Of a stretch of 64,000 bases of DNA, positions 1 through 64,000 are shown one piece after another. Below the pieces are notes generated by a model. That model had not been told where the DNA came from and did not search any database. It was given only the letters and a program-made list of their open reading frames with translations. The position numbers and the translations under genes were made by a program. Numbering within the stretch: the stretch's first letter is position 1; every line of letters begins with the position of its first letter. This stretch comes from Candidatus Woesearchaeota archaeon (GTDB taxonomy: Archaea; Nanobdellota; Nanobdellia; Pacearchaeales; GW2011-AR1): positions 1,756-65,755 of the forward strand of contig CAYIGH010000003.1 in the NCBI GenBank assembly GCA_964362915.1, in the 5' to 3' direction.

Positions 1-281
1 CTCAATCCATATAAACCTTTTAAATAATCAAATAAAGGCATTTCAGCATAGCTATAATGTCCCCCAATAGCATGCAGCACCATAAAAACAAATATCAATG
101 TATAACTTGTATTTGAAAATTTAAACCATCTATAACTTATAACAAATAATATAATAAATAAAACAGGCATGATATTTTCATCCACCCACACACTTCTATA
201 TTTCGGCTCAATAGCTGCCCATATCCAAATAACCAAGTAAATAAAAAGCAATATTTTAGGATAATTTTTTTTAAATTCCAT
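1..281 (-). CDS. integral membrane protein, N-terminal part (gene continues beyond window start)
   Basis: Minus-strand reading frame from ATG (rc of 279-281) to the window edge. Translation is MEFKKNYPKILLFIYLVIWIWAAIEP... with hydrophobic TM segments. Not in ORF track because it is truncated. Confidence 0.4.
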   Translation of the reverse strand, partial: MEFKKNYPKILLFIYLVIWIWAAIEPKYRSVWVDENIMPVLFIILFVISYRWFKFSNTSYTLIFVFMVLHAIGGHYSYAEMPLFDYLKGLYGL

Positions 282-315
282 AAAATCAAAAATGAATCCT
301 GAAATTTAAATCTTC

Positions 316-606
316 CTAATCTCCAAAAGGAATAGAATTAACAATGACTTCTCTTTCATGTTCAATAGCCCTAATTATTCTTTGTTCTTTCAAAAATCTC
401 GGGCATTGATTATGCTCCTCTTGATTGCAAAATTCAAAATCCATAGGCAATCCATGAAGAACATCCCATTGATATTCCAAAGTACAATAATGATCGTAAT
501 AAGAGGATTTTAATATATCTTGACATAAAAATTTATAATAAGGGCAACTTCTATCATATTTGGCCTCTTCACTTCTAACTAAATAATCGCCTTTATCAAT
601 TGTCAT
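316..606 (-). CDS. small cysteine/histidine-rich protein (8 Cys), function unknown
   Basis: 96-aa ORF. Its ATG overlaps the radA TGA in an ATGA arrangement, consistent with translational coupling. Cys pairs CPYY..C, C..C, CNQ..H..CPRF suggest metal binding. Confidence 0.45.
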   Translation of the reverse strand: MTIDKGDYLVRSEEAKYDRSCPYYKFLCQDILKSSYYDHYCTLEYQWDVLHGLPMDFEFCNQEEHNQCPRFLKEQRIIRAIEHEREVIVNSIPFGD

Positions 607-3600
607 TCTTCAGCTGCCTCGTCCCTCACTCCAGCCAGAGTAACAAAAAACTGCGCCTCATTATCAGGCAGATTTGGAGAATCAATCAACTTTGCAACTC
701 TGCTCCCTTGCTTTCCACGACGCAAATACAGTCTGTATGTTGAATTATGAACGATAAATCCATTAGCAATATAATTTTCGCTTTTAGGAACAGAAAAGTC
801 GTATAATGCTTTTCCGTCATTCTCATTTATAGAAACGTCCCTAATTTTTTCAAAAACAACATCTCCCTCTAATAACTTGCCTATAAAATTTATTTTATTT
901 TTAATCTGCCTATCTTTAATTTCAGTATTCATTAAGACCCTAAAGGCTTTCTCTAATTCTTTTCTGCTAATCCATTTATAACTCGAAGCTCTGGGTTTAA
1001 CTATCGCAGAATATTTCAATCCACATTCCTCTAATAATTCCTTTAATTCTGCTCTTTTTATAGGCATAATCTCATAACTATAACTCTCTGCATGTTGCCT
1101 GATCTTCTCAACTAAGGTTTTCTGTTTATCAGAAGCGCTAAAACCGATCTGCAAATACTTTTGAACATCCCTATCTATAATTCTTAAAATATTCACACTC
1201 TGGCTGCCTATTCCAAATTTTATTGTAGATCTTATACCTACTCTTAATAAAAATAATTGTAGGTACCTAAGTATCCTTTCATCTTTCTGAACAACACTAA
1301 CATGGGCTCTTTCTTTGTTTATATGCCCTTCTGCATCAAAAAAACCTTTAATAAATCCTTTAATAACATCTATCCTAGACTTCCCTACCTCGCGTAAAAT
1401 ATCTGTGAACATCAATTCAAATAGATCTCGAATTTCTTTAGAGTTTATGTATAAGGTATAACAATTTTTATTTTTCATTTTGATTATCTTGCCATCTATA
1501 TTAAAGCTTTCCTTAAACAACCCTCTATAAACTTCCAATACTTCGCTTCTAGCATCTCTAAATCTTAATCCTCCTTCTTCAAAATTTCCATCTCCCCAGA
1601 AATATCCAAATATCTGTCCCAATTTCCAATCTAAAAATTCAGGAATTCTTAGCTCCCTATGTTTATTGCTAACGGCAGGCATTAACTGTAAAACCTGTTC
1701 GCCACTAAAATAATTTTGAAGATTATTTAATACATCCCATGAAGTAGAATACTCCTGATTTACAACCCTTCTAAACTGCCTAGGAGTTATTCCTATTTTT
1801 TTACATATTTCCTTTCTAGAGATATTTTTCTCAATTAATTTTTCCTTTACAAAACCTGCACTTCCTTTAGAAATTTTTCCTATTTTCTTGATCTTAAATT
1901 GAGGAATCCTTCTTTCTTCCCCACCTATTTCAATTTTCCCGACCTGGGCAACAAAATCTCCTATTTTTAGATCCCTGGCTTCTTTCTCTAAAATATCAAA
2001 ATTATCTACACTAAAAAATCTATGTAATGAAGAACATCTTATCTGGCAGTTTGTCTTTATATTATATATCCTATCAACATTAGGGTTAATGAAAACTTGC
2101 TCTGATTCAGCATTTTCGAATTTAGCTTTATCAAAATTACCGGATAAAACCTTATCCTGCTTCATCTCACTAATTTCAATAATACCTCCATCAGCTAATT
2201 GTATCAAAGAATCTCCAGTTAAGCACATATGTCCGAGTATATTGCCTCCAACAGGAGTAGTAGGGTCTCCAAACATCATGCCAGGATTAGCCATAACTTG
2301 ATTAGTAACAAAAACAGCAAGATTATGCTGCTCAGCCATTTTCATTAAATTATGCAAATATCTATTAAGCTTCTGCTGTCTGTCCGCCAATTGCCCTCTC
2401 CCTGCAAATTCTGCTCTAAAATGTGCTGTCAAAGAGTCAATAACTATTATTTTAATAGGCTCTCCTTCTTTAATCATTTCTCCAATTTTATCAATTAATA
2501 ATATTTGATGATCTGAATTGAAGGCACGGGCAACTAAGATATTCTTTAGTACTTTTTCAGGATTAGCTCCTATTCCTTCAGCAATCTGTTTAATTCTTTC
2601 AGGCCTAAAAGTTCCTTCAGTATCAATTATTACGGCCTTTCCATTAATGCCTCCTTGTTCTTTAGGCAATTGAACATTTACAACAAGCGTAAACCCTAAT
2701 TGGGAATTATGCATCATTGTAGGCATATTTCCTCCAATAAATGAATGTCCCTCAGGAACAACAAAATCATAAACAAAATCGTTATAATCTATAATTTCAG
2801 TAGAATCTACACTATCCCAATTAAAATGCTCAACATCTTCTATCAATCTCAAAACAAAATTAATCTTGTCTATCCTAATTATTAGTTCTTCTATAATTAA
2901 ATTTTTCAAAACATCTTTTTTTTCATCGGGAATATCTCTAAAGACATAATTCTGAATACTCTTCTTTCTGATACCTATTTTTTCAGCTAAAGAATTGAAT
3001 GCGAAGGGGAGTTTATAATAAATATCTTTTAATAATGCTAAAGATAAATTATTATTTTCCAATCTGCCAATACAATCGTTAAAAATAATTTTCTGTTGAG
3101 AAAATAGTTCCTTTATTCTCTTCAAAGTACTCAAATTGATAACCTCTTTATGAGAAAAATCCATTATCTGCTTATGAACTATTTTATTATTATGCTTCCC
3201 AACCAGCTTCCTTAATCTTCCTCTATTTCCTCCAATGCTTTCCTTATACAAATGCCTTATTAAAGAAATAATCTTAAATGGATAACCATGAGAACTATTC
3301 CTTATAGGGCAATTAAAATTCTTTAACTTGAATTTAATATTTCTAAGATAAATTCTATCTTCCCCGTTGACTCTAATAACTTTATATTTCTCATTTTTTA
3401 TTCCCGCAACCCTATCCTTAATAGTTGAAGAAATACCTAATCTCAACAATAAATAAGATAATTGCGTAGCAAGTCTTGGGCTCTTTGTTGTTGCAGAAAC
3501 ATCATAATCAGAAACTTCACCATCTCCATCAAGATATCCTCCTAAAAATGAGGAAATAATCTTCTCGCTGGAAAGAAAAATTCCTTCAGGAATAAATTTA

Positions 3601-4598
3601 TTGCTTGCGTTGCATCTATCCAGTCCGTCCATTATAATTCTCGTATTATTCCTCAACAATATAAGATAACATGGTAAATTCCCGTCTCTCGTTCTTTTCC
3701 TTACAGTCGGAACATAACCAAATCTCTTATTTATATATGTACAAATCCAATTTTTGATGCTTTCTTCGCTTATTGTAATAGAAAAAGGATTATGTGTTCC
3801 TTCAGCAGTAAAAATGCCTAAAAAGTAAGCATCATCTTCATCATACAAACTTTCAGCTACCAAATCAATCTTCTTAGGGTATGCAATAAAATCTCCATTC
3901 TGCAACAGACTAACTTTCTTCCAAACAACTCCATTATCAAAACTTAATAATTGATGCTTTCCAGTTACTTTGAGAATTCTTCCTCTCTTTGTTTTAATAA
4001 CAAAAAGTTTCTTTATTTTCTCTTTGTATAAATGACTCGCGTTTGTAACTTTCAGCTTTCCATCTATCCAAGCTAAAACCTTTACAGTTGTTAAAGGAAC
4101 TATAAATCCTTCTTCAAATTTTTGTTCATTGCTGTTATTTTTATATTTCTCGTAAGTTTTTTCAATAGTCTGAACATGCATCCTGGAATCATTAAAAAAA
4201 CAAACTTCAGTATCCTTGCCTACACATTTGCCAGATCCAAAAGCCCCATAAACCTCTGTCATCGCCTTAGTCTCAACGCCCTTTCCTCCTAGCAATTGAT
4301 TTAAATTCTGCGATCCTGTAGAAATATATCCAACATCTTCCCTTTTCTTAGCAAATTCAATGCCGTCCATAAAACCTAATTTCATCATTCCCCTGGCAGC
4401 TTGAATAGCTTTTCTAGCAACAGCCTCTCCAACACCTGCCATTTCACTTAATGCACTAGGACTCATTACAGCCAATCCCATTAAGTCATAAACACCTGCT
4501 GCCTCCAATTTAGCAGCAATGCCTGGCCCAATTCCAGGAACATCAGTTAATTTTACTTCGTCTTTAGAATCCGCTTCTTTTTCCTCTCCCTTTGCCAT
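603..4598 (-). CDS. radA: DNA repair and recombination protein RadA, interrupted by two inteins
   Basis: N-terminal HhH region (VPGIGPGIAAKLEAAG). Walker A GAFGSGK is followed by Cys. Extein segments 124+160+46 aa sum to 330 aa with the canonical RadA motifs VQLPKEQGGINGKAVIIDTEGTFRPERI and STYRLYLRRGKQGSRVAKLIDSPNLPDNEA. Confidence 0.9.
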   Translation of the reverse strand: MAKGEEKEADSKDEVKLTDVPGIGPGIAAKLEAAGVYDLMGLAVMSPSALSEMAGVGEAVARKAIQAARGMMKLGFMDGIEFAKKREDVGYISTGSQNLNQLLGGKGVETKAMTEVYGAFGSGKCVGKDTEVCFFNDSRMHVQTIEKTYEKYKNNSNEQKFEEGFIVPLTTVKVLAWIDGKLKVTNASHLYKEKIKKLFVIKTKRGRILKVTGKHQLLSFDNGVVWKKVSLLQNGDFIAYPKKIDLVAESLYDEDDAYFLGIFTAEGTHNPFSITISEESIKNWICTYINKRFGYVPTVRKRTRDGNLPCYLILLRNNTRIIMDGLDRCNASNKFIPEGIFLSSEKIISSFLGGYLDGDGEVSDYDVSATTKSPRLATQLSYLLLRLGISSTIKDRVAGIKNEKYKVIRVNGEDRIYLRNIKFKLKNFNCPIRNSSHGYPFKIISLIRHLYKESIGGNRGRLRKLVGKHNNKIVHKQIMDFSHKEVINLSTLKRIKELFSQQKIIFNDCIGRLENNNLSLALLKDIYYKLPFAFNSLAEKIGIRKKSIQNYVFRDIPDEKKDVLKNLIIEELIIRIDKINFVLRLIEDVEHFNWDSVDSTEIIDYNDFVYDFVVPEGHSFIGGNMPTMMHNSQLGFTLVVNVQLPKEQGGINGKAVIIDTEGTFRPERIKQIAEGIGANPEKVLKNILVARAFNSDHQILLIDKIGEMIKEGEPIKIIVIDSLTAHFRAEFAGRGQLADRQQKLNRYLHNLMKMAEQHNLAVFVTNQVMANPGMMFGDPTTPVGGNILGHMCLTGDSLIQLADGGIIEISEMKQDKVLSGNFDKAKFENAESEQVFINPNVDRIYNIKTNCQIRCSSLHRFFSVDNFDILEKEARDLKIGDFVAQVGKIEIGGEERRIPQFKIKKIGKISKGSAGFVKEKLIEKNISRKEICKKIGITPRQFRRVVNQEYSTSWDVLNNLQNYFSGEQVLQLMPAVSNKHRELRIPEFLDWKLGQIFGYFWGDGNFEEGGLRFRDARSEVLEVYRGLFKESFNIDGKIIKMKNKNCYTLYINSKEIRDLFELMFTDILREVGKSRIDVIKGFIKGFFDAEGHINKERAHVSVVQKDERILRYLQLFLLRVGIRSTIKFGIGSQSVNILRIIDRDVQKYLQIGFSASDKQKTLVEKIRQHAESYSYEIMPIKRAELKELLEECGLKYSAIVKPRASSYKWISRKELEKAFRVLMNTEIKDRQIKNKINFIGKLLEGDVVFEKIRDVSINENDGKALYDFSVPKSENYIANGFIVHNSTYRLYLRRGKQGSRVAKLIDSPNLPDNEAQFFVTLAGVRDEAAEE
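744..2225 (-). mobile_element. intein 2 near the RadA C-terminus (494 aa) with LAGLIDADG homing endonuclease
   Basis: Inserted between GGNILGHM and STYRLY. It starts CLTGDSL and ends FIVHN, followed by Ser. Internal blocks are GYFWGDGNFEE and GFFDAEGHIN. Confidence 0.75.
2706..4226 (-). mobile_element. intein 1 in the RadA P-loop (507 aa) with LAGLIDADG homing endonuclease
   Basis: Inserted after GSGK. It starts with Cys and ends ...MMHN, followed by extein Ser (SQLGF...). Internal LAGLIDADG-type blocks are LGIFTAEGTH and GGYLDGDGEV. Junction codons were checked on the nucleotide sequence. Confidence 0.75.
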
Positions 4599-4684
4599 TT
4601 AAATCATAAAAAGATTCAGTTTATAAATATATAACAAACTCAACAATATTAATTGTGAAAATATTACTACTTGAAAAAATAAAA

Positions 4685-5620
4685 TTAAACCACTTTCTCG
4701 AGTTCTTTTATCAGTGCCTGTGGATCAACATCTGTAATATTTTCTATATTCAGTTCAATATTATTATATAATAAATTGCTTCTAACGTTTCCTGAGAATA
4801 ATTTTTCTTCTCCTAAGATATCCCCTTTTCTCGCAGAAAATTGTTCTAAGGAAAAGATTTCATCATACAATCCAAGTTTAGTTATTTGCTCTCCAAATAA
4901 AGCGCCCCTCATGGTTTCAGTGCCGTCATCCAATACTATACTTAAAACAGCCCGCTTCTTGCTTTCAACATCGCCATGTACAGCACATTTCTTTTCCAAA
5001 ACTTTTTTACCGCATTCTGGGCAGACTTCAAAATATCTCGGATCAAAAATATGTACAATTACTGCTCTTGTAGCAAAACTCTCTCCAGACCTTACGTCTT
5101 TCAATTTTTTATAATTAAATACTCTTTCTTCTACAACATCTTTCAACTCTTCCTTGCTCTTTTTTATATCAGAAAAAGAGGATAAATGAATCTCCCCATT
5201 CCTAATGCTGGCATTGGATATCTCAATAATACTGCCCTTCTCTATTTTCCCTTCTTCTACTAAAGAAATGTGGTGATTATCCCATAAAACTGCCCTTGTA
5301 TTAGAGCTCTCGTCAGCCAATCTAAAACTGCAAACTTTTCCTGATCTGCCATTTTTATTATATTCTATTATTGGAAAAATATCAATGACTTTTCCAATAA
5401 CATTAACTTTTCTCATCCCGTGCACAAGCTCCTTAATCTTCAATCTTTCTTGATCAAAATTAAGTCCCAACTCAGCCGCAACAATTTGTGCTGCCCCCTC
5501 CCTGGAAACAAGCCCAGAAAGCTTTGCTCTTTTTGCCTCAATTTTTCGCTCAATGTCTTCTACGCTTAATTTTCCCGCTTCAGAAATTCTAGAAATTAAT
5601 TGAACATAATTATCACCCAT
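4685..5620 (-). CDS. rpa: replication protein A (ssDNA-binding, OB fold plus zinc ribbon)
   Basis: The N-terminal helix-rich region (LSGLVSREGAAQIVAAELGL) is typical of archaeal RPA. OB-fold-like middle region. Zinc ribbon CPECGKK...CAVHGD. Confidence 0.65.
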   Translation of the reverse strand: MGDNYVQLISRISEAGKLSVEDIERKIEAKRAKLSGLVSREGAAQIVAAELGLNFDQERLKIKELVHGMRKVNVIGKVIDIFPIIEYNKNGRSGKVCSFRLADESSNTRAVLWDNHHISLVEEGKIEKGSIIEISNASIRNGEIHLSSFSDIKKSKEELKDVVEERVFNYKKLKDVRSGESFATRAVIVHIFDPRYFEVCPECGKKVLEKKCAVHGDVESKKRAVLSIVLDDGTETMRGALFGEQITKLGLYDEIFSLEQFSARKGDILGEEKLFSGNVRSNLLYNNIELNIENITDVDPQALIKELEKVV

Positions 5621-5718
5621 TTCTTCCCATAGAAATTGCTATTTAAAAACATTATTATAAAATATATCCAATGGGAGTAAAGGCGAAAAAATATATAATG
5701 CTATAACGTCATAATCCC

Positions 5719-5886
5719 ATGACACTTGATTATAAAATAAGAGGGTTTGAAATTGAAGATTCTGAACAAGTTATTAAATTGCTTGATAAGTCTGGATTAT
5801 ATCATAAACCTTGGGACAATGAAAGAAATTATATGGAAAAGAAAAAAATATCAAAGTTTTTGGAAAAAGCAAGATTGGTACTTTGA
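5719..5886 (+). CDS. small ORF (55 aa), possible remnant of a GNAT-like N-terminus
   Basis: ATG..TGA frame translating to MTLDYKIRGFEIEDSEQVIKLLDKSG.... Below the ORF-track size cutoff. Weak call. Confidence 0.2.
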   Translation: MTLDYKIRGFEIEDSEQVIKLLDKSGLYHKPWDNERNYMEKKKISKFLEKARLVL

Positions 5887-5982
5887 TACAAAATGCTGGA
5901 CAATAGGACTAATAGTTCAGTAAACAATCTATTAATATAAAAGAGCAAATATCTTTTTAAACCTGTATTTCCACCTCAAATT

Positions 5983-6258
5983 ATGGCAGGCATAGTTGCA
6001 GTTATTATAAAAATTCTTCCAGACTCTCCGGAAGCAAATCTAAACAAAATAGAATCCGAAGCCAAAAAAACTCTAGAAAAAGAGGGCTCTAAAAATATTT
6101 CCTTTGAAGAAATTCCAATAGCATTCGGAATAAAATCAATAAAAATAAAATTTGCTTGGCCTGAAGAAAAAAGCACAGACATAATAGAAAATTCTTTGGC
6201 AAAGATTAAACACGTCTCCTCAGTCAAAATAGAGGATTATAGAAGGGCATTTGGCTAG
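5983..6258 (+). CDS. ef1b: translation elongation factor 1-beta (aEF-1beta)
   Basis: About 90 aa. Begins MAGIVAVIIKILPDSPEANL and ends KIKHVSSVKIE, typical of archaeal EF-1beta. Confidence 0.8.
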   Translation: MAGIVAVIIKILPDSPEANLNKIESEAKKTLEKEGSKNISFEEIPIAFGIKSIKIKFAWPEEKSTDIIENSLAKIKHVSSVKIEDYRRAFG

Positions 6259-6965
6259 AAGCCATATCTAAAAATTGAAAAAATAAAATAAGCAATAAGT
6301 AATCCAAATAATAAAACAGCAATAATAATAGGCACCAAAACCGCGATAACTGCTTTTCCTTTCACAATATTATGATAAGCTGATAAACCAAAAGTCATCA
6401 AAACAATTGAATAAATAATAGACAACCAACCAATATAAGGAATTGCAGTTATAATAAGAGCAGGAATAACACTATAAGTACAAGCATTATATGTGTCAAC
6501 ATAATCCCCTTCTCCTCCTAAACCCCTAATAACTAAATGAGAAATCCCAGCATAAGCAAACGTAAGCCCAACACTAATACCAAAAGCTACAAAGGGATAG
6601 AATAAACTAAATCCATAATAAAAAGAAGAAGAAATTCCATAAAAAATACCAATACTATATAAAAGCACACCTCCTAAAAAAGTAAATATTGGACCAATAA
6701 AAATATACATCAAAAGAGCATGTTTTATAGTTCCTTCCCTAACCAACTGAAAAAAAGAAATTGGACTTGAAAACAATAATTTAATCTTATCAAAAAAACC
6801 AATTTCATTATTAACTCTTCTAGTACCCCTTACAACTTTCTTTACTCCAAATGCCTCATCAATCTCATTTTTCTTATAGCCTTTATCTAACAACTCTTCA
6901 ACAATCTCACTCTTAGAAATCCCCTTATCCAAAGCCCTCTCAATAATCTCTTTTAGCCCCATCAA
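6255..6965 (-). CDS. Yip1-domain membrane protein
   Basis: Soluble N-terminal segment followed by 5 TM helices rich in G/Y/F, with Yip1-like topology. Confidence 0.5.
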   Translation of the reverse strand: MMGLKEIIERALDKGISKSEIVEELLDKGYKKNEIDEAFGVKKVVRGTRRVNNEIGFFDKIKLLFSSPISFFQLVREGTIKHALLMYIFIGPIFTFLGGVLLYSIGIFYGISSSFYYGFSLFYPFVAFGISVGLTFAYAGISHLVIRGLGGEGDYVDTYNACTYSVIPALIITAIPYIGWLSIIYSIVLMTFGLSAYHNIVKGKAVIAVLVPIIIAVLLFGLLIAYFIFSIFRYGF

Positions 6966-7064
6966 AACAATAAAATAAAACGCGTTAATAAATCTATTGA
7001 AAATAAAAAAGGGAGCTGTAAACTAAACTTCAGATAAATCGGTAAAAGAGATAATTTAAAAAGT

Positions 7065-7271
7065 ATGAGTAGCTATAAATTAATCATGGGAAAAAAGAGA
7101 GGTTTCAGAGATTTTTTAATTGTTATTCTTGCTGTTATTGGAACGCTATTAATTATTTTTAGTAATAGTTTAACTGGTGATGGCAATGGTAGAACTATCG
7201 TGGTTATTTGGGGCGTTATATTAATTATTGTTGCATTAATTATAAGCTTATCAAGATTTTTGATAAGATAA
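7065..7271 (+). CDS. small membrane protein
   Basis: 68 aa with two hydrophobic helices. Confidence 0.35.
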   Translation: MSSYKLIMGKKRGFRDFLIVILAVIGTLLIIFSNSLTGDGNGRTIVVIWGVILIIVALIISLSRFLIR

Positions 7272-7280
7272 TAGTCTACG

Positions 7281-7643
7281 ATGGAAACCTTAGCAGAAGT
7301 TCCGAAATACGTCAGATATGATTTTTTAATAACTTTTCTTGGTATCTTATCGCTTGGTTCTGTATGGTATTTTACTAATGTAACAAAAGTTAGTGTTACT
7401 GCAACTAATCTTTTATTGATACTCGGTGTTCCTTTAGTAATATGGGGTTTAGGAGAAATGTATAATAATTATAGAGAAGAAAGAGATTTAATACAGTTAC
7501 AAACAATTTTGGATAAGAAAAAGATGTTTGGAGAGATGGTTCAACAAAAAATACTTAATCAAGAAAAGAAGGATTTCTTGGTTAACTTATTAAAAGAAGA
7601 AATTGAGGATATAGTAGAAAAGAAGAAAGAAGAGAGAAAATAG
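7281..7643 (+). CDS. membrane protein with C-terminal charged/coiled-coil tail
   Basis: Two TM helices followed by a K/E-rich tail. Confidence 0.4.
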   Translation: METLAEVPKYVRYDFLITFLGILSLGSVWYFTNVTKVSVTATNLLLILGVPLVIWGLGEMYNNYREERDLIQLQTILDKKKMFGEMVQQKILNQEKKDFLVNLLKEEIEDIVEKKKEERK

Positions 7644-7666
7644 TTTCAAAAAGTAACATTTAAATA

Positions 7667-7864
7667 TTGCCATCAATTAATCCAATCATGAAACTACAAT
7701 ACCTATTTTACGTTCTAGGAATAATCTTCATATTTGCAACAGTCGCATATTTTTCCTATAACTACTTATTCAATCTTTCAGATTTAATTAAGACAATTAT
7801 TCTTATATTAGTAATGATAATATCCTTCTTTTTAGGAGAAATAATGTACGAAAAGGAAATCTAA
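7667..7864 (+). CDS. small membrane protein
   Basis: 65 aa, two TM helices. Confidence 0.3.
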   Translation: MPSINPIMKLQYLFYVLGIIFIFATVAYFSYNYLFNLSDLIKTIILILVMIISFFLGEIMYEKEI

Positions 7865-7865
7865 A

Positions 7866-8165
7866 ATGGTATACTCAATATGGCTAGCTCCATTTGGTTG
7901 GGGAATATTCTTCACGGGCCTAGTAGTTGCTATAATTCTCTTTGCAATAAAAAGAAAATTCTATCCTGTAATATATCTTGTCTCAATTGCCACTTACATA
8001 TTTACAATTGGATTTGTTATAGATGCATTTGATTTGTCAAAAAACTGGACTCTTTTTCTCTTAGCACTCTCAGCAATTATTTTTATTATTCTAGGTGTCT
8101 ACTTTGCAAAAAAATTCGAAGCAAGAAAATCAGAATTCAGAGAAACAATTCCAAAAAAACGCTAA
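7866..8165 (+). CDS. small membrane protein
   Basis: 99 aa, three TM helices. Adjacent to the preceding ORF with a 1-nt gap. Confidence 0.4.
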   Translation: MVYSIWLAPFGWGIFFTGLVVAIILFAIKRKFYPVIYLVSIATYIFTIGFVIDAFDLSKNWTLFLLALSAIIFIILGVYFAKKFEARKSEFRETIPKKR

Positions 8166-8172
8166 CTCTAAA

Positions 8173-8781
8173 ATGAAATTCAAAATTATCTTTGGAATAA
8201 TCATCCCTCTTTTGACCATTATCGTACTGGTCACTCTAGGAAGTCTTAATATAGGTTTCTCAGTAAAAAAAGATTTCGTAACAAAACTAACTCTAAAGGA
8301 CATATTTGAAGAATCACAACTAAGAAATTCCATAAAAATTGCAGATATAACACTAGAAAACGATTATTTTTTAGGCAAAAGATATGAACTTCCTCGCCTA
8401 GGTATTTGCCTTGACGACAAAGAAGGCAATCTGCAAAGAATAAATGCAGGAAATCTACAATACAGTGAAGGCGATTATGATTATGAAAGAGGAGACTTTG
8501 TTTATCAAACTAGCTATAAATCTTATCCTTACTACTATGGCGGATATAACGAAGCAAGAAACATCCAAATTAAAGCCAATGAAAAAAAGAGCATAAGAGT
8601 CTTCTTACAACCTTCTTATGAATTCGGTTACAAAAATTACACTCAATTACTAGAACAATACGGAGAATACGATGCATTACTTATCTTTGAAATAGGAAAT
8701 AAATACACATCTTATTATGATTGTTCTAATATTGACCAAGAAACACTAGACAAAGCAACTGCAATTCCAATTGGGAAATAA
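8173..8781 (+). CDS. secreted/anchored hypothetical protein
   Basis: A start at MKFKIIFGIIIPLLTIIVLV (signal anchor) is more plausible than the longer overlapping track ORF 8095..8781. Confidence 0.45.
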   Translation: MKFKIIFGIIIPLLTIIVLVTLGSLNIGFSVKKDFVTKLTLKDIFEESQLRNSIKIADITLENDYFLGKRYELPRLGICLDDKEGNLQRINAGNLQYSEGDYDYERGDFVYQTSYKSYPYYYGGYNEARNIQIKANEKKSIRVFLQPSYEFGYKNYTQLLEQYGEYDALLIFEIGNKYTSYYDCSNIDQETLDKATAIPIGK

Positions 8782-8797
8782 TCTAAAATTATTCCAA

Positions 8798-9622
8798 TCA
8801 GCCAAAAACCTCTCTCAACTCTTTCTCAATAAACCCATACATCGGCTTGCAATAACCATGTGAACATTCTGATTCTCCAAATTCAAAAAAACTCTTTGGT
8901 TCTTTAGCCAAAGAAAAAGTAGTTCTCGCATCAGAAATAGGAATAACACTATCATTAATAGCGTGCAACATTAATAATCTTCTAGGAGATATTCTCAAAA
9001 TATAACTATTCGGATTAATAAACGCAAGAAATTCATCTGTTTCCTTGCTGCCAAAACTTCCTGAATATCCTGCAGAAGAAATAATAATTGAAGTCTTTAT
9101 CCTTTCATCTAGTCCTGCTGCTATAATCGCATTTCTTCCTCCCATACTCTCGCCAATAACAGCAAAATCCCCCACTCCCCTAAAATTCTCTAAAAAATTA
9201 ATTGAGCTTATTACATCTTTAGCCATAAGAATCTGATATACTTCCTTCTTACTTAAAAAAGAATTGAAATCTTCCTGAAAAGAAGGGAAATAACCGTCTG
9301 TCTCTCCTATGCCCCTTTGATCTAAAACTAACGCACCGTATCCCATATCATTTAAAATCTCCCCATAAAATCTCCTAGATTCTTTAGTTCCAGCAGCCGC
9401 AGGCAAAACTATTATAACATCAAATTCTTTTTTAAAAGGTTTAAAAAACAAGGCATAAATGTCCTTCCCGTCATTTCCTTCAAAAATTAGTCTATATAAA
9501 TTAAAACTTTCATTTCTTTCTACAATTTTCTTTTCATCAAATGCTTTTCTATAATCTACAAAAGCAAAAAATGCAATTAAAAATATGACAAGCAAAAACA
9601 CTATAAAAGCAATCTTTTTCAT
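8798..9622 (-). CDS. alpha/beta-hydrolase (dienelactone hydrolase / S9-like), membrane-anchored
   Basis: N-terminal TM segment. Nucleophile elbow GESMGG. Candidate Asp and His in the C-terminal half. Confidence 0.6.
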   Translation of the reverse strand: MKKIAFIVFLLVIFLIAFFAFVDYRKAFDEKKIVERNESFNLYRLIFEGNDGKDIYALFFKPFKKEFDVIIVLPAAAGTKESRRFYGEILNDMGYGALVLDQRGIGETDGYFPSFQEDFNSFLSKKEVYQILMAKDVISSINFLENFRGVGDFAVIGESMGGRNAIIAAGLDERIKTSIIISSAGYSGSFGSKETDEFLAFINPNSYILRISPRRLLMLHAINDSVIPISDARTTFSLAKEPKSFFEFGESECSHGYCKPMYGFIEKELREVFG

Positions 9623-9697
9623 ATAATTATATGTACAATTAAAATTATAAACCTTTCAAAACCAAAATCTTATATAATATCTATTCCATAACAATAA

Positions 9698-10306
9698 ATG
9701 GCACTAACACAAGACCAAATTAAAGAACTTAAATCCCAATTAAAGGAGCAAATCAAGCATCTCCCGCCAGATAAAAAGAAACAGGCAGAAGAACAAGTAG
9801 AATCTCTTTCTCAAGAATCACTAGAACATATGCTCCAGGAACAATCTTCTAAACAAAAAACAATCTTCAGAATGATAGTGGACAAAGAAGTAGAATCAGT
9901 TTCAATAGCTGAAAACTCTGAAGCAATTGCGGTGCTGGAAATTAATCCTATATCAAAAGGCCACACAATAATAATCCCTAAATCCCCTATCAAAGAAGAA
10001 AAATCTATCTCAAAACAAATTCATGAATTATCAGAGCAAATATCAAAAAAACTTATTAGTTCGTTAAATGCAAAATCAACCTCTGTTGTTCCAGAAAAAA
10101 AATTTGGAGAAATCATTTTAAACATCATACCTATTTACAACAAATCTCTGAATCTCGATTCTCCGAGAAAAAAATCATCAGTAGAAGAACTGGAAAAATT
10201 AAAAACCTCAATTAATGTTGAAAAAATAGAGAAAAAGCCAGAGGTGATTAAAAAAGAAGAAAAGAAAGAAGCGGAAGTTTTAAAATTAAAAAGAAAAATA
10301 CCGTAA
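9698..10306 (+). CDS. HIT-like domain protein with degenerate histidine triad
   Basis: The first HIT half-motif is present (AENSEAIAVLEINPISKGHTIIIPK). The HxHxH position reads GEIILNIIPIY with no His. Coiled-coil N-terminus and K/E-rich C-terminus. Confidence 0.45.
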   Translation: MALTQDQIKELKSQLKEQIKHLPPDKKKQAEEQVESLSQESLEHMLQEQSSKQKTIFRMIVDKEVESVSIAENSEAIAVLEINPISKGHTIIIPKSPIKEEKSISKQIHELSEQISKKLISSLNAKSTSVVPEKKFGEIILNIIPIYNKSLNLDSPRKKSSVEELEKLKTSINVEKIEKKPEVIKKEEKKEAEVLKLKRKIP

Positions 10307-11081
10307 TCAACGCAAACAAAAATGCTGGCGTAAAAGGAATCCCTTCTTTAACATAAATCTCTCTATCAAACTTCTTTAATAATTTAATATCCTCCATATT
10401 CAAACCATGAACACTCTTTTTAATAACATTCTTGCCAATTCTAATATCTTTTACTAGCCAGTCTCCTTCACCAAGTTTATCTGCAGAAACTTTAATAATC
10501 ATGCATTTATCCAGGGCCTTAATATAAAAATATAAAAAAGAGACGAAAAATAAGGAAAAGAATAATAAAATACTATTAAAAAAACCAAAAAACATTAACA
10601 AAATAAATGCTCCTAAAGAAATAAATAATATCCAATAATCTCTCCTTATTCTTTTCCTTAATTCAGCAATAAATCTGTCTTTTCTTCTAATAACAATAAA
10701 GATACTATAAATTAAACTATAAACAGACCCTAATAAAAACAAGAAAAAAATAAAAATTATCCCAAAATTAATAAACTCTTTAAAATCGCTATAAGGTAAA
10801 ATAATGCCAAACCCCATCAATAGCTTAGCATCCCCTCCCGCAAAAACCCTTGAATAATAAAATGCATAGGCCAAAACAAAAAATACACCAAATCCTAAAA
10901 CTCCGAAAACAAAAAAGGAGATATTATCAGAAAATAAAGCATAAAAAGCCCGATATGCAAGAGCAAACCCTATCAAAGAAAAATTAAGCCAATTCGGCAC
11001 TTCTCTCTTTCTCATATCACAAACAATAGCAAATGCTGTCCACAAAAAAGCTAATCCAAAAAGAAAATAATACTCCTCCAT
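10248..11081 (-). CDS. pibD: type IV prepilin/preflagellin peptidase (A24 family, PibD/FlaK-like)
   Basis: Both catalytic Asp motifs are present (CDMRKREVPN and FAGGDAKLL), with multiple TM helices. Confidence 0.8.
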   Translation of the reverse strand: MEEYYFLFGLAFLWTAFAIVCDMRKREVPNWLNFSLIGFALAYRAFYALFSDNISFFVFGVLGFGVFFVLAYAFYYSRVFAGGDAKLLMGFGIILPYSDFKEFINFGIIFIFFLFLLGSVYSLIYSIFIVIRRKDRFIAELRKRIRRDYWILFISLGAFILLMFFGFFNSILLFFSLFFVSFLYFYIKALDKCMIIKVSADKLGEGDWLVKDIRIGKNVIKKSVHGLNMEDIKLLKKFDREIYVKEGIPFTPAFLFALITVFFFLILKLPLLSFLLF

Positions 11082-11106
11082 TTAAATAAAAAATCAAATG
11101 CCTTTA

Positions 11107-11235
11107 TTAACCTTCTCTATTAAATTTTACTAATACTCCTTCTCTATGCTTTCCGCCCTTCTTATAAACCCTGAATCTTCTCTTGGCTTTCTTATCTCCC
11201 TTAGTTTTCCTAAAACTTGGTATTGTATAATCCAT
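11107..11235 (-). CDS. very small basic protein (42 aa)
   Basis: MDYTIPSFRKTKGDKKAKRRFRVYKKGGKHREGVLVKFNREG. Lies between the major pilin gene and the peptidase gene. Below the track cutoff. Confidence 0.25.
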   Translation of the reverse strand: MDYTIPSFRKTKGDKKAKRRFRVYKKGGKHREGVLVKFNREG

Positions 11236-11275
11236 GATTAAATTAAAAAAATAAACTTTAAATTCTTATCTAAAA

Positions 11276-11614
11276 CTAAGGTGTGCAAGTGCTACACCCA
11301 TACTTTGTTGAAGCTGTCTTTAAATCATTATCATCCTTGGTAACTGAGCTATAGCCACAATTAACCTTTTCAACTTTGCCTTCTATCTTTACATTTTTAC
11401 ACTCGCAAAAGCTTGTCTTTGAATCAGAAGCTACAGCCACTTTACAAGAAGCAACCATTGCACTCAAGTCACTCCCAGAAGTTATGCCTATCTTGCTGAA
11501 TAAATTCTCCCATCCTATAGAAAAGCCTAATACTAACAAAACCAAAACTATAATTCCCAATACAATTAATATTAAAGTCCCAATAGATAACTCCTGTCCT
11601 CTTTTATTATTCAT
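11276..11614 (-). CDS. type IV pilin-like protein (likely major pilin), class III signal peptide
   Basis: MNNKRGQELSIGTLILIVLGIIVLVLL matches the class-III signal (KRGQ followed by a hydrophobic stretch). Short (112 aa). Has its own TATA-like element upstream. Confidence 0.7.
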   Translation of the reverse strand: MNNKRGQELSIGTLILIVLGIIVLVLLVLGFSIGWENLFSKIGITSGSDLSAMVASCKVAVASDSKTSFCECKNVKIEGKVEKVNCGYSSVTKDDNDLKTASTKYGCSTCTP

Positions 11615-11637
11615 ATATAAAATAAAACAAATTTACT

Positions 11638-11644
11638 TATAAAC
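11638..11644 (-). promoter_or_regulatory. TATA-like box (TTTATAA) about 25-30 nt upstream of the pilin ATG
   Basis: The minus-strand sequence is ...aaaggTTTATAAgtaaatttgttttattttatatATG. The spacing fits an archaeal leaderless promoter. Confidence 0.3.
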
Positions 11645-11676
11645 CTTTCTAAATCAATATTTTTCAATCCTATATT

Positions 11677-11716
11677 CGAGAGAACAAAAAGTTTGGTCAA
11701 TTATTTTGTTCTCTCG
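11677..11716. terminator. 13-bp perfect inverted repeat hairpin spanning the stop codon of the upstream pilin gene
   Basis: cgagagaacaaaa (11677-11689) pairs with ttttgttctctcg (11704-11716). The right arm encodes the last codons (AREQNN) of ORF 11697..12197. Confidence 0.35.
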
Positions 11717-12197
11717 CTATAATAACATCCCCGCTGTAATCAAATTCTATTCTAAAGTTAACATTCCTCTTGATATAATCTGCTCCGGCAGAAGCCTCTA
11801 AATTCAAATTCATCATTTCAAAAGTATATTTATCTGCATCTCTGGAAAAACTAAACTCTCTCCTCAAGATCTTTCCGAAATAATTCTCCATGCCCTTGAT
11901 TTCAGAATTTCTCTTGCTTGCCAACTCTCTGAACTTTTCTCTCAATCCCTCATCACTTCTTATTGCCCCTGCTTCTGAAATAATCTCTCTTGCAATAATT
12001 CCTGTTTCAGCAATAATATAATCCTCATAAAAAGCAATATCGCTCAATATTCTGGCTCTTCCCTCTGATCCCTTCTCAAAATTATCGTTAAAACTGACAA
12101 AGCTAAACAACGTCGCCCCATATAAAACCAAAGCTGCTACGATTAACAATAAAGTGGGTAAATCTCCTCTCCTGTTCATTGCCTCTCCTCCAAACAT
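11697..12197 (-). CDS. pilin-like protein (class III signal peptide)
   Basis: N-terminus MNRRGDLPTLLLIVAALVLYG. The internal Met at 12179 forms an ATGA overlap with the upstream stop. Confidence 0.55.
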   Translation of the reverse strand: MFGGEAMNRRGDLPTLLLIVAALVLYGATLFSFVSFNDNFEKGSEGRARILSDIAFYEDYIIAETGIIAREIISEAGAIRSDEGLREKFRELASKRNSEIKGMENYFGKILRREFSFSRDADKYTFEMMNLNLEASAGADYIKRNVNFRIEFDYSGDVIIAREQNN

Positions 12198-12745
12198 TTA
12201 CCGTAATAATACTGTATATATACTATTTTCCCTGTCTCCTTCAAATTCGAAAAAGAAATTTCTCTTAATAGCCCTTCTTTTTCATATTCTCCTAATGCTA
12301 ATGGCTTGTCTCCTGTACTTCTCTTAAACACATTTCCATCTTTAAATCCAATAAAAAAATCATTCAAAGAAGCTCCCCCAAGCAATCCAGCAGGCCCTTT
12401 CTCTAATCCCTGCGCAATTGCAAGACAATGGCTTTCTTTAGCGTCCCTATCAACAATCTCTTCTAAACCATCTTCCACTGAAATAATATCAATCTCTTCA
12501 TTCCAATATTTAACTAAAGCATCAAAAACAAGCATTTTATTATTCTTATTATTAATCTCAATATTAATATCCCTAACTAAAACACTATCAACCCACACTC
12601 CCTCAATTAAAGCCGGCACAATAGGCTTCTTAATAACAACTGCAAAAGCAGTCAAAATCAAAAATATTCCAGTTATAAAAACTATCAGTAAAAAAACAGG
12701 TAAAGTTGATAAGATTTTTCCTATTATCAGGCCTTTCTTATTCAT
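12176..12745 (-). CDS. pilin-like protein (class III signal peptide-like N-terminus)
   Basis: MNKKGLIIGKILSTLPVFLLIVFITG. Confidence 0.5.
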   Translation of the reverse strand: MNKKGLIIGKILSTLPVFLLIVFITGIFLILTAFAVVIKKPIVPALIEGVWVDSVLVRDINIEINNKNNKMLVFDALVKYWNEEIDIISVEDGLEEIVDRDAKESHCLAIAQGLEKGPAGLLGGASLNDFFIGFKDGNVFKRSTGDKPLALGEYEKEGLLREISFSNLKETGKIVYIQYYYGKCLEERQ

Positions 12746-13296
12746 TCTATGCTCCTCCTAGAAACCTGGTTGCTTCCTGTAATAATTATAAATTTTTTCC
12801 TGTCCTTATTAATCTCTCCAAAAGAACATTTAGGAAAAGCATCATCTTCAGCGCTTTTAATTTTGCAAATATTAAAATTACTTCCTAAAACAAGAAAGGG
12901 CTCATCAGATGTCGTACAATCATCTCCAAAACCATCACAAATCTTTACAATATTATTCTTCTCTAAAATCTCTTTATTTAAACTGCATGTCTCAAAAAAT
13001 TTCTCGCTCTTGAAAAATTCATCATTTATATCATTTTCCAAGATACATTGCCTGACTTTATAATTCAATAAATCTGCCTCAACCTGTCTATAATCATATC
13101 CCTTGCTATAAAAAATAGAAATCCCTAAAGCAATGCTTCCCCCAATAATCAAAATCAAAAATAGAAAATATATAATACTCAATTGTTCCCCAACAGCCCC
13201 CCTCTTATTCAAAATATTTCTTCTCATCTTAAACAGCTCCTCTCCTCTTATCAGCAAGATTAAAGCATAGCATATTAACAATTTCTCCTTTATCAT
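12742..13296 (-). CDS. pilin-like protein (class III signal peptide)
   Basis: Likely true start at MRRNILNKRGAVGEQLSIIYFLFLILIIG (Met codon at 13225-13227, directly after the upstream stop). Confidence 0.55.
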   Translation of the reverse strand: MIKEKLLICYALILLIRGEELFKMRRNILNKRGAVGEQLSIIYFLFLILIIGGSIALGISIFYSKGYDYRQVEADLLNYKVRQCILENDINDEFFKSEKFFETCSLNKEILEKNNIVKICDGFGDDCTTSDEPFLVLGSNFNICKIKSAEDDAFPKCSFGEINKDRKKFIIITGSNQVSRRSIE

Positions 13297-13681
13297 TTAC
13301 GCCTCCAGCTAATTTCAAATCCAAATTAACAATATCAACATCATTAAAATAATTAAAACATCTCTTAATGCCTCTGCTTAATTTTACACAAATCTCATTT
13401 TTTGCATTGTCAACTCCAAAAATCTCGCTGAAACTCACAACTTCATTTTCTTTAGCTATTTCACTCGCTTTATGCACATCTAAACATATATTATCCCCTG
13501 ATTTAGAAAAATCTATTACTTTAACAATCTCTTTAGTATAGTAATCTGCCCATAAATCTGCTCCCTCCCTCTGTCCATTAACCACAAATAACATACCTAC
13601 AATAAATACAATTAATAAAATCAAATAAACAAGATAACTCTTCAGTAAATCCTCAACCGCCCCTCTTTTATTTATGTTCAT
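13229..13681 (-). CDS. pilin-like protein (class III signal peptide)
   Basis: MNINKRGAVEDLLKSYLVYLILLIVFIVG. The N-terminus is paralogous to the downstream gene. Confidence 0.6.
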   Translation of the reverse strand: MNINKRGAVEDLLKSYLVYLILLIVFIVGMLFVVNGQREGADLWADYYTKEIVKVIDFSKSGDNICLDVHKASEIAKENEVVSFSEIFGVDNAKNEICVKLSRGIKRCFNYFNDVDIVNLDLKLAGGVNDKGEIVNMLCFNLADKRRGAV

Positions 13682-14361
13682 TTTTCACAAGCCGCTTCAA
13701 AACCAAGGTTGCTAAAATCAATATCCTTTATTCTAAAAATTGCAAGTTTTCTATCTTCCTTATAAACAAGAAACTTAAAAATATTATTTCCTGAAAAATA
13801 AGCGCACTCTGACAATAAATTAAAATTATAGCTCTTGTCAGACCATTGTCCGATTCCATAACTATCAAAATTATTTAAGTCTTTTATAACTTCTTCTTCT
13901 TTAAATTTCATCACGCCATCTTTTGCCTTATTAAAATCATATAATTTAACTTCCTCAAATTCCAACTCCTTGCAAATCCCTCCATCCTGACAAACTTTTC
14001 TGGCATCTCTTTTATTTCCCTTGCAGATGCAAATACAGCTATTAAAAAAACATTTATCCGTCCTGCCTGCCTCATTCTTACTCCATCCAACTAAAAACCA
14101 TTTTTCTAATCCCTCAATATTAAAACCCCCTACTTCTCTGTCATTAATCCTCTCTGTTCTTTTAACTATATTGTCAACAAGTTCTTCAGCACTTTCTCTC
14201 TCCTGATTCACTGCAATATCCCAAACTTTCCAAACAGCAAAAATTAATATTCCTGCTCCAATAACAAATAAAATAATTCCTAATGTTTCTTTCAATAAAT
14301 CTCCCTCTTCCGCTTTTCTATTCAAATAGCTCATGCCCTTCCCAAAATTCCCCCTTTGCAA
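13678..14361 (-). CDS. pilin-like protein
   Basis: Likely start at MSYLNRKAEEGDLLKETLGIILFVIGAGILIF (ATGA overlap at 14331-14334). Cys-rich extracellular domain. Confidence 0.5.
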   Translation of the reverse strand: MQRGNFGKGMSYLNRKAEEGDLLKETLGIILFVIGAGILIFAVWKVWDIAVNQERESAEELVDNIVKRTERINDREVGGFNIEGLEKWFLVGWSKNEAGRTDKCFFNSCICICKGNKRDARKVCQDGGICKELEFEEVKLYDFNKAKDGVMKFKEEEVIKDLNNFDSYGIGQWSDKSYNFNLLSECAYFSGNNIFKFLVYKEDRKLAIFRIKDIDFSNLGFEAACEK

Positions 14362-15401
14362 AGTTCATTAATCTTAGAACTATCGCTATAATCAACAGCA
14401 GTTACAACAGAGCATCCTTTCCTGTTTTTCTCACTGCTTGTAAACTCTCCGCAATAAGCAGCAGATATTGTCTGGTCATTGCTTGCTTTATAATAGGCAT
14501 AGGCAGCAATTCCTGAAGCAGCAGCAAGTTCTGCAATTTGAGCAACAAAAAATACTTTCCCTGCAACTGTAGAAAAGCCGCTTATAATCTTTCCAACTGG
14601 GCTTAGCGCACGATCTCCCACTAAAATAAATCCTCCGCCAACTAAAGCTACATCAATTGCCTTTTCAAAAGGATCTTCTTTTGTATTCATCTGTGCAAAT
14701 AAAACAGCAATTTCATTAGTTGCCTTTCCTTCATTCTTAGTCAGCTCATCCTTAAAAGCCCCATAAGATCTAATAGAATTATCTGTAAATAAGCTCAAAT
14801 AACTTTCTTTAGATTGAGGAGCAGTTTCTTCAGACAAGTATCTATTAACATCAACCTTGCTTATAACTTCCTCAAAATACTGATTTCTTTCCCCTGCTTT
14901 TTTATCTTTAAATTCAAAATCCTTATCTAAGGCGATCCTTGAGCATATAACACATGAAGCTGCCGCATCATCAGAAAAAATACTCTGTTGATTTCCCAAT
15001 AAATCTAATTTTCCTTCTCCCATCATTTTCCAGCAGGAAAGCATAGAATCTGCAACTGTCTTCTCAATTGTTCTTGCAGCTTCTTCAGAATTCTTTCCAA
15101 CTCTAATTCTATCATCATCTCCTAAAAACTGTTCCTCGCATTCTCCAAACAATTTATCAGTTATACAAACTTTTCTTGTCGTACATTTTAAAGGCACGTT
15201 AACAACATTCTTAGCAATATCAGGTGTAGTCGCCCTTGTCAAAACACTTAATCTGCAGGTTTCATCTAGGCCAAACCCCTTTATATCAACCCCTAATATA
15301 AAATATAAAAGAATAGCAAAACTAATTATTGCTACTATAATCGCAAATAAAAAAGATGCTACAAAACTCAACCCTCTTTTTTCCATATAAATATCAATCA
15401 A
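14331..15401 (-). CDS. large pilin-like / minor pilin or tip protein (class III signal peptide)
   Basis: MEKRGLSFVASFLFAIIVAIISFAILLYFIL, followed by a 320-aa extracellular domain. Confidence 0.55.
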   Translation of the reverse strand: MIDIYMEKRGLSFVASFLFAIIVAIISFAILLYFILGVDIKGFGLDETCRLSVLTRATTPDIAKNVVNVPLKCTTRKVCITDKLFGECEEQFLGDDDRIRVGKNSEEAARTIEKTVADSMLSCWKMMGEGKLDLLGNQQSIFSDDAAASCVICSRIALDKDFEFKDKKAGERNQYFEEVISKVDVNRYLSEETAPQSKESYLSLFTDNSIRSYGAFKDELTKNEGKATNEIAVLFAQMNTKEDPFEKAIDVALVGGGFILVGDRALSPVGKIISGFSTVAGKVFFVAQIAELAAASGIAAYAYYKASNDQTISAAYCGEFTSSEKNRKGCSVVTAVDYSDSSKINELCKGGILGRA

Positions 15402-15540
15402 ACTATATTTATAACAGTTGTGCCGCTATTAAACAAATAAATTCCTAATAAAAAAAATAACTATTACTAAAGCCAAAATAAAAAAAATAATCCATAAAAG
15501 CCAATTCAACAAACTGCTTCCAATACCTTTTCTAAACATT

Positions 15541-16527
15541 TTAGCACAAATCTCCCTCCCCAACCTCCTTATTCAATCTAACAATTAAATATCTATTATC
15601 AAAAAACTCAGCACAAACATATAAAGGCTGCAACGGAATAGCCATACTAATAGCAACTGGTTTCTTCAAAACACTTTCTTTCCATTTCAGCGCCTCTTCT
15701 CTAAAAAATAACTCATATATCCCATACTCCTCTGCCCTAAAACTAGTTCCATCTTCTTTATACAACTCGCCATTATATCCAACATAAAAAATTTCCCCAT
15801 GATAAGGCAAATCAATAAAACTAACTCCATAAGAATATTGCAAATTATCCCCTCCCCTTAAAATCAGAAGTCCTGCTGTTCTGCTCAATTCTCTAAGTTT
15901 TTTAATATCCTCGCAATTCCTCCCTCCTATGTCTCTATCTCCAACTTTACAAAGACTTGCTTCAATAGAATAACTATTTCTCCAATTAAACCTATTAAAT
16001 GACCATTCCCATCCAAAAGCAGGACTATCTGCTGTAATGTATCTAAAATATATTTCTGGCTCGTTAGGCCTCTTAATTAAAATAACGGAAAGCTCTCCAT
16101 TCTCTATCATTTTCTTAATCTCTTCTTTCTGACGCAATTTAATTTCAATACCATAATTGCGCCCCTCATTCCAAACTAGTTTAATCTCCCCATCATAAAT
16201 AACTAAAGAAATTTCATCTTTAACATAATCATCAAAACTAGCTTTGATATTATCATAATTTAGATTTCCTTCTCTTAATTTAATATCTTTCCCTGAAAAA
16301 TCCAAAAAATTATTTCCATCATAATATTCTACCTTTCCGTTATCAAGATCATACCTCAAAATATTAAATCCTTTTGTCGTCTCATTATCCTGTTTAAAAC
16401 TAAATTTAAAAAGCTCTATCTTTCCAGCAAGCCAGGGAAAAACACTTGTGAAAACAATAACTAGTAAAACTGCAACTATTACAATAACTATAATCGCACT
16501 AACACTTATATTGCCTTTTCTTTCCAT
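15541..16527 (-). CDS. large pilin-like protein (class III signal peptide)
   Basis: MERKGNISVSAIIVIVIVAVLLVIVF. Confidence 0.55.
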   Translation of the reverse strand: MERKGNISVSAIIVIVIVAVLLVIVFTSVFPWLAGKIELFKFSFKQDNETTKGFNILRYDLDNGKVEYYDGNNFLDFSGKDIKLREGNLNYDNIKASFDDYVKDEISLVIYDGEIKLVWNEGRNYGIEIKLRQKEEIKKMIENGELSVILIKRPNEPEIYFRYITADSPAFGWEWSFNRFNWRNSYSIEASLCKVGDRDIGGRNCEDIKKLRELSRTAGLLILRGGDNLQYSYGVSFIDLPYHGEIFYVGYNGELYKEDGTSFRAEEYGIYELFFREEALKWKESVLKKPVAISMAIPLQPLYVCAEFFDNRYLIVRLNKEVGEGDLC

Positions 16528-16689
16528 CTATCCTCCGAATCTAAAAAGCTCCTTTAAGTATCTCAAAGCATTTCCTATTGTATCTCCGGCAATTCCGCTA
16601 AAAACCAAATACAAAACCAATAATGCTAATAAAACAATAATAGGCACTAAAACAATCCATGGCAATTCTATCCCTCTTTTATTGAACAT
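16528..16689 (-). CDS. small pilin-like protein (53 aa, class III signal peptide)
   Basis: MFNKRGIELPWIVLVPIIVLLALLVLYLVF. Its stop directly abuts the next start. Not in track (<60 aa). Confidence 0.5.
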   Translation of the reverse strand: MFNKRGIELPWIVLVPIIVLLALLVLYLVFSGIAGDTIGNALRYLKELFRFGG

Positions 16690-16817
16690 ATTTCTAGTAA
16701 AACCCTTATATTATTAAACCTTATTCTAATGGTATCGCTCATCATAAACATAAAAACCGCACAATTTATAACATTCCTATTTCTTAATATTACAGCTAAA
16801 TAGCCAAAAAGAGGAAG

Positions 16818-18989
16818 ATGCCAACAACAAAACAAATCCTGGAAAAGTATTCCAGAAAATTGGAATCAGAAATCTATGATGCAGAAAAACCGTATCCAGA
16901 ACAATTTTCAGAAGAATACGCAAAATTCAGGCAGGAAATGATTCCAGAACTCTCAAAATATGAACGCTGGGCTAAATCTTTAGGAAATATAATCAAGATA
17001 AGAATTGCTGAAAAAGACAGGCAAAAAATACAAAACTATCTTGATAATGCTCGTTTAGGTGTCACTGCCTCAGAAGCAATAACCCTGGCATTAATCTCAA
17101 TGCTGGGTATTTTTTTCCTGGCAATATTGACAACAGTCTCTATCTATCTGATCTTTCCCCCGTCCAATCTTAATAATTTAGTCCTCCTATCTTTCTTAGG
17201 CATAATCACAAGTTTCTTTGTTTTTTACTATGTCTATTCCATGCCAAAACGTCTCTCTAATATCTATCGCTTGCAATCCTCATCTCAAATGGTGCCTGCA
17301 ATCCTCTATATTGTAGTTTATATGAAGCACACCTCAAATTTAGAAAGAGCGATTCATTTTGCCTCAGAACATTTAGAAGGCACTCTGGCTTTAGACTTCA
17401 AAAAGATTTTCTATGATGTTGAAATAGGAAAATCCTCTACAATAAAACAATCCCTTGATGTATACTTAGAAACATGGCGCGATTATGCCCCAGAATTTAT
17501 AGAATCCTTTCATTTGATAGAATCTTCTCTTTTTGAGCCATCAGAATCAAGAAGAATACAAATTTTAGAAAAAAGCCTTCAAATAATCTTAGATGGAGTT
17601 TATGAAAAAATGCTGAAATATTCAAGAGAAATTCGCTCACCATTAACAAACGTCTATATGCTTGGAATAATCCTGCCAACACTCGGGCTTGCCCTTCTTC
17701 CCCTGGCATCAACTCTCTTAGGAGGAATATTAAAATGGTATCATATAGCAGTTCTCTTCAATATAATAATTCCATTTCTGGTATTCTACCTTGTTTCAGA
17801 AGTTCTACTAAAACGTCCAGGTGGTTATGGCGAATCTGAGATTCTTGAATTAAACCCAAACTATCAAGAATTCAAATCAAAAAAACCGTGGTTCAAAGCA
17901 GCCCTAATTTCTCTGCCTCTATTTATTATTGGAATCGCCCCCTTCCTCCTCCAAATAAAAGAAATCAGTGCATTATTAGGCATAAAATCAGATTATACAT
18001 TCGCTGAATTAGGTATAACATTCCTAGCCAATACAAAAATCTTTGATTTTAAAACAATAGAAAACACAATAACAGGTCCATTTGGCCCTGTAGCACTAAT
18101 CCTGAGCTTATTTATACCTTTATCAATAGGTTTATTCTTCTCAATATCCTATAAACAAAAAACAAGCTCTATAATTCAAGCAAGAGAAGATACAAAAATC
18201 CTGGAAGAAGAATTCACAAATTCAATATTCCAATTAGGCAATCGCCTAGGAGATGGTGTTCCAGCTGAAATTGCATTTGCGCATGTTGCAGAATTAACTA
18301 AAACAGAAAAAACCCACGACTTTTTTGCATTAGTAAATCAAAATATCCAACAGGCAGGTATGTCCTTAGAATCTGCTATTTTCAACAAAAAAAGAGGAGC
18401 AATAATTTTCTTCCCCTCTCCTTTAATAGCAACTTCAATGAAGATTCTTGTTGAGTCTGTAAAAAAAGGCCTTCAAGTGGCAGCACGTTCTTTAATGGCA
18501 ATTTCAGAATATGTAAAAAATATCAACAAAATAAATCAGCGCCTTAAGGATCTCCTCGCAGAAATAATAACTGACATGAAATCAAATATGACGTTTTTGG
18601 CTCCATTATTAGCAGGCATAGTAGTCGGGCTGGCTGCGATGATAACCTCAATTCTAAACAAATTGCAGGCTTTCCAAGCAGAAATAAGTTCAGGAAGCGG
18701 CGCAGCAGGCGTCACAAATCTAGCTAATATAGCAAACCTGTTCCAAGTAGATAAAATGATTCCTCCATATTTCATACAGGCCTCTATCGGAATTTATATA
18801 ATACAGATAGTTTTCATCCTGACATCTGCTTTAATAACTGTTGAAGCAGGCCGCGATATCCTAAAAGAAAAATACGAGCTCTCCCATAATTTGTCAAAAA
18901 GCCTAACTCTTTATCTAATCACTGCCCTATTATCAATTCTGGCTTTGACTCTCCTTGCCTCAATAGCACTAGGTAACTTATCTGGCTAA
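16818..18989 (+). CDS. polytopic membrane protein, candidate pilus assembly platform (TadC/FlaJ/PilC-like)
   Basis: 723 aa with alternating cytoplasmic helical domains and TM bundles. Divergent from the pilin operon and in the same neighbourhood as the FlaI-like ATPase. Assignment is by context and topology only. Confidence 0.45.
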   Translation: MPTTKQILEKYSRKLESEIYDAEKPYPEQFSEEYAKFRQEMIPELSKYERWAKSLGNIIKIRIAEKDRQKIQNYLDNARLGVTASEAITLALISMLGIFFLAILTTVSIYLIFPPSNLNNLVLLSFLGIITSFFVFYYVYSMPKRLSNIYRLQSSSQMVPAILYIVVYMKHTSNLERAIHFASEHLEGTLALDFKKIFYDVEIGKSSTIKQSLDVYLETWRDYAPEFIESFHLIESSLFEPSESRRIQILEKSLQIILDGVYEKMLKYSREIRSPLTNVYMLGIILPTLGLALLPLASTLLGGILKWYHIAVLFNIIIPFLVFYLVSEVLLKRPGGYGESEILELNPNYQEFKSKKPWFKAALISLPLFIIGIAPFLLQIKEISALLGIKSDYTFAELGITFLANTKIFDFKTIENTITGPFGPVALILSLFIPLSIGLFFSISYKQKTSSIIQAREDTKILEEEFTNSIFQLGNRLGDGVPAEIAFAHVAELTKTEKTHDFFALVNQNIQQAGMSLESAIFNKKRGAIIFFPSPLIATSMKILVESVKKGLQVAARSLMAISEYVKNINKINQRLKDLLAEIITDMKSNMTFLAPLLAGIVVGLAAMITSILNKLQAFQAEISSGSGAAGVTNLANIANLFQVDKMIPPYFIQASIGIYIIQIVFILTSALITVEAGRDILKEKYELSHNLSKSLTLYLITALLSILALTLLASIALGNLSG

Positions 18990-18993
18990 AAAA

Positions 18994-19257
18994 TTAAGTA
19001 GTTAGAGCTCTTATTATGATATATCCCAAAATAATTATCGCTGCAATTTTAATTAAATCAGGCCAATTAGTTGTCTGTCCTCTTTTTTTCATTTTAAGAT
19101 ATTCAAAATATGCTTCTATTTTAGATAATCTCTCCGATGTATTTAAGTCTTTTTCTAATCTTTGAATATTAGATCTAACTAAATTTATATCTTCTTTATT
19201 CTGTTTAATTTCATTAATAGAGCTGATAATAAAAATTAAAACAATTGTTGCAATCAA
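18994..19257 (-). CDS. hypothetical small protein
   Basis: 87 aa with an N-terminal TM and a coiled coil. The C-terminal 32 aa read MKKRGQTTNWPDLIKIAAIIILGYIII, which resembles a class III signal. Confidence 0.3.
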   Translation of the reverse strand: MIATIVLIFIISSINEIKQNKEDINLVRSNIQRLEKDLNTSERLSKIEAYFEYLKMKKRGQTTNWPDLIKIAAIIILGYIIIRALTT

Positions 19258-19380
19258 AACAATCCAAGAGACTATTTCATTTTCCTTTTCAAGATTAATT
19301 AAATTAAATTAGAAATAGCCAATATATCAATAGAAAGAATAATAGTCATCAAAATTCCTATTGAAGTTTGTCTATTCATC

Positions 19381-19818
19381 TTAAACTTCTCTGATAACAT
19401 TCTGTTCTTCTCTAAGGACATATAAAACCTTATTTATTAAAATCTCTTTTCCCTTACTCGCCCAACGACCTAATCTCTTCAACCATCTTGGATAATTGCC
19501 GCTTTCTAAACTTCTAAATAAAGAATCAAAAGATCTTAGTCTTTCCATATAATATTTCTTCTCAACCTCATTTGTAATTCTATTGCTTAATCTTCTCGTA
19601 AATTCTTCTTGATCCCAAACAAATCTATTATTATAAACAATCTCAATCTCACAAGGATATCCATATGTTCTTCCATCTCCCTGTACACCAACACTTTTAA
19701 CATCATACATTCTTGTTCCTGAATAAGAATATTTTATATTAAACCTTTTCAATTCTTCCTTAAGAATCTTATCAGCATCTCTAGCAAAGCCAGCCAATAA
19801 TTCATCCAGATTTTCCAT
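19381..19818 (-). CDS. stand-alone GMP synthase C-terminal (dimerisation) domain
   Basis: KSVGVQGDGRTYGYPCEIEIV and RLSNRITNEV match the conserved GuaA C-terminal motifs (GVMGDGRTY and SNRIINEV). No ATP-PPase SGGxDS region is present. Confidence 0.55.
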   Translation of the reverse strand: MENLDELLAGFARDADKILKEELKRFNIKYSYSGTRMYDVKSVGVQGDGRTYGYPCEIEIVYNNRFVWDQEEFTRRLSNRITNEVEKKYYMERLRSFDSLFRSLESGNYPRWLKRLGRWASKGKEILINKVLYVLREEQNVIREV

Positions 19819-20161
19819 AAAAACTAAATAAAAACAAATTTTTAAACATTTATATCTCGGGAGCCCTGTTCTGCGTTTTTCTTTTGCACTATTTCACTAT
19901 TTGGTTTCCCTTACAATTTTAGCAAATTATTTTATTTTTCATATTAACATCTATCTCTAATAATATTAATATAAACTACTATATAAACCTTCCTATTATA
20001 TTAATGTTTTTACTTAAATTCATTAATAAAAGAAAAAATATATAACGTTTATGTAAACTATTTTTTCTCTTATTAATATAATAAACTAAATAAGTAAATA
20101 AAATCATACTTATTATCGTAAAAGTAGAAAAGTATAAATACTAATAAAATTTAAGAATATT

Positions 20162-21349
20162 ATGGACTTGCTTAAATTTAATGCTAAAGCTGGAAGATTA
20201 GTAAGGAGAAGTGCTACATTTGGAAGAGAGTTTATGGAGTTTGATTATTTCTTTCCAAACGAATTGCCTGATATGAGAGACATTTGTAATGATCTCTCTC
20301 TAATTGAAATATCTAATGAGGCAAATAGGGCAATAGGAGAATTACACGGGCTAATTAATAATATAGGTATGATAGGAACGTTAAAATTATTTGTTGAACC
20401 ATATTTAAGAAAAGAAGCAGTAGATAGTTCTGAAATTGAGGGAACAAAAGTTTCCTTAACAGATGTTTTTTTAAGTGAGGCTGGAAGTAAAAAACCAGAA
20501 ATTCTTAATCCAAATATTAAAGAAGTAGTTAATTTTGTTAGGGCGATAGATTATGCATTGATGGAATTAAAGGAAGGTAAGAAAATCAGTAAGGAATTGA
20601 TAAATAAAATACATCAGATTCTTCTTGAAGGAACGAGAGGAAAAGATAAAAAAATTGGAGATTATAGAAAACAACAAAATTGGATTGAAGGAAATGATGT
20701 ATTGGATGCAAGATTTGTCCCCCCGTCAGAAACGGAAGTAGAAAAACTAATGCAATATTTATTTGATTATATAAATAAAGAAGATGGATATATGAGATTA
20801 ATTAAAGCTGGGTTAATTCATTATTATTTTGAAACAATACATCCCTATGAAGATGGAAACGGGAGGGTTGGAAGAACATTAATTTTATTATATCTTCTTC
20901 AAACAAAAATTTTAAATGAGCCTATATTACATTTAAGCCCATATTTTAAACGATACAAAGAAAACTATTATGGCCTTCTAATGAATGTTAGAGAAACAGG
21001 CGATTATAACAGATGGATTAAATTCTTTTTGACTGGAGTAATCGAAGTAGCAATTAATACATCAAATAAAGTAAGAAAATTAGTGAAGTTATATAACTCT
21101 TATCGGAATTGTTTAATAAATGTTAAAGCTACATCTATTTCATTTAAACTATTAGATAAATTCTTTGAGCGACCTTACTATTTTATAACTCTCCTTGAAG
21201 AAGAATTAAAAGAGAATTATCCTAAAACAAAAAGAGGTTTAAATTATCTAATAAAATGTAATATTATAAAATTGTATACAAAATATAAAAGAAATAAGAT
21301 TTATCTCGCTCAAGAAGTTTTAAAAATCCTCGAAGAAGATTTGATTTAA
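20162..21349 (+). CDS. fic: Fic/DOC family protein (class II-like, N-terminal inhibitory motif)
   Basis: Fic motif HPYEDGNGRVGR. An upstream SxxxEG-type inhibitory motif (DSSEIEGTKV). Sits in an extremely AT-rich stretch. Confidence 0.8.
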   Translation: MDLLKFNAKAGRLVRRSATFGREFMEFDYFFPNELPDMRDICNDLSLIEISNEANRAIGELHGLINNIGMIGTLKLFVEPYLRKEAVDSSEIEGTKVSLTDVFLSEAGSKKPEILNPNIKEVVNFVRAIDYALMELKEGKKISKELINKIHQILLEGTRGKDKKIGDYRKQQNWIEGNDVLDARFVPPSETEVEKLMQYLFDYINKEDGYMRLIKAGLIHYYFETIHPYEDGNGRVGRTLILLYLLQTKILNEPILHLSPYFKRYKENYYGLLMNVRETGDYNRWIKFFLTGVIEVAINTSNKVRKLVKLYNSYRNCLINVKATSISFKLLDKFFERPYYFITLLEEELKENYPKTKRGLNYLIKCNIIKLYTKYKRNKIYLAQEVLKILEEDLI

Positions 21350-21433
21350 TTTTTTTAATTAGTTTACCAGCCGTTAAATTAACAATGCCATAAAACAGCA
21401 AAACTTAAATAATATACAACAAAATTATTTTCT

Positions 21434-21820
21434 ATGGAAGAAATAAAAGTCAGGCAAACCCTAAAGATAGAAGAACTGATAGATAAACGGCACTATTACA
21501 CAAGATTTTTAGCTGGTCTTGATACGAATCAGAAAGAACTAAATCTAGAAGTAACTGAAATAAAAACCAATCCAAGAGAATACAATTGGAGATTCACGGA
21601 TGCAAAAGGACAAGAAGTGAAACTCTTGCCATATGCAAGAAGTGCATTTAAGGAAAAAGCACATACACATTATCTAGCACATATAATAGAAGGAGAAAAA
21701 ATATTGCAAAAAGCAAAACAAAAACCCCTAATAACTCTAGAAAAATGGAAAAAAATTGAAGTTGAACAAACAACCTTCATTAACGAAGCATATATTAAAG
21801 AAATGCCATTCTCAAAGTGA
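21434..21820 (+). CDS. hypothetical protein
   Basis: 128 aa with no recognisable motif. Downstream of fic in the same AT-rich segment. Confidence 0.35.
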   Translation: MEEIKVRQTLKIEELIDKRHYYTRFLAGLDTNQKELNLEVTEIKTNPREYNWRFTDAKGQEVKLLPYARSAFKEKAHTHYLAHIIEGEKILQKAKQKPLITLEKWKKIEVEQTTFINEAYIKEMPFSK

Positions 21821-21852
21821 AGAAACTCATAAATCTTCTATGCTTCTTATCA

Positions 21853-24123
21853 TTACCACTTCTCTGCTTCCTTATAAAGCCATTCCTTCCATCTAGGAAA
21901 AACAAACTCTTCTAAAGGCAATCCATGCTCTTCTCTAGCCTCGTCGCTGATTCTATGAAAAACCTCATTAGATAAAGTATTAAATTCCGCTTCTAATAAT
22001 TCCGGCTTTCCAAGCTTCTCAGCTGCCTCAACAATTTCCTGCTTTACTTTGCCTCTCAAAATTATATTATCATAAACAGCATCCCAGTTCCCCGCCCATC
22101 CTTTAACATTTCCCGCAATATTCTTAATAATTTCAGATTCTCCATTGATTAATTCAGGCGTAGGTTCTAATTCATCCTTTTCAACATTATATCTTAATAA
22201 ATCAACAAATCCTTTCTCTGATAAAGGATCCTTATTCCAATGCTTTCTCACTTCTGTAACACTAACTATTCTTCTCGCAGAATGCAATCCGTCAGCTGTT
22301 CTGATCGGATTAGCTACAACAATAATATCTGTTGCCTTAAAGCTTGTAGGAGGAACATCTAAATCATTAACAACCCTGTCAAAAACCCCATAAGGAGAAT
22401 CACCGTGAATAGTCCCGGCAACTACATTAGCCAATGCCCCTATCCTCATTGCCTCATATAATGCCTTTGCCTCTTTGCTTCTAACTTCTCCAACAATTAA
22501 AGCAGAATCTCCTAGTCTCAAACTAGTTCTAATCCCTTCTGAAGCCTCAACCTCAGTCGTCCCCTTAACCAACGCCGATCTAACCTTCATTCGCATTATA
22601 TCATAACCTATGCGTCTCATAGAATCAGCAGGAATCTCTAAAGTATCCTCAATCAAAATAACCCTATATTTAGACATTATCTCAAGCATTAAACTTCCTA
22701 AAAAACTAGTTTTTCCTGAACTTCTTGTTCCAGCAATAAGCATTGTCCTTCCTCCTGCAATCAGAAAGCTAAGCAATCCTGCGCCAAAAGAATTTATCAT
22801 TTTATTCTTAATAAATAAAGGCAAAGTCCATGGTTCATCCCTATGCCTTCTAAAAGCATAAGCCAGGCCAGAAGGAGATAACGGCCTAGTAACCGCAGCA
22901 ACTCTCGCTCTGGCATTCTTAAAAATAAGGTCTGTATCCAAAACAGGATTTGCCTCATCTAATGGTCTGCCTGATTGCAGTCTTAATTTAGCAGCCCACG
23001 AATCAGCATCTTCATAACTAGGAAGAATGTTAGTCACGCATTCGTCATAATCAGAATGCCTAACAAAAACATTATTCAATCCTATGGGGGCGTTTAATAC
23101 AATATCTTGAAGCTTATTGTCCATAAGTAAAATCTCAATTAATCCAAAACCAATAGTATTTCTGACTAAAATCCTGGCAAGTTTATTCAATTCTCTATAA
23201 CTAAGCCCTATTCCTTTACTTCTAGCCAATTCCTGCAGCAAATCCTTGGAAACATTAAAAAAAACTTCTCTTGTTCTTTCAGGGTCCGTAAATTCCTCTG
23301 CCTTTGGCCTATGTTCAGTCAAAACATTTCTGGCTAAATTAACAAGCATATGGTGCTCTTCATTTAATTCATATTCAGGCGGCATAGTATGATAAAAATA
23401 TTTGGAATCATTCTCTCTTTTCATAATAGTTACGCTGATATTTTCATCCTCTCCAATTTTGTACTGGTCAATGAGTTCAGCATCTTTAGGAAGTTCAGCC
23501 ATTAATCTTGTAAAACTAAAATTAGGCAGAACATCTGGCCTGAAAATATCCGCATAAATATTTCTATTGCCAAAGCCATAGTCATCTACTAAACTTACAA
23601 CATTTTGTATAAGTTTAGTGCCTTCCAACAATCCCTGAAATCTCTCAAGCAACCGTATATAATTGACTAAATTCCCTCTCTTAACTGCCTCTCCGCTCTT
23701 TAAACTCTCTCTCAATCCTCTTATCCTATTTTTTAATTCAATATAGCATCCTACAGGATCTTGTCTTAATAACCCTAATAAATAACTCAAATCTCCATAT
23801 ATCTCAGAAGCATTTCCAAAAAATCTTAATTTAGCAGGGGACAATAGCTCTTCCTGTTTAACTAAAAAATTATAGAGCCTTGCAATCTCTGTCAATAAAC
23901 TGACTTGTTGAAAAGCATAATTATAATTCCTCTGCTGTACAAAAACTATTCTAGTAACATTAGGGTTATTAATCAAAGCGTCAATAGTTCTAGCCATAAC
24001 ATCTGCACTTTCAGCAATACTGGGAACATAATTAGCCAGGAGATAATTAACATATAAAATATCTTCTCCTTCATGCCTCTCAATTTCAACAGCGTAAAGT
24101 GGCGCACCTTCTTTGAAAATCAT
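21853..24123 (-). CDS. type II/IV secretion-family ATPase (FlaI/PilB/TadA-like) with extended N-terminal domain
   Basis: Walker A LIAGTRSSGKTSFL, Asp box VILIEDTLEI, His box GEVRSKEA...AGTIHGDS. 756 aa. Confidence 0.8.
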   Translation of the reverse strand: MIFKEGAPLYAVEIERHEGEDILYVNYLLANYVPSIAESADVMARTIDALINNPNVTRIVFVQQRNYNYAFQQVSLLTEIARLYNFLVKQEELLSPAKLRFFGNASEIYGDLSYLLGLLRQDPVGCYIELKNRIRGLRESLKSGEAVKRGNLVNYIRLLERFQGLLEGTKLIQNVVSLVDDYGFGNRNIYADIFRPDVLPNFSFTRLMAELPKDAELIDQYKIGEDENISVTIMKRENDSKYFYHTMPPEYELNEEHHMLVNLARNVLTEHRPKAEEFTDPERTREVFFNVSKDLLQELARSKGIGLSYRELNKLARILVRNTIGFGLIEILLMDNKLQDIVLNAPIGLNNVFVRHSDYDECVTNILPSYEDADSWAAKLRLQSGRPLDEANPVLDTDLIFKNARARVAAVTRPLSPSGLAYAFRRHRDEPWTLPLFIKNKMINSFGAGLLSFLIAGGRTMLIAGTRSSGKTSFLGSLMLEIMSKYRVILIEDTLEIPADSMRRIGYDIMRMKVRSALVKGTTEVEASEGIRTSLRLGDSALIVGEVRSKEAKALYEAMRIGALANVVAGTIHGDSPYGVFDRVVNDLDVPPTSFKATDIIVVANPIRTADGLHSARRIVSVTEVRKHWNKDPLSEKGFVDLLRYNVEKDELEPTPELINGESEIIKNIAGNVKGWAGNWDAVYDNIILRGKVKQEIVEAAEKLGKPELLEAEFNTLSNEVFHRISDEAREEHGLPLEEFVFPRWKEWLYKEAEKW

Positions 24124-24211
24124 ATATCTCCAAAAATATCAATAATTAAATATCTTTCGTAAAACAAAAACTAATCCAAAATAATATAAACCCTGCAATC
24201 CTAACAATAAC

Positions 24212-24517
24212 ATGGGCCCTCCGACAGAATATGCAGAACAGCAATATTCTTCTGACATGAACCTAAAAATAAGAGATATTGAAGATAAACTTAATTTGTT
24301 AAGAAATAGAGTCATGCTAATAGGCCAGTCTCATGTGGATGAAAGAGAGAAAAACTTTTCGCAAATTCAAGAAATGAAAAAACAGATTCTTCAAATGAAG
24401 GAGGAAAATATAAGAATCAGCGCGCTTTTACAAAGATTAACAGAACAACTCAACAACACTATAAGAAAAGAAGAACTTACAATACTTCAAAGACAATTTG
24501 ATTTATTCAGAAAATAA
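24212..24517 (+). CDS. coiled-coil protein
   Basis: 101 aa, heptad-rich. Confidence 0.4.
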   Translation: MGPPTEYAEQQYSSDMNLKIRDIEDKLNLLRNRVMLIGQSHVDEREKNFSQIQEMKKQILQMKEENIRISALLQRLTEQLNNTIRKEELTILQRQFDLFRK

Positions 24518-24962
24518 AATGGGAATAATAGAAGAAATAGGAAAAATGAGGCAGTTTGGAAAATCAGATCAGGAGATTGTAAAAACATTGCGGCAAAGAG
24601 GAATATCAGACAAAGAAATCTCAAATCTCCTATCTCAGTCACAAATTAAAGAAGCAGTAACATCTCCGTCACAAACATTATCTCCTATGCAAGATCCTCC
24701 TGATACATCTAATTATCAAACCCCTTACTTCGGTATGTCTCCAACAATAGAAGAGCTTGGCTCTATGCAGCCATCTCTTCTAAATCAGCAGCAAGCCTAT
24801 CAAGAGCCAATACCATCCACCCCTGCGCCGCTCCAAGAAGCACAGTATCCTGAAGAACAACTCTATCCACAAGAATCATATCCTGAAACTTACCCGCAGC
24901 AATACCTGAACAAACTTATGACTATAACTATCAATATCCGCAATACACACAATCATCAATAA
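24498..24962 (+). CDS. Q/P/Y-rich low-complexity protein (5' part of a frameshifted gene?)
   Basis: The YPQESYPETYPQQY low-complexity run continues in another frame (PEQTYDYNYQYPQYTQ) into ORF 24998..25348. Confidence 0.4.
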   Translation: MIYSENKMGIIEEIGKMRQFGKSDQEIVKTLRQRGISDKEISNLLSQSQIKEAVTSPSQTLSPMQDPPDTSNYQTPYFGMSPTIEELGSMQPSLLNQQQAYQEPIPSTPAPLQEAQYPEEQLYPQESYPETYPQQYLNKLMTITINIRNTHNHQ

Positions 24963-24997
24963 GTTCAGATACAATATCAGAAATAGCAGAGCAAGTC

Positions 24998-25348
24998 GTG
25001 GCAGAAAAATTATCAAAAATCAGAGATAGGCTGGAAAAAAATATAGATTTAAAAACAATATTTGAAACAAAACTTTCGAATGTTGATGAAAGGCTCCAAA
25101 GAATAGAAAAAATCATAGATCGTTTACAGCTCTCAATCTTGCAAAGAGTTGGTGAATACGTAACAAATGTCTCTGATTTAAAGAAGGAATTAGTTGAAAC
25201 CCAAAAATCTTTTAATACATTAGCCCATCATTCTCATTCGTCAGCACATTCAGCCCATCCACATCCAAACCATTCACATCAAACTCACCCAAATTCTCAT
25301 ATATCCCATACGCATTCAAAACACAAAAAAACCAAGCATCATCCTTAA
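24998..25348 (+). CDS. coiled-coil protein with His-rich C-terminal tail (3' part of the same gene?)
   Basis: Its frame is open upstream to about 24894. The C-terminus is HSHSSAHSAHPHPNHSHQTHPNSHISHTHSKHKKTKHHP. Confidence 0.4.
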   Translation: MAEKLSKIRDRLEKNIDLKTIFETKLSNVDERLQRIEKIIDRLQLSILQRVGEYVTNVSDLKKELVETQKSFNTLAHHSHSSAHSAHPHPNHSHQTHPNSHISHTHSKHKKTKHHP

Positions 25349-25370
25349 TAATAAAAATATTTAAATAAAA

Positions 25371-25919
25371 TCAATCTTTCTTCTTTTCAGCAACACTTCT
25401 TATCATAAGCCATCCTGCTCCTGCTCCAATCACAAGTAGCAATATTGCCCCAAAGGCTCTTGTGTTATAAATCTCCCTGCTTAATCTAAACAAGTTAGGA
25501 TCTGCCCCTGCCCCGCTGCTTCCAGGAAGATAAGGCGCAATAACCTCAGAAAAAACAATAAACCCAGAAATTAAGAATATAATAATCAAAACAAGAATAA
25601 ATGCAACTCCCACTCCCTTGTGCATAAACTCAGCAGGTTTCCCAACAAATCCCAAAATAAATAAAATAAAAAACAAGCTAATAATTAACATTCCAAACCA
25701 TGGAGTTATAGTCAAAACATATTCTCTAACCCCGGCAGCAGAAACAAAAATAGTCGCAATAACAAAAGAAATAAAGAATTGCACAAAAAGGCTCTCTCCC
25801 AATAATTTTGTCTTATTCAGCAAAGCAAATAAAATAGCAAGCACTATTAAAAATGCCAATATTGGTCCAAAATAACTTAATCCTGTAATATCCACTGCCA
25901 TTTTTTTAAGCGGGTTCAA
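25371..25919 (-). CDS. membrane protein, paralog 1 of 3
   Basis: 4-5 TM helices. The N-terminal region shares a conserved pattern with the next two ORFs (PFL..LA.LFA.L.KTK.LGE). Confidence 0.5.
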   Translation of the reverse strand: MNPLKKMAVDITGLSYFGPILAFLIVLAILFALLNKTKLLGESLFVQFFISFVIATIFVSAAGVREYVLTITPWFGMLIISLFFILFILGFVGKPAEFMHKGVGVAFILVLIIIFLISGFIVFSEVIAPYLPGSSGAGADPNLFRLSREIYNTRAFGAILLLVIGAGAGWLMIRSVAEKKKD

Positions 25920-26451
25920 AAAACCCCTTCATAAGAGCCTTACCAAAGTTACTCGCCGGAGTAGTCTGCCTATCCCCTCCACCAGAAGTAGCAACTGCAA
26001 TAATAATAGCTAAGAACAAAACACCAAGGATAATCCATCCTACAGCCTCGCCTCCAAAACCATATATTCCCCATCCAAGATTCAAAAAGGTCTGATAAAT
26101 AACAATAATACCGATAATAACTGCAATGCCAGCCAAGCCCCACCCCCAATATCTTCTTTCATCTTCAGGAATAAATAATCCGACTAAAATCAAAACAGCT
26201 AATAAAGTTACTACCCCTATACCTAATCTAGGAAACAACTCTGCATAAAATTGATTAAACCAGCCAAATCGAATAGCCATAAAACCAACAACGAGAGCAA
26301 TAATAACATTAACTCCCTTGTTATTTCCAAATATTTTCATAAAGCTCAATATGCCAAAAACAACAGCAAATATTAATAGAAAGGGCAGGGCATAATCAAA
26401 AACCCCATAACTTTCCCACAAATACAAAAGATCCTGAATACTGTAAACCAT
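25906..26451 (-). CDS. membrane protein, paralog 2 of 3
   Basis: Same architecture and a similar N-terminal module. 14-nt overlap with paralog 1. Confidence 0.5.
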   Translation of the reverse strand: MVYSIQDLLYLWESYGVFDYALPFLLIFAVVFGILSFMKIFGNNKGVNVIIALVVGFMAIRFGWFNQFYAELFPRLGIGVVTLLAVLILVGLFIPEDERRYWGWGLAGIAVIIGIIVIYQTFLNLGWGIYGFGGEAVGWIILGVLFLAIIIAVATSGGGDRQTTPASNFGKALMKGFFEPA

Positions 26452-26532
26452 CTTTATTTAAATGAAAAATGCTTTAAATATCTTTCGTGAAAGACTTAGT
26501 TCTTTCAATTCTTAGATATATTTCGTATACGT

Positions 26533-27048
26533 CTACTTATTTCCCTTGATTTCTCCGCCGCTATTATTGCTCTTTCCCCCCCAGACTACAGCAGCAATAG
26601 CTCCAATAATAATCACAATCAAAATCCCATTAATAAATAATCCTGTATTGGCCCCATAAATAAAATTAACAACGAAATCCAATCCTCCTGTCAAAATTAA
26701 AACCATTGCAATAACTAAAATTCCTGCGAGAATCCCGACAGTAATTCTTAACCCACTGGGCATTTCAAATCCCTCCCCTCTATGTACAAACCCAAATAAA
26801 AGCATGAAGATTAAAATTACAACTAAAGCAACTCCTAAAATAGGAATCATTCTAACCACAACATCTGTCGCAGACCCAAATGAAACAAAAACCAGTGCAA
26901 TAACTAAAGAAATAATAGCATCAATCTGCCTTTTTCCATCGCCTAAAATCTTTGTCTTTTCTAAAACAGCAAAAACCAAAGTAAACATTAACAAAAATGG
27001 CAGTATAGTTTCAACAAAAAGAGGGTTAGTAAATATTGTTTCAACCAT
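26533..27048 (-). CDS. membrane protein, paralog 3 of 3
   Basis: MVETIFTNPLFVETILPFLLMFTLVFAVLEKTKILGDGK..., same family. Confidence 0.5.
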   Translation of the reverse strand: MVETIFTNPLFVETILPFLLMFTLVFAVLEKTKILGDGKRQIDAIISLVIALVFVSFGSATDVVVRMIPILGVALVVILIFMLLFGFVHRGEGFEMPSGLRITVGILAGILVIAMVLILTGGLDFVVNFIYGANTGLFINGILIVIIIGAIAAVVWGGKSNNSGGEIKGNK

Positions 27049-27095
27049 AATTAAAATTAAACTTTAATATATATAAACCTTCTCACAGAATCGTA

Positions 27096-27347
27096 TTGTT
27101 GCGTCTACGGGTGTTAAAAGCGATTAATTTATATACTGAAAAATACAATTATTTATTAATGAAAAAGGTTATAGTAGTTATGGCAAGTAAGCGTATTTCT
27201 AAAGATGCTGAATTGAAAAAACTTTTAGAGGAAAGTGAGAATATAATAAACGTAAGCGGAGCCAACATAATCTATATTAAGAAAGAAATGGAAAGAATAG
27301 ATAAAAAGAGTCAAGAAGTTGAAAGAAAAATTTCATTACTTCTTTAA
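27096..27347 (+). CDS. hypothetical small protein
   Basis: 83 aa, K/E-rich. Confidence 0.3.
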   Translation: MLRLRVLKAINLYTEKYNYLLMKKVIVVMASKRISKDAELKKLLEESENIINVSGANIIYIKKEMERIDKKSQEVERKISLLL

Positions 27348-27704
27348 TTTCCGAGACATATAATTTGTTAATTTTTGTTGCATATTCTTTAATTCTTCAT
27401 TTTCATTTATTAAATCTAAATTGTAATTTCTTATCTCTTTAAACAGATGCTTGGAAATAGCATATAATTCTCTTAATTCTCTATCTCTGCTGTCCATAGT
27501 TAGTTTTTGTAATGCAGATGTAGTTACTACTATCAATGCAAATAAACTAACCAATAAAACTATTCTATTTGGAATGTACTCTAAAAGTAAAATGAGAACG
27601 AATTGCTCTACAAAATAAGCTATAATAAATGAAACATCAAAAAATGAATAATTGTTATGGAAAAAATCTCTTATAAATCTCCATAACATTCCTATAATAA
27701 TCAA
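27336..27704 (-). CDS. membrane protein with coiled-coil C-terminus
   Basis: Two TM helices followed by a charged helix. Confidence 0.4.
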   Translation of the reverse strand: MIIIGMLWRFIRDFFHNNYSFFDVSFIIAYFVEQFVLILLLEYIPNRIVLLVSLFALIVVTTSALQKLTMDSRDRELRELYAISKHLFKEIRNYNLDLINENEELKNMQQKLTNYMSRKLKK

Positions 27705-27801
27705 GATGGATAATATGTGTTATTTAAAATAGGATAATAAAACCTTTCTAAGATTGACAAATTTTAAGTTTACAATGTAACAATACAACCCAAAACTTCC
27801 T

Positions 27802-28098
27802 TTAAACCCCAGTCAAACTCTCTGCCTCAGCGCCCTCTAAAGCAAAACTGCCTTCTTTTTCAGGCAAAGAAGCCTTATTAATTATAAAAACATCTCCGAT
27901 AGCCTTAACGAACTGATGCGGCACTACAACTCCTCTTGCCCCTCCAAACATACTCAAAAAACTATTTCCAATTCTTATTTTCCATCCATCAATTTTATTA
28001 TCAGCCAAATTAACCTCTTCTATCTGTCCAAAATAATCTCCATCAGAAGTATAAACATGTTTTCCAAGTATTTCACTGATATTCTTTATCCTCAGCAT
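27802..28098 (-). CDS. PRC-barrel domain protein
   Basis: 98 aa. GKHVYTSDGDYFGQIEEVNLADNKIDGWKI is PRC-barrel-like. Confidence 0.5.
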   Translation of the reverse strand: MLRIKNISEILGKHVYTSDGDYFGQIEEVNLADNKIDGWKIRIGNSFLSMFGGARGVVVPHQFVKAIGDVFIINKASLPEKEGSFALEGAEAESLTGV

Positions 28099-28208
28099 GA
28101 ATTTCTTTGTCTTGTAGGGTATTTATAGTTTTTGTTTGCAAAATATATAAATTAAACAATAAACTAAAAAGCAACAAGGTTTATATAAATGCTTATCTCT
28201 CCTTAAAA

Positions 28209-28853
28209 ATGAAGCCTGCTGAAATTGGTAATATTTTCATAGCAATTATCCTTCTTACAATTGTTTCAGGCCTCGCATTCGTAATTAATTCACAATGGGA
28301 AGATCTCTCTCTAGCATTTGCCTTTTCTGCAATAATAATCTTTATAGCAGTCCTATCAAAAAAATTAACAGCATATCTCTTAGATGCAGATGTAGAGCAT
28401 GAAATATGGGAAATAACCCGCTTAGGCCTCAAAAAATCAGATCATTTCAAAAAACCATTTCCTGCAGGCATACTCCTTCCTCTTATAATCTCAATAATAA
28501 CTTTAGGAACAATAAAATTCTCAGCATTTTTAACATTTGAAGCAAGGGCATTAAAATATCGTGCTTCAAAACGTTTTGGTTTTTATAGCTATACTGAAAT
28601 GACAGATTGGCACAATGCTTTAATAGGAGCCTCAAGCGCAATAGCCCTCTTTCTAGTTGCGATAATCGCATATTTCCTTCCGATAGCAGATCTAGAATCC
28701 CTCTCTAAAATGTCAATCTACTATATCTTTTGGAATCTTCTGCCCATATCAAAACTAGACGGTACGCAAATATTCTTCGGCTCAAGAATTCTCTGGGCAG
28801 TTCTTGCCACTATAACTTTAATAGCAACAATGATGGCAATAATCACTATATAA
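28209..28853 (+). CDS. site-2-protease (M50)-like membrane protein with degenerate zinc motif
   Basis: The M50-type NLLPISKLDG motif is present, but the HExxH position reads HEIWE. Several TM helices. Start chosen at MKPAEIG (28209) rather than the track start. Confidence 0.35.
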   Translation: MKPAEIGNIFIAIILLTIVSGLAFVINSQWEDLSLAFAFSAIIIFIAVLSKKLTAYLLDADVEHEIWEITRLGLKKSDHFKKPFPAGILLPLIISIITLGTIKFSAFLTFEARALKYRASKRFGFYSYTEMTDWHNALIGASSAIALFLVAIIAYFLPIADLESLSKMSIYYIFWNLLPISKLDGTQIFFGSRILWAVLATITLIATMMAIITI

Positions 28854-28887
28854 GAAGGCCTAAATATTAAATTCGCTAAATAAAAAA

Positions 28888-31335
28888 ATGAAAGAGGCCA
28901 AGTTTATGAAAATTGCTTTTTTATCAATAATCCTTCTATTTCTAATAACGAATTTTGTCACTGCTGCAATAGAGCCCCGTAATATAGACCAATATTGGCA
29001 GAGAGGTGACGCAAATGATGATGGAAAGCTTGACTTAAGCGATGCTGTCTATGGGCTTAAATATTTATTTTCAGGAGGCGGTCCTATCAGATGCCTGGAA
29101 TTAGGCGACTTAGACAATGATGGAAAAATAGCTCTTAATGATCCTATCTATCTTCTAAATCATTTATTCCAAGGAGGACATCCTCCAGCAACTCCGGAAA
29201 ATATTGAGGAGCAAGATGGAAATGATAGACCATTAGAAATTGGTTTCCTCTATTTTGATTATGCTCAAGAAATTCCAGAAATTGAACTGGAAATTCCAAT
29301 AACTCTATCATTAGCGAGCGAGCAAGGAATAATGAAATATTGCAAAATATCTGCATATCTTGACGCTGACAAAAATAATCCTAAAATAGAAATTCTAGAA
29401 GTTGGCCACCCGGATTTTATTGGAAATCTGCCTAATCCATTAGAATTTATTGTTGGAGACGAAATAGGCGAAAATAGTATGTCGCTTGATAAAACCTATC
29501 TTCTTGAAGCATTGTGTAAAGATGATAAGGGCACTGAAGCAACTACTGCTATAAAAATAAAAACAATTGCCCAAAAAAAACCCCGTGATTGTACCATTGG
29601 AGATATATGTTGCTCAAAAACTGATGGCGCTAAAATTTGCATTTATGGAGATGGTCCACATTCAGAAAAAGCATGCAATGACATTCCCTCTATTGATCCT
29701 AATGATGATTTTCTTCAAGGACAATGGAATGAAGAAGAAACCCCAGAAACCTGTAATATACAAGAAAATCTCCTAGCAAATAACAAAGAAAAAAATCAAA
29801 TTGAATTATTAGGGTCGCCTCCGGATATTCCTGGAAATAATCCTCCAATATCAACCTTAACAGCATGTTGCGAAGTGACTTGCTCTAATGGAGAAAAAAC
29901 CTGCGCACAAACTGTAGAAGACTCCTGCGATAGTTTAATTGAAAACTGGATACCCTATGGATATGCATCTCCTTCAGACTTATGTGATAAAAAATTTCCA
30001 GGCACTTCAGCAACATTAGTAGAATATCGCCCAAGTAAAACCTGCGATACAACACTGGCAATTCCTAAATGCGACTCAAAAAATGGATGTGAAGTAGAAT
30101 CAATAAAAATTCTTAGAAGATTAGATCAATGGGGAGAAATTCCAAGAAGTTTTAGAATGCCTAGGCCTTACATGACAGAAGTTGAAATAATAAATAAAAA
30201 TAAAGAAATCAAAGATGCTGCTGAAGAAATAGGAATATCTGGAACAGCAATGCAAATACCTAAAGCACTTGATGCTAATCATAATCATAATCAACTTCTA
30301 GGATTTGGCGAAGGATGGGTAAAAGGCACGGACGTTAAATTTGAGAAAATAACTAAAAATAGACAACAAAGAATAAATATTCAATTCCTCGGAGATTATA
30401 AGATGGAATATTCATTTGTAGTAAAAGGAGAGTTAAAAGCGACTAGTGACCCAAAAGAATGTGAAAAATATCAATTCACAAAAATCACTGCAAAACGGAT
30501 AGAAAATGGAGTAGGAAAAGAATTTTCTAAATATATTGGAGTAACAGAAAATAAAGATCAACAAGGAAACATAATTAGTACGGAGTTCTTGCTTCCTATA
30601 AATCAGTATCTGTTTTCCTCAGAGGAGCTAAAAAAAGAAAAAAGTCTGCACGAAATGGAAGGAAAACTGCCAAATACAAAAACCCTTCTTGACAAAACTA
30701 CACATATTCCTATAAATGCTTTAAATTCTATACAAGAATCACGTAATGAATTTAAAAATCTTGCTTTATGCTCATATGACTCAGATTCATATTGCGCTGA
30801 TGATTATAGAGAAGAAAGATCGTCAAAATTAGGCGATATAAGAAAAGACCTAGATGCTTTAATCAGTTGGCCAATAATAATGGAAGGATATTTTGAAACG
30901 TCCCCTGTAGTAATCAGAAATCCTATGATAATATGGCACGATAGTCCGGGCTTAATTAATAATCTCAAATATTTTGCGCTTCTGCCTTCACGAACCCGTT
31001 CATATCCTCTACTTCGAGAAACACTTAATTTCCATGAGGAATATCAAGCGTCTTTTATTATGATTATTGAAGATGAAAAACCGCGCCCGTATTCTGAAAA
31101 TGTCAATGGGCAACTACAAACACAATCTGCTCTCCACAGATGGTTATGTGAATTAGAAGATATACATATAAAATCAACAGGGGGCTCTCCAAAAAGATAT
31201 GAGTTAATAGATGAACCAACATGCAAATGCTACCCTCAAAGAAAAAAATCTCCTCAAGATAACTGGGAAAGAATTAAAGGCAAAGAAGGTGATCCCATAA
31301 ATTCAGAAACAGGTTTTATTGAAAAAATCTGCTGA
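28888..31335 (+). CDS. large secreted Cys-rich protein with N-terminal dockerin-like repeat pair (family member P1)
   Basis: Signal peptide. GDANDDGKLDLSDAVYGLKYLF followed by GDLDNDGKIALNDPIYLLNHLF (EF-hand-like dockerin repeats). Cys-rich modules (ACCEVTCSNGEKTCAQTV). Conserved C-terminal module RWLCELEDIHIKS...CKCYPQRKKS. Confidence 0.7.
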   Translation: MKEAKFMKIAFLSIILLFLITNFVTAAIEPRNIDQYWQRGDANDDGKLDLSDAVYGLKYLFSGGGPIRCLELGDLDNDGKIALNDPIYLLNHLFQGGHPPATPENIEEQDGNDRPLEIGFLYFDYAQEIPEIELEIPITLSLASEQGIMKYCKISAYLDADKNNPKIEILEVGHPDFIGNLPNPLEFIVGDEIGENSMSLDKTYLLEALCKDDKGTEATTAIKIKTIAQKKPRDCTIGDICCSKTDGAKICIYGDGPHSEKACNDIPSIDPNDDFLQGQWNEEETPETCNIQENLLANNKEKNQIELLGSPPDIPGNNPPISTLTACCEVTCSNGEKTCAQTVEDSCDSLIENWIPYGYASPSDLCDKKFPGTSATLVEYRPSKTCDTTLAIPKCDSKNGCEVESIKILRRLDQWGEIPRSFRMPRPYMTEVEIINKNKEIKDAAEEIGISGTAMQIPKALDANHNHNQLLGFGEGWVKGTDVKFEKITKNRQQRINIQFLGDYKMEYSFVVKGELKATSDPKECEKYQFTKITAKRIENGVGKEFSKYIGVTENKDQQGNIISTEFLLPINQYLFSSEELKKEKSLHEMEGKLPNTKTLLDKTTHIPINALNSIQESRNEFKNLALCSYDSDSYCADDYREERSSKLGDIRKDLDALISWPIIMEGYFETSPVVIRNPMIIWHDSPGLINNLKYFALLPSRTRSYPLLRETLNFHEEYQASFIMIIEDEKPRPYSENVNGQLQTQSALHRWLCELEDIHIKSTGGSPKRYELIDEPTCKCYPQRKKSPQDNWERIKGKEGDPINSETGFIEKIC

Positions 31336-31370
31336 GAAATATTTATAAACTGCATACATTTAGTCAAATT

Positions 31371-31628
31371 ATGAAAACATTAACAAAATGTCTCCTAACA
31401 GAATGCGCATTAACTCTAGTTAGTATAACTGGAAAATTCGCACTGCAGAAAGAATTTGAAACTCCTAAAGAAGTTATCTTGGACAAATATCTCGGAAGCA
31501 CGCCCCTTGGATTATATAGGGAAGAAAATGTTCTAGACCTAAAGAAAATAAGAATTTATGACCCTGAAAAAAAAGAATATATCTATCCTTTCAGAGATTC
31601 TCCTCAAGAACAAAAAAACAACAAATAA
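31371..31628 (+). CDS. hypothetical protein
   Basis: 85 aa. Confidence 0.3.
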   Translation: MKTLTKCLLTECALTLVSITGKFALQKEFETPKEVILDKYLGSTPLGLYREENVLDLKKIRIYDPEKKEYIYPFRDSPQEQKNNK

Positions 31629-31664
31629 CCAAAACTATATATAAAAACAATTCTCTGAAAAACT

Positions 31665-33218
31665 ATGTTAAATCTGTCTCCTAGAGAATATCAAAAAGCA
31701 ATTTTTGAAACAGCAAAAAACAATAACACGTTAGTCGTGCTCCCCACAGGCCTTGGAAAAACTTTAATATCTCTCCTTTTGGCAGTTGACAGAATACAAA
31801 AATATCCTGCGAAAAAAATTCTCATGCTCGCGCCTACAAGACCTTTAGTAGAACAGCATTTCAATACATTTAAATCCCAGCTCCCGGAATTATATGCTGA
31901 TCTGCAGCTATTTATGGGCTCAATACATCCAAATAAAAGAAAATCAATATTCCAAACAGCAGATATAATCTTCTCAACACCGCAATGCATTGCTAATGAT
32001 CTAAAAAACGACTTATATAATTTAGAAGACGTTTCTCTTTTAATAATGGATGAAGCCCATCGTTGTCTGAAAAACTACGATTATACAGCAGTTGTTAATT
32101 ACTATAAGCAGCAGGCAAAAGCTCAAAGAATCCTGGGCTTAACCGCCTCTCCTGGTTCGGATTCATCAAAAATCAAGGAAATTTGCTCTCATCTCGATAT
32201 AGAAGAAATAGAAGTCCGTACAAGAGATTCAGAAGATGTTAAACCCTATCTAAAAGAAAGAGAATTTCAAAAAGTAGAAGTGCCATTCCCACTAGAATTC
32301 CAAGAAATAAAGGTTCTTCTAAAAAGAATCTATGATGAAAAAGTAGAGCGATTAAAATCAAGAAAACTTCTATTCGGCCCAATAAATAAAATAACTCTCC
32401 TTCAGCTCCAAAATCGTCTTGCAGCCAGAATTCCAATAAGAGACTTTAATGCGATGATAGGGATGTCTTTGACTGCTCAAGCAATAAAAATATCTCATGC
32501 AATGGAGTTGTTAGAAACCCAGACACTTTCAGGCCTAAATGAATATCTTATGAGTTTAATAAAACAAGCACAAGAAAAAAAGAGTCGGGCAGTACAATCT
32601 TTAGTTAAAACTCCTGAATTTAATGCGGTACTGATCTCCCTAAGAAATCTTCAGGCAAAAAAAATAGAGCATCCAAAAATAGAAGAACTTGCAGTACTAG
32701 CAGAAAACCAGTTTAAAGAAAATCAAAATGCTAAAATTATTGTATTTGCACAATTCAGAGAAACAGCCCAAACAATAGTAGATAGATTAAAGCAAATTCC
32801 AGAGATAAAAGCATCTATTTTCATAGGTCAGGCAAAAAAATCAAACTCCAGAGGCACTTCTGGCTTAAATCAAAAAGAACAGAAACAAATAATAGAAAAA
32901 TTCCGTTCGGGAGAAATAAATACCATAGTGGCAACTGCAATAGGAGAAGAAGGACTTGATATTCCGGAAGTTAGCGCAGTAATATTTTATGAGCCAATCC
33001 CTTCAGCAATAAGGAAAATCCAAAGAGCAGGAAGAACCGCCCGCCTCTCTCCAGGAAAATTAATCATCTTGATGACTAAAGACACCCGCGATATAGCATT
33101 CCATTATGCCTCATCAGCAAAAGAAAGAAAAATGTATAAAACTCTGGATGTTGTAAAACAAGAATTGAAAGAAAAGCAAAAAGATAATTCTCCGGCTCTT
33201 TCAGATTTTAAAACTTAA
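31665..33218 (+). CDS. hef: Hef-like DEAH-box helicase (helicase half only)
   Basis: Motifs PREYQKAIF, LPTGLGKT (Walker A), MDEAHR (DEAH), QRAGRTAR (motif VI). No nuclease domain in this ORF. Confidence 0.8.
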   Translation: MLNLSPREYQKAIFETAKNNNTLVVLPTGLGKTLISLLLAVDRIQKYPAKKILMLAPTRPLVEQHFNTFKSQLPELYADLQLFMGSIHPNKRKSIFQTADIIFSTPQCIANDLKNDLYNLEDVSLLIMDEAHRCLKNYDYTAVVNYYKQQAKAQRILGLTASPGSDSSKIKEICSHLDIEEIEVRTRDSEDVKPYLKEREFQKVEVPFPLEFQEIKVLLKRIYDEKVERLKSRKLLFGPINKITLLQLQNRLAARIPIRDFNAMIGMSLTAQAIKISHAMELLETQTLSGLNEYLMSLIKQAQEKKSRAVQSLVKTPEFNAVLISLRNLQAKKIEHPKIEELAVLAENQFKENQNAKIIVFAQFRETAQTIVDRLKQIPEIKASIFIGQAKKSNSRGTSGLNQKEQKQIIEKFRSGEINTIVATAIGEEGLDIPEVSAVIFYEPIPSAIRKIQRAGRTARLSPGKLIILMTKDTRDIAFHYASSAKERKMYKTLDVVKQELKEKQKDNSPALSDFKT

Positions 33219-33219
33219 A

Positions 33220-33447
33220 ATGAAAAATATACGGCTAAAACCCTGCCTAAAAAACTTAGAAAAGAAAAAAATAATTTCAAAAAGACCGCATCCTATAATT
33301 CCATTCATTATAACTGCTATAATCCCTCTCCTCTTCTTTATCAAAACATCTAATTATATATTAACAATCTCAATATACATATTATTCATCTTCTCATTAA
33401 TATTCTCAATTATCCATCTAATAATCTACAAACTCCTCCCTGCCTAA
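33220..33447 (+). CDS. small membrane protein
   Basis: 75 aa, two TM helices. Confidence 0.3.
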   Translation: MKNIRLKPCLKNLEKKKIISKRPHPIIPFIITAIIPLLFFIKTSNYILTISIYILFIFSLIFSIIHLIIYKLLPA

Positions 33448-33511
33448 AATGTTCCACAGCCTTTCAACAAAAACCCAAAACATTTATATATACATATACG
33501 TATACATATAT

Positions 33512-33724
33512 ATGTCAAAACTAATTAATATCTCAAATGAAATTTACAAAAAGCTTTCTACTATAAAAGGAAAAGAAAGCTTCTCTATAATAATTGAAAA
33601 TTTGTTGGAAAAAAAAACAAATAAAGATGCCATTTTAGCATGTGCCGGAAAAGGAGGCTTAAACGAAGATGCGTTAAAATCTCTTCGCAAAGACTGGAAA
33701 AAATGGTCAGACAAATATGCTTAG
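33512..33724 (+). CDS. vapB: VapB-like antitoxin
   Basis: Start at MSKLINISNEIYKKLSTIKGKESFSIIIENLL (archaeal VapB-type pattern). Overlaps the downstream PIN gene. Confidence 0.5.
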   Translation: MSKLINISNEIYKKLSTIKGKESFSIIIENLLEKKTNKDAILACAGKGGLNEDALKSLRKDWKKWSDKYA

Positions 33725-34083
33725 ATTCTGATGTTCTCATTGATCTGGTTCTGGGAAAAGAAGAAATAATAAATTTCATACAACAAACAGAAGCAGAATG
33801 GTTTACAACCACTATAAACATTTTCGAAATTTTGTCAGAGAGCAACGAAAAACAAAAAAATATTGAGAATTTAATCATAGGACTCAAAAAAATAGATTGG
33901 GATGAAAAATCAGCATTAAAAGCAGGAGAAATAAGAAAGGCCCTGAAAGAGAAAGGAGATATCATAGAAATAAGAGATATTTTTATAGGAGCGGCATGTA
34001 TTGAAAATAAACTCGAACTTTTAACAAATAATAAAAAACATTTTGAAAGAATGAAACAATTTGGATTAAAATTAATAGAATAA
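33703..34083 (+). CDS. vapC: PIN-domain toxin VapC
   Basis: MVRQICLDSDVLIDL (first acidic residue) and IFIGAACIENKLELLTNNKKHFE. Overlaps vapB by 22 nt. Confidence 0.65.
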   Translation: MVRQICLDSDVLIDLVLGKEEIINFIQQTEAEWFTTTINIFEILSESNEKQKNIENLIIGLKKIDWDEKSALKAGEIRKALKEKGDIIEIRDIFIGAACIENKLELLTNNKKHFERMKQFGLKLIE

Positions 34084-34124
34084 AAACAACTAAAATTTAA
34101 ATAATTCTATCGTCCTATTATATC

Positions 34125-34799
34125 ATGGTCTTTCACAACATCTTCTCAAAAAAATCAATTAAAGAAAAAACCTCTCAAATAATTATAATAGACAATAGAG
34201 AGAAAAATTCTCTCGTCATCTCGGAATTAATATCATTAAATGCAAAAATTGAATTAAAGCAATTAGAAGTTGCAGACTATATTATAGGCAATACAGCAAT
34301 CGAAAGAAAAACAATTTCTGATTTAATCTCTTCCATGCTTAATAAAAGACTTTTTCCGCAATTAGAAAACCTAAAACAATATGAAAACTGTCTTTTAATC
34401 ATCGAAAACTATCAAAACCTGGATTTAAAAGAAACAAAACTAAATGAAAATGCAATACGAGGCCTTCTCCTCTCAATCTCCTTAGATTATAAAATTCCAA
34501 TAATATTTACAAAAGACGAAAAAGATACAGCAATGTTTCTTAGCCTTATAGCAAAAAAGAAAAAAACAGAAATCTCGCTAAGAGCAAAACTCAAAATAAA
34601 GGACTCTCAAAGATTGCAATTTATTTTAGAAGGTTTCCCAAACATAGGCCCAAAAACAGCTAAAAAACTGCTAAAAAAATATAAAACAATAAAATCAATT
34701 ATAAATGCGCAGAAAGAAGAAATAAAATTCTTAATAGGAAAAAAAGCAGATAAATTTATAGAATTGATAAATAAAAAATATAAAGAAAAACTACCCTAG
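34125..34799 (+). CDS. xpf: XPF/ERCC4-family nuclease with C-terminal HhH2 (nuclease half of Hef)
   Basis: ERCC4 motif VADYIIGNTAIERKTISDLISS (ERK..D). HhH GFPNIGPKTAKKLLKKY. Confidence 0.8.
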   Translation: MVFHNIFSKKSIKEKTSQIIIIDNREKNSLVISELISLNAKIELKQLEVADYIIGNTAIERKTISDLISSMLNKRLFPQLENLKQYENCLLIIENYQNLDLKETKLNENAIRGLLLSISLDYKIPIIFTKDEKDTAMFLSLIAKKKKTEISLRAKLKIKDSQRLQFILEGFPNIGPKTAKKLLKKYKTIKSIINAQKEEIKFLIGKKADKFIELINKKYKEKLP

Positions 34800-35351
34800 T
34801 CTATAAACTTCCAAATCCTTGTAAACTGGCCCTAATTCTCTAAGTTCACTTTCCTTCAGCTTAAATTCATTAACTTTAAATCTCACATCTCGCAATTTCA
34901 ATCCAGAAACATAATCCATAAAATCTTTTTTATCTTTGACATATTTTACGCGGGCAATTGTCATGTGACTCATAAATCTCTCCTCTTCCTTGAATCCACA
35001 TTCTTTCAAAATCATATCCACTTTTTTCTGCAGCTCAAATATTCCTTTTCCAGCAACTTTTATCCAGACAATTCTTGGCATGCCATGAAAATTAAAAGTT
35101 CCTGCTTTCTCCAATCTCGCCTCAAATTTCTCAAATTTAACCTCCCTCAGCTTCTGCATAACTTCCTCCAATTTCAAATCATCAATTTCCCCAAGAAACT
35201 TAAGTGTTAAGTGTGCATTTTCTAATTCAGTTAATTTCCCGGTAAATTTTCTCTTTCCCAAAATATTCTGCACACGAGCCACTTCTTTTATAACATTATC
35301 AGGAAGCTCAATAGCTATAAAAGTCCTATGTACTCTTTCATTTTCTTCCAT
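34791..35351 (-). CDS. thpR: RNA 2',3'-cyclic phosphodiesterase / 2'-5' RNA ligase (2H family, LigT/ThpR)
   Basis: Two H-x-T-x motifs (AHLTLKFLG and SHMTIARV). Confidence 0.75.
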   Translation of the reverse strand: MEENERVHRTFIAIELPDNVIKEVARVQNILGKRKFTGKLTELENAHLTLKFLGEIDDLKLEEVMQKLREVKFEKFEARLEKAGTFNFHGMPRIVWIKVAGKGIFELQKKVDMILKECGFKEEERFMSHMTIARVKYVKDKKDFMDYVSGLKLRDVRFKVNEFKLKESELRELGPVYKDLEVYRLG

Positions 35352-35580
35352 ATTTCATTTCAACAAAATTCTCAATTTTCTCTTTATTATAAATAAAAGG
35401 AATATGCTTCTTTTTTTCAAAATAATCAGAAGTTTTCCTAATTTTTTCAATAGCCCTTTCTCTTTTTGACATAGAATAATATGCCTTTTCCCTATTAAAA
35501 CAATAAAACACGCCTAAAATAATTCCGCAAGAAAACATTGCATATCCAAGTAATACCAAACTCTCCAGTCTTCTTTCCAT
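35338..35580 (-). CDS. small membrane protein
   Basis: 80 aa, one TM helix. Confidence 0.35.
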   Translation of the reverse strand: MERRLESLVLLGYAMFSCGIILGVFYCFNREKAYYSMSKRERAIEKIRKTSDYFEKKKHIPFIYNKEKIENFVEMKYGRK

Positions 35581-35610
35581 AAAATGAACACTCTAATTGA
35601 ATATTTAAAT

Positions 35611-35725
35611 TTTTTACCTTTTTAACATTTCCAAGAGGATTGAAATTATATACCTCAAGTTAAAAAGCTTCATCACATTCAACAAAGTTCAGGGCAATAT
35701 AAAAGTGTACAAGAAATCATCTCTT
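35611..35725. repeat. intergenic repeat family copy R1 (core plus 3' module)
   Basis: Core ttttacctttttaacatttccaagaggattgaaattatatacctcaag. 3' module ttcaacaaagttcagggcaatataaaagtgtacaagaaatcatctctt, about 88% identical to 38654-38705. Confidence 0.6.
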
Positions 35726-36003
35726 CCATTTCCCTATCAAGAATTCATTGTTGAAAGCTCAGAGTATCAAGGAGAATTTTTCGTAGCGACAATTGATAGA
35801 CCAATGTAGGTTCTCGGAAAACCTTGCCCATCAGAAAGAAGCGATCTTTTTGGCCCTATCAACAACTACGGCTTAGACCCAGCAATAGGGGCCGCCCACT
35901 GTAAAATATTTAAATACGATATTCCAAAAATAAGATAAAGAGGACAAAAAATGAGCAAAACACTTAAAGAGTCAGGTTCTCTAAGAATAGAATAAAAAGA
36001 AAA

Positions 36004-37323
36004 ATGAGCAAAACACTTCAAATCAGCAAGATCGCAATGTGTGGTGTATGCCTTATCTTCAGCATTGCAACAGTCTTCGCAGCATACGCAGAAATAACCG
36101 CTCCCCAACAAAATGAGTATGTAAATGATGAGGAAATCTCTATTGAAGGAATTGCAATTGCTGATGAGGGCTCTACGTTTACTAAATGGGTACTTGAGCT
36201 CGGAGCCTTTGATCAAGGAATCTTTAATCCAACAAGAACACTCACTTCATCAACAGAGCAAAAAAGAGGCAGTGTAGATGAAGAAGAATTAATAGAAGAA
36301 GATGAAGAAAGATTAATAAGGGGTGTCCCTCTTTATACTCTTGATCTTTCCAGCCTCCCTATAGGAGAGCACGCACTCCGTCTTACAGCAATAGACACGA
36401 AAGGAGTAGATACATTTACCGCCGCTTTCTATAAAACTCAGAGCATTAAACTCAATCTCAGGCATCATCTCAACAAAGAATTCTATCAAGTCATTATCTT
36501 CTTTTATGGAGAGATAATAACATTCTTTACTGTTGAGTCAGACCCTTTATATGCAAAAGTTCTGGGTAATGGGAATCCAGATCCAGAGCAAGGCCCTATC
36601 ACAGACTGTCTCTCTGCCTGCGACCTTACTATAGATCTCTTCTCTATAGAAGAAAAAGCACAGGAAGAAGGAGATATCCAAGTCATCGCAGAAGATACTG
36701 ATGGAACATTCTACTCCTTTTACAAAAAATTTGATGCAAGAAATGGCATCAAAGAATTCACGTTTGATACTTCAACGACAAGAGAAATAAAAGCAATTGA
36801 AAGAGCAAAAGCCCGCCTTCCGTCATCGGCAGAGTATGTTCTTGCATATTCTCCAGAATATCCCTTTTATTTTATGCCAACTGATGAAACCGACTCTCTC
36901 AAAATACAAGTAGACACCAGAGAAGAAAACAATCTTCGCTACAATGATTATGAGCTCACAATCCGCTTTGACCTCATCCAAGGAGAGAACATCGTCTACG
37001 CCGAAGTTCCTCTTTTCTACCCTTTTGAAGAAAGCCAGGAAGAAAAAGATTTTATCAGAGGAGATGTTGACGGGAGTGGCAGAGTGGATATCAGCGATGC
37101 TATTTTCATCCTAAACTACTTATTTGCAGGAGGTGCTTCTCCAAGATGTGAAGACGCAGCAGATGCAAATGACGACGGAAAAATCGAAATAGCAGATGCA
37201 ATCAACATCCTTTCTTTCCTGTTCACAGGGGGAAAACCACTCCCTCCACCCGACATAAATACACCAGCAGGTTTTCGTTTTGATACAACCTCTGACAGAT
37301 TCATCTGTATACAGGAGATTTAA
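36004..37323 (+). CDS. secreted protein with C-terminal dockerin-like repeat pair (P5)
   Basis: Signal peptide. C-terminal GDVDGSGRVDISDAIFILNYLFAGGASPRC followed by ADANDDGKIEIADAINILSFLFTGG. Confidence 0.6.
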   Translation: MSKTLQISKIAMCGVCLIFSIATVFAAYAEITAPQQNEYVNDEEISIEGIAIADEGSTFTKWVLELGAFDQGIFNPTRTLTSSTEQKRGSVDEEELIEEDEERLIRGVPLYTLDLSSLPIGEHALRLTAIDTKGVDTFTAAFYKTQSIKLNLRHHLNKEFYQVIIFFYGEIITFFTVESDPLYAKVLGNGNPDPEQGPITDCLSACDLTIDLFSIEEKAQEEGDIQVIAEDTDGTFYSFYKKFDARNGIKEFTFDTSTTREIKAIERAKARLPSSAEYVLAYSPEYPFYFMPTDETDSLKIQVDTREENNLRYNDYELTIRFDLIQGENIVYAEVPLFYPFEESQEEKDFIRGDVDGSGRVDISDAIFILNYLFAGGASPRCEDAADANDDGKIEIADAINILSFLFTGGKPLPPPDINTPAGFRFDTTSDRFICIQEI

Positions 37324-37324
37324 A

Positions 37325-38437
37325 ATGCAAAGATATATTATCAAAAAACAACTGTTCGTTTTAGGAGCCTTTTTCATAATCATACTCATCTCTTCAGCAT
37401 CTGCTGTTGAAAGAGTTAAATACACACCACCAAAAGAACGACCGATAATTGCTAATGGTTTGTGGTTAATCAATGAAAAACCAGGAACAGCGGAAGGAGG
37501 ACTTACCCCAACAGGTCGAGACCATACAGGTCGACAAGAATATCGATACAGCCCAGAAGCAAAACTTGATGGAACAGCTGCCCCTGACAGAGTAAAAGTA
37601 AAAAATGGATTTATCTATATTGAATCATGGGTTGGTCCTGTATATAATTACGAGGGGCATCCAAACGACGGAGAAGCTATAGTGGGGTCACAGGCACTTA
37701 CTCCAGAAGGGAAAAAAATACCAATAAAGGAAGAGGGTGATTGGATACCTTCTATAGGAAGAAACGAAAAAAAGGGCCAGGTAAAGTGCGAAGAAATCAG
37801 TGAAATTATCCTTGACCTAAAGGGTGGAGATGATATAGCTGTTGAATTACCAGCATGTGACACGACAAATAAAGAAACATGGGGGGGCGTACATGCTATC
37901 GATGGATCAAAAATTATGCGATCTGTTGAGCCTAAGAAATTTATAACGGCTGACCTCGGACGTGGAGATGATAAAATCCTTACAGGTCGTGGAAAAGGTC
38001 ATACAGTAAAGGGAATAGGAGGCAATGATAACATCATAATGCAAGGAAAGGGATCGAATCATGTAGCTGGAGGAGATAATGATGACACGATTTTTGGGAG
38101 CTATTACAGTAAAAGTGAAAACTCCATTTGCGGTGGCAAAGACAAGGATACGATTACAGCAAGAGGCGGCACAAACAAAATACGAGGAGCAGACGGAACT
38201 GATACAATAACAATAATGAAAGGAAAAGGAAAGGGGCAGGGTGATGAGCCAAAAGAAGAAGATGGTATGAAAAAAGATGAAATGATTTGTGATGAGGATA
38301 GCTCAGATATAAAATGTGATCCCGATACCCTCGAAGAACCAATAATCTTTGTGGATCCTGACCTCGCAGCAGATTGTCCTAAAAATCAAGAATCAGATAA
38401 TCCCACACCTCCTCCAGAACCCCCGATCTCACATTAG
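37325..38437 (+). CDS. secreted protein with RTX/hemolysin-type Ca-binding nonapeptide-like repeats
   Basis: Start at MQRYIIKK (signal peptide) right after the P5 stop. Repeats GGNDNIIMQ, GGDNDDTIFG, GGKDKDTITARGG, GADGTDTITI. Pro-rich C-terminus. Confidence 0.55.
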   Translation: MQRYIIKKQLFVLGAFFIIILISSASAVERVKYTPPKERPIIANGLWLINEKPGTAEGGLTPTGRDHTGRQEYRYSPEAKLDGTAAPDRVKVKNGFIYIESWVGPVYNYEGHPNDGEAIVGSQALTPEGKKIPIKEEGDWIPSIGRNEKKGQVKCEEISEIILDLKGGDDIAVELPACDTTNKETWGGVHAIDGSKIMRSVEPKKFITADLGRGDDKILTGRGKGHTVKGIGGNDNIIMQGKGSNHVAGGDNDDTIFGSYYSKSENSICGGKDKDTITARGGTNKIRGADGTDTITIMKGKGKGQGDEPKEEDGMKKDEMICDEDSSDIKCDPDTLEEPIIFVDPDLAADCPKNQESDNPTPPPEPPISH

Positions 38438-38496
38438 TAGATGACTTTTCCAGGTAAAATAAGTTCTTCTATTCGTGTTAATCAAAATTACTATCA

Positions 38497-38707
38497 TTAA
38501 TTCCCAAGCAATTGAAATGATATACATCGAGTTAAATTTTACCTCTTTTTAATTCCCAGGGTATTGAAATTATGTACAACGAGCTGATTTCATAACCTCC
38601 TTATCAATAAATAGAGCAATATAAATAATAGTAGTTCAAGTCAAAACTCTTCACCTCCTTCAACAAAGTTTAGGACCACATAAAAGTGCACAAGAAATCA
38701 TCTCTTT
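38497..38707. repeat. intergenic repeat family copies R2a and R2b (tandem cores plus 3' module)
   Basis: Two tandem core units (taattcccaagcaattgaaatgatatacatcgagttaaa, then ttttacctctttttaattcccagggtattgaaattatgtacaacgag), followed by the conserved 3' module ending at the stop of gene 38698..39741. Confidence 0.6.
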
Positions 38708-39741
38708 AAAAATTCCTCAAGCCACTCGCCATGTTTTCTCAAGCTTCTTAAAACATACTCTTCCCGTTCAGGAATCTCTTCATAAGGCTCTTGAAGAACT
38801 TCTCTTGCCATAAACCACTCCCTTCCATCAAGAGCAGCCTTCCGCATAGCTTCTTCAAGGCGAAAAAGCGAAAAAAAAGATGGAAGAGTTTGAAGAAAGC
38901 AGACAAGCGAGCCAATTCTCACTCTTGGATGTTGATAAGGAGAAGTATGAAGAATGATTTCAGTCAATGCAATTCTCTTCTGCATATCAGGCTGATGCAA
39001 AACCCCTTCCTGCAAAGCCCTGTCATACAAACATCCTCTGCCTCCCAGAATGCTTGAACCCTGTAAAAGATACTTCTTCTCCTCATAAGTAAAATCTCTC
39101 ATCATCACTTGAGAAACAACATGTTCAATCCTCTCTGTATGCGAAGCAGGATTCTCACGAGATAGAAAAAACTTACCAAAAGAATCTGCCTCTCCCTTAT
39201 GTAAAAATTCCTCAGCATGAACCAAATCCTTAAAAGCGTATTTCCTCTCCAGAACGAAATTAGGAGAATCGCTATAAAAAAAACCTTTTCCGGAATTCAA
39301 TATCTCTTCAGCATGAAAAACATCAAACCGAGCTTGAGAATCAGCTCCTTTCAAATAATGAACCAAAAATCTACGATAATCAAAATCCAGAAAAAGATAC
39401 TCCCTCACATTCTTCTGAACAGCAAAATCAGGAGTATCTTCAAAAACATGTTGAATCACTGCGCTCTTATGCCTTCTTCCAGTCTTTAAGGTATCGCGAT
39501 CCAAAACATATCTAACTTCCTCTTGTATAACCTCTCTCACAACCTCGCATAGCTGAGCAAGTTCTCTTAAAGAAAAACAGGGATTCCTCTGCTCCTTCAC
39601 ATACTCCCTAAGAAAATCTCGAAGTTCATGATACTGTTCCTGTCTCCTCAAATAAAAGAAAGCATCAGCAGATCCTACATGATACTCTTCTCTAAGAAAA
39701 TGAATATCTCTTAATTTTTCTATTAAATGCAGTTGATTCAT
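38698..39741 (-). CDS. hypothetical protein, compositionally atypical (higher GC, R/E/H/F/Y-rich)
   Basis: 347 aa with no motif I can name. Codon and GC usage differ from neighbouring genes. Confidence 0.45.
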   Translation of the reverse strand: MNQLHLIEKLRDIHFLREEYHVGSADAFFYLRRQEQYHELRDFLREYVKEQRNPCFSLRELAQLCEVVREVIQEEVRYVLDRDTLKTGRRHKSAVIQHVFEDTPDFAVQKNVREYLFLDFDYRRFLVHYLKGADSQARFDVFHAEEILNSGKGFFYSDSPNFVLERKYAFKDLVHAEEFLHKGEADSFGKFFLSRENPASHTERIEHVVSQVMMRDFTYEEKKYLLQGSSILGGRGCLYDRALQEGVLHQPDMQKRIALTEIILHTSPYQHPRVRIGSLVCFLQTLPSFFSLFRLEEAMRKAALDGREWFMAREVLQEPYEEIPEREEYVLRSLRKHGEWLEEFLKR

Positions 39742-39907
39742 ACAATATCCAGTTATCTGCTATTTATAAAATTTACTACTTAAAAAAGGATACAAAAATC
39801 CAGGAGATAAGCCGAAAATGAAAATTCGCAAGCATGATCACCCATTCCTGCCAGGATTCCCACCCGGGAAAGAATTTATTATAATATTTCATGGTGATTA
39901 GGCAAGT

Positions 39908-39965
39908 TAATTTTTACCTTCATCAATTCCCAATCATATAGATTATGTACTATCAATTACGGACT
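39908..39965. repeat. intergenic repeat family copy R3 (diverged core)
   Basis: tttttaccttcatcaattcccaatcatatagattatgtactatcaattacgg aligns with the R1/R2 core (TTTTACCT..TTCCCAA..ATTGAAAT/ATAGATTAT..TAC). Confidence 0.45.
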
Positions 39966-40294
39966 AACTTTTTTGATTTTCAGCTTTTATAACCCTTAAT
40001 ACACCAATAAACAACGATTTTAAATTGCAAGTAATATCTATAGAAAATTGTGTTAATGAGTCTATATTTTCTAGCAATTTTCTGTCTATTGAATTAAAAT
40101 TTTACTTTCAACATTTTATTGGTATAGTTTATGCACTAATAATTACCTAATTTTGTATAATAATCAAAGCAATTATCTATAATAAGTATTTTATCATAAA
40201 TTATCGTCGTTATTATAGAATAATTGGGCTATTTTTTGGTCCGGAAAGTACTCAATCACCTATTTCAAACAGGAAAACAGATAAAAAGACTATC

Positions 40295-40419
40295 AAAAAA
40301 ACAAGAGCCACCACGCCTTAAAAGGTGTGGTTTGTGAAAGGCTCTTGTTTTTAGGATGATCAGAATTGAAAACCCTAAAGCTACTACCACACACTAAAGT
40401 GTGTGGTTTTCAATTCTGA
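40295..40419. terminator. two tandem long hairpins plus T-tract immediately 3' of gene 40433..43321
   Basis: Hairpin 1 has arms aaaaaacaagagcc/ggctcttgttttt with an inner ccacgcc-ttaaaa-ggtgtgg stem. Hairpin 2 has a perfect 15-bp stem tcagaattgaaaacc/ggttttcaattctga with an inner ccacacac-taaa-gtgtgtgg stem. On the minus strand hairpin 1 is followed by TTTTTTTGATAGTCTTTTTATCTGTTTTCC. Confidence 0.5.
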
Positions 40420-40432
40420 CATAAAATTTTCA

Positions 40433-43321
40433 TCAAGGAATAGGCCATGTATCGCAAAGCGAGCATCCGCACCCGCACGTGTAATAGGTAGTGACAACAC
40501 ATGCGGATTCGACAATGGCAAATTCATCAGTAGGATCAGCATCTCCAACTCCCTGTTCTTTGGTCTCATGACGCAGGTAAGGAAGCGCTCTGCAATACTG
40601 ATCATTTCCTTCATCACGCTCGCAATTAGTCTGCTGACAGGATGCTCTTGGATTACATGGACCAAAAGTCCCTTCTGCTGCACGCTTAGGACATTCTACA
40701 TTCACAAGATAGGCCTCATTACTCTTTTTTCCAGCCTCAAAACATGGTTCACCATGATCTAGTGGAAAGAGTCTCCAAGGAACTGCTACTTCAACAGCAT
40801 CTACACTTGTCCTTCTTCTATCATCGCAAACACTATCATCACTACTCATCGGAGGTCGAGGGTCTTGAGGCGGCGGATCATCATCATCATCACCTGGCGG
40901 CGTATAAGGAATTTGCTTTGGTGGTACCCTGAAGTCTCCACCACTCTTACTCCCCCATTTCTGTATTTCACTATCACTTTTAAGACCAACTTCAAATCTT
41001 GGCGGACCATCTGGAGAACCACCAGGAAAAAAATCCTCAGGACTAAACTTTCCTCTTCCAAATTGCTTTAGTACAGCCTTGAACCCTTCTTCGTCTTTTT
41101 TCCACAAAAGATTTTCAAGAATCGCATTTGCCCCCCCAATAGTGAGATCATTTTCACCTAATCTTTTTCTGAGATAATCAAGAATCTCACCACTGACTGC
41201 AGGATCAGGACTATTAAGAGCCTTCCGCATATTCCAAAACACTGTTTTAAGATTGCTAGTAACATCCACGCCATATTCTTTATTGAATTTCTCCGCAATT
41301 TCCAACATAAGATCACCGGTATGTGCCTGTGCCATGGTAAGTGCCTTATTAGCGGCCCTTTCAACAGCACCCTGCATGTCGGAAAGTTGTTTTGTTCTTT
41401 GAGCAAGGTCTGTCTGAACCCCAACTAAAGAATTAACTGCTTCACTCAATTTCTCTCCCAAATCTCTAGGAGGGGGATTGGGATTCTCCAGAGATTTCTC
41501 CAAGTTCTCCAGCAATGACTTGTAAGTGTTAATCTCTTCTATTTTAGTTTTCAGAGTTTCTTCCATCCTACTCAGAAGTTCTTTTGCTTCAGGCAAAGTA
41601 CTATATTCACCAGGTCCAACAGGTTTATTAATAGACTCTACTATAAAACTTTTGGCATCTTCAAGGTGTTCAAGTGCCTCAGGAATATGCTCATGAACAG
41701 CTGTGCTTACAGCCGCCTTTGCAGCTTCAGTATTTCCTGCTCCTACAAAAGCATCAGCATCAGTGACACTTACAGCAGCATTTCCAAGACTCACGAGTCC
41801 ATCGCGCACCGAACCTAGAGTATTCCCTACAGGATGATACGTTGCTTCTAAAGTTCCAAGCGCTGCCGCCAGTTGCTTCAGAACCTGCTGTTCCTCAGGA
41901 GTAAACTTATTCGGATCCCTATAAAAATCCTCCACGAGAGCCTTTGCTTTCTTAAACACCTCCTGCGCACTGCGTCTAAGCCCCTCACTACCAATGCTTG
42001 AGGCAAGAACAAGACTGTTTGCAGTTAATGTTGCCGTAGTCATATGCGTAATAGTCTCGACAAAAGCAAAATCATAAACGGGCTTTGCCAGAAGTCCTGC
42101 AAGAGCAAGCTCCCCAATAACAGCCACTGTTATTGCCAGAGGTGAAGTCAATATAATCGCTCCTGTTGTAATAAGTTCTTTGATTAAAGTAGCATCACCG
42201 ACAATAACAGCCACACCCCCCTCACTTTTCAATACAATAACCCCAGCTACTGCGCCTGCCGCAAGCGCAGGATCTCTTACAGGCAGTGAAATGCCAGATT
42301 CTGTAACAAAAGTCCCAATATCTTGTGGTTTCTCAGCAGGTCTCCATTCAGGAACCCACCCTGCTCTTTGCCCGAAATCCGTGTCTTCTTGATCCTTAAG
42401 CGGCCCATCATAAACATTCCCTATTTTCTTTGTACCATCATGAGACAGAATATCGCCATTTTTTGCAATACTTCCGTCAGGATTACGGAAATTGCAATTC
42501 AATATCCCAGGACACTCCCAAACACTAACAAATCCCTGAAAAAGTCTGACATGATACCCAGGAAACGTTCTATCAAGATCATGATACGCCTTCAAATACT
42601 CCTGCATAACAAAAATAGAAAAGGCCTCCAGACTAAGATCATTAAAAACAGAATCCCGAGGAAAAGAATCAGCAGGAGCATTAGCTAAAAACTGAATTCC
42701 TCGAAGAGCATCAGGATCATTCACAATGTCTTGAAGAGCATCAGGATCATTCACAATATAAGCAATCTCTATCTCGCCCTCTTGAGATTCAGGAATAAAG
42801 CATTGAACAGGAGGCTGCCCTCTGCCATGAGTTGTTTCATCATTATCATTAGCATCAGAACATTTAGGATCATCTAAATCAATTAAGCCATTATTATCAT
42901 TATCATGAGTATCAGAACATTCAGGAGGAGTAAAATCAGGATCAATAACCTTGGGATCAGGAGGAGCAGGACCTCCCTGAAATAAATATCTCAGAAGAGA
43001 AACACCATCAGTTATATCTATTTTATTGTCACTATTAACATCAGCTGTCCTTGGACATTGAAGCCTCTTCCCATCCTGATTATTAAATAAATACTGGAGA
43101 ATAAACACCGCATCACTAATATCCATTCTTTCATCATCATTCACATCTCCTCGTATATAAGGCCGGGTCAATTTCGTAAGAAATCTTTCTATTTCATCAT
43201 CAGTAAGAGGAACAATATCCTCTTCTTCATCATCAGCAGCAACTCTCGGAATCTCTGAAAAGACCAGCAAAACTACAAAAAATACAAAATAACATTTAAT
43301 AAACATCGCCTTCTTTTTCAT
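40433..43321 (-). CDS. large secreted protein (P6) with N-terminal dockerin-like pair, helical central region and Cys-rich C-terminus
   Basis: Signal peptide. GDVNDDERMDISDAVFILQYLF and ADVNSDNKIDITDGVSLLRYLF. Long alpha-helical middle, hydrophobic stretch, C-terminal Cys cluster (TCGCGCSLC). Higher GC than the genome background. Confidence 0.6.
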   Translation of the reverse strand: MKKKAMFIKCYFVFFVVLLVFSEIPRVAADDEEEDIVPLTDDEIERFLTKLTRPYIRGDVNDDERMDISDAVFILQYLFNNQDGKRLQCPRTADVNSDNKIDITDGVSLLRYLFQGGPAPPDPKVIDPDFTPPECSDTHDNDNNGLIDLDDPKCSDANDNDETTHGRGQPPVQCFIPESQEGEIEIAYIVNDPDALQDIVNDPDALRGIQFLANAPADSFPRDSVFNDLSLEAFSIFVMQEYLKAYHDLDRTFPGYHVRLFQGFVSVWECPGILNCNFRNPDGSIAKNGDILSHDGTKKIGNVYDGPLKDQEDTDFGQRAGWVPEWRPAEKPQDIGTFVTESGISLPVRDPALAAGAVAGVIVLKSEGGVAVIVGDATLIKELITTGAIILTSPLAITVAVIGELALAGLLAKPVYDFAFVETITHMTTATLTANSLVLASSIGSEGLRRSAQEVFKKAKALVEDFYRDPNKFTPEEQQVLKQLAAALGTLEATYHPVGNTLGSVRDGLVSLGNAAVSVTDADAFVGAGNTEAAKAAVSTAVHEHIPEALEHLEDAKSFIVESINKPVGPGEYSTLPEAKELLSRMEETLKTKIEEINTYKSLLENLEKSLENPNPPPRDLGEKLSEAVNSLVGVQTDLAQRTKQLSDMQGAVERAANKALTMAQAHTGDLMLEIAEKFNKEYGVDVTSNLKTVFWNMRKALNSPDPAVSGEILDYLRKRLGENDLTIGGANAILENLLWKKDEEGFKAVLKQFGRGKFSPEDFFPGGSPDGPPRFEVGLKSDSEIQKWGSKSGGDFRVPPKQIPYTPPGDDDDDPPPQDPRPPMSSDDSVCDDRRRTSVDAVEVAVPWRLFPLDHGEPCFEAGKKSNEAYLVNVECPKRAAEGTFGPCNPRASCQQTNCERDEGNDQYCRALPYLRHETKEQGVGDADPTDEFAIVESACVVTTYYTCGCGCSLCDTWPIP

Positions 43322-43373
43322 TCATTTAACAACAAATCTATTATTTTAAACATTTCGCATGTCCTTAAATAAT

Positions 43374-44579
43374 CTATTTCGGCACAATAGCAGCACTGCT
43401 ATATTCTTTAATCAACTTAGAAGCTAATTTCTTAACGTTCTCTAGTTTAACTTCTCTTATTTTCTCCTCGTGCTCGTAATAATCCTCTGCTTTCCCTGAC
43501 AATTCAGAAAAAACAAGCTGATTCATAACATTTATACTCTCCTCGCTTACTACTTTCTTTAATCCTATCACTCTCTCCTTAGCTTGTTCCAAATCTTTTT
43601 CTTTCATGTTCTTCACATTATCAAACTCTTCCAAAATCAGTCTTTTAACCTCTCCAACTTTATCTTTCATAGTTCCAACATAAATTGTATAAAAAGAATA
43701 ACTTTTCTCGCAGTCTATAGAACTCGTTACTGCATAAGCCAAGCCTCTTTTTTCTCTTATCTCTAAAAACACTCTTGAACTCATTCCATTTGCCAAATAA
43801 GCATCTAAAACCTCCAAGTCAAAAGAATCCTTTTCACTTGGCAATGGCGCATGCATGGCAAAAATAAAATGGGCTTGATCAATGCCGTCTCGTTCCTCTA
43901 TGCTCTCTCCATTTCTCCTTTTAATATTAAATCCTCCCATCTTTCTTCCCTTTTTCTGAAATTTTCTTTCAAGATAATCACAAATCTCATTAAAATCTGC
44001 ATTTCCTACAATTGTAACAATATAATTTTCAGGATTATACATATTATCAAAATAATCAGCAACAAAATCCCTATTTAAAGAAGAAACTGTCTTGCTATTT
44101 CCTATTACTAATTCTCCGAAGGGCTTTTCAAACAAATTCTTTTCAATCTGCTCAAAAACAGCTCTTTTAGGATCATCATGATACATCTTTATCTCTTCTA
44201 AAATAACTTTCTTTTCTTTTTCAAATTTTTCTTTTTCAAATTTAGGATTGTTTAACATATCACATAAAATATCCAATCCTGCAAAAATATGCTCACTTGG
44301 CAATTTAAACCAATAGCTTGTTATTTCATGAGATGTGAAAGCATTCAATATTCCTCCTTTTTTTTCTATTTCCTTAGAAATGTCTTCATGGGTTCTCGTT
44401 TTAGTCCCTGTAAATAAAAGATGTTCAATAACATGTGCTATGCCCTTTATCTCGCTCTTTTCATGAGCTGCTCCAAACTTATTCGTAATACTTAAGCTGA
44501 CAATTCCCAAATCTCTCTTTTCCATCAAAACAGTCATCCCGTTCTTTAATTTCTTCTTAAAAAAGTTCTTCATGTACAA
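43374..44579 (-). CDS. M16-family zinc peptidase (pitrilysin-like)
   Basis: Inverted zincin motif HVIEHLLF...E, about 400 aa. Confidence 0.8.
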   Translation of the reverse strand: MYMKNFFKKKLKNGMTVLMEKRDLGIVSLSITNKFGAAHEKSEIKGIAHVIEHLLFTGTKTRTHEDISKEIEKKGGILNAFTSHEITSYWFKLPSEHIFAGLDILCDMLNNPKFEKEKFEKEKKVILEEIKMYHDDPKRAVFEQIEKNLFEKPFGELVIGNSKTVSSLNRDFVADYFDNMYNPENYIVTIVGNADFNEICDYLERKFQKKGRKMGGFNIKRRNGESIEERDGIDQAHFIFAMHAPLPSEKDSFDLEVLDAYLANGMSSRVFLEIREKRGLAYAVTSSIDCEKSYSFYTIYVGTMKDKVGEVKRLILEEFDNVKNMKEKDLEQAKERVIGLKKVVSEESINVMNQLVFSELSGKAEDYYEHEEKIREVKLENVKKLASKLIKEYSSAAIVPK

Positions 44580-44803
44580 AATAAAAAAATAGGAGCCTTA
44601 ATAAACTTTATCCAACATAAGTTATGATGCCTAAACAAAGAATTTCTAAGTTAGAAATAGTTGGTTGGATAATTGGCCTTATAGCTATTGCCGTATTAAT
44701 TTTTGGCATAATTAGAGAATTATTCTTAAAATAAAAAATAAAAATTAGTAACCAAAATCTAAGGGGGGAATAAATTTTTAACTATCTGACTCTAAACTAA
44801 TTC

Positions 44804-45712
44804 ATGCCAATCAATGCAAGCTACGAATATTTCAATGCGGAAAAGATATACTTACAAGCTAAGACCATAGAAGATAAAATAATCGCTCTAGAAGAAATGA
44901 TTAAAGCATCGCCCAAACATAAAGGAAGCGAAAATCTTCTGGCAGAATTAAAAACAAGATTAAAAAAATTAAAAGAAAAACAAGAAAAAGCCAAAAAATC
45001 AGGAAAAACAACTAAAAAGTCAATAAGAAAAGAACATTTTCAATGTGTTCTTCTAGGACTGCCAAATTCAGGTAAATCCTCTTTACTCGCTAAACTAACA
45101 AATGCTCAGCCAAAAATCTCTCCTTATCCATTCACGACTTCAAAGCCAGAATTAGGAACTATGGATTACCAAAAAGTAAAAGCACAGATAGTAGATCTCC
45201 CTTCTATAGGGTCAGCAGCTCTCGATCAAGGTCTTATAAACACGGCAGACTGCATTATCATAGTAATAGAAACCCTCTCAGACCTAGAAAAAATCTCCCC
45301 ATATTTAAAAAAAGCACAGGGCTCGCAGATTATAGTAATAAACAAATCAGACCTTCTTTCAAATGAAGAGCAAAGAAAACTAGAAGCAACAATAAAAAGC
45401 AAAAAATTAAACGCAATATTAATCTCCTCAATTACAAATTATAACATAGAACAATTAAAAGAAAAAATCTTTCAGCAAATGCATGTTATACGCATATACA
45501 CAAAAGAGCCAAGAAAATCTCCGACAAATGACCCTATTGTTCTAAAAGAAAATTCAACAGTAAAAGATATAGCAGAATCGATTCTAAAGGGCTTTTCAAA
45601 TAAAATAAAAGAAACCAGTATTACTGGCCCATCCTCAAAATTTCCAAACCAAAAAGTCGGCCTCTCTCATATCCTCAAAGACAAAGATATTGTAGAATTC
45701 CACACCAGATAA
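44804..45712 (+). CDS. Obg/DRG-family GTPase with C-terminal TGS domain
   Basis: G1 GLPNSGKSSL, G3 DLPS, G4 NKSD. TGS-like C-terminus (IRIYTKEPRKSPTNDPIVLKENSTVKDIAE). Confidence 0.7.
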   Translation: MPINASYEYFNAEKIYLQAKTIEDKIIALEEMIKASPKHKGSENLLAELKTRLKKLKEKQEKAKKSGKTTKKSIRKEHFQCVLLGLPNSGKSSLLAKLTNAQPKISPYPFTTSKPELGTMDYQKVKAQIVDLPSIGSAALDQGLINTADCIIIVIETLSDLEKISPYLKKAQGSQIIVINKSDLLSNEEQRKLEATIKSKKLNAILISSITNYNIEQLKEKIFQQMHVIRIYTKEPRKSPTNDPIVLKENSTVKDIAESILKGFSNKIKETSITGPSSKFPNQKVGLSHILKDKDIVEFHTR

Positions 45713-45777
45713 AAAAGTATTTAAAAATATACTTACAAAATAGAAATATTTAAATAATCCTAAAATGTAAATATATA

Positions 45778-46023
45778 ATGGCAGGCACAACAATTACAAT
45801 AAATATCGAAACAGAAGTGCTAAATAAATTAAGAGAATTAGCTCTTGCTAAAAAACAAAAAAAAGGATTTTTGGGAAAAGTGATTAGTGAAGCAACAAAA
45901 GAATATTTAAAAGAAAAAGAGCAGGAAGAAATAGCGAAAAGGCAGCTGGAAAAAATGGAAACTGGATATAAAATGGGTAAAATATTAATAAAACATCGAG
46001 ATGAGCTGTATGACAGAAAATAA
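45778..46023 (+). CDS. putative antitoxin (RHH/VapB-like) paired with PIN toxin
   Basis: 81 aa charged protein. The N-terminal TTITINIETEVLNKLRELA is beta-strand/helix-like. Overlaps the downstream PIN gene by 23 nt. Confidence 0.45.
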   Translation: MAGTTITINIETEVLNKLRELALAKKQKKGFLGKVISEATKEYLKEKEQEEIAKRQLEKMETGYKMGKILIKHRDELYDRK

Positions 46024-46453
46024 AGAAATTGAATTATTAGATAGCAATATTCTTATTTATGCTTACGATTCTAGCGAAAAAGAAAAACATGCCATCTCTA
46101 AAAACTTACTTGCTAATTGTTGGAAAAGAAAAAAAAGTTACGCCCTCTCTGTACAAAATCTTTCTGAATTATTTGTAGTAACAACAAAAAAAATTACTTC
46201 TCCGGTCAAACCAGATGAAATGAAAAAGAACATTCAAGATATTACTTCTTTTTCTAATTTCACTATTTTAACAATAAATAAAAATAATATTTTAAGTGCT
46301 ATAGAAATTTCTTCAGAGCATAACATTTCTTATTGGGATGCGCTTATCGCTTCTGTTATGAAAGAAAACCATGTTTATAGTATTATTACAGAAAATGATA
46401 AAGACTTTAAGAAAATTCCTTGGTTAAAAGTTACTAATCCTTTTATTAAATAA
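46001..46453 (+). CDS. vapC: PIN-domain toxin VapC
   Basis: ELLDSNILIYAYD plus ITENDKDFKKI (conserved acidic residues of the PIN fold). Confidence 0.65.
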   Translation: MSCMTENKEIELLDSNILIYAYDSSEKEKHAISKNLLANCWKRKKSYALSVQNLSELFVVTTKKITSPVKPDEMKKNIQDITSFSNFTILTINKNNILSAIEISSEHNISYWDALIASVMKENHVYSIITENDKDFKKIPWLKVTNPFIK

Positions 46454-46470
46454 AAATTAAATAGCCAATA

Positions 46471-48645
46471 TCAGCAAATTACCTCTATATATCCCTCGCT
46501 ATTTACCCTTCCATTTTGTCCATCTTGAGCATTGCCCTTAACTCGCTCCCATAATTGTTCTATAGATTTTTTTCTCTGTGGATAGCATTTGCATTTAGGC
46601 TCACCAATAAGTTTTACTCTTTCGGGATTTACTATTTCAGAAGGATCACTTTCACCTTGACTCTTAATATGAATTCCCTCCAATTCGCATACCCATCGAT
46701 TTAAAGCCACTTGTAATTGCGGATTTGTCTGGCCAACATCTACTTCAATAACTCTAGAATGAGCATCCTCAACAACAGCAAAAATAGACGCTTTATATTC
46801 ATCTAAACTAGAAGGAGGAATCCCGCTCTGAAACCCTCCTGGAAACCCTCCTACAGGAGGAATTAAAAATGCTTTTAAAGGGATATGCTTCCCGGGATGA
46901 GTAAACCAAACAATCTTCGGACTTCCTATATTCTCCTCTCCTTCTACTAAATATTTCTTAATATCAAAACTCCCTTTGCCCCCAGACATAGGAAGGTTTT
47001 TTTGTTCTTTGCGATTATTCTGGCAAAATTTATCTTTTTCATACCAACATGACACAAAGCCAGAGAGCTGAGGGAATCGCGGATCATTACGAATCTTCTC
47101 CTCAGTATTCTCATCTACCGTTCTCGATCTTGATAAAAGGGAATTATAATCAAGCAGCTCCATCTGGCGAAGACTTTTTTCTTGCTTAACCTCACTTTCC
47201 TTATGCATATAACTATCAAAATTCTCTAAATCAACCATATCTTCATCCGAACTATCCTTTACAAAACCAACATATCTGCTTTCTTTAATATCAATAAGGA
47301 GGGCATCCCCGCCGGCATTTTCTTTTCTAATTTTAGAAGTAGATGTCCTCTTAATAAACTCAAACTCCTTACATTCTTCAGGATTGCTGTTTTTTTCAAG
47401 CTCAGCTACAATAAATGCCCCATAAGTAACAAAATAAGAACCATCGGGTTTAGTCTCCTCTTCTTTAAAGCTAACATCTGTTCCCTTGCTCCATCCCTGG
47501 ACTAATCCAAGGGGCTTATTCATATTATGAAATTTATCTTTTGCAGAAGGTATTGCAAAATTTCCTTTACCAATACTTATTAATCTCTGATTCCGTATAC
47601 TAAGTTGCGCTTCTGTTAAAAAAAGCTCTGGTTTATCAAAACCCTTAGGAATCTTATCATCTTTCCCCCTTAAGATTTTCATAGAGACAACATTACAAGG
47701 GCTTTTCCCTTTGCACATAGGGGGCGTTACAGAATTATCACATACTTCATTTTCTTTCCATTCAATATCTGTAGCTTTATGTCCTACATAATATTTCGCA
47801 CATGTACCATCATACTTGACCAAATCATCACTTTCACATTCGCTTTTGACCGTTTGTGCGCATGTTGTTTCCCCATTAGAGCAGGTTATTGAACAACATG
47901 CACTCGGCACTTGTGATATGCCACTATCTCCATCTCCTGGCGGAAATAAACCTAAAAGATGCATAGAATTCGCAATAGTTACTTTCAAAAAACTTTCAGC
48001 CTTGGTCCCAATTCCATCCTCACACATTGCCTTTAGCAAATAGTCTCTTCCAACCTGTAATCCAAATGATTCATCAATAACAACCCCATAAGGATTAAGA
48101 AGAAATACTTCAGAATTAACGCTTCCAGCTTCACTAAGAATAATCTCTTCTCCTCCATTCAATAAAAAGGCAGAAAGCTTACAATGCTTCATACTTCCTG
48201 CTCTTGCTCCAATAAAAATATTTGCAGGAATCTCCAAACTCATCTCAGGCCGTTCAATATTTTCTCCCTTTTCATTAACATAATCAACATATAAAAATGC
48301 AATCTCTAAAGGATTTTCCGAAATAGGTTTATCTTCCCAAGAATAAAATCCTCTAGGCGCATCACCTCCTCTAAACAAATAATTCAATAAAAAAATAGCA
48401 TCTGTAATATCTAATCTCTTATTATCGTCCAAATCTCCCCTCTCAAGACAACTGATATCTCCCGCCCATTTAAACAAATAATTCAATAAAAAAATAGCAT
48501 CTGTAATGTCTGTTCTTTCATCTCCATTAACATCTCCTCTTCGCCACGCCTCTCTATTAGAACAGGATTCCAGTGCAAAGACAAATATACTAAAATATAT
48601 TATTAAAAAAATAATTGTTAAACTAAACAAAACCCCTTTTTTCAT
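46471..48645 (-). CDS. large secreted Cys-rich dockerin-like protein (P2, paralog of P1)
   Basis: Likely start MKKGVLFSLTIIFLIIYFSIFVFA (48645) rather than the track start at 48723. RGDVNGDERTDITDAIFLLNYLF and GDLDDNKRLDITDAIFLLNYLF. ACCSITCSNGETTCAQTV. C-terminus RWVCELEGIHIKS...CKCYPQRKKS. Confidence 0.65.
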   Translation of the reverse strand: MKKGVLFSLTIIFLIIYFSIFVFALESCSNREAWRRGDVNGDERTDITDAIFLLNYLFKWAGDISCLERGDLDDNKRLDITDAIFLLNYLFRGGDAPRGFYSWEDKPISENPLEIAFLYVDYVNEKGENIERPEMSLEIPANIFIGARAGSMKHCKLSAFLLNGGEEIILSEAGSVNSEVFLLNPYGVVIDESFGLQVGRDYLLKAMCEDGIGTKAESFLKVTIANSMHLLGLFPPGDGDSGISQVPSACCSITCSNGETTCAQTVKSECESDDLVKYDGTCAKYYVGHKATDIEWKENEVCDNSVTPPMCKGKSPCNVVSMKILRGKDDKIPKGFDKPELFLTEAQLSIRNQRLISIGKGNFAIPSAKDKFHNMNKPLGLVQGWSKGTDVSFKEEETKPDGSYFVTYGAFIVAELEKNSNPEECKEFEFIKRTSTSKIRKENAGGDALLIDIKESRYVGFVKDSSDEDMVDLENFDSYMHKESEVKQEKSLRQMELLDYNSLLSRSRTVDENTEEKIRNDPRFPQLSGFVSCWYEKDKFCQNNRKEQKNLPMSGGKGSFDIKKYLVEGEENIGSPKIVWFTHPGKHIPLKAFLIPPVGGFPGGFQSGIPPSSLDEYKASIFAVVEDAHSRVIEVDVGQTNPQLQVALNRWVCELEGIHIKSQGESDPSEIVNPERVKLIGEPKCKCYPQRKKSIEQLWERVKGNAQDGQNGRVNSEGYIEVIC

Positions 48646-48688
48646 GAAAAAACTTCGTTGATAAATTATATAAATCTTTAGAAAAGTG

Positions 48689-48904
48689 CTAAAAGAGTCT
48701 ATATGATCTGCCGTTATTATCAATTATCCTGACCTTTTTGATATCTAGTTTCCTCAAGGGTTCAGGAAAAATATATTTTTCTTCCCTAGAAGAATAATAT
48801 CTCTCAGCAAATTCCAATCCAGCAAATCCTGCCACTCCTAAAGCCGCCAACCCCAACCCTAAAACAATCCAATTCCTAACATATTCTCTCATGAATAAAT
48901 ACAA
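48689..48904 (-). CDS. small single-TM protein, cassette partner A
   Basis: MYLFMREYVRNWIVLGLGLAALGVAGFAG.... The N-terminus and 70 nt of upstream DNA are about 95% identical to 53380..53691. Confidence 0.5.
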   Translation of the reverse strand: MYLFMREYVRNWIVLGLGLAALGVAGFAGLEFAERYYSSREEKYIFPEPLRKLDIKKVRIIDNNGRSYRLF

Positions 48905-48968
48905 AAATCAAGCCATATAAACTTTACTCCAAAATTTTAGAAACATAAAAAGCCTTAAATAAGCCTGG
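48867..48968. promoter_or_regulatory. conserved 5' module (promoter plus first codons) of cassette A
   Basis: About 100 nt, about 95% identical to 53660..53758. On the minus strand it contains TTTATAT about 27 nt upstream of the ATG. Confidence 0.5.
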
Positions 48969-49005
48969 CTTCTAATAATAAATATAAAAATAATAAAAAG
49001 AGAAA

Positions 49006-51585
49006 ATGTCAAAATTAAAAGTAAAACTTCTATTTATAGCAATATCTTTAATCTCTTTCATGCTCCTGTATCAAACACAAATAACTTCTGCGCAGGCAGA
49101 GGAGCAGCAGGAAAGATTTCTCGATATAGACAATGATGGAATTTCTGATTGCATCACTGAAGATGACGAAACGTGCAAAATCTGTTTATATGGAGTATAT
49201 GAGGAAGGAGGATGTGTAGGAAGCAAACGAAAAGACGAAGATAAAAATGGGGATGGAAAAATTGACTACTGTGATAAAAATTATAAAGAAGATAAAACAG
49301 CAGGGCCAGTTTTTATAAGAGGTGATGCAGATGGAAATAAAAACATTGAAATAACAGATGCAATAAAAACTTTAAAATATCTCTTCCAAAACCAAGAAGG
49401 AGAAATTCCACTCTGCCAAGATGCCTCCGATATTAATGATGATGGAAGACTTGATCTATCAGATGCAATTTATACATTAAACTATTTATTCCTGGGAGGC
49501 AAACTCCCTGTAGTATTCCCAAATCGCCATTTTGACTGTAAAAACGATGATGAGTCAGAAAAATGCCCATCTAAAACATTTTCAGAACAATGCAATGACA
49601 ACTTTGAATGTGAGTGGTCTGGAGGCATTTGTGCATACAACGACGGGGGCGCATGTCGTTTAAGATCAGAAGAAGAATGTACAGATGACTGCAAATGGAT
49701 AAATGAAATTTGCATATTTAATGACTACAATAACGAATGCTCTCTTTGGAAAGGTAAAAAAACATGCAACAATGATTTTAAATGTAATTGGATTGAAATA
49801 TACACAGAAACAACTTCAGAAGATCCGTTATGTAACTGCTACTGGTCAGATGGAATAAGCGGAGAAAAAAGAAGATTATTCCAAAAATCTTTTGAGCCAT
49901 CATGTGATATTTATCCAACAACTGCATACGACTCAAATAACGACGGGGATCTAAACGACCCAAACGATGAAAGAATGTTTGATTCATTAACTTGTAAAAA
50001 CTATCCTATGCCGTCCTCCTATATTACACAGGATAATTGCGACTTCCAAAGAAAAGACGAAGATAGAGACGGTCTAAGAAATGAGAATTGTCCTGATTTA
50101 GTTCCGCAACCAATTCTTCTTGCCCCTCCCCTAATAGATATATTTTCTCCGCATCCTCTAGGAATAAAAATAGCAGAAATCTCAAATGAAAGAGATTTCG
50201 CCCCCCCTGTCGGAAGAGGAGGGATCAAAGTATTATTAATAAATGAAGAAAATCAAGAAATAAATATTCTTCAATTTACAGATGGAAGAGGCAATAGGCT
50301 ATTTATACGAGAGCCAAGTCTTGACGAATTAAATCTCAATGGAATAACATCTGCAAGCCTTACAGGCCTTCCTCATGTTTGGGAAGAATTTAATAGGCAA
50401 CATGGAGCTCAATTTCCTCCAGATACAGCCCACAAATTAAAAATAATGCTTAGAGACGCATCAAACCAAGAAGGTATAAGCGCAGAAGAAATCAAACTCA
50501 GATATAAAATTTTCAATCCAGAAAATACTCCTGATTCTCCACAACAAATGATTCCTAGAGATCAAATAGTAGATGGAAGCGGCTCTCCTAATGCAATTCC
50601 TGATGTTGCTCTAACAGAATCGTGTTCATGCGAAGATATTAAAATTTATTATGCTCCTACACAGTGTATTAAAAGAGCAGACCCCGAAGATATAGATTGT
50701 ACAAAATCCCGTCCTCCTTTCTCCATGCCTTCAGAAGGATTTCTTGTTGAAAGCGGATATGACACAGACACGAATAATGAATTTTATTTTTATCTCTTGC
50801 GAGTTAAAGGAGCAATGGAAACACTTGGAAAACGTGATCCCTCTCTCCCATTAGGCCCTCCTCTTTTCTCCAGCTCACAAAACAGACCTGATAAATTAGG
50901 ACAAGTAGCAGGCATTATTCCTATAAAAACAGAACAAATTCCACAAGGTTTTGGCAGTGATATCCGTAATATCCATGGTCTTCCTTACAGCGGATTCCAT
51001 TACCAAGTTGAAGCAAAAACAAAAGGTAATTGCCAAGGATTTGAATCAATCCAAAGTAGTATCCTAGAAGAATCAGAAAGAAATGCGTTAGAAGGATCTT
51101 TAACATGTCTAGATTGGTATTTAAATACAGGGCCTTCCATAGACGTTTCCGATTACCTCCTTAGTTCAAAACTAGAATACTATGGTATGACAGGAGGCAT
51201 ACATGCTGGCTTTATAGCTCCTGCATACGCATGTCCTCTATTTTCTCCTGTTGACGAATATAAACCTTCGTTTGGCCATACATTTAAAGATGGCAAACCT
51301 TTAGAAGTTTATTTCGAAAATCTTGTAAAAGAAAAAACAGCTGATAAAACAGTTTGGCAAAATAGTCTATTAAGACTGCGCAATCAAGACCCTGATAAAA
51401 ATAAAAAAGCAATTTATAGAATAACATCTATTATTGCGGCTCCCTCTGTAAATATTGAAGAAGAAACCACAATAGCAAAATGCGGCTGTGAAACAGAAAT
51501 TATTGTCAATGCAAACGGCGACTATACTCTTATAAAAGGCCCTGAATGTGAAGTCTTTCCAGATACTGTTCCAATAAGAGTATAA
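49006..51585 (+). CDS. large secreted Cys-rich dockerin-like protein (P4)
   Basis: Signal peptide. RGDADGNKNIEITDAIKTLKYLF and SDINDDGRLDLSDAIYTLNYLF. Multiple Cys-rich modules (CNDNFECEWSGGICAY, CTDDCKWINEIC). Confidence 0.65.
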   Translation: MSKLKVKLLFIAISLISFMLLYQTQITSAQAEEQQERFLDIDNDGISDCITEDDETCKICLYGVYEEGGCVGSKRKDEDKNGDGKIDYCDKNYKEDKTAGPVFIRGDADGNKNIEITDAIKTLKYLFQNQEGEIPLCQDASDINDDGRLDLSDAIYTLNYLFLGGKLPVVFPNRHFDCKNDDESEKCPSKTFSEQCNDNFECEWSGGICAYNDGGACRLRSEEECTDDCKWINEICIFNDYNNECSLWKGKKTCNNDFKCNWIEIYTETTSEDPLCNCYWSDGISGEKRRLFQKSFEPSCDIYPTTAYDSNNDGDLNDPNDERMFDSLTCKNYPMPSSYITQDNCDFQRKDEDRDGLRNENCPDLVPQPILLAPPLIDIFSPHPLGIKIAEISNERDFAPPVGRGGIKVLLINEENQEINILQFTDGRGNRLFIREPSLDELNLNGITSASLTGLPHVWEEFNRQHGAQFPPDTAHKLKIMLRDASNQEGISAEEIKLRYKIFNPENTPDSPQQMIPRDQIVDGSGSPNAIPDVALTESCSCEDIKIYYAPTQCIKRADPEDIDCTKSRPPFSMPSEGFLVESGYDTDTNNEFYFYLLRVKGAMETLGKRDPSLPLGPPLFSSSQNRPDKLGQVAGIIPIKTEQIPQGFGSDIRNIHGLPYSGFHYQVEAKTKGNCQGFESIQSSILEESERNALEGSLTCLDWYLNTGPSIDVSDYLLSSKLEYYGMTGGIHAGFIAPAYACPLFSPVDEYKPSFGHTFKDGKPLEVYFENLVKEKTADKTVWQNSLLRLRNQDPDKNKKAIYRITSIIAAPSVNIEEETTIAKCGCETEIIVNANGDYTLIKGPECEVFPDTVPIRV

Positions 51586-51635
51586 ACAGCTATATAAAAA
51601 ATATACCAGTCAAAAAAGGATCTAAAAATAAGCAT

Positions 51636-53342
51636 TTAACTGATAGCCCCGCAATAATGTTTTGTTTCTATTTTATCTTTCCATTGCTGGTTTGTTTGGT
51701 CATATTCTTGTTGAAAACATAAGCATCCTGGCTCTTGCACTAATTGCATCTTTTTTGTATGTGTTGCTTTTTCAGGCTCATTCTTAAAATGAATTGGGCC
51801 AAGTTTGCATACCCATCTATTTAAACCATCACTATCTTCAATTATAGAAACTATTTCTTTTAAATCTTCAGTAATACCTGCTGGAGAAATAGCCCCGGTA
51901 TTTCCTCCATTTATCCTTCCTATCACTTCAGAAATAGTAGTAGGTGTAAATATGACATCAGGAAAGATATATCCCATCCCTAATTCTGTCCCTGGAAAAT
52001 CAAACCATATAATTTTAGGAATTTCTCCAGATATATGCTTTTTGTATTTATAAGTTATCCCATAATCATCATCACATTTAATCTCATCTGTTTTAGCATC
52101 GCAGGTTGTAGGTGAAATGTCAATCTTTTTTTTAATAGTGCCTATAATACGCCTTTCTGTAAGTTTTCTCCTTGCTGCTAGCTCCATAAGACGTTCTTTG
52201 TTTAGTAAGTCATTCGTCTTGTGCATGAAACCTGGGACAATCCAAGATTTTTTCTCAGGAACGCGCCCACCTGGAACATAGGACTCTGGATAGAAAGTAA
52301 CGTCTTCAATTCTAACAGAAGCAAATTGATGCTCAAAGCAGTCTTCAGGATTGCTTCCTTTTTTAAGAAGAGCATAAACATAAAATTCATATCCATAATT
52401 ATAACTAAGCACGCGGCTTTCTCCAACTCGATAAAGCATATATCCTTCTCTATGTCCAAGGCCCTCGCGATTATGGGCTGGAAGATCCGACGTTAATTGG
52501 TTAACAGACGAGAAAGGCATCTCATCAGGAGCACTATCACCTGCTTTAAGAATAGTCATCTTTTTTACTTTACAGCCATACACAACTTCATCAGAATTAT
52601 CTCCATCTGGAATTGAAATTCCGCCCCCTCTGCCAAAATTCTGAGTTTCACTATTTTCCACATTTAAAAAGAAAGTTAATTCGTCTTCATTACCTTTAGT
52701 ATCCTGACAAATAACACTAATCTCATAACGCTCCCCTTCCAAGAAATTAAATTCATCAATAAAAATCTCCATGTCCTGCCTTTTTAGATCATTTCCTTTA
52801 AAATCTTCATCAATGTTTCCTTCCTCATCCAAATGCCAGAGTGTCGTAAAAAATTCTTCTTTCTCTCCTCCAGGAGAGCCTTTGTACGCAACACATTTTT
52901 CAACTTCTTGAAAAAATAAGTCATCGCTTAAGTCTTTTATATGGATACTATCCCTAATTTTAGCATTTAGTTCAATAGTTTCTGAAGGATTCTCTATCTC
53001 TTCTAAGGAAAAAGGAACTCTTACACCAATTTCAATTGGCTTGTCTAAGTTTATTGGGGCAGGGCCCCCCCTAAAAAGCCAAGATAAAAGATAAATGGCA
53101 TCAGTGATATCTATTTTATTGTTGTTATCGCTGTCTGCTCCGGGATAGCATGGCTTTCCTCCGCCAAGAAAGAGAAAGTTGAGAATTTTTATAGGGTCCG
53201 AAATATCAACAATTCCCTCTCCTGTTGCATCACCGGCAAGATAATTACAATCTGGAATATCGTTAGGAACATCAATTTGCGCAGAAACTATATTTAGAAT
53301 AATAAATATGAAATAGCAAAAAATAAAATATTTTTTAAGCAT
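51636..53342 (-). CDS. secreted dockerin-like protein (P3, paralog of P1/P2)
   Basis: Signal peptide. GDATGEGIVDISDPIKILNFLF and SDNNNKIDITDAIYLLSWLF. C-terminus RWVCKLGPIHFKN...CLCFQQ. Confidence 0.65.
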   Translation of the reverse strand: MLKKYFIFCYFIFIILNIVSAQIDVPNDIPDCNYLAGDATGEGIVDISDPIKILNFLFLGGGKPCYPGADSDNNNKIDITDAIYLLSWLFRGGPAPINLDKPIEIGVRVPFSLEEIENPSETIELNAKIRDSIHIKDLSDDLFFQEVEKCVAYKGSPGGEKEEFFTTLWHLDEEGNIDEDFKGNDLKRQDMEIFIDEFNFLEGERYEISVICQDTKGNEDELTFFLNVENSETQNFGRGGGISIPDGDNSDEVVYGCKVKKMTILKAGDSAPDEMPFSSVNQLTSDLPAHNREGLGHREGYMLYRVGESRVLSYNYGYEFYVYALLKKGSNPEDCFEHQFASVRIEDVTFYPESYVPGGRVPEKKSWIVPGFMHKTNDLLNKERLMELAARRKLTERRIIGTIKKKIDISPTTCDAKTDEIKCDDDYGITYKYKKHISGEIPKIIWFDFPGTELGMGYIFPDVIFTPTTISEVIGRINGGNTGAISPAGITEDLKEIVSIIEDSDGLNRWVCKLGPIHFKNEPEKATHTKKMQLVQEPGCLCFQQEYDQTNQQWKDKIETKHYCGAIS

Positions 53343-53379
53343 TTGCTAATGAGAATATATTGCTTAATAAATATATTCT

Positions 53380-53691
53380 TCACCGTTTAATTACAATCCT
53401 GCTATCTTCAAGAGAGGTTATGTGATTTATCTCCATAAATTCCTTTAAACTAGAATAAATTACAGCTCTCTCTTCATCCCTATGATGATAAATCTGCATC
53501 TCGTCAGCTCTGCGATAAAAGGACGACTTCCTCCAAACAGGAGAATAATTCATATCTATAATTATCTTATTTTTTGAAAGATAATGCCTCTCCATCAAAC
53601 CAAAGCCAGTAAATCCTATCATACCAAGAGCGGCTAAACCCAACCCACTTACAATCCAAACCCTAACATATTCTCTCATGAATAAATACAA
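53380..53691 (-). CDS. small single-TM protein, cassette partner B
   Basis: MYLFMREYVRVWIVSGLGLAALGMIGFTG.... Paralog of 48689..48904. Confidence 0.5.
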   Translation of the reverse strand: MYLFMREYVRVWIVSGLGLAALGMIGFTGFGLMERHYLSKNKIIIDMNYSPVWRKSSFYRRADEMQIYHHRDEERAVIYSSLKEFMEINHITSLEDSRIVIKR

Positions 53692-53758
53692 AAATCAAGC
53701 CATATAAACCTTACTCCAAATTTTAAAAACACAAAAAGCCTTAAATAGGCATAAATTC
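53660..53758. promoter_or_regulatory. conserved 5' module of cassette B
   Basis: Matches 48867..48968. Confidence 0.5.
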
Positions 53759-53776
53759 TAAAGCTATCACAAAATC

Positions 53777-54049
53777 ATGGCAAGCTCAAGACAATTAATC
53801 TATCTAGCAACACCAATACTAGCAGGAGCTATTTATAGCTGTAATGCAATAGAATCAAAAAAGGAAGATGGAATAGAAGCAAAAATAAATGGACTTTCAG
53901 TGATAATCTATAAAGGCACAGCTGAAAATCCGCAAATCTATCAAATAAAAAATTCTGACAACCCTGTTATATACGCGAATAAAGAAGATTTCTTCCTTGA
54001 TATAAAATCAAAAAATCCAAGAGCATCTAAAGCCCTAGTTTTTAGATAA
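53777..54049 (+). CDS. small secreted protein
   Basis: 90 aa with an N-terminal signal-like segment. Confidence 0.35.
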   Translation: MASSRQLIYLATPILAGAIYSCNAIESKKEDGIEAKINGLSVIIYKGTAENPQIYQIKNSDNPVIYANKEDFFLDIKSKNPRASKALVFR

Positions 54050-54051
54050 AA

Positions 54052-55122
54052 TTAAGGCGAGGCGCTAGCTGACGGCGATGGCAAAGGTGCTCCTCCAGGT
54101 GGTGGCTGACCATCTTCTCCAGACGGAGGCTCAAGAGAATCATCTCCTATAGGTGGTGGTTCAGGTCCTCCTCCTTCAGTAATTGGCGGAAACACATTTG
54201 CTCTAATAATTTTTTCTGTCTCCTCAAACTTTGCTGAAGAAGTAATTAATATACACTCGGGTAAAACTTTTACCTCCTGACGCTTACCATCTACAATTGT
54301 GTGTAAAAAGTCAACATTACACCTATCTCCTGCCTGATTATCACAACCTACAATTTTATCTTGCCTCGGGTCTGTTCCTGGAAGATTTGTAGGTTTACCT
54401 CCTAGTGCAATATCAATTCCAGTACCAACATTAATTGTATCAGTATCATCGCCGCCATCAATCTTGTCATCCCGCTCGTAACTGTAAATATTATCTTTTC
54501 CTTCGTTCCCGCATATCACATCGTAATAATTGCTTCCCTCAATCTCATCATCGCCTTTGCCACCATAGATTCTATTCGGATCTTCTCCAGTTGCTCTTGC
54601 ATTAATATTAATTGATATATAATCGCCTGGCCCTTCCTCATTCCCCCCGTGAATAACAGCTGGCTTGTTGCAATTTCGAATCCTGATAGTGTCTCTACCG
54701 CCTCTAGTTGATATTTTTATCTTCTTAATATTATTACAATAAGTGATAGGATTTCCTACCCCTGGAACTACTATAACACCACTTTTCTTAACCTGAAAAT
54801 AATATTTGCCCACATTATCCTTCACTAAAGTAACTTCCTCTATCTCATCTGTACCAACACACACAAAATCCCCCGCATTTGTACGACACTCAATATTGTT
54901 TAACACCTGCGGCCCTCCTTCTACCGGCCTTTCGTAATTTGGCAGTAAAGTAGGACTAAATCCTATATCTCCTCCAAGAAACATTCCAATAACCATAAAT
55001 AAAATCAACCAGCAAATAACAATAGAAATAAAAACAGCCCAAAAATTCTTCCTATTGTAAAAAGCATTAAATAATTTTACATCTGTTTCGCCTCTTCTCT
55101 TATCCATAAAATTCAAAAGCAT
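54052..55122 (-). CDS. membrane-anchored protein with RTX-type Ca-binding repeats (paralog of 37325..38437)
   Basis: N-terminal KRRGE plus TM. Repeats GGKGDDEIEG, GNEGKDNIY, GGDDTDTINVGTG. Pro-rich C-terminus. Shares a CNKPAVIHGG-type segment with the other RTX-like protein. Confidence 0.55.
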   Translation of the reverse strand: MLLNFMDKRRGETDVKLFNAFYNRKNFWAVFISIVICWLILFMVIGMFLGGDIGFSPTLLPNYERPVEGGPQVLNNIECRTNAGDFVCVGTDEIEEVTLVKDNVGKYYFQVKKSGVIVVPGVGNPITYCNNIKKIKISTRGGRDTIRIRNCNKPAVIHGGNEEGPGDYISININARATGEDPNRIYGGKGDDEIEGSNYYDVICGNEGKDNIYSYERDDKIDGGDDTDTINVGTGIDIALGGKPTNLPGTDPRQDKIVGCDNQAGDRCNVDFLHTIVDGKRQEVKVLPECILITSSAKFEETEKIIRANVFPPITEGGGPEPPPIGDDSLEPPSGEDGQPPPGGAPLPSPSASASP

Positions 55123-55233
55123 TCATGATTTATAAACTTTCATACCTTTGCTATATGGCCTCCTCCATGCCCTAAAGGCCAGGCATCCTTTTGTTTTACG
55201 CGTGGTGCATCTCTTAATTTTTGATATAATCGT

Positions 55234-56148
55234 ATGTTCTCAAATAATCGCTATTATCAACACAACATATTTAAAACTATGAAAAGACATAATAAAAAGA
55301 TGGAAAAGACAAATCATAAAATAGTATTTGGAGATAGTGCAAAAGTGTTAAAGACATTCCCAAATAATACTTTTCAATTAATGGTTACTTCTCCACCTTA
55401 TTGGAATGTTAGAGATTACGGACATGAAAAACAAATAGGGCTTAAAGATACATTACAGGAATATCTTGATAGATTAAATAAGGTTTGGAAAGAAGTTGTT
55501 AGAACATTAATGCCAGATGGGAAAATAGCCCTTGACATAGGAAATATTTATTACTCTGAACCAGACGAAAATAGAAGAACAACAGCAAATTTATCTTATC
55601 TTTTATGGAAACAATTAAATGATTTTAAAGAATTAAGATATATGGGAACTATCTATTGGAGAAAAACAACATCAAGAAGCGGAGCGGTTTTATTTGGCAG
55701 TTATCCTTATCCTTCTAACTTTATGATTTCTTCAGCAGTTGAGCCAATTCATGTTTTTAGGAAAGTTGGAAAAAGAGAAGTGCCACAAGATATTAAAGAA
55801 AAATCAAAAATAACTCTAAAAGAATTTAGAGAGTTTAGAGATGCAATATGGGATATTAATGGGGTAAATGATAAACATGTTGCGGCTTATCCAATAGAGT
55901 TGCCGGCAAGATTTATTAAAATGTTTACTTTTGTTGGAGACTTAGTTTTAGACCCTTTTGTTGGAAGTGGCTCAACAACAAAAGCCGCTTTGGATTCGGG
56001 TAGAAATTCTGTTGGTATTGACATCAACCCAGAATTTATAAAGATTATAGAAGAAAAAGTCGGAATGAAGCAGAGTAAATTAGATAAAGAAATAAAATTT
56101 GAAGTTCTGCATTTAGATGAGAAAAACAATAAATTAGTATCTAAATAA
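55234..56148 (+). CDS. DNA methyltransferase, N4-cytosine/N6-adenine (beta-class; motif IV before motif I)
   Basis: Motif IV TSPPYW. Motif I DPFVGSGSTTKAA. Probable real start MEKTNHK at about 55300. Confidence 0.8.
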   Translation: MFSNNRYYQHNIFKTMKRHNKKMEKTNHKIVFGDSAKVLKTFPNNTFQLMVTSPPYWNVRDYGHEKQIGLKDTLQEYLDRLNKVWKEVVRTLMPDGKIALDIGNIYYSEPDENRRTTANLSYLLWKQLNDFKELRYMGTIYWRKTTSRSGAVLFGSYPYPSNFMISSAVEPIHVFRKVGKREVPQDIKEKSKITLKEFREFRDAIWDINGVNDKHVAAYPIELPARFIKMFTFVGDLVLDPFVGSGSTTKAALDSGRNSVGIDINPEFIKIIEEKVGMKQSKLDKEIKFEVLHLDEKNNKLVSK

Positions 56149-56922
56149 ATCACATGGGCGAATTTTAAACTGCAACATATTTCCTGTTTCTCTACCACCA
56201 TCTCCTCCCTTTCTTTGTAGTGTTATCCTACCAATAGATATACTGCCTCTTGGACTTATCTTAACATCGCCTTCACCAAAAATGCTCATGGCTTTATTAA
56301 TATCTGCTAAAACCCATGTTGTTTCGTCTTTCTTTCTATCATATTTTGTTACTAACATCCAATCAGCCGCAAATTGTCCTCTGCCTTTTATTATATCAGT
56401 CAGAACTAATATTTTATTTTTCTTGAAAAAATCTACTATTGCTTTTTTATGCTTATTCTCAAATTCATCCATAAAAAATCTTCTTTTATCTCTTAACTTT
56501 TTATATTTCTCCTTAGTTATTTTTCTTTCTTTAAACAATTGTTTTGGAGAGATTTTACCACAAAAAATCTCTAAAAGTATTATTATATTTTCTGGAATAT
56601 TCCACATTTCAACATAATTCCTTACCCATCTTTTATCTATTTGGTTATAATCTGCGTCATTATTTGCCTTCTTCACAGATAGGTTTTGGATTGAAATAGC
56701 TTCTTTAATAGTAATCGTGACTTTTATTTGCACATCGGTTTTATAACCATGTAAAACAACTGCTTCAACTTTCTCTATTTCGCTCAAATCATAGTCCATA
56801 ATCTTAAGCCACCTTTGAGCTTCTTTGTCTTTTTTCCAATTCTTAAATTTCTTTGTTATGAACTTTTCATTGGCAAACCCGCCTTTGGCTGTTTCAGAGC
56901 CAATCCTTATCAAATCATTCAT
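56134..56922 (-). CDS. putative type II restriction endonuclease (convergent partner of the MTase)
   Basis: 262 aa, overlapping the MTase 3' end by 15 nt. The C-terminal ...KGGDGGRETGNMLQFKI tail is reminiscent of MspI/HinP1I-family C-termini (from memory only). Confidence 0.35.
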   Translation of the reverse strand: MNDLIRIGSETAKGGFANEKFITKKFKNWKKDKEAQRWLKIMDYDLSEIEKVEAVVLHGYKTDVQIKVTITIKEAISIQNLSVKKANNDADYNQIDKRWVRNYVEMWNIPENIIILLEIFCGKISPKQLFKERKITKEKYKKLRDKRRFFMDEFENKHKKAIVDFFKKNKILVLTDIIKGRGQFAADWMLVTKYDRKKDETTWVLADINKAMSIFGEGDVKISPRGSISIGRITLQRKGGDGGRETGNMLQFKIRPCDLFRY

Positions 56923-57304
56923 AAAAATTTTAAGAGAAAGAACCCCTTAAATCTTTCCAAAAGGCGCCGCTAACTTAACAGATCGAGATTCCAAATATCC
57001 TTATAAGTAGAAAAGATTGCCGCAATTCAACTATGTTTAATCCCTATTTTCTCTAAAATACTCGGCAAATAAGATAATTATTTCAGGTTTCTAATTTTTT
57101 TAGAAATGCTTTTTAATTTCTCGTTAACTATGTTGTAAGAAATATAACTAAAGAAGAATGCCATAAATAATATCATAGACATTTTATTAGTTAGACGCAA
57201 TTAATCCTATACCTAAAGCTATACAAAAAATACCTCCTAAAACAAATACTATATCTTCTTTAAACTCAAAAACCAAATATAATCCATAAAATCAGGCTTC
57301 ATCT

Positions 57305-58294
57305 TCACTTAAAATTCTTCCTTATCGGAGCAATAATTTTCTCCAAAGCATCAGCAACTGCATTTTTCAAATCTAAAGGATGTAAATTCCCAGAAGAATA
57401 AATCTCTTCAAGTTCTTTATATCCTTTAATTGCCAAATTCCCTCCAAATTTTTCAGGCCTTTGAATTTTCAAACTTCCAGCTAAAGGTAAAATAATATAT
57501 TTACAAATCTGCAAAATAGGATTCTCCTCAACTATCTTCTCAGGGCAATACGCTGATTTTATTATCCTAACAATCTGTTCCTTAGAATCAACAACTGAAA
57601 TCCAAGAGCCCTCTATAGATTTAGACATTTTCTGTCCAGGTCCTTTCAAAGAAGTTATTAAAGGAGTATGAAAAGCAATAAATTTATGTCCCAAAATACT
57701 TTCCATATCTTTTCCAATCATATGAACTTTTCTCTGTTCCATTCCTCCTAGCGCAACATCAACTCCTAAATGTTTTATATCAGCAACCTGCATCAAAGGA
57801 TACCATAATTGTGAAATAGTCGCATTTTCAGCATCTCTGGCAATTTCCTGCATACTTCTTAATCCTCTATTTATAGTAGAATGCTGGGCCAGTCTCATTA
57901 CATCAATCTGGTATTCTTTCTTAAACTGAAAATCACTTCCTAATACCACTTCTGCCTTCATCCCGATTGCTCTAATAGTTTTCTTCCATGCCGCAGCTTC
58001 TTTCTCAATATCCCTCTCGCTTCCTTTCCTATTTAATAAAGCGTGAATATCTGCCAGCAATATTTTAACATGAAATCCTGCGTTAGCAAGCTCCATCAAT
58101 TTCAATAGCGTAACAAAATGGCCAAGATGTAAGGGCCCTGAAGTTTCGTAACCGCAATAAACAATTGGCTTTTTCTTTTTCTCAAGTAATTTTTTCAATT
58201 CTTCAACTGTAACAATTTCCGCACTATTTCGCAAAATTAGTTCTAATCTCTCATCAACGCTCAATTCTCTCTTCATCCCTAAACAAAAAATCAA
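57305..58294 (-). CDS. tyrS: tyrosyl-tRNA synthetase (archaeal type)
   Basis: HIGH-like PLHLGH, KMSKS. Strong blocks LMQVADIKHLGVDVALGGMEQRKVHM, RPEKFGG, LHPLDLKNAVA, as in archaeal TyrRS. Confidence 0.85.
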   Translation of the reverse strand: MIFCLGMKRELSVDERLELILRNSAEIVTVEELKKLLEKKKKPIVYCGYETSGPLHLGHFVTLLKLMELANAGFHVKILLADIHALLNRKGSERDIEKEAAAWKKTIRAIGMKAEVVLGSDFQFKKEYQIDVMRLAQHSTINRGLRSMQEIARDAENATISQLWYPLMQVADIKHLGVDVALGGMEQRKVHMIGKDMESILGHKFIAFHTPLITSLKGPGQKMSKSIEGSWISVVDSKEQIVRIIKSAYCPEKIVEENPILQICKYIILPLAGSLKIQRPEKFGGNLAIKGYKELEEIYSSGNLHPLDLKNAVADALEKIIAPIRKNFK

Positions 58295-58395
58295 TTTAAT
58301 TTAAACCTTTCTAAAAATTAACTCTGGCATTATGGATAACTGCGTTGTTTAGATTACACAATTAACGCAGTTCTCTATATTATCTAAAAATAGAA

Positions 58396-60672
58396 TCAAC
58401 CCCAATAATAATAATCAAAAAATCTATTATCAGTTGCTATTACACTGCCAGTAATCGTTCCACCACTAGTTTCTCCACTGCTCGTCCCTGTACTTCCGCT
58501 CGTGCCACTGCTTTCTGTAGTTGTAGTACTGCTTCCCTCGCTAGTTCCACTCGTCCCAGAACTTTCAGTTGTTGTAGTTGTTCCGCTCTCTGTTGTAGTC
58601 GTAGTACTTGGCACTGTTTCCCCTTCAGGCGGCACGAATCCCTCTGGCGGAACAAATCCTTCAGGTGGAATGAAACCTTCCGGAGGTCTGAATTCACCCT
58701 CAGGAGGTCTAAATTCTTCAGGCGACCTAAATTCCCCTTCTGGAGGTCTAAATTCCCTATATCTATTCTCATACTCTTCTCTATAACTTCTCTCCTCTCG
58801 CTCTCTTCTAAACTTTTCTTCTTCATCAAAAAAGCATCTACAAGGTTCTCCAGGAGTTACATCTCCAAAACTACAATCCCACCTGCCTCCTTTTGCCCTG
58901 CATTCTCCGGCAAAATTCTCTTCATATCTCTTAGTTTCAGCAAATCTCTTTTTAGAGGAATCTATCATAATTTTCTCACAGCTCTCTCTTGTAAATGCCT
59001 TTGCTTCTTCACATGGCGGAGGCCAATGTCCTCTTCCTTCTCTTCCACCAAAACCAGCAGGCCCTCCAGGCCCTATGCCTTCCAAAGCACCATCATAACA
59101 CTTTAGTCTCTCTTCAGAATTTTGTATTCCTCTACAATCAGGCCCAAATCCAGGCCCTCTTGGACCTCCACCTTCAGGACCTTCTCCAAACTGCTCTCTC
59201 ATTAATCTCTCACACTTTCTAGGATCATCTCTATGCTCTCCAGTTAATCCTGCTTCTATACATTCTTGAGGTGCATTCTGCTTAAACATAAAAACTCCGC
59301 ATTCTTTAGGATTCCTTAATCCTGCTTCTATACATTCTTGAGGTGCATGCTCCTCAAACATAATTTTCTCGCAAGCTTCTCTTGCCTCTCTTTCATTCTC
59401 AAAACTAATCTCTCCCCTATCCAAGGCATTAAGACATGGTCCTGGTACATTTCTCCTAAACATTACTTCAATGCATGCCTTAGGAGTCTTTGCCCTTTCT
59501 TCCCTACATTCTATCGGCATATGGAATTCAAACTGATCTTCAGAAACGCCTTCTTCTAATTCCTCAAAAACATCCTGCAAATAATCTGGCAATAATTCTT
59601 CTATGCCTTCGGTTGCATCGTCCATCGCCTCACATGCACTTTCATCCCCTGCTTCACACTTAGAAGCCAAGGGCGCAACTATGCTGCATCTGTCAGCAAA
59701 TGGCTTATTTATCTCCTCTAATTCAGAACACTGGCATTCCCTTCCCTGCGTTCTAAAGCATTGGCCCATTACTTCAGCGAATTTTCTAGCTGCCTCTCTC
59801 TGTTCTTCAGTTAAATCATCATCAAGTTCTCTCTGCCATCTGGGAGAATCGTCTTTTGTCCTGCAAACCCTAGCATACTCATTAGGATCTAATTTAGATA
59901 ATTGTTCACATAGCTCTTTAATCTTTGAAGCAATTTCAGCAGCCGCCTCAATTTTCTTCTCCTTGTCTATCACACCTCTAAATTCATCCCTCTCACTATT
60001 AGGAATCTCTTTGTCCATCTCTCTAATCGCTCTTCTTATAACCCTAGAACTTCTCTTAACATCGTCCTTCTCTTCAGGACTTACTTCCTTTTCAACCTCT
60101 CTAGCGCATTCTTCGTATTTCCTCAAAGCATCCTTAGCCTCCTCTATCTTTCCTATCTTCACCATTTCTTTAACTTCAGCAATCTTCTCCTTCCTATTAT
60201 CAATACAATTACCAAACCTGTCAAAAAATTCATCTATGAAGTAAAATGTGCTGTCAGGCGTTATTCCAGCTCCTCCCAGCTCCTCATCAACATTTCCCTC
60301 AAATTCTTCTTCACATTCCCCTTCATAATCTCCATGAGCAATATGGCTTTCCAAAGCACTTCTTGCTATTTCAATAGTATTTGCCTTGCCTTCATCCCCA
60401 GCAGGAATATGGCATACTTTCACTTTTTCCTCTCTATCCTCATCTTCTATTTCGCCTTCCTCTTCCCCTTCATTAGGAGTAGGCGTAGCCTCAGGTGTAG
60501 CTTCAGGTGTTGGTGTTGTCTCTAGGGTTGCCTCTGGCGTTGGAGTAGTTTCAGGAGTTGGTGTAGGCGTAGCCTCGCCCTCTTGAGCAATACCTATTCC
60601 ACTAAATAATAAGATAATAAAAACTAAATAAATAGCCAGAATTCCAAACCCTCTTTTTAACATATATATCAT
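58396..60672 (-). CDS. large secreted surface protein: PT-rich linker, acidic Cys-containing repeat modules, PPEGF repeats and Thr/Ser-rich stalk
   Basis: Signal peptide. TPTPTPETTPTPEATLETTPTPEATPEATPTP. Repeated APQECIEAGL modules. Six PPEG(E)F(R/I/V) repeats. TTTTTESGTTTTTESSGTSG. C-terminus RFFDYYYWG. Confidence 0.5.
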   Translation of the reverse strand: MIYMLKRGFGILAIYLVFIILLFSGIGIAQEGEATPTPTPETTPTPEATLETTPTPEATPEATPTPNEGEEEGEIEDEDREEKVKVCHIPAGDEGKANTIEIARSALESHIAHGDYEGECEEEFEGNVDEELGGAGITPDSTFYFIDEFFDRFGNCIDNRKEKIAEVKEMVKIGKIEEAKDALRKYEECAREVEKEVSPEEKDDVKRSSRVIRRAIREMDKEIPNSERDEFRGVIDKEKKIEAAAEIASKIKELCEQLSKLDPNEYARVCRTKDDSPRWQRELDDDLTEEQREAARKFAEVMGQCFRTQGRECQCSELEEINKPFADRCSIVAPLASKCEAGDESACEAMDDATEGIEELLPDYLQDVFEELEEGVSEDQFEFHMPIECREERAKTPKACIEVMFRRNVPGPCLNALDRGEISFENEREAREACEKIMFEEHAPQECIEAGLRNPKECGVFMFKQNAPQECIEAGLTGEHRDDPRKCERLMREQFGEGPEGGGPRGPGFGPDCRGIQNSEERLKCYDGALEGIGPGGPAGFGGREGRGHWPPPCEEAKAFTRESCEKIMIDSSKKRFAETKRYEENFAGECRAKGGRWDCSFGDVTPGEPCRCFFDEEEKFRREREERSYREEYENRYREFRPPEGEFRSPEEFRPPEGEFRPPEGFIPPEGFVPPEGFVPPEGETVPSTTTTTESGTTTTTESSGTSGTSEGSSTTTTESSGTSGSTGTSSGETSGGTITGSVIATDNRFFDYYYWG

Positions 60673-60916
60673 AAAATCCCAAACTTTTTAAACCTAACTA
60701 AAAACAGATATTGTCAACTTATCGAGAGATAGGCAAATTATCCTCTGCTTTATAGCTTCTTGTGTTTTAATTATATTTTATAAAAATATCCAAAAGTATT
60801 TTATCTTCGGACATTAGATAATAAATAGATTGCAAAAGGATAAAAAATATTGTTTTCATAAAGCGTAGGTATTAATTTCAGGCATATCACGTTATCTTGA
60901 CAGTATCCTAAAAACA

Positions 60917-61714
60917 CTAAAATCCGTACTTTCTATTATAAACCCTGACACTCTCTTCTATATTCTTCCTTGCACTCCCGCTTAAATCTTTACTTATCTC
61001 CGCAATCCCCTTATTAACTAACTTTTCTCCAACAGAATGAACAGCAATGCGAAAAAACCCTCTCTTGCAAAAACTGTGAATCTTTTCAGGCACAAATTGA
61101 ACATTTCCAAAATATTGTATCTCTCCTCTGCTATCATAATAAAAGTTAATTCCCATGCAAGTCAAACCCTCTATTTTGCCCGCAGTTCCTCCAATACTTT
61201 CATTTGCAAGAAGATAATGCATGTGCCCTCTCCCTTTTTCATTCATTAATCTAAGATTATGTAAAATAATCTTGTCATCATTCCTTTCTTTAGAAATCCT
61301 CTTTGAATAATAATTTTCCCAAATCTCTTCAAAAAACCCAATGGGATCAAAATGCTCTCCTAAACAATCAATAACCTTCTCGCCTATTTCTCTATGTGCA
61401 TAAACTCTTCCAATAGGAATATCAAATGCTTCGCATTTTTCCGCAGCAAGCTCTGCTAATCTGTCCAACTGTGCTCGCTGAGGTCCTTGCTCATAAAAAC
61501 TATTCCTAATACGAACATCTAACGAGGTTTTGTCCCATCTGGATTCTACAAAAACAGGAAGATCCTCAAATACTCTGCCTTCAGCATCAATAGTATAATG
61601 AAATCTCTGTAAATTATGTTTTATACTATAAAAAATCGAATACATGGGCCTATCTTCAAATCTAGCCTTATTCCCATGTAAAATTATCTTGTCAATTTCT
61701 CTCATAAAGCCCAC
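60917..61714 (-). CDS. hypothetical protein
   Basis: 265 aa with no confidently recognisable motif. Confidence 0.35.
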   Translation of the reverse strand: MGFMREIDKIILHGNKARFEDRPMYSIFYSIKHNLQRFHYTIDAEGRVFEDLPVFVESRWDKTSLDVRIRNSFYEQGPQRAQLDRLAELAAEKCEAFDIPIGRVYAHREIGEKVIDCLGEHFDPIGFFEEIWENYYSKRISKERNDDKIILHNLRLMNEKGRGHMHYLLANESIGGTAGKIEGLTCMGINFYYDSRGEIQYFGNVQFVPEKIHSFCKRGFFRIAVHSVGEKLVNKGIAEISKDLSGSARKNIEESVRVYNRKYGF

Positions 61715-61810
61715 ACATATTGTGCTTATTTAAATCTTCTTGATGCAATTACTCGCAAGTAATCCAAGAATCATGCAAAGTAATATTATCTTTGCAAACT
61801 TTAAAAAAGC

Positions 61811-62134
61811 ATGAAAAAAATAGCATTTGTATTAGCACTTTTAGGTTTATTCACCCTTCTAATCCTGGCTTTCTCTCTTCCGCCTAAAAAATTATCTTCA
61901 AAAGAGCATCTCTCAGATTTCCAGCCAAATCAGAAATTAATCATAGAAGGAAAAGTCATAAAAGAAACATATAATAAAAATCAAAAAGTTTTGCATCTGG
62001 ATAATAATTTAAATCTTCAATGTCCGAATCCTTGTCCTTCTTTATTAAATAAAAATATTAAGGCAATAATAAGATTAGAATCTTATAATAATAAATACTA
62101 TCTAAAAATTCTAAAATTAAATTATGATAATTAA
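61811..62134 (+). CDS. small secreted protein
   Basis: Signal peptide MKKIAFVLALLGLFTLLILAFS. Confidence 0.4.
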   Translation: MKKIAFVLALLGLFTLLILAFSLPPKKLSSKEHLSDFQPNQKLIIEGKVIKETYNKNQKVLHLDNNLNLQCPNPCPSLLNKNIKAIIRLESYNNKYYLKILKLNYDN

Positions 62135-62160
62135 ATAGCTCTGTTTTATTAAAATAGGCC

Positions 62161-63006
62161 TCAAATTCCCGAAGCCATAAACGCCCACCACGGCCTTCTA
62201 ACTTTTATTACCTCTCCAGTTTCCGCATCTACTTCTACCGCAACCTTTCCTTTCACCTTAAATAATCCAAACATTTTTCCTTCCTTCTCTGCACTAAACT
62301 CATATGCAACCCTATCATTTCCTACTTCCTTTAAAACAATATTGAACCCTAACTCGCCCAACCTTTCAATAGCCTTCTGAGAAGCGGTTTCAGGCATAAT
62401 TTTTATTTCTGCATTTCGGCCATTAGAAAGATGAAAAGTTTTATTTTCTTCTGGATTCAAAGCCTTTTCACATTGCGTTTTACTCTCAAATGTCTGTAAT
62501 CCTTGATACATATATAATCCACAAAACTCCTTCTGCTCACACGCCCTGTTTGAGTTATCAAACCAGTATAAGTTCTTACAGTCATTATTCTCCGAAGCAC
62601 AGGCCTTGCTTCCAACAGCACATTTTCCATTTACACAACTATAGAATGTGCCGCATTTCTGAGGAACAAATCCATCTGGATAACAATCCTCTTTATCTGT
62701 GCAGGTTTTATTCACATCAAAATCTCTACTTCTTTCTTTTCCAACACAAACATTATTTTCACATTCGCAAATATTAACAGCGGCTATGCCAGGACAAGGG
62801 CTAATAGACGAGCAGTTTACTTCTTTTGGGATTTCGTTTATATGATAACAACTTTTATAATATTCAATTTTATCTCCACAACAATAAGGCTTATTTTTTA
62901 AAACGCAATCAGAATCCTCTGTGCAAGAATCAGAATTTATAGCAGAAACCACTCCAATAACTCCAATTAAAAAAACAAACAAAATAATAAAGGCATATTT
63001 TCCCAT
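62161..63006 (-). CDS. secreted Cys-rich protein with C-terminal PepSY-like domain
   Basis: Signal peptide. About 30 Cys in the central region. The C-terminal VAYEFSAEKEGKMFGLFKVKGKVAVEVDAETGEVIKV matches the PepSY pattern (YEV...VDA.TG.V). Confidence 0.45.
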   Translation of the reverse strand: MGKYAFIILFVFLIGVIGVVSAINSDSCTEDSDCVLKNKPYCCGDKIEYYKSCYHINEIPKEVNCSSISPCPGIAAVNICECENNVCVGKERSRDFDVNKTCTDKEDCYPDGFVPQKCGTFYSCVNGKCAVGSKACASENNDCKNLYWFDNSNRACEQKEFCGLYMYQGLQTFESKTQCEKALNPEENKTFHLSNGRNAEIKIMPETASQKAIERLGELGFNIVLKEVGNDRVAYEFSAEKEGKMFGLFKVKGKVAVEVDAETGEVIKVRRPWWAFMASGI

Positions 63007-63202
63007 ATATTCATTAATAAATCGTTATTTATAAACAATACGCTTGCCTCAACCTTCCTTGCACCCTTAGCAGTCTTTAAACATCAATTAATCTCAACAA
63101 TTCAAACTCAAATTTAGAAAAGTAATGAAAATCTCTATATATATCCTTTTCCCAAATAAAAGTAGTAAACAAGATTAAAAAACTGCATTACTCTTTCAAT
63201 AA

Positions 63203-64000
63203 ATGCTCATCGAAATCCTCGCGCTTCTTCTAGGCCTCGTTGCAGGCACAATCACAGGCCTCTTCCCAGGCATTCATGTGAATCTTGTCTCTGTCTTCCT
63301 AGTTTCCATATCGCCAACGCTTTTAAATTATACTTCTCCAATTTCCTTAGTTGTCTTCATAACCTCAATGGCAGTTACTCACTCTTTTCTTGATTTTATA
63401 CCTTCAATTTTTTTAGGCGCCCCTGACGAAGATTCTTTTCTTTCAATTCTCCCTGGCCATGAGCTCCTCAAAAAAGGCCTTGGCCATGAAGCCTTTGTCC
63501 TGACATTATACGGCTCTTTTGTGGCATTATTTATCATATTAATATTTATTCCAATTTTTATTTTTATTCTCCCAAGCGTCCATGAATCAATAACTTACTT
63601 AATTCCTTATCTTCTTATCTTTATTTCGCTCTATCTAATCTTCCAAGAAGAAAATTTCTTAAATTCATTAATAATCTTCTCTCTCGCAGGTCTTCTGGGC
63701 ATTATAACATTCAATCTTCCAGTCAAAGAGCCCCTGCTTCCGCTCTTAACTGGCCTATTTGGCTCATCCGCTTTAATAGTCAGTCTAAAAAATACTTCTT
63801 CTGCGTTAGCAAAGCAAAAAATCTCTCCTCTAAAAAAAATAAAACTGCCAAAAAAACAATTAATTAAATCAGTAATTGCCGCTTCGATTTCAGCTCCCCT
63901 TTGTTCCTTTCTCCCGGGAATCGGCTCAGGACATGCTGCAACAATCGGCTCAGAAATATTCAAGCAAGACAAACGTCAATTTCTTTTCCTAGTTGGCTCA
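63203..64000 (+). CDS. TctA/DUF112-like polytopic membrane protein (partial, continues past window end)
   Basis: MLIEILALLLGLVAGTITGLFPGIHVNL..., GAPDEDSFLSILPGHEL..., LPGIGSGHAA. Not in track because it is open-ended. Confidence 0.4.
   Translation, partial: MLIEILALLLGLVAGTITGLFPGIHVNLVSVFLVSISPTLLNYTSPISLVVFITSMAVTHSFLDFIPSIFLGAPDEDSFLSILPGHELLKKGLGHEAFVLTLYGSFVALFIILIFIPIFIFILPSVHESITYLIPYLLIFISLYLIFQEENFLNSLIIFSLAGLLGIITFNLPVKEPLLPLLTGLFGSSALIVSLKNTSSALAKQKISPLKKIKLPKKQLIKSVIAASISAPLCSFLPGIGSGHAATIGSEIFKQDKRQFLFLVGS

Follow-up and report, generated by a model that had tools for sequence, protein, structure and literature searches.

The DNA analysed here (64,000 nucleotides in full length, referred to below as the window) contains an array of ten consecutive, co-directional genes on the minus strand (16689..11276), whose products all carry class III-like N-termini. 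The array is followed by a gene for an A24 family prepilin peptidase (11081..10248, minus strand), is preceded by a divergently oriented gene for a polytopic platform protein (16818..18989, plus strand), and has a gene for an assembly ATPase 3 kb beyond the cluster (21853..24123, minus strand). The ATPase gene lies outside the region covered by a preliminary description of this DNA and was not mentioned there. The four defining components of type IV filament systems are all present, which supports the reading of the locus as a type IV pilus system.

The peptidase (class III signal peptidase, 277 residues) matches Pfam PF01478 (E=5.8e-12) and aligns at D22 and GGD84 with both catalytic aspartate motifs of Methanococcus maripaludis FlaK (PDB code 3S0X). 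Together, these results confirm the earlier assignment as an A24 peptidase with both Asp motifs. The match to the NCBIfam model FlaK_Arch (9e-10) is below the cutoff of that model. An orthologue is found at the matching position in 51 of 83 loci. The peptidase had been described as leading the array; by the direction of transcription, its gene closes the array instead.

The platform protein consists of 723 residues and is FlaJ/TadC-like, with two predicted T2SSF domains. An HMM comparison gave a divided answer: the protein itself has no Pfam match, but 15 of its 32 orthologues (65–81% identical) match T2SSF (PF00482) at two positions with a best E of 2e-6, and orthologues 73–75% identical to it reach the Pfam gathering score at approximately residues 158–289 and 466–579. 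Its AF2 model resembles the cytoplasmic domains of EpsF and OutF (Foldseek probability 0.99, target-normalised TM ~0.7). Judged by its orthologues and its predicted fold, the protein is a diverged FlaJ/TadC platform of the T2SSF/FlaJ-TadC family, as had been proposed. More than 4390 relatives were identified, and relatives are present in at least 589 GTDB species genomes.

The ATPase (756 residues) is of the TadA/CpaF/FlaI/GspE type. It matches Pfam T2SSE (2e-12) and, among proteins in the PDB, afGspE (7.6e-26) and CpaF (1.7e-22); its matches to the NCBIfam models TadA (1.6e-37) and FlaI (2.3e-33) fall short of the cutoffs. The Walker A motif (GTRSSGKT, 465–472), the LIVGEVR motif (542–548) and the His box (GTIHG, 570–574) are intact and are preceded by a long N-terminal extension of ~290 residues. 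The ATPase gene is located within 10 kb of the platform gene in 73 of 83 loci. Since the shared synteny of this lineage also reaches unrelated genes (RadA, EF1B and HIT), the linkage of the ATPase is, taken alone, weak evidence. The FlaI match, and a peptidase that is closest to FlaK, would also be expected of an archaellum, the archaeal swimming organelle. This reading can virtually be dismissed: the FlaI and FlaK models score far below their equivalog cutoffs (115.7 versus 550 bits), none of the scanned cluster proteins matches archaellin (PF01917), and no FlaH/KaiC-like, FlaF/FlaG or FlaC/D/E protein is found among the scanned ORFs of the window and of the related loci L001–L003, while archaellated archaea require all seven archaellum components (PMC4858521).

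The N-termini of the ten array proteins follow the pattern M-x(1-7)-[KR]-[GA], continued by a hydrophobic stretch of 20–30 residues. The key determinants of archaeal SPase III processing named in reviews, Lys or Arg at −2 and Gly or Ala at −1 (PMC3387779, PMC4371748), are both present in 10/10 ORFs, so that the claim of ten pilin-like genes with a class III signal, which might have failed for most of them, stands for every one. A loose motif scan of both strands placed 10 matches within the 5.4 kb of the cluster and 11 within the remaining 58.6 kb, the latter mostly internal fragments or signal peptides. Across 32 related loci, the motif occurs 1.46 times per kb inside the cluster versus 0.25 times per kb outside, a roughly sixfold difference. 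The 313 ORFs from these loci have a leader of five residues in 153 cases, Asn at −4 in 47% and Lys at −3 in 64%, which exceeds what the filter demanded. Polar or acidic residues occur at +1..+6 in 230 of the 313, for which reason the strict FlaFind-type rule for positions +1..+4 would probably refuse most of these N-termini.

The sizes previously assigned to five of the proteins (53, 328, 150, 189 and 112 residues) are retained. The remaining four (356, 227, 184 and 166 residues) are too long, because the longest ORFs begin at upstream alternative starts; the motif-adjacent ATG, backed by orthologues, yields likely lengths of 351, 218, 161 and 160 residues. Similarly, a reported mini-ORF of 31 residues exists, but its precursor has 36 residues and only the part past the predicted cleavage site has 31.

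In the order of transcription (all on the minus strand, with a slash at the predicted cleavage site), the array begins with the helix-only p53 (16528..16689, MFNKRG/IELPW), followed by the large and hypervariable p328 (15541..16527, MERKG/NISV) and by mini36 (15429..15539, MFRKG/IGSS), which is essentially a single hydrophobic helix. In about 30 of 32 loci, the place of mini36 is taken by an ORF of 35–47 residues with a conserved W-I-x-F core, for which L003 has a called gene. The large, conserved p351 (14331..15386, MEKRG/LSFV) is followed by five presumed minor pilins. The first of these, p218 (13678..14334, MSYLNRKA/EEGD), contains eight cysteines and has Ala at −1, and its orthologues carry the canonical KKG (e.g. 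MKSKKG/EMT in L001). Orthologues of p150 (13229..13681, MNINKRG/AVED) occur in 48 loci, with 56–61% identity in the closest relatives, and those of p161 (12742..13227, MRRNILNKRG/AVGE; six cysteines in the mature part) in 49 loci. A gene of 180–210 residues is found in most loci at the position of p189 (12176..12745, MNKKG/LIIG), and orthologues of p160 (11697..12179, MNRRG/DLPT) in 22 loci. The array ends with the small pilin p112 (11276..11614, MNNKRG/QELS), with a predicted cleavage at KRG/QELSIGTL.

This arrangement is shared by all of the related Pacearchaeota-like genomes that could be tested (32/32): a gene of ~50 residues, a variable one of 170–540, one of ~36, one of ~340, five of medium size and a terminal pilin. 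A median of 10 class III-like ORFs lies between peptidase and platform in these genomes, in the same size order, and the array is flanked by these two genes in every case. In the closest relatives, the pilin-like genes are 25–73% identical where platform and ATPase are 76–79% identical, and these divergence rates of pilin-like versus machine genes match those of known pilus systems.

None of the ten proteins matches a curated pilin or archaellin model (Pfam and NCBIfam, E≤1). N-in membrane anchors in general likewise show a positively charged N-terminus ahead of a membrane helix, p351 contains a further hydrophobic segment, and Makarova et al. did not find the cognate pilins of nanoarchaeal genomes (PMC4858521). 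Most of the ten could accordingly be ordinary single-pass membrane proteins that escape cleavage altogether, with the true substrates of peptidase and platform encoded elsewhere. We consider this very improbable. The leader MNK[KR][GA] shows tight constraint on both its length and its sequence in ten non-paralogous families from 32 genomes, the flanking by peptidase and platform is constant, and the motif is enriched inside the cluster, all of which argue for pilin-like substrates. Moreover, the mature parts of 10/10 proteins contain even numbers of cysteines (0, 4, 0, 10, 8, 4, 6, 2, 0 and 6), which fits disulfide-bonded domains, and these parts look extracellular.

The genes of the array are tightly packed. 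ATGA overlaps are found at four junctions (14331–14334, p351/p218; 13678–13681, p218/p150; 12742–12745, p161/p189; and 12176–12179, p189/p160), rather than at the two listed earlier. Of three junctions described as direct stop-start abutments, only 16528/16527 is one; 15540 and 13228 are 1-nt spacers. Gaps of at most 2 nt at 26/32, 25/33 and 96/154 junctions of three gene classes in related loci show that the tight packing is lineage-wide. Internal genes, p189 and p160 among them, carry GGAGG upstream. The 128 bp that separate p53 from the divergent platform gene (16690..16817) contain AT-rich TATA-like motifs on both strands and are presumed to be the site of bidirectional promoters.

Upstream of p112, a BRE/TATA-like element, aGAAAGG-TTTATAAG (11636..11651, minus strand), spans 22–37 nt before the ATG, with the TATA element TTTATAAG itself at 22–29 nt, a position that would imply a leaderless or short-leader transcript. 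A AAAgnTTTATAAA element precedes the p112 orthologues in nearly all of the 16 loci listed, and a strict TTTATAW lies upstream of the last pilin in 17/32 loci. The TATA element ascribed to p112 is present and strongly conserved, as part of a BRE/TATA shared across the lineage, but AT-rich TATA-like upstream regions without a Shine-Dalgarno sequence also precede p53, p351, a 42-residue ORF and the peptidase, which makes p112 one of several transcription starts. The hairpin noted over the preceding stop codon (11677..11716, minus strand) has a 13-bp stem; its loop contains the p160 stop UGA (11697–11699), and its 3' arm includes a T5 run. The hairpin is stable (−18.3 kcal/mol, z = −5.07, 0/200 shuffles as stable) and might terminate the operon upstream, but it is not conserved in the related loci examined.

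These signals would divide the locus into several transcription units, namely p53-p328-mini36, p351 to p160, and p112, the 42-residue ORF and the peptidase singly. Each unit would start with a TATA box and no Shine-Dalgarno sequence, and the internal genes combine GGAGG sites with stop and start codons that overlap or abut.

The most likely main filament subunit is p112. It combines a hydrophobic helix of 30 residues with a small Cys-rich head and is the best conserved of the pilin-like genes (69–73% identity, versus 76–77% for the platform). In its orthologues, the N-terminal 35 residues are nearly invariant, Gln at +1 is fully invariant, four cysteines are conserved, and the C-terminus varies. 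The proposal of p112 as a major pilin is favored by its conserved BRE/TATA and top conservation. An alternative candidate is the Flp/EpdE-like p53: the same machine might build an Epd/Tad-like filament in which p53 (47 residues when mature) is the major pilin and p112 a minor or alternative one. A gene of 47–54 residues with a conserved C-terminal KNLxRFG[KR] motif comes first in 31/32 loci, p53 has a TATA-like upstream region of its own, the major pilins of Epd systems are small and have no globular domain (PMC4858521), and TadA and CpaF are among the nearest relatives of the ATPase in NCBIfam and among solved proteins. This arrangement is nevertheless unlikely, as p53 is less conserved than p112 (46–66% versus 69–73% in the closest relatives), p112 shows the classic major-pilin pattern, Epd-type systems have two platform genes where one is present here, and p53 has neither the invariant +1 Gln of Epd pilins nor the G/XXXXEY motif of Flp pilins.

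The two large proteins had been suggested as tip adhesins. This suggestion fits p328, the least conserved pilin-like gene (25–38% identity in the closest relatives), at whose position the length ranges from 167 to 537 residues across loci; p328 is the best adhesin candidate. The suggestion does not suit p351: no other pilin-like protein can be detected as widely (65/83 loci), and p351 looks like a core component rather than an adhesin. It has an N-terminal helix and an alpha/beta head with 10 conserved cysteines; none of its 182 database relatives is named or has a Pfam domain, and a fold search with its AF2 model (pLDDT 77, pTM 0.75) gave no PDB or viral match and no adhesin-like fold. The protein also contains a hydrophobic Gly/Ala-rich insert at residues ~250–305, a second such segment, unusual for a pilin that has to be extracted from the membrane.

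Archaeal type IV filament loci (Makarova et al. 2016, PMC4858521; Sivabalasarma & Albers 2026 preprint, 10.64898/2026.04.22.720090) are likewise clustered and rich in fast-evolving, often unannotated pilins; the present locus differs in that its pilin-like proteins match no curated pilin model tested and in the extension of its ATPase. As in the Epd pilus or 'system 1' of M. maripaludis and Thermococcales, multiple pilin genes form a large cluster (of 11 genes in M. maripaludis), the locus encodes five or more minor pilins and a peptidase of its own, a small helix-only pilin class (here p53) and +1 Gln (here p112) occur, and the complexity is comparable to that of bacterial T4P and T2SS. System 1, however, has two platform genes and a large EppA instead of one 723-residue platform and a 277-residue FlaK-like peptidase, and its DUF2341/PilY-like adhesin and FleN/MinD ATPase are not found here; +1 Gln is restricted to 1/10 proteins (22% lineage-wide). 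Bacterial Tad/Flp systems (CpaF/TadA, TadB/TadC, Flp, TadE/TadF, TadV) resemble the locus in the closest NCBIfam and solved bacterial relatives of the ATPase (TadA/CpaF), a tiny helix-only candidate pilin, larger pseudopilin-like proteins and a dedicated A24 peptidase. In contrast, the platform here is a single fused protein, and secretin, RcpA and TadD are absent because the locus is archaeal and serves a single membrane. The adhesive Aap and Ups pili of Sulfolobus and the 'minimal Aap-like' systems, reported in some DPANN members, also combine an ATPase, a platform and PibD-processed pilins, but these known loci have one or two pilins, compared to ten class III proteins here, in fixed order and with two micro-proteins.

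The numerous class III proteins, non-paralogous and each with a head of its own, also recall the minor-pilin sets of T2SS or Com systems. Instead of a long adhesive pilus, the locus might encode a short pseudopilus or bindosome-like surface assembly, or a Com-like DNA-uptake pilus, with its class III proteins displayed or secreted as functional proteins. Archaeal type IV filament machines do display binding proteins at the surface (10.64898/2026.04.22.720090), and pilin-like and competence genes of ultrasmall genomes have been linked to eDNA uptake (PMC9938205). Such a function is improbable here: no substrate-binding, enzyme or DNA-binding domain was matched in any of the ten proteins (Pfam, NCBIfam), the scanned ORFs include no gene identified as ComEC- or DprA-like, p112 is built like a filament subunit, and pili have been imaged on host-attached ultrasmall cells from groundwater (PMC7906910).

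The locus is thus very probably the type IV pilus gene set of a Pacearchaeota-like DPANN archaeon from groundwater. The ten pre-proteins would enter the membrane with a short, positive N-terminus (typically M-N-K-[KR]-[GA]) kept in the cytoplasm, and the A24 aspartyl peptidase would cleave after Gly or Ala. A hexameric TadA/FlaI-type ATPase would power the FlaJ/TadC-like platform, which would pull mature subunits out of the membrane and stack their hydrophobic N-terminal helices into a filament made mainly of p112. The coupled genes from p351 to p160 may supply minor pilins, present in small amounts, for priming assembly or capping the filament, and p53 and mini36 may be helix-only subunits that serve as Flp/EpdE-like pilins or else as small membrane components of the machinery. 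The system is real but expected in kind, and the pilin families within it are still unannotated. Overall, it belongs to the archaeal type IV filament systems as a lineage-specific member, and its pilus may be used for attachment to host cells.

Ten pilin-like genes, named here by the length of their products, follow one another on the minus strand upstream of the prepilin peptidase gene (11081..10248, minus). In transcription order they are p53 (16689..16528), p328 (16527..15541), the 36-aa ORF mini36 (15539..15429), p351 (15386..14331), p218 (14334..13678), p150 (13681..13229), p161 (13227..12742), p189 (12745..12176), p160 (12179..11697) and p112 (11614..11276). The class III-like signal previously described for this array is present in all ten products, each of which has K/R at position -2 and G/A at position -1 at the end of a short leader, followed by a hydrophobic helix of 20–30 residues. 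Four of the sizes listed in the preliminary description (356, 227, 184 and 166 aa) are those of the longest ORFs; initiation at the ATG adjacent to the motif gives 351, 218, 161 and 160 aa, and these shorter starts are backed by the N-termini of orthologues and also produce the stop/start overlaps. Similarly, the 31 aa reported for the mini-ORF is the predicted mature length of a 36-aa precursor. Two ATGA overlaps had been named and four are present (14331-14334, 13678-13681, 12742-12745 and 12176-12179). One of the three stop-start abutments is direct (16528/16527), but the other two are 1-nt spacers.

A loose version of the motif is found 10 times within the 5.4 kb of the cluster versus 11 times in the other 58.6 kb of the window, counting both strands, and the outside matches are mostly fragments from within membrane proteins or else ordinary signal peptides. 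A related set of 83 loci was fetched, 32 of which have both a peptidase and a platform gene that could be placed. The motif density in these 32 loci is 1.46 per kb within the cluster versus 0.25 per kb outside it. The class III pattern in the cluster is not a product of chance. A 61-aa ORF elsewhere in the window (7086..7271, plus strand) was also considered as a pilin, since it starts with MGKKRG and a hydrophobic stretch; however, it contains two hydrophobic segments, has no homologue among the related loci and probably represents a small membrane protein with two helices. Recent tandem duplication was considered as the origin of the array and rejected, because similarity among the ten proteins is confined to their N-termini. 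Cysteine counts are even in all ten proteins, which would fit disulfide-bonded extracellular domains, and N-glycosylation sequons are almost absent.

The array is conserved across the lineage. In the 32 loci, the median number of class III-like ORFs between peptidase and platform is 10, and their size order is constant: ~50, 167-537, ~36, ~340 and ~200 aa for the first five, and ~140-150, ~150-170, ~160-210, ~150 and a terminal 100-200 aa for the last five. The leader consensus derived from the 313 ORFs of these loci is M-N-K-[KR]-[GA], with a leader of five residues in 153 of them. The filter made no demand for Asn at -4 (47%) or Lys at -3 (64%). The +1 residue is mostly Gln, Glu or Asp, and an acidic residue is found somewhere between +1 and +6 in 230 of the 313 ORFs. 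The two shortest members are real, conserved families, with a W-I-x-F core in mini36 and a C-terminal KNLxRFG[KR] motif in the ~50-aa product of the first gene (p53). Tight packing is conserved too: a 4-nt overlap joins the first two genes in 19 of the 32 loci, and gaps of ≤2 nt predominate among the internal genes of the related loci. A very basic 42-aa ORF, MDYTIPSFRKTKGDKKAKRRFRVYKKGGKHREGVLVKFNREG, is located between p112 and the peptidase gene (11235..11107, minus strand). It is kept in 29 related loci at ~60% identity, and its counterparts in two annotated related loci are called as a gene of 43-48 aa; no Pfam or PDB match was found for it.

The peptidase (277 aa) matches the Peptidase A24 family of Pfam (PF01478, E = 5.8e-12). 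Both Asp motifs ascribed to it earlier are borne out, as D22 and GGD84 align opposite the two catalytic Asp motifs of Methanococcus maripaludis FlaK (3S0X), and GGD84 corresponds to the GxGD motif that carries the second catalytic Asp.

The divergently transcribed 723-aa protein (16818..18989, plus strand) had been proposed as a TadC/FlaJ-like platform. The protein itself has no Pfam match at E ≤ 1, no NCBIfam match and no PDB sequence match; PDB searches with the single sequence and with a 32-sequence profile returned nothing. The T2SSF model (PF00482) is matched by 15 of 32 orthologues, which are 65-81% identical to it. Three of the four orthologues examined exceed the T2SSF gathering score, with a match at residues 466-582. 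The fourth, at 24.9 bits, falls just under the required 25.2 bits, and residues 158-289 give its best match. These two positions amount to a two-domain layout as in FlaJ, TadC and PilC. The alignment (Neff 1.4) was too shallow for an hhalign self-repeat test to inform on internal duplication. The AF2 model of the platform (pLDDT 76) resembles the cytoplasmic domains of EpsF/OutF (Foldseek probability 0.99, target TM 0.69-0.74, rmsd ~2.9 Å), and the top-ranked Foldseek hit is a PilC chain from a T4aP machine model. The T2SSF matches of the orthologues and the fold comparison support the proposal, and we assign the window protein to the FlaJ/TadC/PilC family with predicted T2SSF domains. The family is large: it has more than 4390 relatives, and relatives occur in at least 589 GTDB species genomes. 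An identical protein is encoded on contigs from Hainich groundwater well H51, from both the 0.1 and the 0.2 µm filter fractions. The relatives go by the names Pacearchaeota, Woesearchaeota or Nanoarchaeota, and the source of the window is accordingly a Pacearchaeota-like DPANN archaeon.

A gene for a 756-aa ATPase (21853..24123, minus strand), which lies beyond the coordinates of the preliminary description and was missed there, supplies a further component. Its product matches Pfam T2SSE (E = 2.1e-12) and, in NCBIfam, TadA (1.6e-37) and FlaI (2.3e-33), both far under the equivalog cutoffs. The closest solved relatives in the PDB are Archaeoglobus fulgidus GspE (7.6e-26), CpaF and FlaI. Walker A, GEVR and His box motifs are intact, and we assign the protein to the secretion ATPases of the VirB11/TadA/FlaI type. 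Four components define the machine of an archaeal type IV filament (10.64898/2026.04.22.720090), and all four are represented here by the ATPase, the platform, the peptidase and the pilin-like proteins. The predicted gene content is therefore that of an archaeal type IV filament system.

A Fic/DOC protein and a 128-aa ORF are found between platform and ATPase (20162..21820, plus strand), in a region where the GC content dips to 0.279; the same interval holds different genes in two of the annotated related loci and thus resembles a variable site of insertion. On the other side, the segment 24212..27048 adjoining the ATPase encodes three small proteins of 101, 154 and 116 aa and three adjacent polytopic membrane proteins of ~175 aa. 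Pfam gives nothing more than weak coiled-coil-type matches for the first and third of the small proteins; the last ends in a His-rich tail. These genes are syntenic with the ATPase in 49-61 of the 83 loci; the synteny also covers unrelated housekeeping genes, and a pilus role is thus unproven.

Three known systems were compared with the locus. An archaellum would have archaellins together with FlaF, FlaG, FlaH and FlaC/D/E or FlaX, next to FlaI/FlaJ. The archaellum differs in that Arch_flagellin, the KaiC-like FlaH, FlaF and FlaG were not found among the ORFs scanned in the window or in the annotated relatives; by its predicted gene content, the locus is not an archaellum. The Epd or 'system 1' pili are comparably complex, also include a small helix-only pilin and share the +1 Gln seen in p112, but they have two separate platform genes, in contrast to the single 723-aa platform gene here and in three annotated related loci, and the peptidase here is FlaK-like in size. 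EppA-type substrates have a conserved +1 Gln and +5 Glu (PMC4371748). Here +1 Gln is invariant in the p112 family but is found in only one of the ten proteins (p112) and in 22% lineage-wide, with the acidic residue usually at +1 to +4 and not at +5. The Tad system shares the type of ATPase and a small pilin, but the present locus is archaeal and its platform is fused. In the literature searched, type IV pilus genes of DPANN archaea are mentioned only in general terms, and no description of the ten-gene architecture was found; the 29,521 loci of 10.64898/2026.04.22.720090 lie outside that search.

At E ≤ 1, none of the ten proteins is matched by the curated pilin and archaellin models (Pilin_N PF07790, Class_IIIsignal PF04021, Arch_flagellin PF01917 and the NCBIfam equivalents). 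The sole pilin-related entry in the family scans is Flp1_like for p328 (E = 0.11), and the relatives of p351 and p112 in a large protein database are all unnamed. In the three closest relatives, the platform is 76-77% and the ATPase 79% identical, and the values for the pilin-like proteins are as follows: p112 (69-73%), p150 (56-61%), p160 (49-65%), p161 (46-53%), p53 (46-66%), p351 (32-55%), p189 (31-51%), p218 (32-38%) and p328 (25-38%), the last being the lowest. In the p112 family, the N-terminal 35 residues are almost invariant, the +1 Gln is invariant, four cysteines are conserved and the C-terminus is variable. Major pilins classically show such a combination, and p112 is ranked first as the putative filament subunit, followed by p53. 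The helix-only p53 resembles the small major pilins of the Epd and Flp systems and is the rival candidate for the major pilin.

The two largest proteins had both been put forward as tip adhesins. This suggestion suits p328, whose variability, with lengths at this position from 167 to 537 aa across loci, and low conservation would fit a host- or surface-specific adhesin, and p328 is the best adhesin candidate. In contrast, p351 is conserved, and its detection in 65 of the 83 loci makes it look like part of the core. The AF2 model of p351 (pLDDT 77, pTM 0.75) combines a pilin-like helix at the N-terminus with an alpha/beta head that carries ten conserved cysteines. Foldseek found nothing comparable in the PDB (best probability 0.15) or BFVD, and the idea of an adhesin domain in p351 found no support. 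The otherwise well-modelled, predicted extracellular head contains a conserved hydrophobic insert of ~50 residues (residues ~250-305) that is rich in Gly/Ala (34%) and has pLDDT values below 50. In 33 of 50 family members the insert is on the borderline of hydrophobicity for a membrane segment.

The window is AT-rich (about 30-41% GC). GGAGG-like sites precede the internal genes of the array. By contrast, p53, p351, p112, the 42-aa ORF and the peptidase gene lack a Shine-Dalgarno sequence, and the AT-rich DNA upstream of each contains a TATA-like box ~20-30 nt ahead of the ATG; the array may comprise several leaderless or short-leader transcription units. The TATA-like element attributed to p112 is present and conserved in the lineage, since almost all loci inspected carry AAAgnTTTATAAA at a constant distance ahead of the p112 orthologue, but a promoter alone does not set p112 apart, as such boxes are found at several genes. 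The hairpin noted over the stop codon of the preceding gene, p160, is also real (13-bp stem, z = -5.07, T5 run); however, it is absent or different in relatives and was therefore treated as a local terminator-like feature rather than a part of the system. A scan of the window for sigma-70 promoters and terminators did no better than shuffles, the models being bacterial and inapplicable to an archaeon. No tRNAs or Rfam families were found in the window.

Elsewhere in the window, a RadA/Rad51 gene (603..4598, minus strand, 1331 aa) is interrupted by inteins, with two Intein_splicing and three LAGLIDADG homing-endonuclease stretches; this RadA identifies the DNA as archaeal. Large secreted proteins encoded at 36004..37323 (plus), 40433..43321 (minus) and 46471..48723 (minus) contain dockerin-type-I calcium-binding repeats and no other recognisable domains, and similar DxDxDG repeats were seen by eye in an 815-aa protein (28888..31335, plus). 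The dockerin-repeat proteins may be surface or host-interaction proteins.

Overall, the main interpretation holds: the finding is real, and the locus is a lineage-specific representative of a well-known type of system, for which we infer the cleavage sites, the roles of the subunits and a function in host attachment. A bolder reading, which we regard as improbable, is a separate Pacearchaeota-specific type IV filament subsystem whose lineage-specific parts act beyond adhesion. Two processed micro-proteins, with mature lengths of 47 and 31 aa, would then form integral subunits of the filament or machine, and the conserved p351, with its unmatched Cys-rich fold and hydrophobic Gly/Ala-rich segment, would be located at the tip and enter the host membrane. 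If this were true, the locus would encode the organelle behind the pili that extend from ultrasmall cells into their hosts.

The locus leaves the understanding of how type IV filaments work unchanged. DPANN archaea presumably live attached to other cells. Images of host-attached ultrasmall groundwater cells show pili (PMC7906910), but the proteins that make up these pili go unnamed in genomes. The pilin-like proteins described here and their relatives carry the annotation 'hypothetical' and escape standard pilin models. The result is a lineage-wide parts list of ten ordered families with a leader consensus, M-N-K-[KR]-[GA], together with rankings of p112 and then p53 as candidate filament subunits and p328 as candidate adhesin. 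These families can be searched in existing groundwater metaproteomes and metatranscriptomes and used to build better pilin predictors for DPANN archaea. The main value of the locus thus lies in annotation and in testable candidates for the DPANN attachment pilus.

Follow-up and report, generated by a model that had tools for sequence, protein, structure and literature searches.

Gene content of the Hef locus

The analysed DNA, hereafter the window, is a 64,000-nt stretch assembled from a metagenome, and its source organism is a small groundwater archaeon. On the forward strand a Hef helicase gene is followed by a 75-aa membrane ORF (ORF75), an overlapping vapB/vapC pair and an ERCC4-HhH2 nuclease gene; 906 nt separate the helicase and nuclease ORFs. 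The features are as follows (L numbers denote related loci).

31665..33218, + strand: Hef helicase half, 517 aa (Pfam DEAD, Helicase_C and PF21210; NCBIfam Hef PRK13766)
33192..33209, + strand: PIP-box-like motif PALSDF at the helicase C-terminus, residues 510-515 (motif conservation in homologs)
33220..33447, + strand: small membrane protein gene, 75 aa (two hydrophobic segments; homologs in L008, L088 and L092)
33483..33513, + strand: putative vapBC promoter/operator region (TATA box and imperfect palindrome)
33512..33724, + strand: vapB antitoxin gene, 70 aa (PF02697 VAPB_antitox, E 5e-13)
33703..34083, + strand: vapC PIN-domain toxin gene, 126 aa (PF01850, E 3e-9)
34096..34103, + strand: TATA-like box TTTAAATA, centred 25 nt 5' of the nuclease ATG
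34125..34799, + strand: Hef nuclease half, 224 aa (PF02732, E 1e-24; Hef model)
34125-34154, + strand: nuclease N-terminal tail motif MxFxNIFSKK (conservation in homologs)
34791..35351, - strand: RNA 2',3'-cyclic phosphodiesterase (LigT/ThpR) gene (TIGR02258, E 7e-44)

The LigT/ThpR gene is convergent with the nuclease gene and overlaps its 3' end by 9 nt. Most related loci have it 3' of the nuclease, indicating that the Hef locus is orthologous across genomes.

The helicase ORF contains the SF2 core that defines the Hef family (two RecA-like domains with an inserted helical 'thumb' domain), matching Pfam DEAD, Helicase_C and the Hef-type helical bundle PF21210. Walker A (PTGLGKT), the DEAH box, motif VI (QRAGRTAR) and the Hef-specific helical insertion domain are all present. 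The ORF matches positions 15-517 of the 781-position Hef model PRK13766 (E 2e-169, 565 bits) and aligns to the Pyrococcus furiosus Hef helicase structure 1WP9 over residues 8-492 (E 2e-114), covering the whole structure; its AF2 model has a pLDDT of 83. None of the 120 best helicase homologs has an ERCC4 domain. Two long proteins, P0175 (715 aa) and P0176 (610 aa), were considered as fused Hefs and rejected, as both lack ERCC4 and end in a PIP-like motif.

The nuclease ORF covers positions 562-781 of the same model (E 3e-54, 184 bits), matches ERCC4 with the ERK motif within 'AIERKTISD', and aligns to the Hef nuclease domain structures 1J22-25 and to Aeropyrum XPF (2BGW/2BHN). The catalytic D..ERK..D signature is intact, and residues D23, E26, D51, E60, R61, K62 and D66 are invariant in 30 homologs. 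Its HhH2 region scores slightly under the 27-bit Pfam cut-offs (HHH_5, 26.2 bits; HHH_2, 24.7 bits); the domain is recognizable from the Aeropyrum XPF alignment, which reaches residue 220, and from AF2 helices at 160-215. With 122.7 bits against a cut-off of 300, the protein falls outside the short-form (crenarchaeal) XPF model NF040956. The sequence-only reading had assigned both ORFs to the Hef family, and the model matches and structure alignments bear this out.

Both sides of the break carry conserved peptides. The helicase ends in PALSDF, a variant of the family consensus K-T-L-x-D-F, which stands 0-1 residues from the end; the pattern [TS][ILMF]x[DEKNSGT][FY] occurs within the last 20 aa of 92 of 120 helicase homologs. 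In the AF2 model the motif region forms a short helix (512-515) on a low-confidence tail. The Hef of Thermoplasma acidophilum has a validated PCNA-binding box (Rohleder et al. 2016, PMC4838364) and ends in KTIFDF-stop, as read off the primers in that paper. The DPANN motif has the same pattern, and from this analogy we infer that the helicase would dock on PCNA via a C-terminal KTLxDF-type box. The nuclease carries its conserved peptide at the N-terminus: 'IFS' lies within the first 30 aa of 112 of 120 homologs, all 120 of these best matches being 207-250 aa long, whereas among 78 fused-length Hefs only one has [ND]IFS beyond residue 480. The AF2 model leaves residues 1-19 unstructured (mean pLDDT 48 for residues 1-10 and 66 for 11-20). 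This motif differs from a canonical PIP box; the conserved xFxNIFSKK tail may serve to dock the nuclease on PCNA or on the helicase. By inspection, the nuclease C-termini end inside the HhH2 helices and have no PIP-like tail.

ORF75 starts 1 nt after the helicase stop codon, a translationally coupled position, and has no Pfam or NCBIfam match. Its homologs (40-63% identity, 20 invariant columns) lie directly 3' of the helicase in L088 and L092 and 3' of vapC in L008.

Position and distribution of the split

Set against full-length Hef, the helicase and nuclease halves are contiguous. As the helicase covers 1WP9 and the nuclease covers 1J22-25, the break lies in the interdomain linker, immediately 3' of the PIP-like motif; in fused Hefs this motif is located in the linker, and in helicase-only Hefs at the end of the protein. 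Each half scores below the PRK13766 equivalog cut-off of 610 bits (565 and 184 bits), so neither is a single-polypeptide Hef. The sequence-only reading had suggested aligning both ORFs to full-length Hef, and its description of separate helicase and nuclease genes with a VapB/PIN pair and a small membrane ORF between them is accurate.

Scanning genome contigs with one nuclease sequence gave a single short locus, and a metagenome scan with an alignment was needed. The comparison set comprises 56 non-redundant related DPANN loci of Pacearchaeota/Woesearchaeota type. Helicase and nuclease are separate ORFs in all 56, and no in-frame helicase-nuclease fusion was found among them. The junction measures at most 70 nt and lacks a toxin-antitoxin module in 35 loci; in 27 of the 56 the genes share an ATGA overlap or are no more than 4 nt apart, and nothing stands between them. 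Empty junctions also occur in close relatives of the window (L003, 1-nt gap; L012, 63-nt gap). In about 21 loci unrelated genes intervene, among them EEP phosphatases, IMPDH, a nucleotidyltransferase, small membrane proteins and an unrelated PIN_2 pair (L042). Most lineages, to nuclease identities as low as ~52%, retain the two genes side by side on one strand with junctions of translational-coupling type. Programmed frameshifting to a fused protein was considered and rejected, because at the tight junctions the nuclease occupies each of the three possible frames relative to the helicase (16, 14 and 5 loci).

That the split is an artefact of assembly or sequencing, or a decaying pseudogene, has a negligible probability in our judgement. 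The window is metagenome-assembled, but the same architecture recurs in independent assemblies from many sites and is conserved across the 56 loci; moreover, the catalytic motifs are all intact and strongly conserved, and both AF2 models are confident.

The sequence-only reading had tentatively explained the split as gene fission by insertion of an addiction module, while allowing that separate genes without such an insertion in related genomes would mark the arrangement as lineage-typical; the synteny comparison returned the latter. Toxin-antitoxin modules are mobile, the window's VapBC sits exactly at the linker position, and its lineage is found at the Hef junction in about 10 genomes, all of which would suit a VapBC insertion that split an ancestral single-polypeptide Hef in this lineage. 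However, all 56 relatives are split, most with coupled, empty junctions, close relatives included; homologous VapBC is limited to part of one sub-clade; and it is implausible that precise excision recreated ATGA or 1-nt junctions in dozens of lineages. We consider fission by VapBC insertion highly improbable.

The VapBC cassette at the junction

The overlapping genes are a genuine VapB/PIN pair. VapB scores 50 bits against PF02697 (cut-off 27.9) and VapC 37.9 bits against PF01850 (cut-off 23.6); NCBIfam VapC models match under their cut-offs. PDB matches of VapC are the P. furiosus PIN protein 1Y82 and the VapC toxins 3ZVK and 6IFC. An overlapping VapB/PIN-VapC pair at 33512..34083 had been proposed before; the pair stands, with vapC starting at the 33703 ATG instead of the 33640 ATG of the mechanically called ORF, so that the two genes share 22 nt. 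The corrected protein of 126 aa agrees with its homologs (n=26, the closest being 126 aa) and with the length of about 125-135 aa typical of VapBC PIN toxins. Homologs of vapB occur at the same position, with 49-93% identity, in L002, L005, L008, L009, L088 and L090-L094, and all homologous loci share the arrangement of vapB overlapping vapC that is characteristic of VapBC. Three PIN acidic residues of VapC are in place (Asp in LDSDV, Glu in IFEIL and Asp in IRDIF). At the fourth acidic position a His in 'TNNKKHF' (KKHFER) aligns to the E of 3ZVK 'TNNIKEF'; toxin activity is thus not assured, and the His is conserved in relatives.

A TA-rich tract (ACATAT-ACGTAT-ACATAT, 33492-33509) lies directly 5' of the vapB ATG. 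The earlier reading had taken it as a feature preceding the insertion; it is present and is no insertion scar, being part of a putative TATA promoter and palindrome that travel with vapB. The consensus archaeal TATA box TTTATATA at 33483-33490 is centred 25 nt 5' of the vapB ATG, and an imperfect palindrome at 33486-33513 (core TATACGTATA, 17-nt arms, 88% complementary) takes in the tract. This region is conserved 5' of vapB in L002, L005 and L009. Five of the eight exact TTTAWATA matches found 5' of 47 long ORFs of the window stand at exactly 25-nt spacing. Sequence features thus point to 33483-33513 as the vapBC promoter, and the palindrome could be its operator. The box at 34096-34103 has the spacing of the window-wide TATA peak and is probably the nuclease gene's own promoter. 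From this motif geometry, three transcription units are likely: helicase-orf75, vapBC and the nuclease gene. A sigma-70 promoter scan of the window gave 17 sites against 16.7 expected and was uninformative, as expected for an archaeon.

The tRNA and Rfam scans of the window gave no match, arguing against a tRNA-linked integration site. A search for repeats turned up none in direct orientation on the two sides of vapBC, such as would mark a target-site duplication; the sole repeat of flanking type was a 12-nt repeat on either side of ORF75. In the composition profile the cassette has no sharp GC break of its own, and the nuclease gene is just as AT-rich.

Quick neighbour-joining trees, built without support values, place VapBC in four of the six members of the window's sub-clade in the helicase+nuclease tree; in the wider sub-clade eight loci have it and eight do not, and no homologous cassette was found in the other ~32 loci of this tree. 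L042 was left out since its helicase is cut by the contig end. With homologous VapBC limited to some members of a single sub-clade, the cassette postdates the split. The VapBC and helicase trees disagree: between the window and L009, identity is 84% for the helicase and only 54% for VapBC. A single insertion followed by vertical descent is therefore an incomplete history, and cassette replacement or several insertions must be allowed for.

A regulatory role of the cassette, with a VapB-controlled promoter driving or regulating the nuclease so that its dosage follows the toxin-antitoxin state, appears improbable to us. In L002, L009, L092 and L094 vapC is on the same strand as the nuclease and either runs into its start or ends no more than 14 nt from it, and the cassette lineage stays at the junction down to 54% VapC identity, with only a 53% homolog elsewhere. 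Yet half of the sub-clade lacks VapBC, the window nuclease has its own well-placed TATA box, and in L005, L008, L088 and L091 vapC and the nuclease have other genes between them. The persistence of VapBC at the Hef junction is explained by vertical inheritance, as expected of an addiction module.

A two-gene Hef in DPANN archaea

Taken together, we regard the locus as, in all likelihood, a lineage-typical two-gene Hef of Pacearchaeota/Woesearchaeota-type DPANN that arose by an old linker fission, with VapBC arriving later in one sub-clade. The fission would have cut Hef in the disordered interdomain linker directly after the PIP-like box, and its products, the helicase and nuclease genes, remain adjacent and translationally coupled in most relatives (ATGA overlaps, 1-4 nt gaps). 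Later, in one sub-clade, a vapB-vapC cassette bringing a leaderless-type TATA promoter and a palindromic operator of its own would have entered the spacer and mostly been kept; in the window genome the small membrane-protein gene accompanies it. The halves would cooperate at stalled forks without a covalent link, through docking on PCNA or on the helicase, and VapBC would be an ordinary self-regulated PIN-RNase addiction module, sitting where it does for historical rather than functional reasons.

Whether the halves cooperate at all can be doubted. The helicase could act alone as a FANCM-like fork remodeller on PCNA and the nuclease alone like a short crenarchaeal XPF, adjacency being a remnant. 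The helicase-only Thermoplasma Hef works and binds PCNA (PMC4838364), and short XPF acts with PCNA in crenarchaea according to work cited in PMC3082918; in addition, unrelated genes intervene in about 21 of 56 loci, and no helicase was seen upstream on the L008 contig. On the other hand, the kept adjacency, common strand and coupled junctions argue for selection for co-expression, the nuclease fits its portion of Hef better than crenarchaeal Xpf (184 against 123 bits, cut-off 300), and it has no C-terminal PIP box by inspection. Independent halves are, in our estimation, somewhat unlikely. An extension of the two-gene reading holds that docking peptides at the break site, the helicase PIP box and the new nuclease tail, made the fission viable and let the PCNA ring or the helicase reassemble the machine without covalent linkage, and that the sub-clade nuclease came under VapBC control; we put this forward tentatively and think it unlikely as a whole.

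Compared with euryarchaeal Hef, the long-form XPF/MUS81/FANCM homolog of P. furiosus and T. kodakarensis, the helicase core with its helical insertion, ERCC4 with ERK, HhH2 and the PIP-like box are all alike; here, however, there are two polypeptides, and the nuclease N-terminal tail motif is nearly absent from fused Hefs (1/78). The T. acidophilum protein is likewise a helicase of about 510 aa with a C-terminal PIP box (KTIFDF against KTLxDF) but has no nuclease domain (PMC4838364), whereas here the cognate nuclease gene adjoins or sits close downstream. Separately encoded Hef helicase and XPF domains were reported in 2011 for Thaumarchaeota, Caldiarchaeum and some euryarchaeotes (PMC3082918). 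The genes are described there as separately located, in contrast to the DPANN pairs, which are typically adjacent and coupled and hold VapBC in one sub-clade. Known split DPANN informational genes include reverse gyrase and AlaRS of Nanoarchaeum equitans and Dph1/2 in Pace-/Woesearchaeota (PMC6349945). The Hef split resembles these as the fission of a multidomain informational protein in reduced genomes, but Hef is not listed in that review and its halves stay adjacent instead of scattered. The cassette has the usual traits of type II VapBC (antitoxin/PIN toxin overlap with a toxin of ~126 aa, promoter palindrome, patchy distribution, variant turnover) and differs in the unusual fidelity of its lineage to the Hef junction and in the His at the fourth acidic PIN position.

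Our findings correct the attractive story of an addiction module splitting a repair gene, and leave current views of Hef and VapBC unchanged. They document that in Pace-/Woesearchaeota-type DPANN Hef is encoded by two neighbouring genes, usually with translational coupling, and that the cut falls exactly behind the PIP-like box. The VapBC lineage at one chromosomal junction offers a small, clean case of toxin-antitoxin persistence at a single site, and the conserved N-terminal peptide of the nuclease is flagged as a candidate interaction motif. The split pair is a natural experiment on how far proteins of the Hef/FANCM family need a covalent link between helicase and nuclease for their function.

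Hef as two genes in the window

The region from the Hef helicase gene to the Hef nuclease gene comprises five ORFs, all on the plus strand:

31665-33218, +, Hef helicase, 517 aa; Pfam DEAD, Helicase_C and PF21210 (Hef-type helical bundle)
33220-33447, +, 75-aa ORF, starting 1 nt past the helicase stop
33512-33724, +, vapB; PF02697, score above cut-off
33703-34083, +, vapC; PF01850, score above cut-off
34125-34799, +, Hef nuclease, 224 aa; ERCC4 match

For vapC, a mechanical ORF start at 33640 was rejected as too long, because the homologs have 126 aa, which places the start at 33703. The helicase matched positions 15-517 of the 781 positions of the NCBIfam Hef model (E 2e-169), and the nuclease matched positions 562-781 of the same model (E 3e-54). 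The helicase alignment covered the entire solved helicase domain of P. furiosus Hef (1WP9, residues 8-492), and the nuclease could be aligned to the Hef nuclease domain (1J22-25) and to Aeropyrum XPF. The break lies in the interdomain linker of Hef. ORFs and family matches thus bear out the sequence-only reading that helicase and nuclease are separate genes with a VapBC pair between them.

Split Hef in related archaea

Homologs bearing names came from Pacearchaeota, Woesearchaeota or 'Nanoarchaeota' MAGs, i.e. DPANN archaea, and an identical 4.5-kb contig from a Hainich groundwater metagenome. The best 120 helicase homologs (67-100% identity) all lacked an ERCC4 domain and were ~500-550 aa long, except for two longer ones that still ended in the helicase C-terminal motif; all of the best 120 nuclease homologs (54-100% identity) fell within 207-250 aa. 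At ~40-45% identity, fused (~715-850 aa) and helicase-only (~500-560 aa) Hef forms were both common in an exhaustive representative search. The characterised Hef of Thermoplasma is helicase-only (PMC4838364).

Inserts of ~1.3-1.5 kb were seen in Hef helicase genes of relatives (L088:380-3532; L051 ~3277-4778; L075 ~4212-5545) and in the homologous proteins P0241, P0243, P0273, P0315, P0322 and P0378, at no fewer than three distinct positions (query residues ~105-126, ~411-433 and ~452-455). The L088 insert matched Intein_splicing and LAGLIDADG (Pfam), indicating that Hef helicases of this DPANN group have repeatedly hosted inteins.

We assembled 80 metagenomic loci by an alignment-based scan and further loci by exact-protein look-up, and placed the genes of all of them by tblastn. 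In each of the 56 non-redundant loci with both genes, the helicase was an ORF of its own upstream of the nuclease on the same strand, and no in-frame fusion was found among them. The genes overlapped in 16 loci (11 of these by a 4-nt ATGA), were separated by 0-4 nt in 11 and by 5-70 nt in eight, and lay more than 70 nt apart in the remaining 21 (maximum 2.9 kb). At tight junctions the nuclease occurred in all three relative frames, which rules out a conserved programmed frameshift joining the halves. Wider junctions contained unrelated genes, namely those of small membrane proteins, endonuclease/exonuclease/phosphatase-family proteins, an IMPDH-family gene, a nucleotidyltransferase and winged-helix proteins; one junction (L042) held an unrelated antitoxin-like ORF and a PIN_2 protein.

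In a neighbour-joining tree of helicase plus nuclease, the four VapBC-bearing loci (window, L009, L005 and L002) fell inside one six-member clade, whose other members, L003 and L012, have junctions of 1 nt and 63 nt. In a second tree, built from the helicase only with loci from VapC look-ups added, VapBC was present in 8/16 loci of one sub-clade, and a homologous cassette was absent from the other ~32 loci. Since homologous VapBC is limited to part of one sub-clade, the split is older than the VapBC insertion. This distribution, together with the synteny of relatives that are split without a cassette, refutes the proposal that insertion of the addiction module caused the fission; it is the very outcome by which the sequence-only reading had said it would fall. 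A repeat search found no target-site duplication flanking vapBC, and a composition profile no break specific to the cassette.

Several observations concern the flanks. A LigT/ThpR RNA 2',3'-cyclic phosphodiesterase gene (34791-35351, -) is convergent with the nuclease gene, sharing 9 nt with its 3' end; most related loci have kept this pairing, with a consistency above that expected of unrelated neighbours. Upstream of the helicase, L002, L003, L005, L090 and L094 share a PRC-barrel protein, a ~213-aa protein and small ORFs. The window has in their place a secreted-looking protein of 815 aa and an 85-aa ORF with no match (31371-31628), indicating that its upstream flank is rearranged. Dockerin-like paired calcium-binding repeats (DxNxDGxIDxxDAxxxLxxLF) occur in two large secreted-looking proteins:

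28888-31335, +, 815 aa
36004-37323, +, 439 aa

The VapBC cassette and its predicted promoter

With 26 proteins at E below 1e-10, the VapC family is small, and nearly all homologs of at least 54% identity with readable context lie between Hef helicase and nuclease genes.

Junction contents of related loci with the cassette
L002, L009: cassette only
L005: cassette and 144-aa membrane ORF
L088: intein-containing helicase; cassette, nucleotidyltransferase and hydrolase
L090/91: cassette and 109-aa ORF
L092: two VapB/PIN pairs and an RHH pair
L094: cassette and 317-aa ORF on the opposite strand

The L092 junction is a small toxin-antitoxin island (L092:2444-4387), in which a 71-aa homolog of the 75-aa ORF is followed by another, divergent VapB/PIN pair, by an opposite-strand pair that contains RHH, and then by the window-homologous VapBC. 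In L008 the cassette is directly upstream of the nuclease and no helicase is present on the 4.45-kb contig; a DDE_Tnp_1 transposase (L008:476-1204, -) adjoins the vapB start at the expected helicase place, so an IS element has disrupted or displaced this junction. A VapC homolog of 53% identity (L095) is at a different locus, beside a PemK pair.

Helicases of the window and L009 are 84% identical and their VapBC only 54%; between L009 and L005 the values are 76% and 68-77%. VapBC thus falls into variants that do not track the host, and besides vertical descent, replacement of the cassette or its repeated insertion has to be allowed for. In the VapC of the window (33703-34083), residues ~110-118 read 'TNNKKHF', with His where Rickettsia VapC 3ZVK ('TNNIKEF') has the fourth acidic PIN residue E; this His is kept in the relatives read (L005, L008 and L009).

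The position of the 75-aa ORF varies: in L008 it follows vapC, and the window, L088 and L092 have it after the helicase. An exact 12-nt direct repeat, CCCTGCCTAAAA (33241-33252 and 33438-33449), brackets most of this ORF in the window; by our own estimate, chance would yield ~0.04 such repeats in 1.15 kb. The repeat may have been left behind by the event that brought the ORF here.

Two elements precede vapB:

33483-33490, consensus archaeal TATA box TTTATATA, its centre 25 nt from the vapB ATG
33492-33509, ACATAT-ACGTAT-ACATAT tract, between TATA box and vapB ATG

When the 120 nt upstream of 47 long window ORFs were scanned for exact TTTAWATA matches, 5/8 were at precisely this 25-nt distance, which indicates leaderless-type promoters. 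TTTAAATA lies at identical spacing upstream of the nuclease ATG. The tract is included in an imperfect palindrome whose 17-nt arms are 88% complementary (core TATACGTATA); with the form expected of an antitoxin operator, this is a putative operator. The unusual TA-rich tract of the sequence-only reading is part of a predicted promoter and palindrome, and this promoter element is kept upstream of vapB in L002, L005 and L009.

Terminal motifs of the two halves

A K-T-L-x-D-F motif was found at the helicase C-terminus in 92/120 homologs, usually 0-1 residues from the end; the variant in the window is PALSDF. In fused Hefs, Q-K-[TS]-L-x-[DE]-[FY] stands in the linker, just ahead of the nuclease domain, and helicase-only forms terminate at this motif. 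In Thermoplasma Hef, the PIP box (PCNA-interacting motif) is KTIFDF-stop, as read from the primers of that paper; I505 and F508 are essential, and PCNA is bound 1:1 with a Kd of ~1 uM (PMC4838364). Because the helicases end at a motif matching this PIP box, the fission point appears to lie directly after it.

Split nucleases have M-x-[FL]-x-[ND]-I-F-S-K-K conserved at the extreme N-terminus; 'IFS' occurs in 112/120 of them, and [ND]IFS after residue 480 in 1/78 fused-length Hefs. In the AF2 model of the nuclease this tail is unstructured (pLDDT averaging 48 over residues 1-10 and 66 over 11-20) and the fold starts at residue 20. At the C-terminal end of the helicase model, a long helix (475-506) gives way to a tail of low confidence, in which a short helix at 512-515 covers the C-terminal motif. 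The helicase would dock on PCNA and, more tentatively, the nuclease tail is a candidate second docking peptide that would let the halves cooperate. That the halves act independently is a serious rival to such cooperation.

This locus represents the two-gene form of Hef typical of the lineage; its VapBC cassette was acquired secondarily, has long resided there and has its own predicted promoter. Novelty is limited, as other archaea are already known to have split Hef and the VapBC is of an ordinary kind. Modestly new are the adjacency and translational coupling of the Hef halves in DPANN, the apparent cut exactly after the PIP box, the N-terminal motif of the nuclease and the fidelity of one VapBC lineage to a single site.

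Follow-up and report, generated by a model that had tools for sequence, protein, structure and literature searches.

Composite intergenic repeats at the endpoints of a two-gene indel, and a PATE-like double hairpin, in a Woesearchaeota surface-protein islet

Genes and base composition of the islet

The window analysed here is a 64-kb stretch of DNA from a Candidatus Woesearchaeota archaeon, and the islet within it (36004-43321) holds four genes. The first two, both on the plus strand, form a variable block: a secreted protein of 439 aa (36004..37323), whose C-terminal dockerin, read from the letters in an earlier note, is borne out by Pfam (Dockerin_1, E 2.8e-8), and an RTX-like, membrane-anchored protein of 385 aa (37280..38437; 370 aa from the ATG at 37325). 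The HemolysinCabind match of the second protein (E 0.002) falls below the Pfam cut-off, but a 29% identical protein of 428 aa in contig L017 carries PF00353. That homologue is encoded after P0009, the sole full-length homologue of the 439-aa protein (37% identity, in contigs L017-L019), and the pair stands there among different neighbours than here. Judged from these sequences, the two genes behave as a module.

The remaining two genes lie on the minus strand. The 347-aa protein (38698..39741) is all-helical and is a neighbour of the repeat array both here and in a related contig, L011, described below. Its one close homologue is P0002 (80%), and a search of 1.84 billion representatives yields 16 remote ones; it falls in no Pfam family and has no Pfam or PDB sequence match, and its AF2 model (pLDDT 73) has no fold match. 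The 962-aa protein (40433..43321) combines a signal peptide, a dockerin, a long helical region and a Cys-rich C-terminus, much as had been described, with the dockerin now placed at the N-terminal end (Dockerin_1 at residues 58-113, E 9.9e-7). Between this gene and the M16 peptidase gene is a 52-bp spacer with nothing in it but the 962-aa gene's own TATA box, so that the description of the islet as bounded by repeats holds on its left side and fails on its right.

No other 7 kb of the window is as GC-rich as the islet, at 0.396 (whole window 0.338; next-highest 7.3-kb stretch 0.362), or deviates as far in tetranucleotide composition; islet genes range from 0.386 to 0.423 against 0.330 +/- 0.037 for the others. 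This could be taken as the donor signature of recently acquired foreign DNA, and it fits such a reading that GC is 39% in the contigs with the homologous gene pair and that the 439-aa gene has no TATA box at the canonical -29 of its ATG at 36004. Most of the excess, however, sits at codon position 1 (GC 0.542 in the islet versus 0.416, z 2.35), whereas GC3 rises only from 0.255 to 0.298 (z 1.1), and the 962-aa gene, with an overall GC of 0.423, has a GC3 of just 0.278. D, P, A and T are enriched in the islet proteins, and I, K and N depleted; the GC excess thus reflects mainly amino-acid composition (codon positions 1 and 2) and gives no clear foreign-DNA signal. Moreover, the 347-aa gene is equally GC-rich and yet is shared with L011 beside the same neighbour, one surface-type gene outside the islet (58396-60672) is as GC-rich at 0.423, and the homologues in the 39% GC lineage are just 29-37% identical. 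The enrichment itself is real, as the earlier note had it, but we regard a recent foreign origin as distinctly unlikely.

Repeat arrays and an indel between this genome and a close relative

The intergenic spaces around the gene pair contain copies of a short plus-strand repeat, the "core" of the earlier note, which we call unit A. Three copies are significant with a 4-sequence nhmmer model (E 5e-14 to 6e-12): R1 at 35606..35664 (E 1.3e-12, and 5e-10 with a 10-sequence model), R2a at 38486..38537 (E 6e-12) and R2b at 38540..38588 (E 4.9e-14). The same three were recovered as family D6 by a repeat-family search, with R2a and R2b in tandem at a 52-nt period. A fourth copy had been proposed; this possible degenerate unit (R3, 39912..39950 on the plus strand, start also given as 39909) is marginal, being the top non-training match and the best of the background yet non-significant alone (E=1.2 with the 4-sequence model, E=0.099 with the 10-sequence model). 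The 64-kb window contains no further unit A copies. A search with the core pattern gave 3 matches against 0.42 expected, a number reached in 0/100 shuffles, so that within the window the motif does occur at a non-random frequency. The tandem and its ATTGAAA motif recall an orphan or degenerate CRISPR array, in which more than two near-identical 24-48-nt repeats alternate with unique spacers about as long. Here the 35-nt conserved part is ~83% identical, just 17 nt lie between copies of the 52-nt period, there are two to three units, and TRF reports no array; we rejected this candidate.

Downstream of unit A, R1 and R2b had also been said to share a 3' module, and they do, over 72 nt at ~85% identity. 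This module, unit B', lies at 35655..35745 in R1, an interval that includes ~20 nt beyond the module proper, and at 38636..38725 in R2b, both on the plus strand, and in R2b it overlaps the stop and last codons of the 347-aa gene on the opposite strand. Family D8 joins the two over 71 nt at 85% (the R1 copy to 38636-38706) and blastn over 84 nt at 82%, and tblastx and blastn carry the similarity on for another ~20 nt, which brings it into the final codons of the 347-aa gene (on the R1 side to ~35752). The description of R2b as core plus 3' module is right in its two parts, but the ~50 nt between them, an apparent insertion, are a separate repeat, unit B (38573..38644, plus strand). Because B' aligns over its whole length with the unit B consensus, at ~66%, R1 can be written as A-B' and R2 as A-A-B-B'. 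The units are ~50-70 bp long and carry the motif CRAGYTRA at their ends. Units A and B have neither terminal inverted repeats nor duplicated flanks, which speaks against MITEs; a diversity-generating retroelement was likewise set aside, since on inspection the differences between R1 and R2b are of every type and not confined to adenines, and Pfam scans of the islet and flanking proteins found no reverse transcriptase.

The R1 and R2 arrays are in direct orientation and bracket the 2.9-kb two-gene module. Between R1 and the first gene, the unique part of the left junction (35746..36003, plus strand) is a spacer of higher GC (0.39) that contains a disrupted reading frame of 78 codons, and within it the 5' end of the 439-aa gene is tandemly duplicated over ~53 bp (35946-35999 versus 36000-), giving a 14-codon upstream ORF.

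The key comparison is with L011, a contig of 1556 bp obtained from a different sample, with flanks that are 86-87% identical to the window. It aligns to window positions 39797-38643 and 35726-35393, and the two alignments overlap by 65 nt within one spacer; in other words, a single A-B' array in L011 joins the side of the 80-aa gene and LigT to the 347-aa gene, and the two-gene block is missing between the same flanking genes. In a three-way alignment L011 tracks R1 through unit A and then R2b from CTCTTCACCTCC onward. Unit A of L011 is 86% identical to that of R1, whereas R1 is ~69-79% identical to R2a and R2b; for B', R2b and L011 agree at 63/71 positions, and R1 agrees at 60/71 with each of them. 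By this pattern of identities, L011 carries the orthologue of R1 in its A part and that of R2b in its B' part. One hybrid array in L011 against two arrays here means that the 2.9-kb gene pair is an insertion or deletion whose endpoints lie within the repeats, either inserted here or deleted there, the alternative arrangement being seen in one relative, the closest known.

We think it somewhat probable, on balance, that the composite repeats (A, B and B') served as the joints of this indel, with the structured element E140 (below) a separate, PATE-like component of the locus. Recombination between or within the A/B repeats would have made the arrays such joints: crossing-over between the two direct arrays could have deleted the gene module or, in the reverse sense, the module could have integrated into a pre-existing array. 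R1 and R2b agree at ~82-85% of positions and nowhere match exactly over more than 17 nt, which makes them a poor substrate for recent homologous recombination, so the event would be old or would have used another mechanism. Among the three origins that had been suggested for the repeats (regulator binding sites, small-RNA genes and scars of inserted DNA), scars are the best supported, since the repeats are the indel endpoints in the L011 comparison; the part of that idea that called for acquired DNA finds no clear signal in the GC excess, and the event may have run either way.

Integrase-mediated insertion would also leave repeats at such places, with R1, R2 and R3 as attachment-site duplications of a genomic island or of integron-like cassettes. 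Direct repeats do flank a block present in one genome and missing in another, the composition of the block is atypical, and the repeats stand at cassette-like gene boundaries. However, Pfam scans of eight proteins (four from the islet and four flanking) revealed no integrase or recombinase, and the window contains no tRNA gene. Instead of a short core of perfect identity, the repeats show 82-85% identity over >100 nt, the genes run in both orientations, attC-like R''/R' motifs (RYYYAAC...GTTRRRY) were not seen on inspection, and the same units occur at many unrelated intergenic sites elsewhere. We consider this origin very improbable, and integron attC sites or gene cassettes in particular were rejected on the missing integrase, the mixed gene orientation and the non-palindromic nature of units A and B.

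Dispersal of the units and their possible functions

The repeats are copies of small interspersed elements that are dispersed across genomes rather than private to this locus, an aspect that the earlier note had missed. In blastn searches, window positions 38551-38646 match ten other archaeal contigs at 75-85% identity, with unit B itself matched at 75-85% over 55-75 nt in L099, L136, L034, L116, L133, L134, L084, L058 and L130, and a unit-B HMM finds 27 matches at E<0.01 in ~540 kb of other contigs. Unit A has a match in L119 (E 2.5e-6, with a model built from the window and L011 alone) and relatives in L030, L099, L116 and others; like unit B, it is matched at 75-85% identity in archaeal metagenome contigs. 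In these genomes, which belong to several groundwater DPANN-type archaea, the A/B units are intergenic and occur singly or in short tandem arrays. A scan of a genome-contig set gave 7 matches, all at chance level, and no clean pair of filled and empty sites for A/B units was found among the sites compared.

We considered whether the repeats might instead be promoter or operator modules kept for co-regulation, their likeness reflecting selection on a shared regulator site and not a history of recombination. A TTTAWATA box stands at -29 to -27 in ~22 of the window's 57 genes, which indicates leaderless archaeal promoters, and the left edge of R1 holds just such a box: the TATA box TTTAAATA of the 80-aa gene and LigT operon (35602..35609, minus strand), which begins at precisely -29 relative to the ATG at 35580. 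TATA-like boxes also occur inside both units (GAAATTATATAC in A; TTTATATTGC in B, on its reverse strand), about half of the non-redundant unit-B copies (~6-7 of 11, by eye) lie 30-150 nt upstream of a co-oriented gene, and near-identical promoters reused before unrelated genes have been documented in prokaryotes (PMC3575422). On the other hand, R2a, R2b and unit B stand where two genes converge and no gene begins, and the 347-aa and 962-aa genes are each provided with a canonical TATA box outside the repeats (at -29/-27 and -28, respectively), the 439-aa gene having none at such a distance. No ORF starts at leaderless distance from the TATA-like boxes of the units, and the mini-ORF after the unit B box is unconserved, its ATG missing in 3-4 of 14 copies. 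Finally, a promoter motif would require far less than the nucleotide identity observed, which is 75-85% over 70-100 nt between genomes with 30-55% protein identity. A promoter role, and with it the suggested regulator site, is thus plausible only for the left edge of R1, where the TATA box is, and as a general account of the repeats we judge it unlikely.

The suggestion that core and 3' module together are the gene of a small non-coding RNA, present here two to four times and acting antisense to the 3' end of the 347-aa mRNA or as a C/D-box-like guide, fares worse. A plus-strand BRE/TATA-like sequence could direct a start ~25 nt downstream, with a transcript running through the 3' module to a T5 at 35789-35793, and there is a weak C/D-box snoRNA match on the minus strand at 35642-35681 (SNORD57, 17.9 bits, E 6.1). 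Yet Rfam gives 0 matches at the gathering score in the window and, over 35300-40500 at E up to 10, nothing above chance level, and predicted folding energies of the repeats show no excess stability over shuffles (z -0.40, +0.40, -1.12, -2.35, +0.77 and +1.04). By inspection the C and D boxes match imperfectly and their spacing is wrong, and both R2b and L011 lack any equivalent of the long-range stem found in R1 (TTCAACAA/TTGTTGAA). We hold such an RNA gene to be highly improbable, and the reading of the repeats as indel joints remains the one we favour.

The double-hairpin element E140 and relation to known systems

The one strongly structured element of the region, which the earlier note had not picked up, is E140, a PATE-like double hairpin of 136 nt (40292..40427, plus strand); at its 3' end it directly adjoins the 962-aa gene's stop codon. 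Its minimum free energy is -59 kcal/mol (z -9.85), and compensatory pairs number 6 among 3 sequences and 10 of the 30 predicted pairs among 29. E140 is single copy in the window (E 6.6e-40), 82% identical to the copies in L017 and L018, and belongs to a family with >120 matching metagenome stretches, mostly 131-340 nt long, of which a single 117-kb contig bears up to 8 or more. All 88 of 88 non-redundant copies are intergenic. The family is modular, with 0-4 extra small hairpin modules, in ~50-nt steps, between two domains. Rfam on four E140-bearing loci gives nothing that overlaps E140 but a sub-threshold U3 match, no recurrent protein family was found beside the copies, and the sites compared include no clean filled and empty pair.

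In an alignment of 29 copies the ends of E140 are sharp (ATCA...GACATNA); they read ATCA(C/A)AAA... and ...TTCTGACATNA and are not inverted copies of each other. No duplication of the flanks is visible in these copies, the left end always being ATCA and the right end ATNA; a MITE was rejected on these grounds, and an integron attC site on the inconsistent orientation of the element relative to its neighbours. Similar palindromes stand near both termini, each ~19 nt from the end (ACCGCGCCT-TAAA-AGGCGCGGT and ACCGCAGAC-TAAA-GTCTGCGGT), and the element is too short for a transposase and multi-copy. From these features E140 looks most like the non-autonomous PATEs of archaea. No transposase is encoded in the window, and Y1 (IS200-type) transposases occur in the same contig set, in L028 (Pfam Y1_Tnp, E 3.8e-24) and L037. 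At one site we see three fillings: an intact IS200-type element (L028), a deletion derivative (L085) and an E140 copy nested in a remnant (L045). Palindromes akin to those of IS200/IS605-type transposons in the same genomes are a mark of PATEs; the end hairpin of the L028 element, TCCGCCCCAC-TTTA-GTGGGCGGA, resembles E140 in stem length and loop but not in sequence. L017 and L018, which carry the homologous gene pair, are 99.9% identical to ~13096, after which compensatory changes appear in hairpin 2 and similarity is lost at the 3' end of E140; the colinearity of these two near-identical strains of a distant relative stops exactly at their E140 copy. We suggest that both E140 and the A/B units may be mobile, and that a Y1 transposase may move E140.

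A nucleotide identity of 75-100% for E140 and the A/B units between genomes with 30-55% protein identity implies that they are mobile across lineages or unusually constrained, and neither the E140 family nor the A/B units are found in Rfam 15 or in literature text searches. The genomes of DPANN archaea are small, and these organisms rely on contact with host cells, a contact thought to be mediated by surface proteins that are large and evolve fast. If the repeats are sites of surface-gene gain and loss, they would explain a variable surface repertoire in reduced genomes. A bolder and rather doubtful extension is that groundwater DPANN-type archaea carry undescribed A/B and E140 modules, perhaps moved in trans by Y1/IS200 enzymes, that spread across deeply diverged lineages as portable recombination joints, at which surface-gene modules (dockerin, RTX-like) would be inserted, deleted and exchanged; episymbiotic archaea would then, in effect, shuffle the genes of their cell surface as cassettes. 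In practical terms, metagenome assemblies break at such repeats, which also mark regions that are hypervariable, a point to bear in mind when DPANN genomes are binned and compared.

Short, structured, multi-copy intergenic repeats of the REP/BIME/REPIN and BOX families are mosaic or modular in build (BIMEs, BOX A-B(n)-C), clustered, and hotspots of recombination; to our knowledge these families have been described from bacteria and not from archaea. The repeats here are likewise short, multi-copy, intergenic and modular, with several types clustered in the same intergenic spaces, but they have no sequence relation to those families, and units A and B are not palindromic at all. REPINs rely in trans on a RAYT, a Y1 HUH transposase present in single copy (PMC8049555), whereas no RAYT-like gene was identified here. 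As in direct-repeat deletion or Campbell-type integration, two direct repeats flank a segment and the other allele keeps one hybrid repeat, although the repeats here are only 82-85% identical. Putative mobile promoters (PMC3575422) resemble the A/B units in that the latter carry TATA-like boxes and have similar copies upstream of unrelated genes in different genomes; they differ in that several A/B copies, including R2, face the 3' ends of genes and that the units form tandem arrays.

PATEs and IS200/IS605-type transposons have been described for the archaeon Haloquadratum walsbyi, as have repeat-mediated core deletions (PMC3119063). E140 departs from PATEs in its hosts, which are DPANN-type groundwater archaea, in its modular architecture and in the long outer stems around each palindrome, and no autonomous parent with E140 ends was found; its mobility is putative. 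It shares with them palindromes of the form ACCRCnnnn-TAAA-nnnnGYGGT without terminal inverted repeats, a non-coding length, a multi-copy and strictly intergenic distribution, and the presence of Y1 transposases in the same contig set. PATEs also lack target-site duplications, and none is visible around the aligned E140 copies. The mobile elements of Haloquadratum are, moreover, often nested (PMC3119063), as is the E140 copy that lies within an IS200-type remnant.

Repeat units between the islet genes

Within the islet, each of the three spaces between genes is a mosaic of interspersed repeats, and these coincide with differences in gene content between genomes. The islet (window 36004-43321) carries genes for a 439-aa dockerin protein, a 385-aa RTX-like protein, a 347-aa protein and a 962-aa dockerin protein, with an 80-aa gene and LigT as its left neighbours. 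Four intergenic copies of a core element, here called unit A, had been described from the sequence. Three of them, R1 (35606-35664), R2a (38486-38537) and R2b (38540-38588), are recovered by nhmmer with E values of 5e-14 to 6e-12, whereas the fourth, R3 (~39912-39950), is the best remaining core match and is non-significant (E 1.2 and 0.099). The core pattern matches three times in the window against 0.42 matches expected, and three or more matches occurred in 0 of 100 shuffles; across the genome contig set it yielded seven single chance matches, in unrelated bacteria. An 18-nt exact core match in L017/L018 (6807-6824), contigs of a distant archaeon, lies within a membrane-protein coding region and was discarded as chance. 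The 3' module attributed to both R1 and R2b is indeed common to the two, extending the similarity by 72-90 nt at 82-85% identity. A putative third core copy, 'R2c', was rejected by nhmmer with the core model and turned out to be a different repeat, unit B.

The A and B repeats also occur outside this locus, in related metagenome contigs amounting to ~540 kb that were originally fetched for another purpose. Because the repeat models were trained in part on copies that they score, we base cross-genome claims on independent blastn matches: window 38551-38646, which comprises the end of R2b and an apparent 50-nt insertion, is matched by ten contigs at 75-85% over 55-75 nt. In the same ~540 kb, the unit B model finds 27 copies at E<0.01, some of which form tandem runs with a period of 59 nt. 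A unit A model trained only on the window and its relative L011 detects relatives in L119 (E 2.5e-6) and L030 (6e-5), and a broader model adds L099, L116, L110, L067 and others. Membership of these families is shown directly, as are the indel described below and the position of its endpoints. The 3' module was found only in the window (two copies) and in L011; over its whole length it can be aligned with the consensus of unit B (~66%), and it is therefore a diverged B, denoted B'. All units terminate in CRAGYTRA, and the arrays are composed as A-B' in R1, A-A-B-B' in R2 and A-B' in L011.

Each unit contains a TATA-like box, and about half of the unit B copies are followed, 30-150 nt downstream, by a co-oriented gene, the remainder facing gene 3' ends; a genuine promoter lies at the left edge of R1, where the 80-aa gene has its TATA box at precisely -29. 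Units A and B may have a regulatory function, though at low probability. The units fold with z-scores of -2.35 to +1.0, so that a stable fold is absent, and a small-RNA reading is unlikely. A C/D-box sRNA assignment for the 3' module was dropped, its boxes being imperfect and mis-spaced, its Rfam E value 6.1 and its fold unstable. Readings of the repeats as att sites or as CRISPR are likewise unlikely; CRISPR, DGR, attC and integrase-att identities were each rejected for lack of the defining features. A reverse-strand mini-ORF that follows the TATA-like box of unit B (MKL(T/A)RC(T/A)*) is not conserved and was discarded as coding since several copies have no start codon.

A two-gene indel with endpoints in the repeats

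The sole close homologue of the 347-aa protein among 5.8 billion proteins is P0002 (80%), encoded on L011, a 1556-bp contig from a different sample in which the homologue of the 80-aa gene directly adjoins the 347-aa gene. This one short relative contig provides the comparison for the indel. L011 aligns with window 39797-38643 and 35726-35393, the two alignments overlapping by 65 nt in one spacer. In a three-way alignment the L011 spacer tracks R1 through the core, follows R2b from CTCTTCACCTCC on, and then continues into the 347-aa gene. The 2.9 kb between the repeat sets, made up of a decayed spacer and the 439-aa dockerin and 385-aa RTX-like genes, is present in the window and missing from L011, and both endpoints fall within repeats.

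The L011 core is 86% identical to the R1 core versus ~69-79% to R2a and R2b, and the L011 module matches the R2b module at 63 of 71 positions, with R1 at 60 of 71 to either. These values fit orthology of the R1 and L011 cores and of the R2b and L011 modules. Mis-assembly of L011 is unlikely, because the longest exact word common to R1 and R2b is 17 nt and because the spacer, at ~120 nt, would fit within single k-mers of its assembly (as the contig name, k139, suggests). The same pattern would arise if two direct arrays had crossed over and the block had been lost in the L011 lineage, or if the block had integrated into a single array. We consider it most likely that the repeats are selfish or non-autonomous elements, or at any rate dispersed sequences prone to recombination, and that the A/B arrays would have served as joints of the two-gene indel.

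The two genes behave as a unit elsewhere too. The 439-aa protein has a single full-length homologue, P0009 (37%), which is again followed by an RTX-type protein. The contigs concerned belong to a distant archaeon, whose aEF-1beta is 55% identical, and the pair has other neighbours there.

Several small features accompany these spacers. The 5' end of the 439-aa gene is duplicated in tandem over ~53 bp (35946-35999 versus 36000-36046); the upstream copy retains a TATA box at -42 and a GAGG resembling a Shine-Dalgarno sequence and encodes only MSKTLKESGSLRIE*, and a TATA box at -29 is lacking for the annotated start at 36004. The intergenic stretch 35706-35940 (+; GC 0.39) holds a 78-codon frame interrupted by one TAG (VYKKSSLPFPYQEF...) and may be a decayed small gene; neither the window nor the loci retrieved for comparison contain a recognisable homologue. 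A GC-rich patch adjoining R3 (39773-39902) contains two overlapping small candidate ORFs on opposite strands, of 27 aa on the plus strand (MKIRKHDHPFLPGFPPGKEFIIIFHGD) and 38 aa on the minus strand (MKYYNKFFPGWESWQEW...).

Composition of the islet and its surroundings

The islet is the GC-richest 7.3 kb of the window (0.396 versus 0.338; runner-up 0.362) and deviates most in tetranucleotide composition. The GC excess resides at codon positions 1 (0.542 versus 0.416) and 2, the rise in GC3 being small (0.255 to 0.298); the islet proteins contain more D, P, A and T and fewer I, K and N, and one gene outside the islet is equally GC-rich. The composition of secreted, acidic, Pro/Thr-rich proteins accounts for the high GC better than recent import does. 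The proposal that repeats bound the islet fails on the right side, where there is none. The protein annotations largely stand, with two corrections: the 962-aa protein carries its dockerin at the N-terminus, and the RTX assignment of the 385-aa protein falls below threshold. The 347-aa protein has no Pfam or PDB matches; its single-sequence AF2 model is poor (pLDDT 36), and an alignment-based model (pLDDT 73) has no Foldseek match in PDB. A search with the neighbouring 80-aa protein returned only the query itself.

The window is archaeal in origin, encoding an intein-containing RadA, aEF-1beta, a split Hef helicase/nuclease, RFA and an archaeal-type TyrRS, and contigs nearly identical to it were recovered in groundwater metagenomes from Hainich, wells H51 and H43. 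One Hainich contig, L003, joins unrelated DNA inside the 385-aa gene (window 38267); we treat it as probably chimeric because its terminal 260 nt (1648-1907) are unmatched in the window and very GC-rich and its coverage is 2x. No tRNA genes or Rfam families were found in the window. A TTTAWATA box, usually preceded by AAGG, starts 27-29 nt 5' of the ATG in ~22 of the 57 window genes (-29 in 14, -27/-28 in 8), a strict geometry that indicates predominantly leaderless mRNAs.

Other features of the window are recorded here in their own right. RadA (603-4598, -; 1331 aa) has intein N- and C-terminal splicing motifs, giving at least one intein within the recombinase. Hef occupies two genes (31665-34799), helicase at 31665-33218 and nuclease at 34125-34799, separated by ~900 bp of small ORFs including a PIN-domain protein (33640-34083); the gap looks like a toxin-antitoxin-type insertion. 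A segmental duplication with copies ~5 kb apart (46096-48975 versus 51299-53761) includes paralogous dockerin-protein genes (46471-48645 and 51636-53342) and a 154-nt upstream/intergenic block at 79% (48789-48942 versus 53576-53729).

The double-hairpin element E140

A further, structured element, missed in the earlier note, lies at 40292-40427, its 3' end abutting the stop codon of the 962-aa gene. This 136-nt element, E140, is 82% identical to L017/L018 13012-13146, a non-coding stretch that follows the homologous gene pair at a distance of ~420 nt; this is far above expectation for genomes with 30-55% protein identity. The predicted fold has two domains, in each of which a long outer stem surrounds a 9-bp hairpin whose loop is TAAA (MFE -59 kcal/mol, z -9.85), and the opposite strand folds about equally well. 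Six covarying pairs are found among three sequences and ten among 29; Rfam holds no family for it. Wobble pairs show no strand bias (top strand G.U 8 and 6 versus A.C 17 and 3), and thus the structure may act in DNA or RNA.

A metagenome scan with the domain-2 arms matched at least 120 stretches. Among the matches listed, ~100 are true members, in both orientations and on contigs of 30-45% GC, with up to 8 or more per 117-kb contig, and all 88 non-redundant copies are intergenic. The family loci include L021-L139, with conservation of 82-100%. The ends are sharp (ATCA...GACATNA), with no inverted termini or duplicated flanks seen in aligned copies, and the element is modular, with 0-4 additional small hairpins between the domains in ~50-nt steps. 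No protein family is recurrently linked to E140 among 433 flanking ORFs, the largest cluster of which has six members and is HTH regulator-like. A scan of viral contigs gave one chance match, inside a coding region.

L017 and L018 are 99.9% identical up to mid-E140, where compensatory changes begin, and diverge totally at its 3' end. A search for clean filled and empty sites found none, and one complex site only. Directly after an E140 copy, L018 carries an AT-rich cyclodipeptide-synthase (CDPS) gene (~13171-13865) that L017, 99.9% identical elsewhere, lacks. Two copies of a 72-nt hairpin repeat with 90% identity (12765-12836 and 13887-13958) flank this gene, which looks like a cassette-type insertion.

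Y1/IS200-type transposases occur in contigs of the E140 family. L028 carries an intact IS200-type element (4909-5367) with a 152-aa Y1 transposase (Pfam E 3.8e-24), and a second Y1 transposase is encoded at L037 3099-3509. At the same site as the L028 element, L085 has a deletion derivative with just the last 16 codons left (2369-2567) and L045 has an E140 nested in an IS200-type remnant (513-748). The palindrome-associated transposable elements (PATE) of haloarchaea are non-coding, with similar near-terminal palindromes, no terminal repeats and no target duplication, and are related to IS200/IS605 (PMC3119063). Of the classes described, it is these that E140 resembles most closely, sharing at least three of the six features that define PATE.
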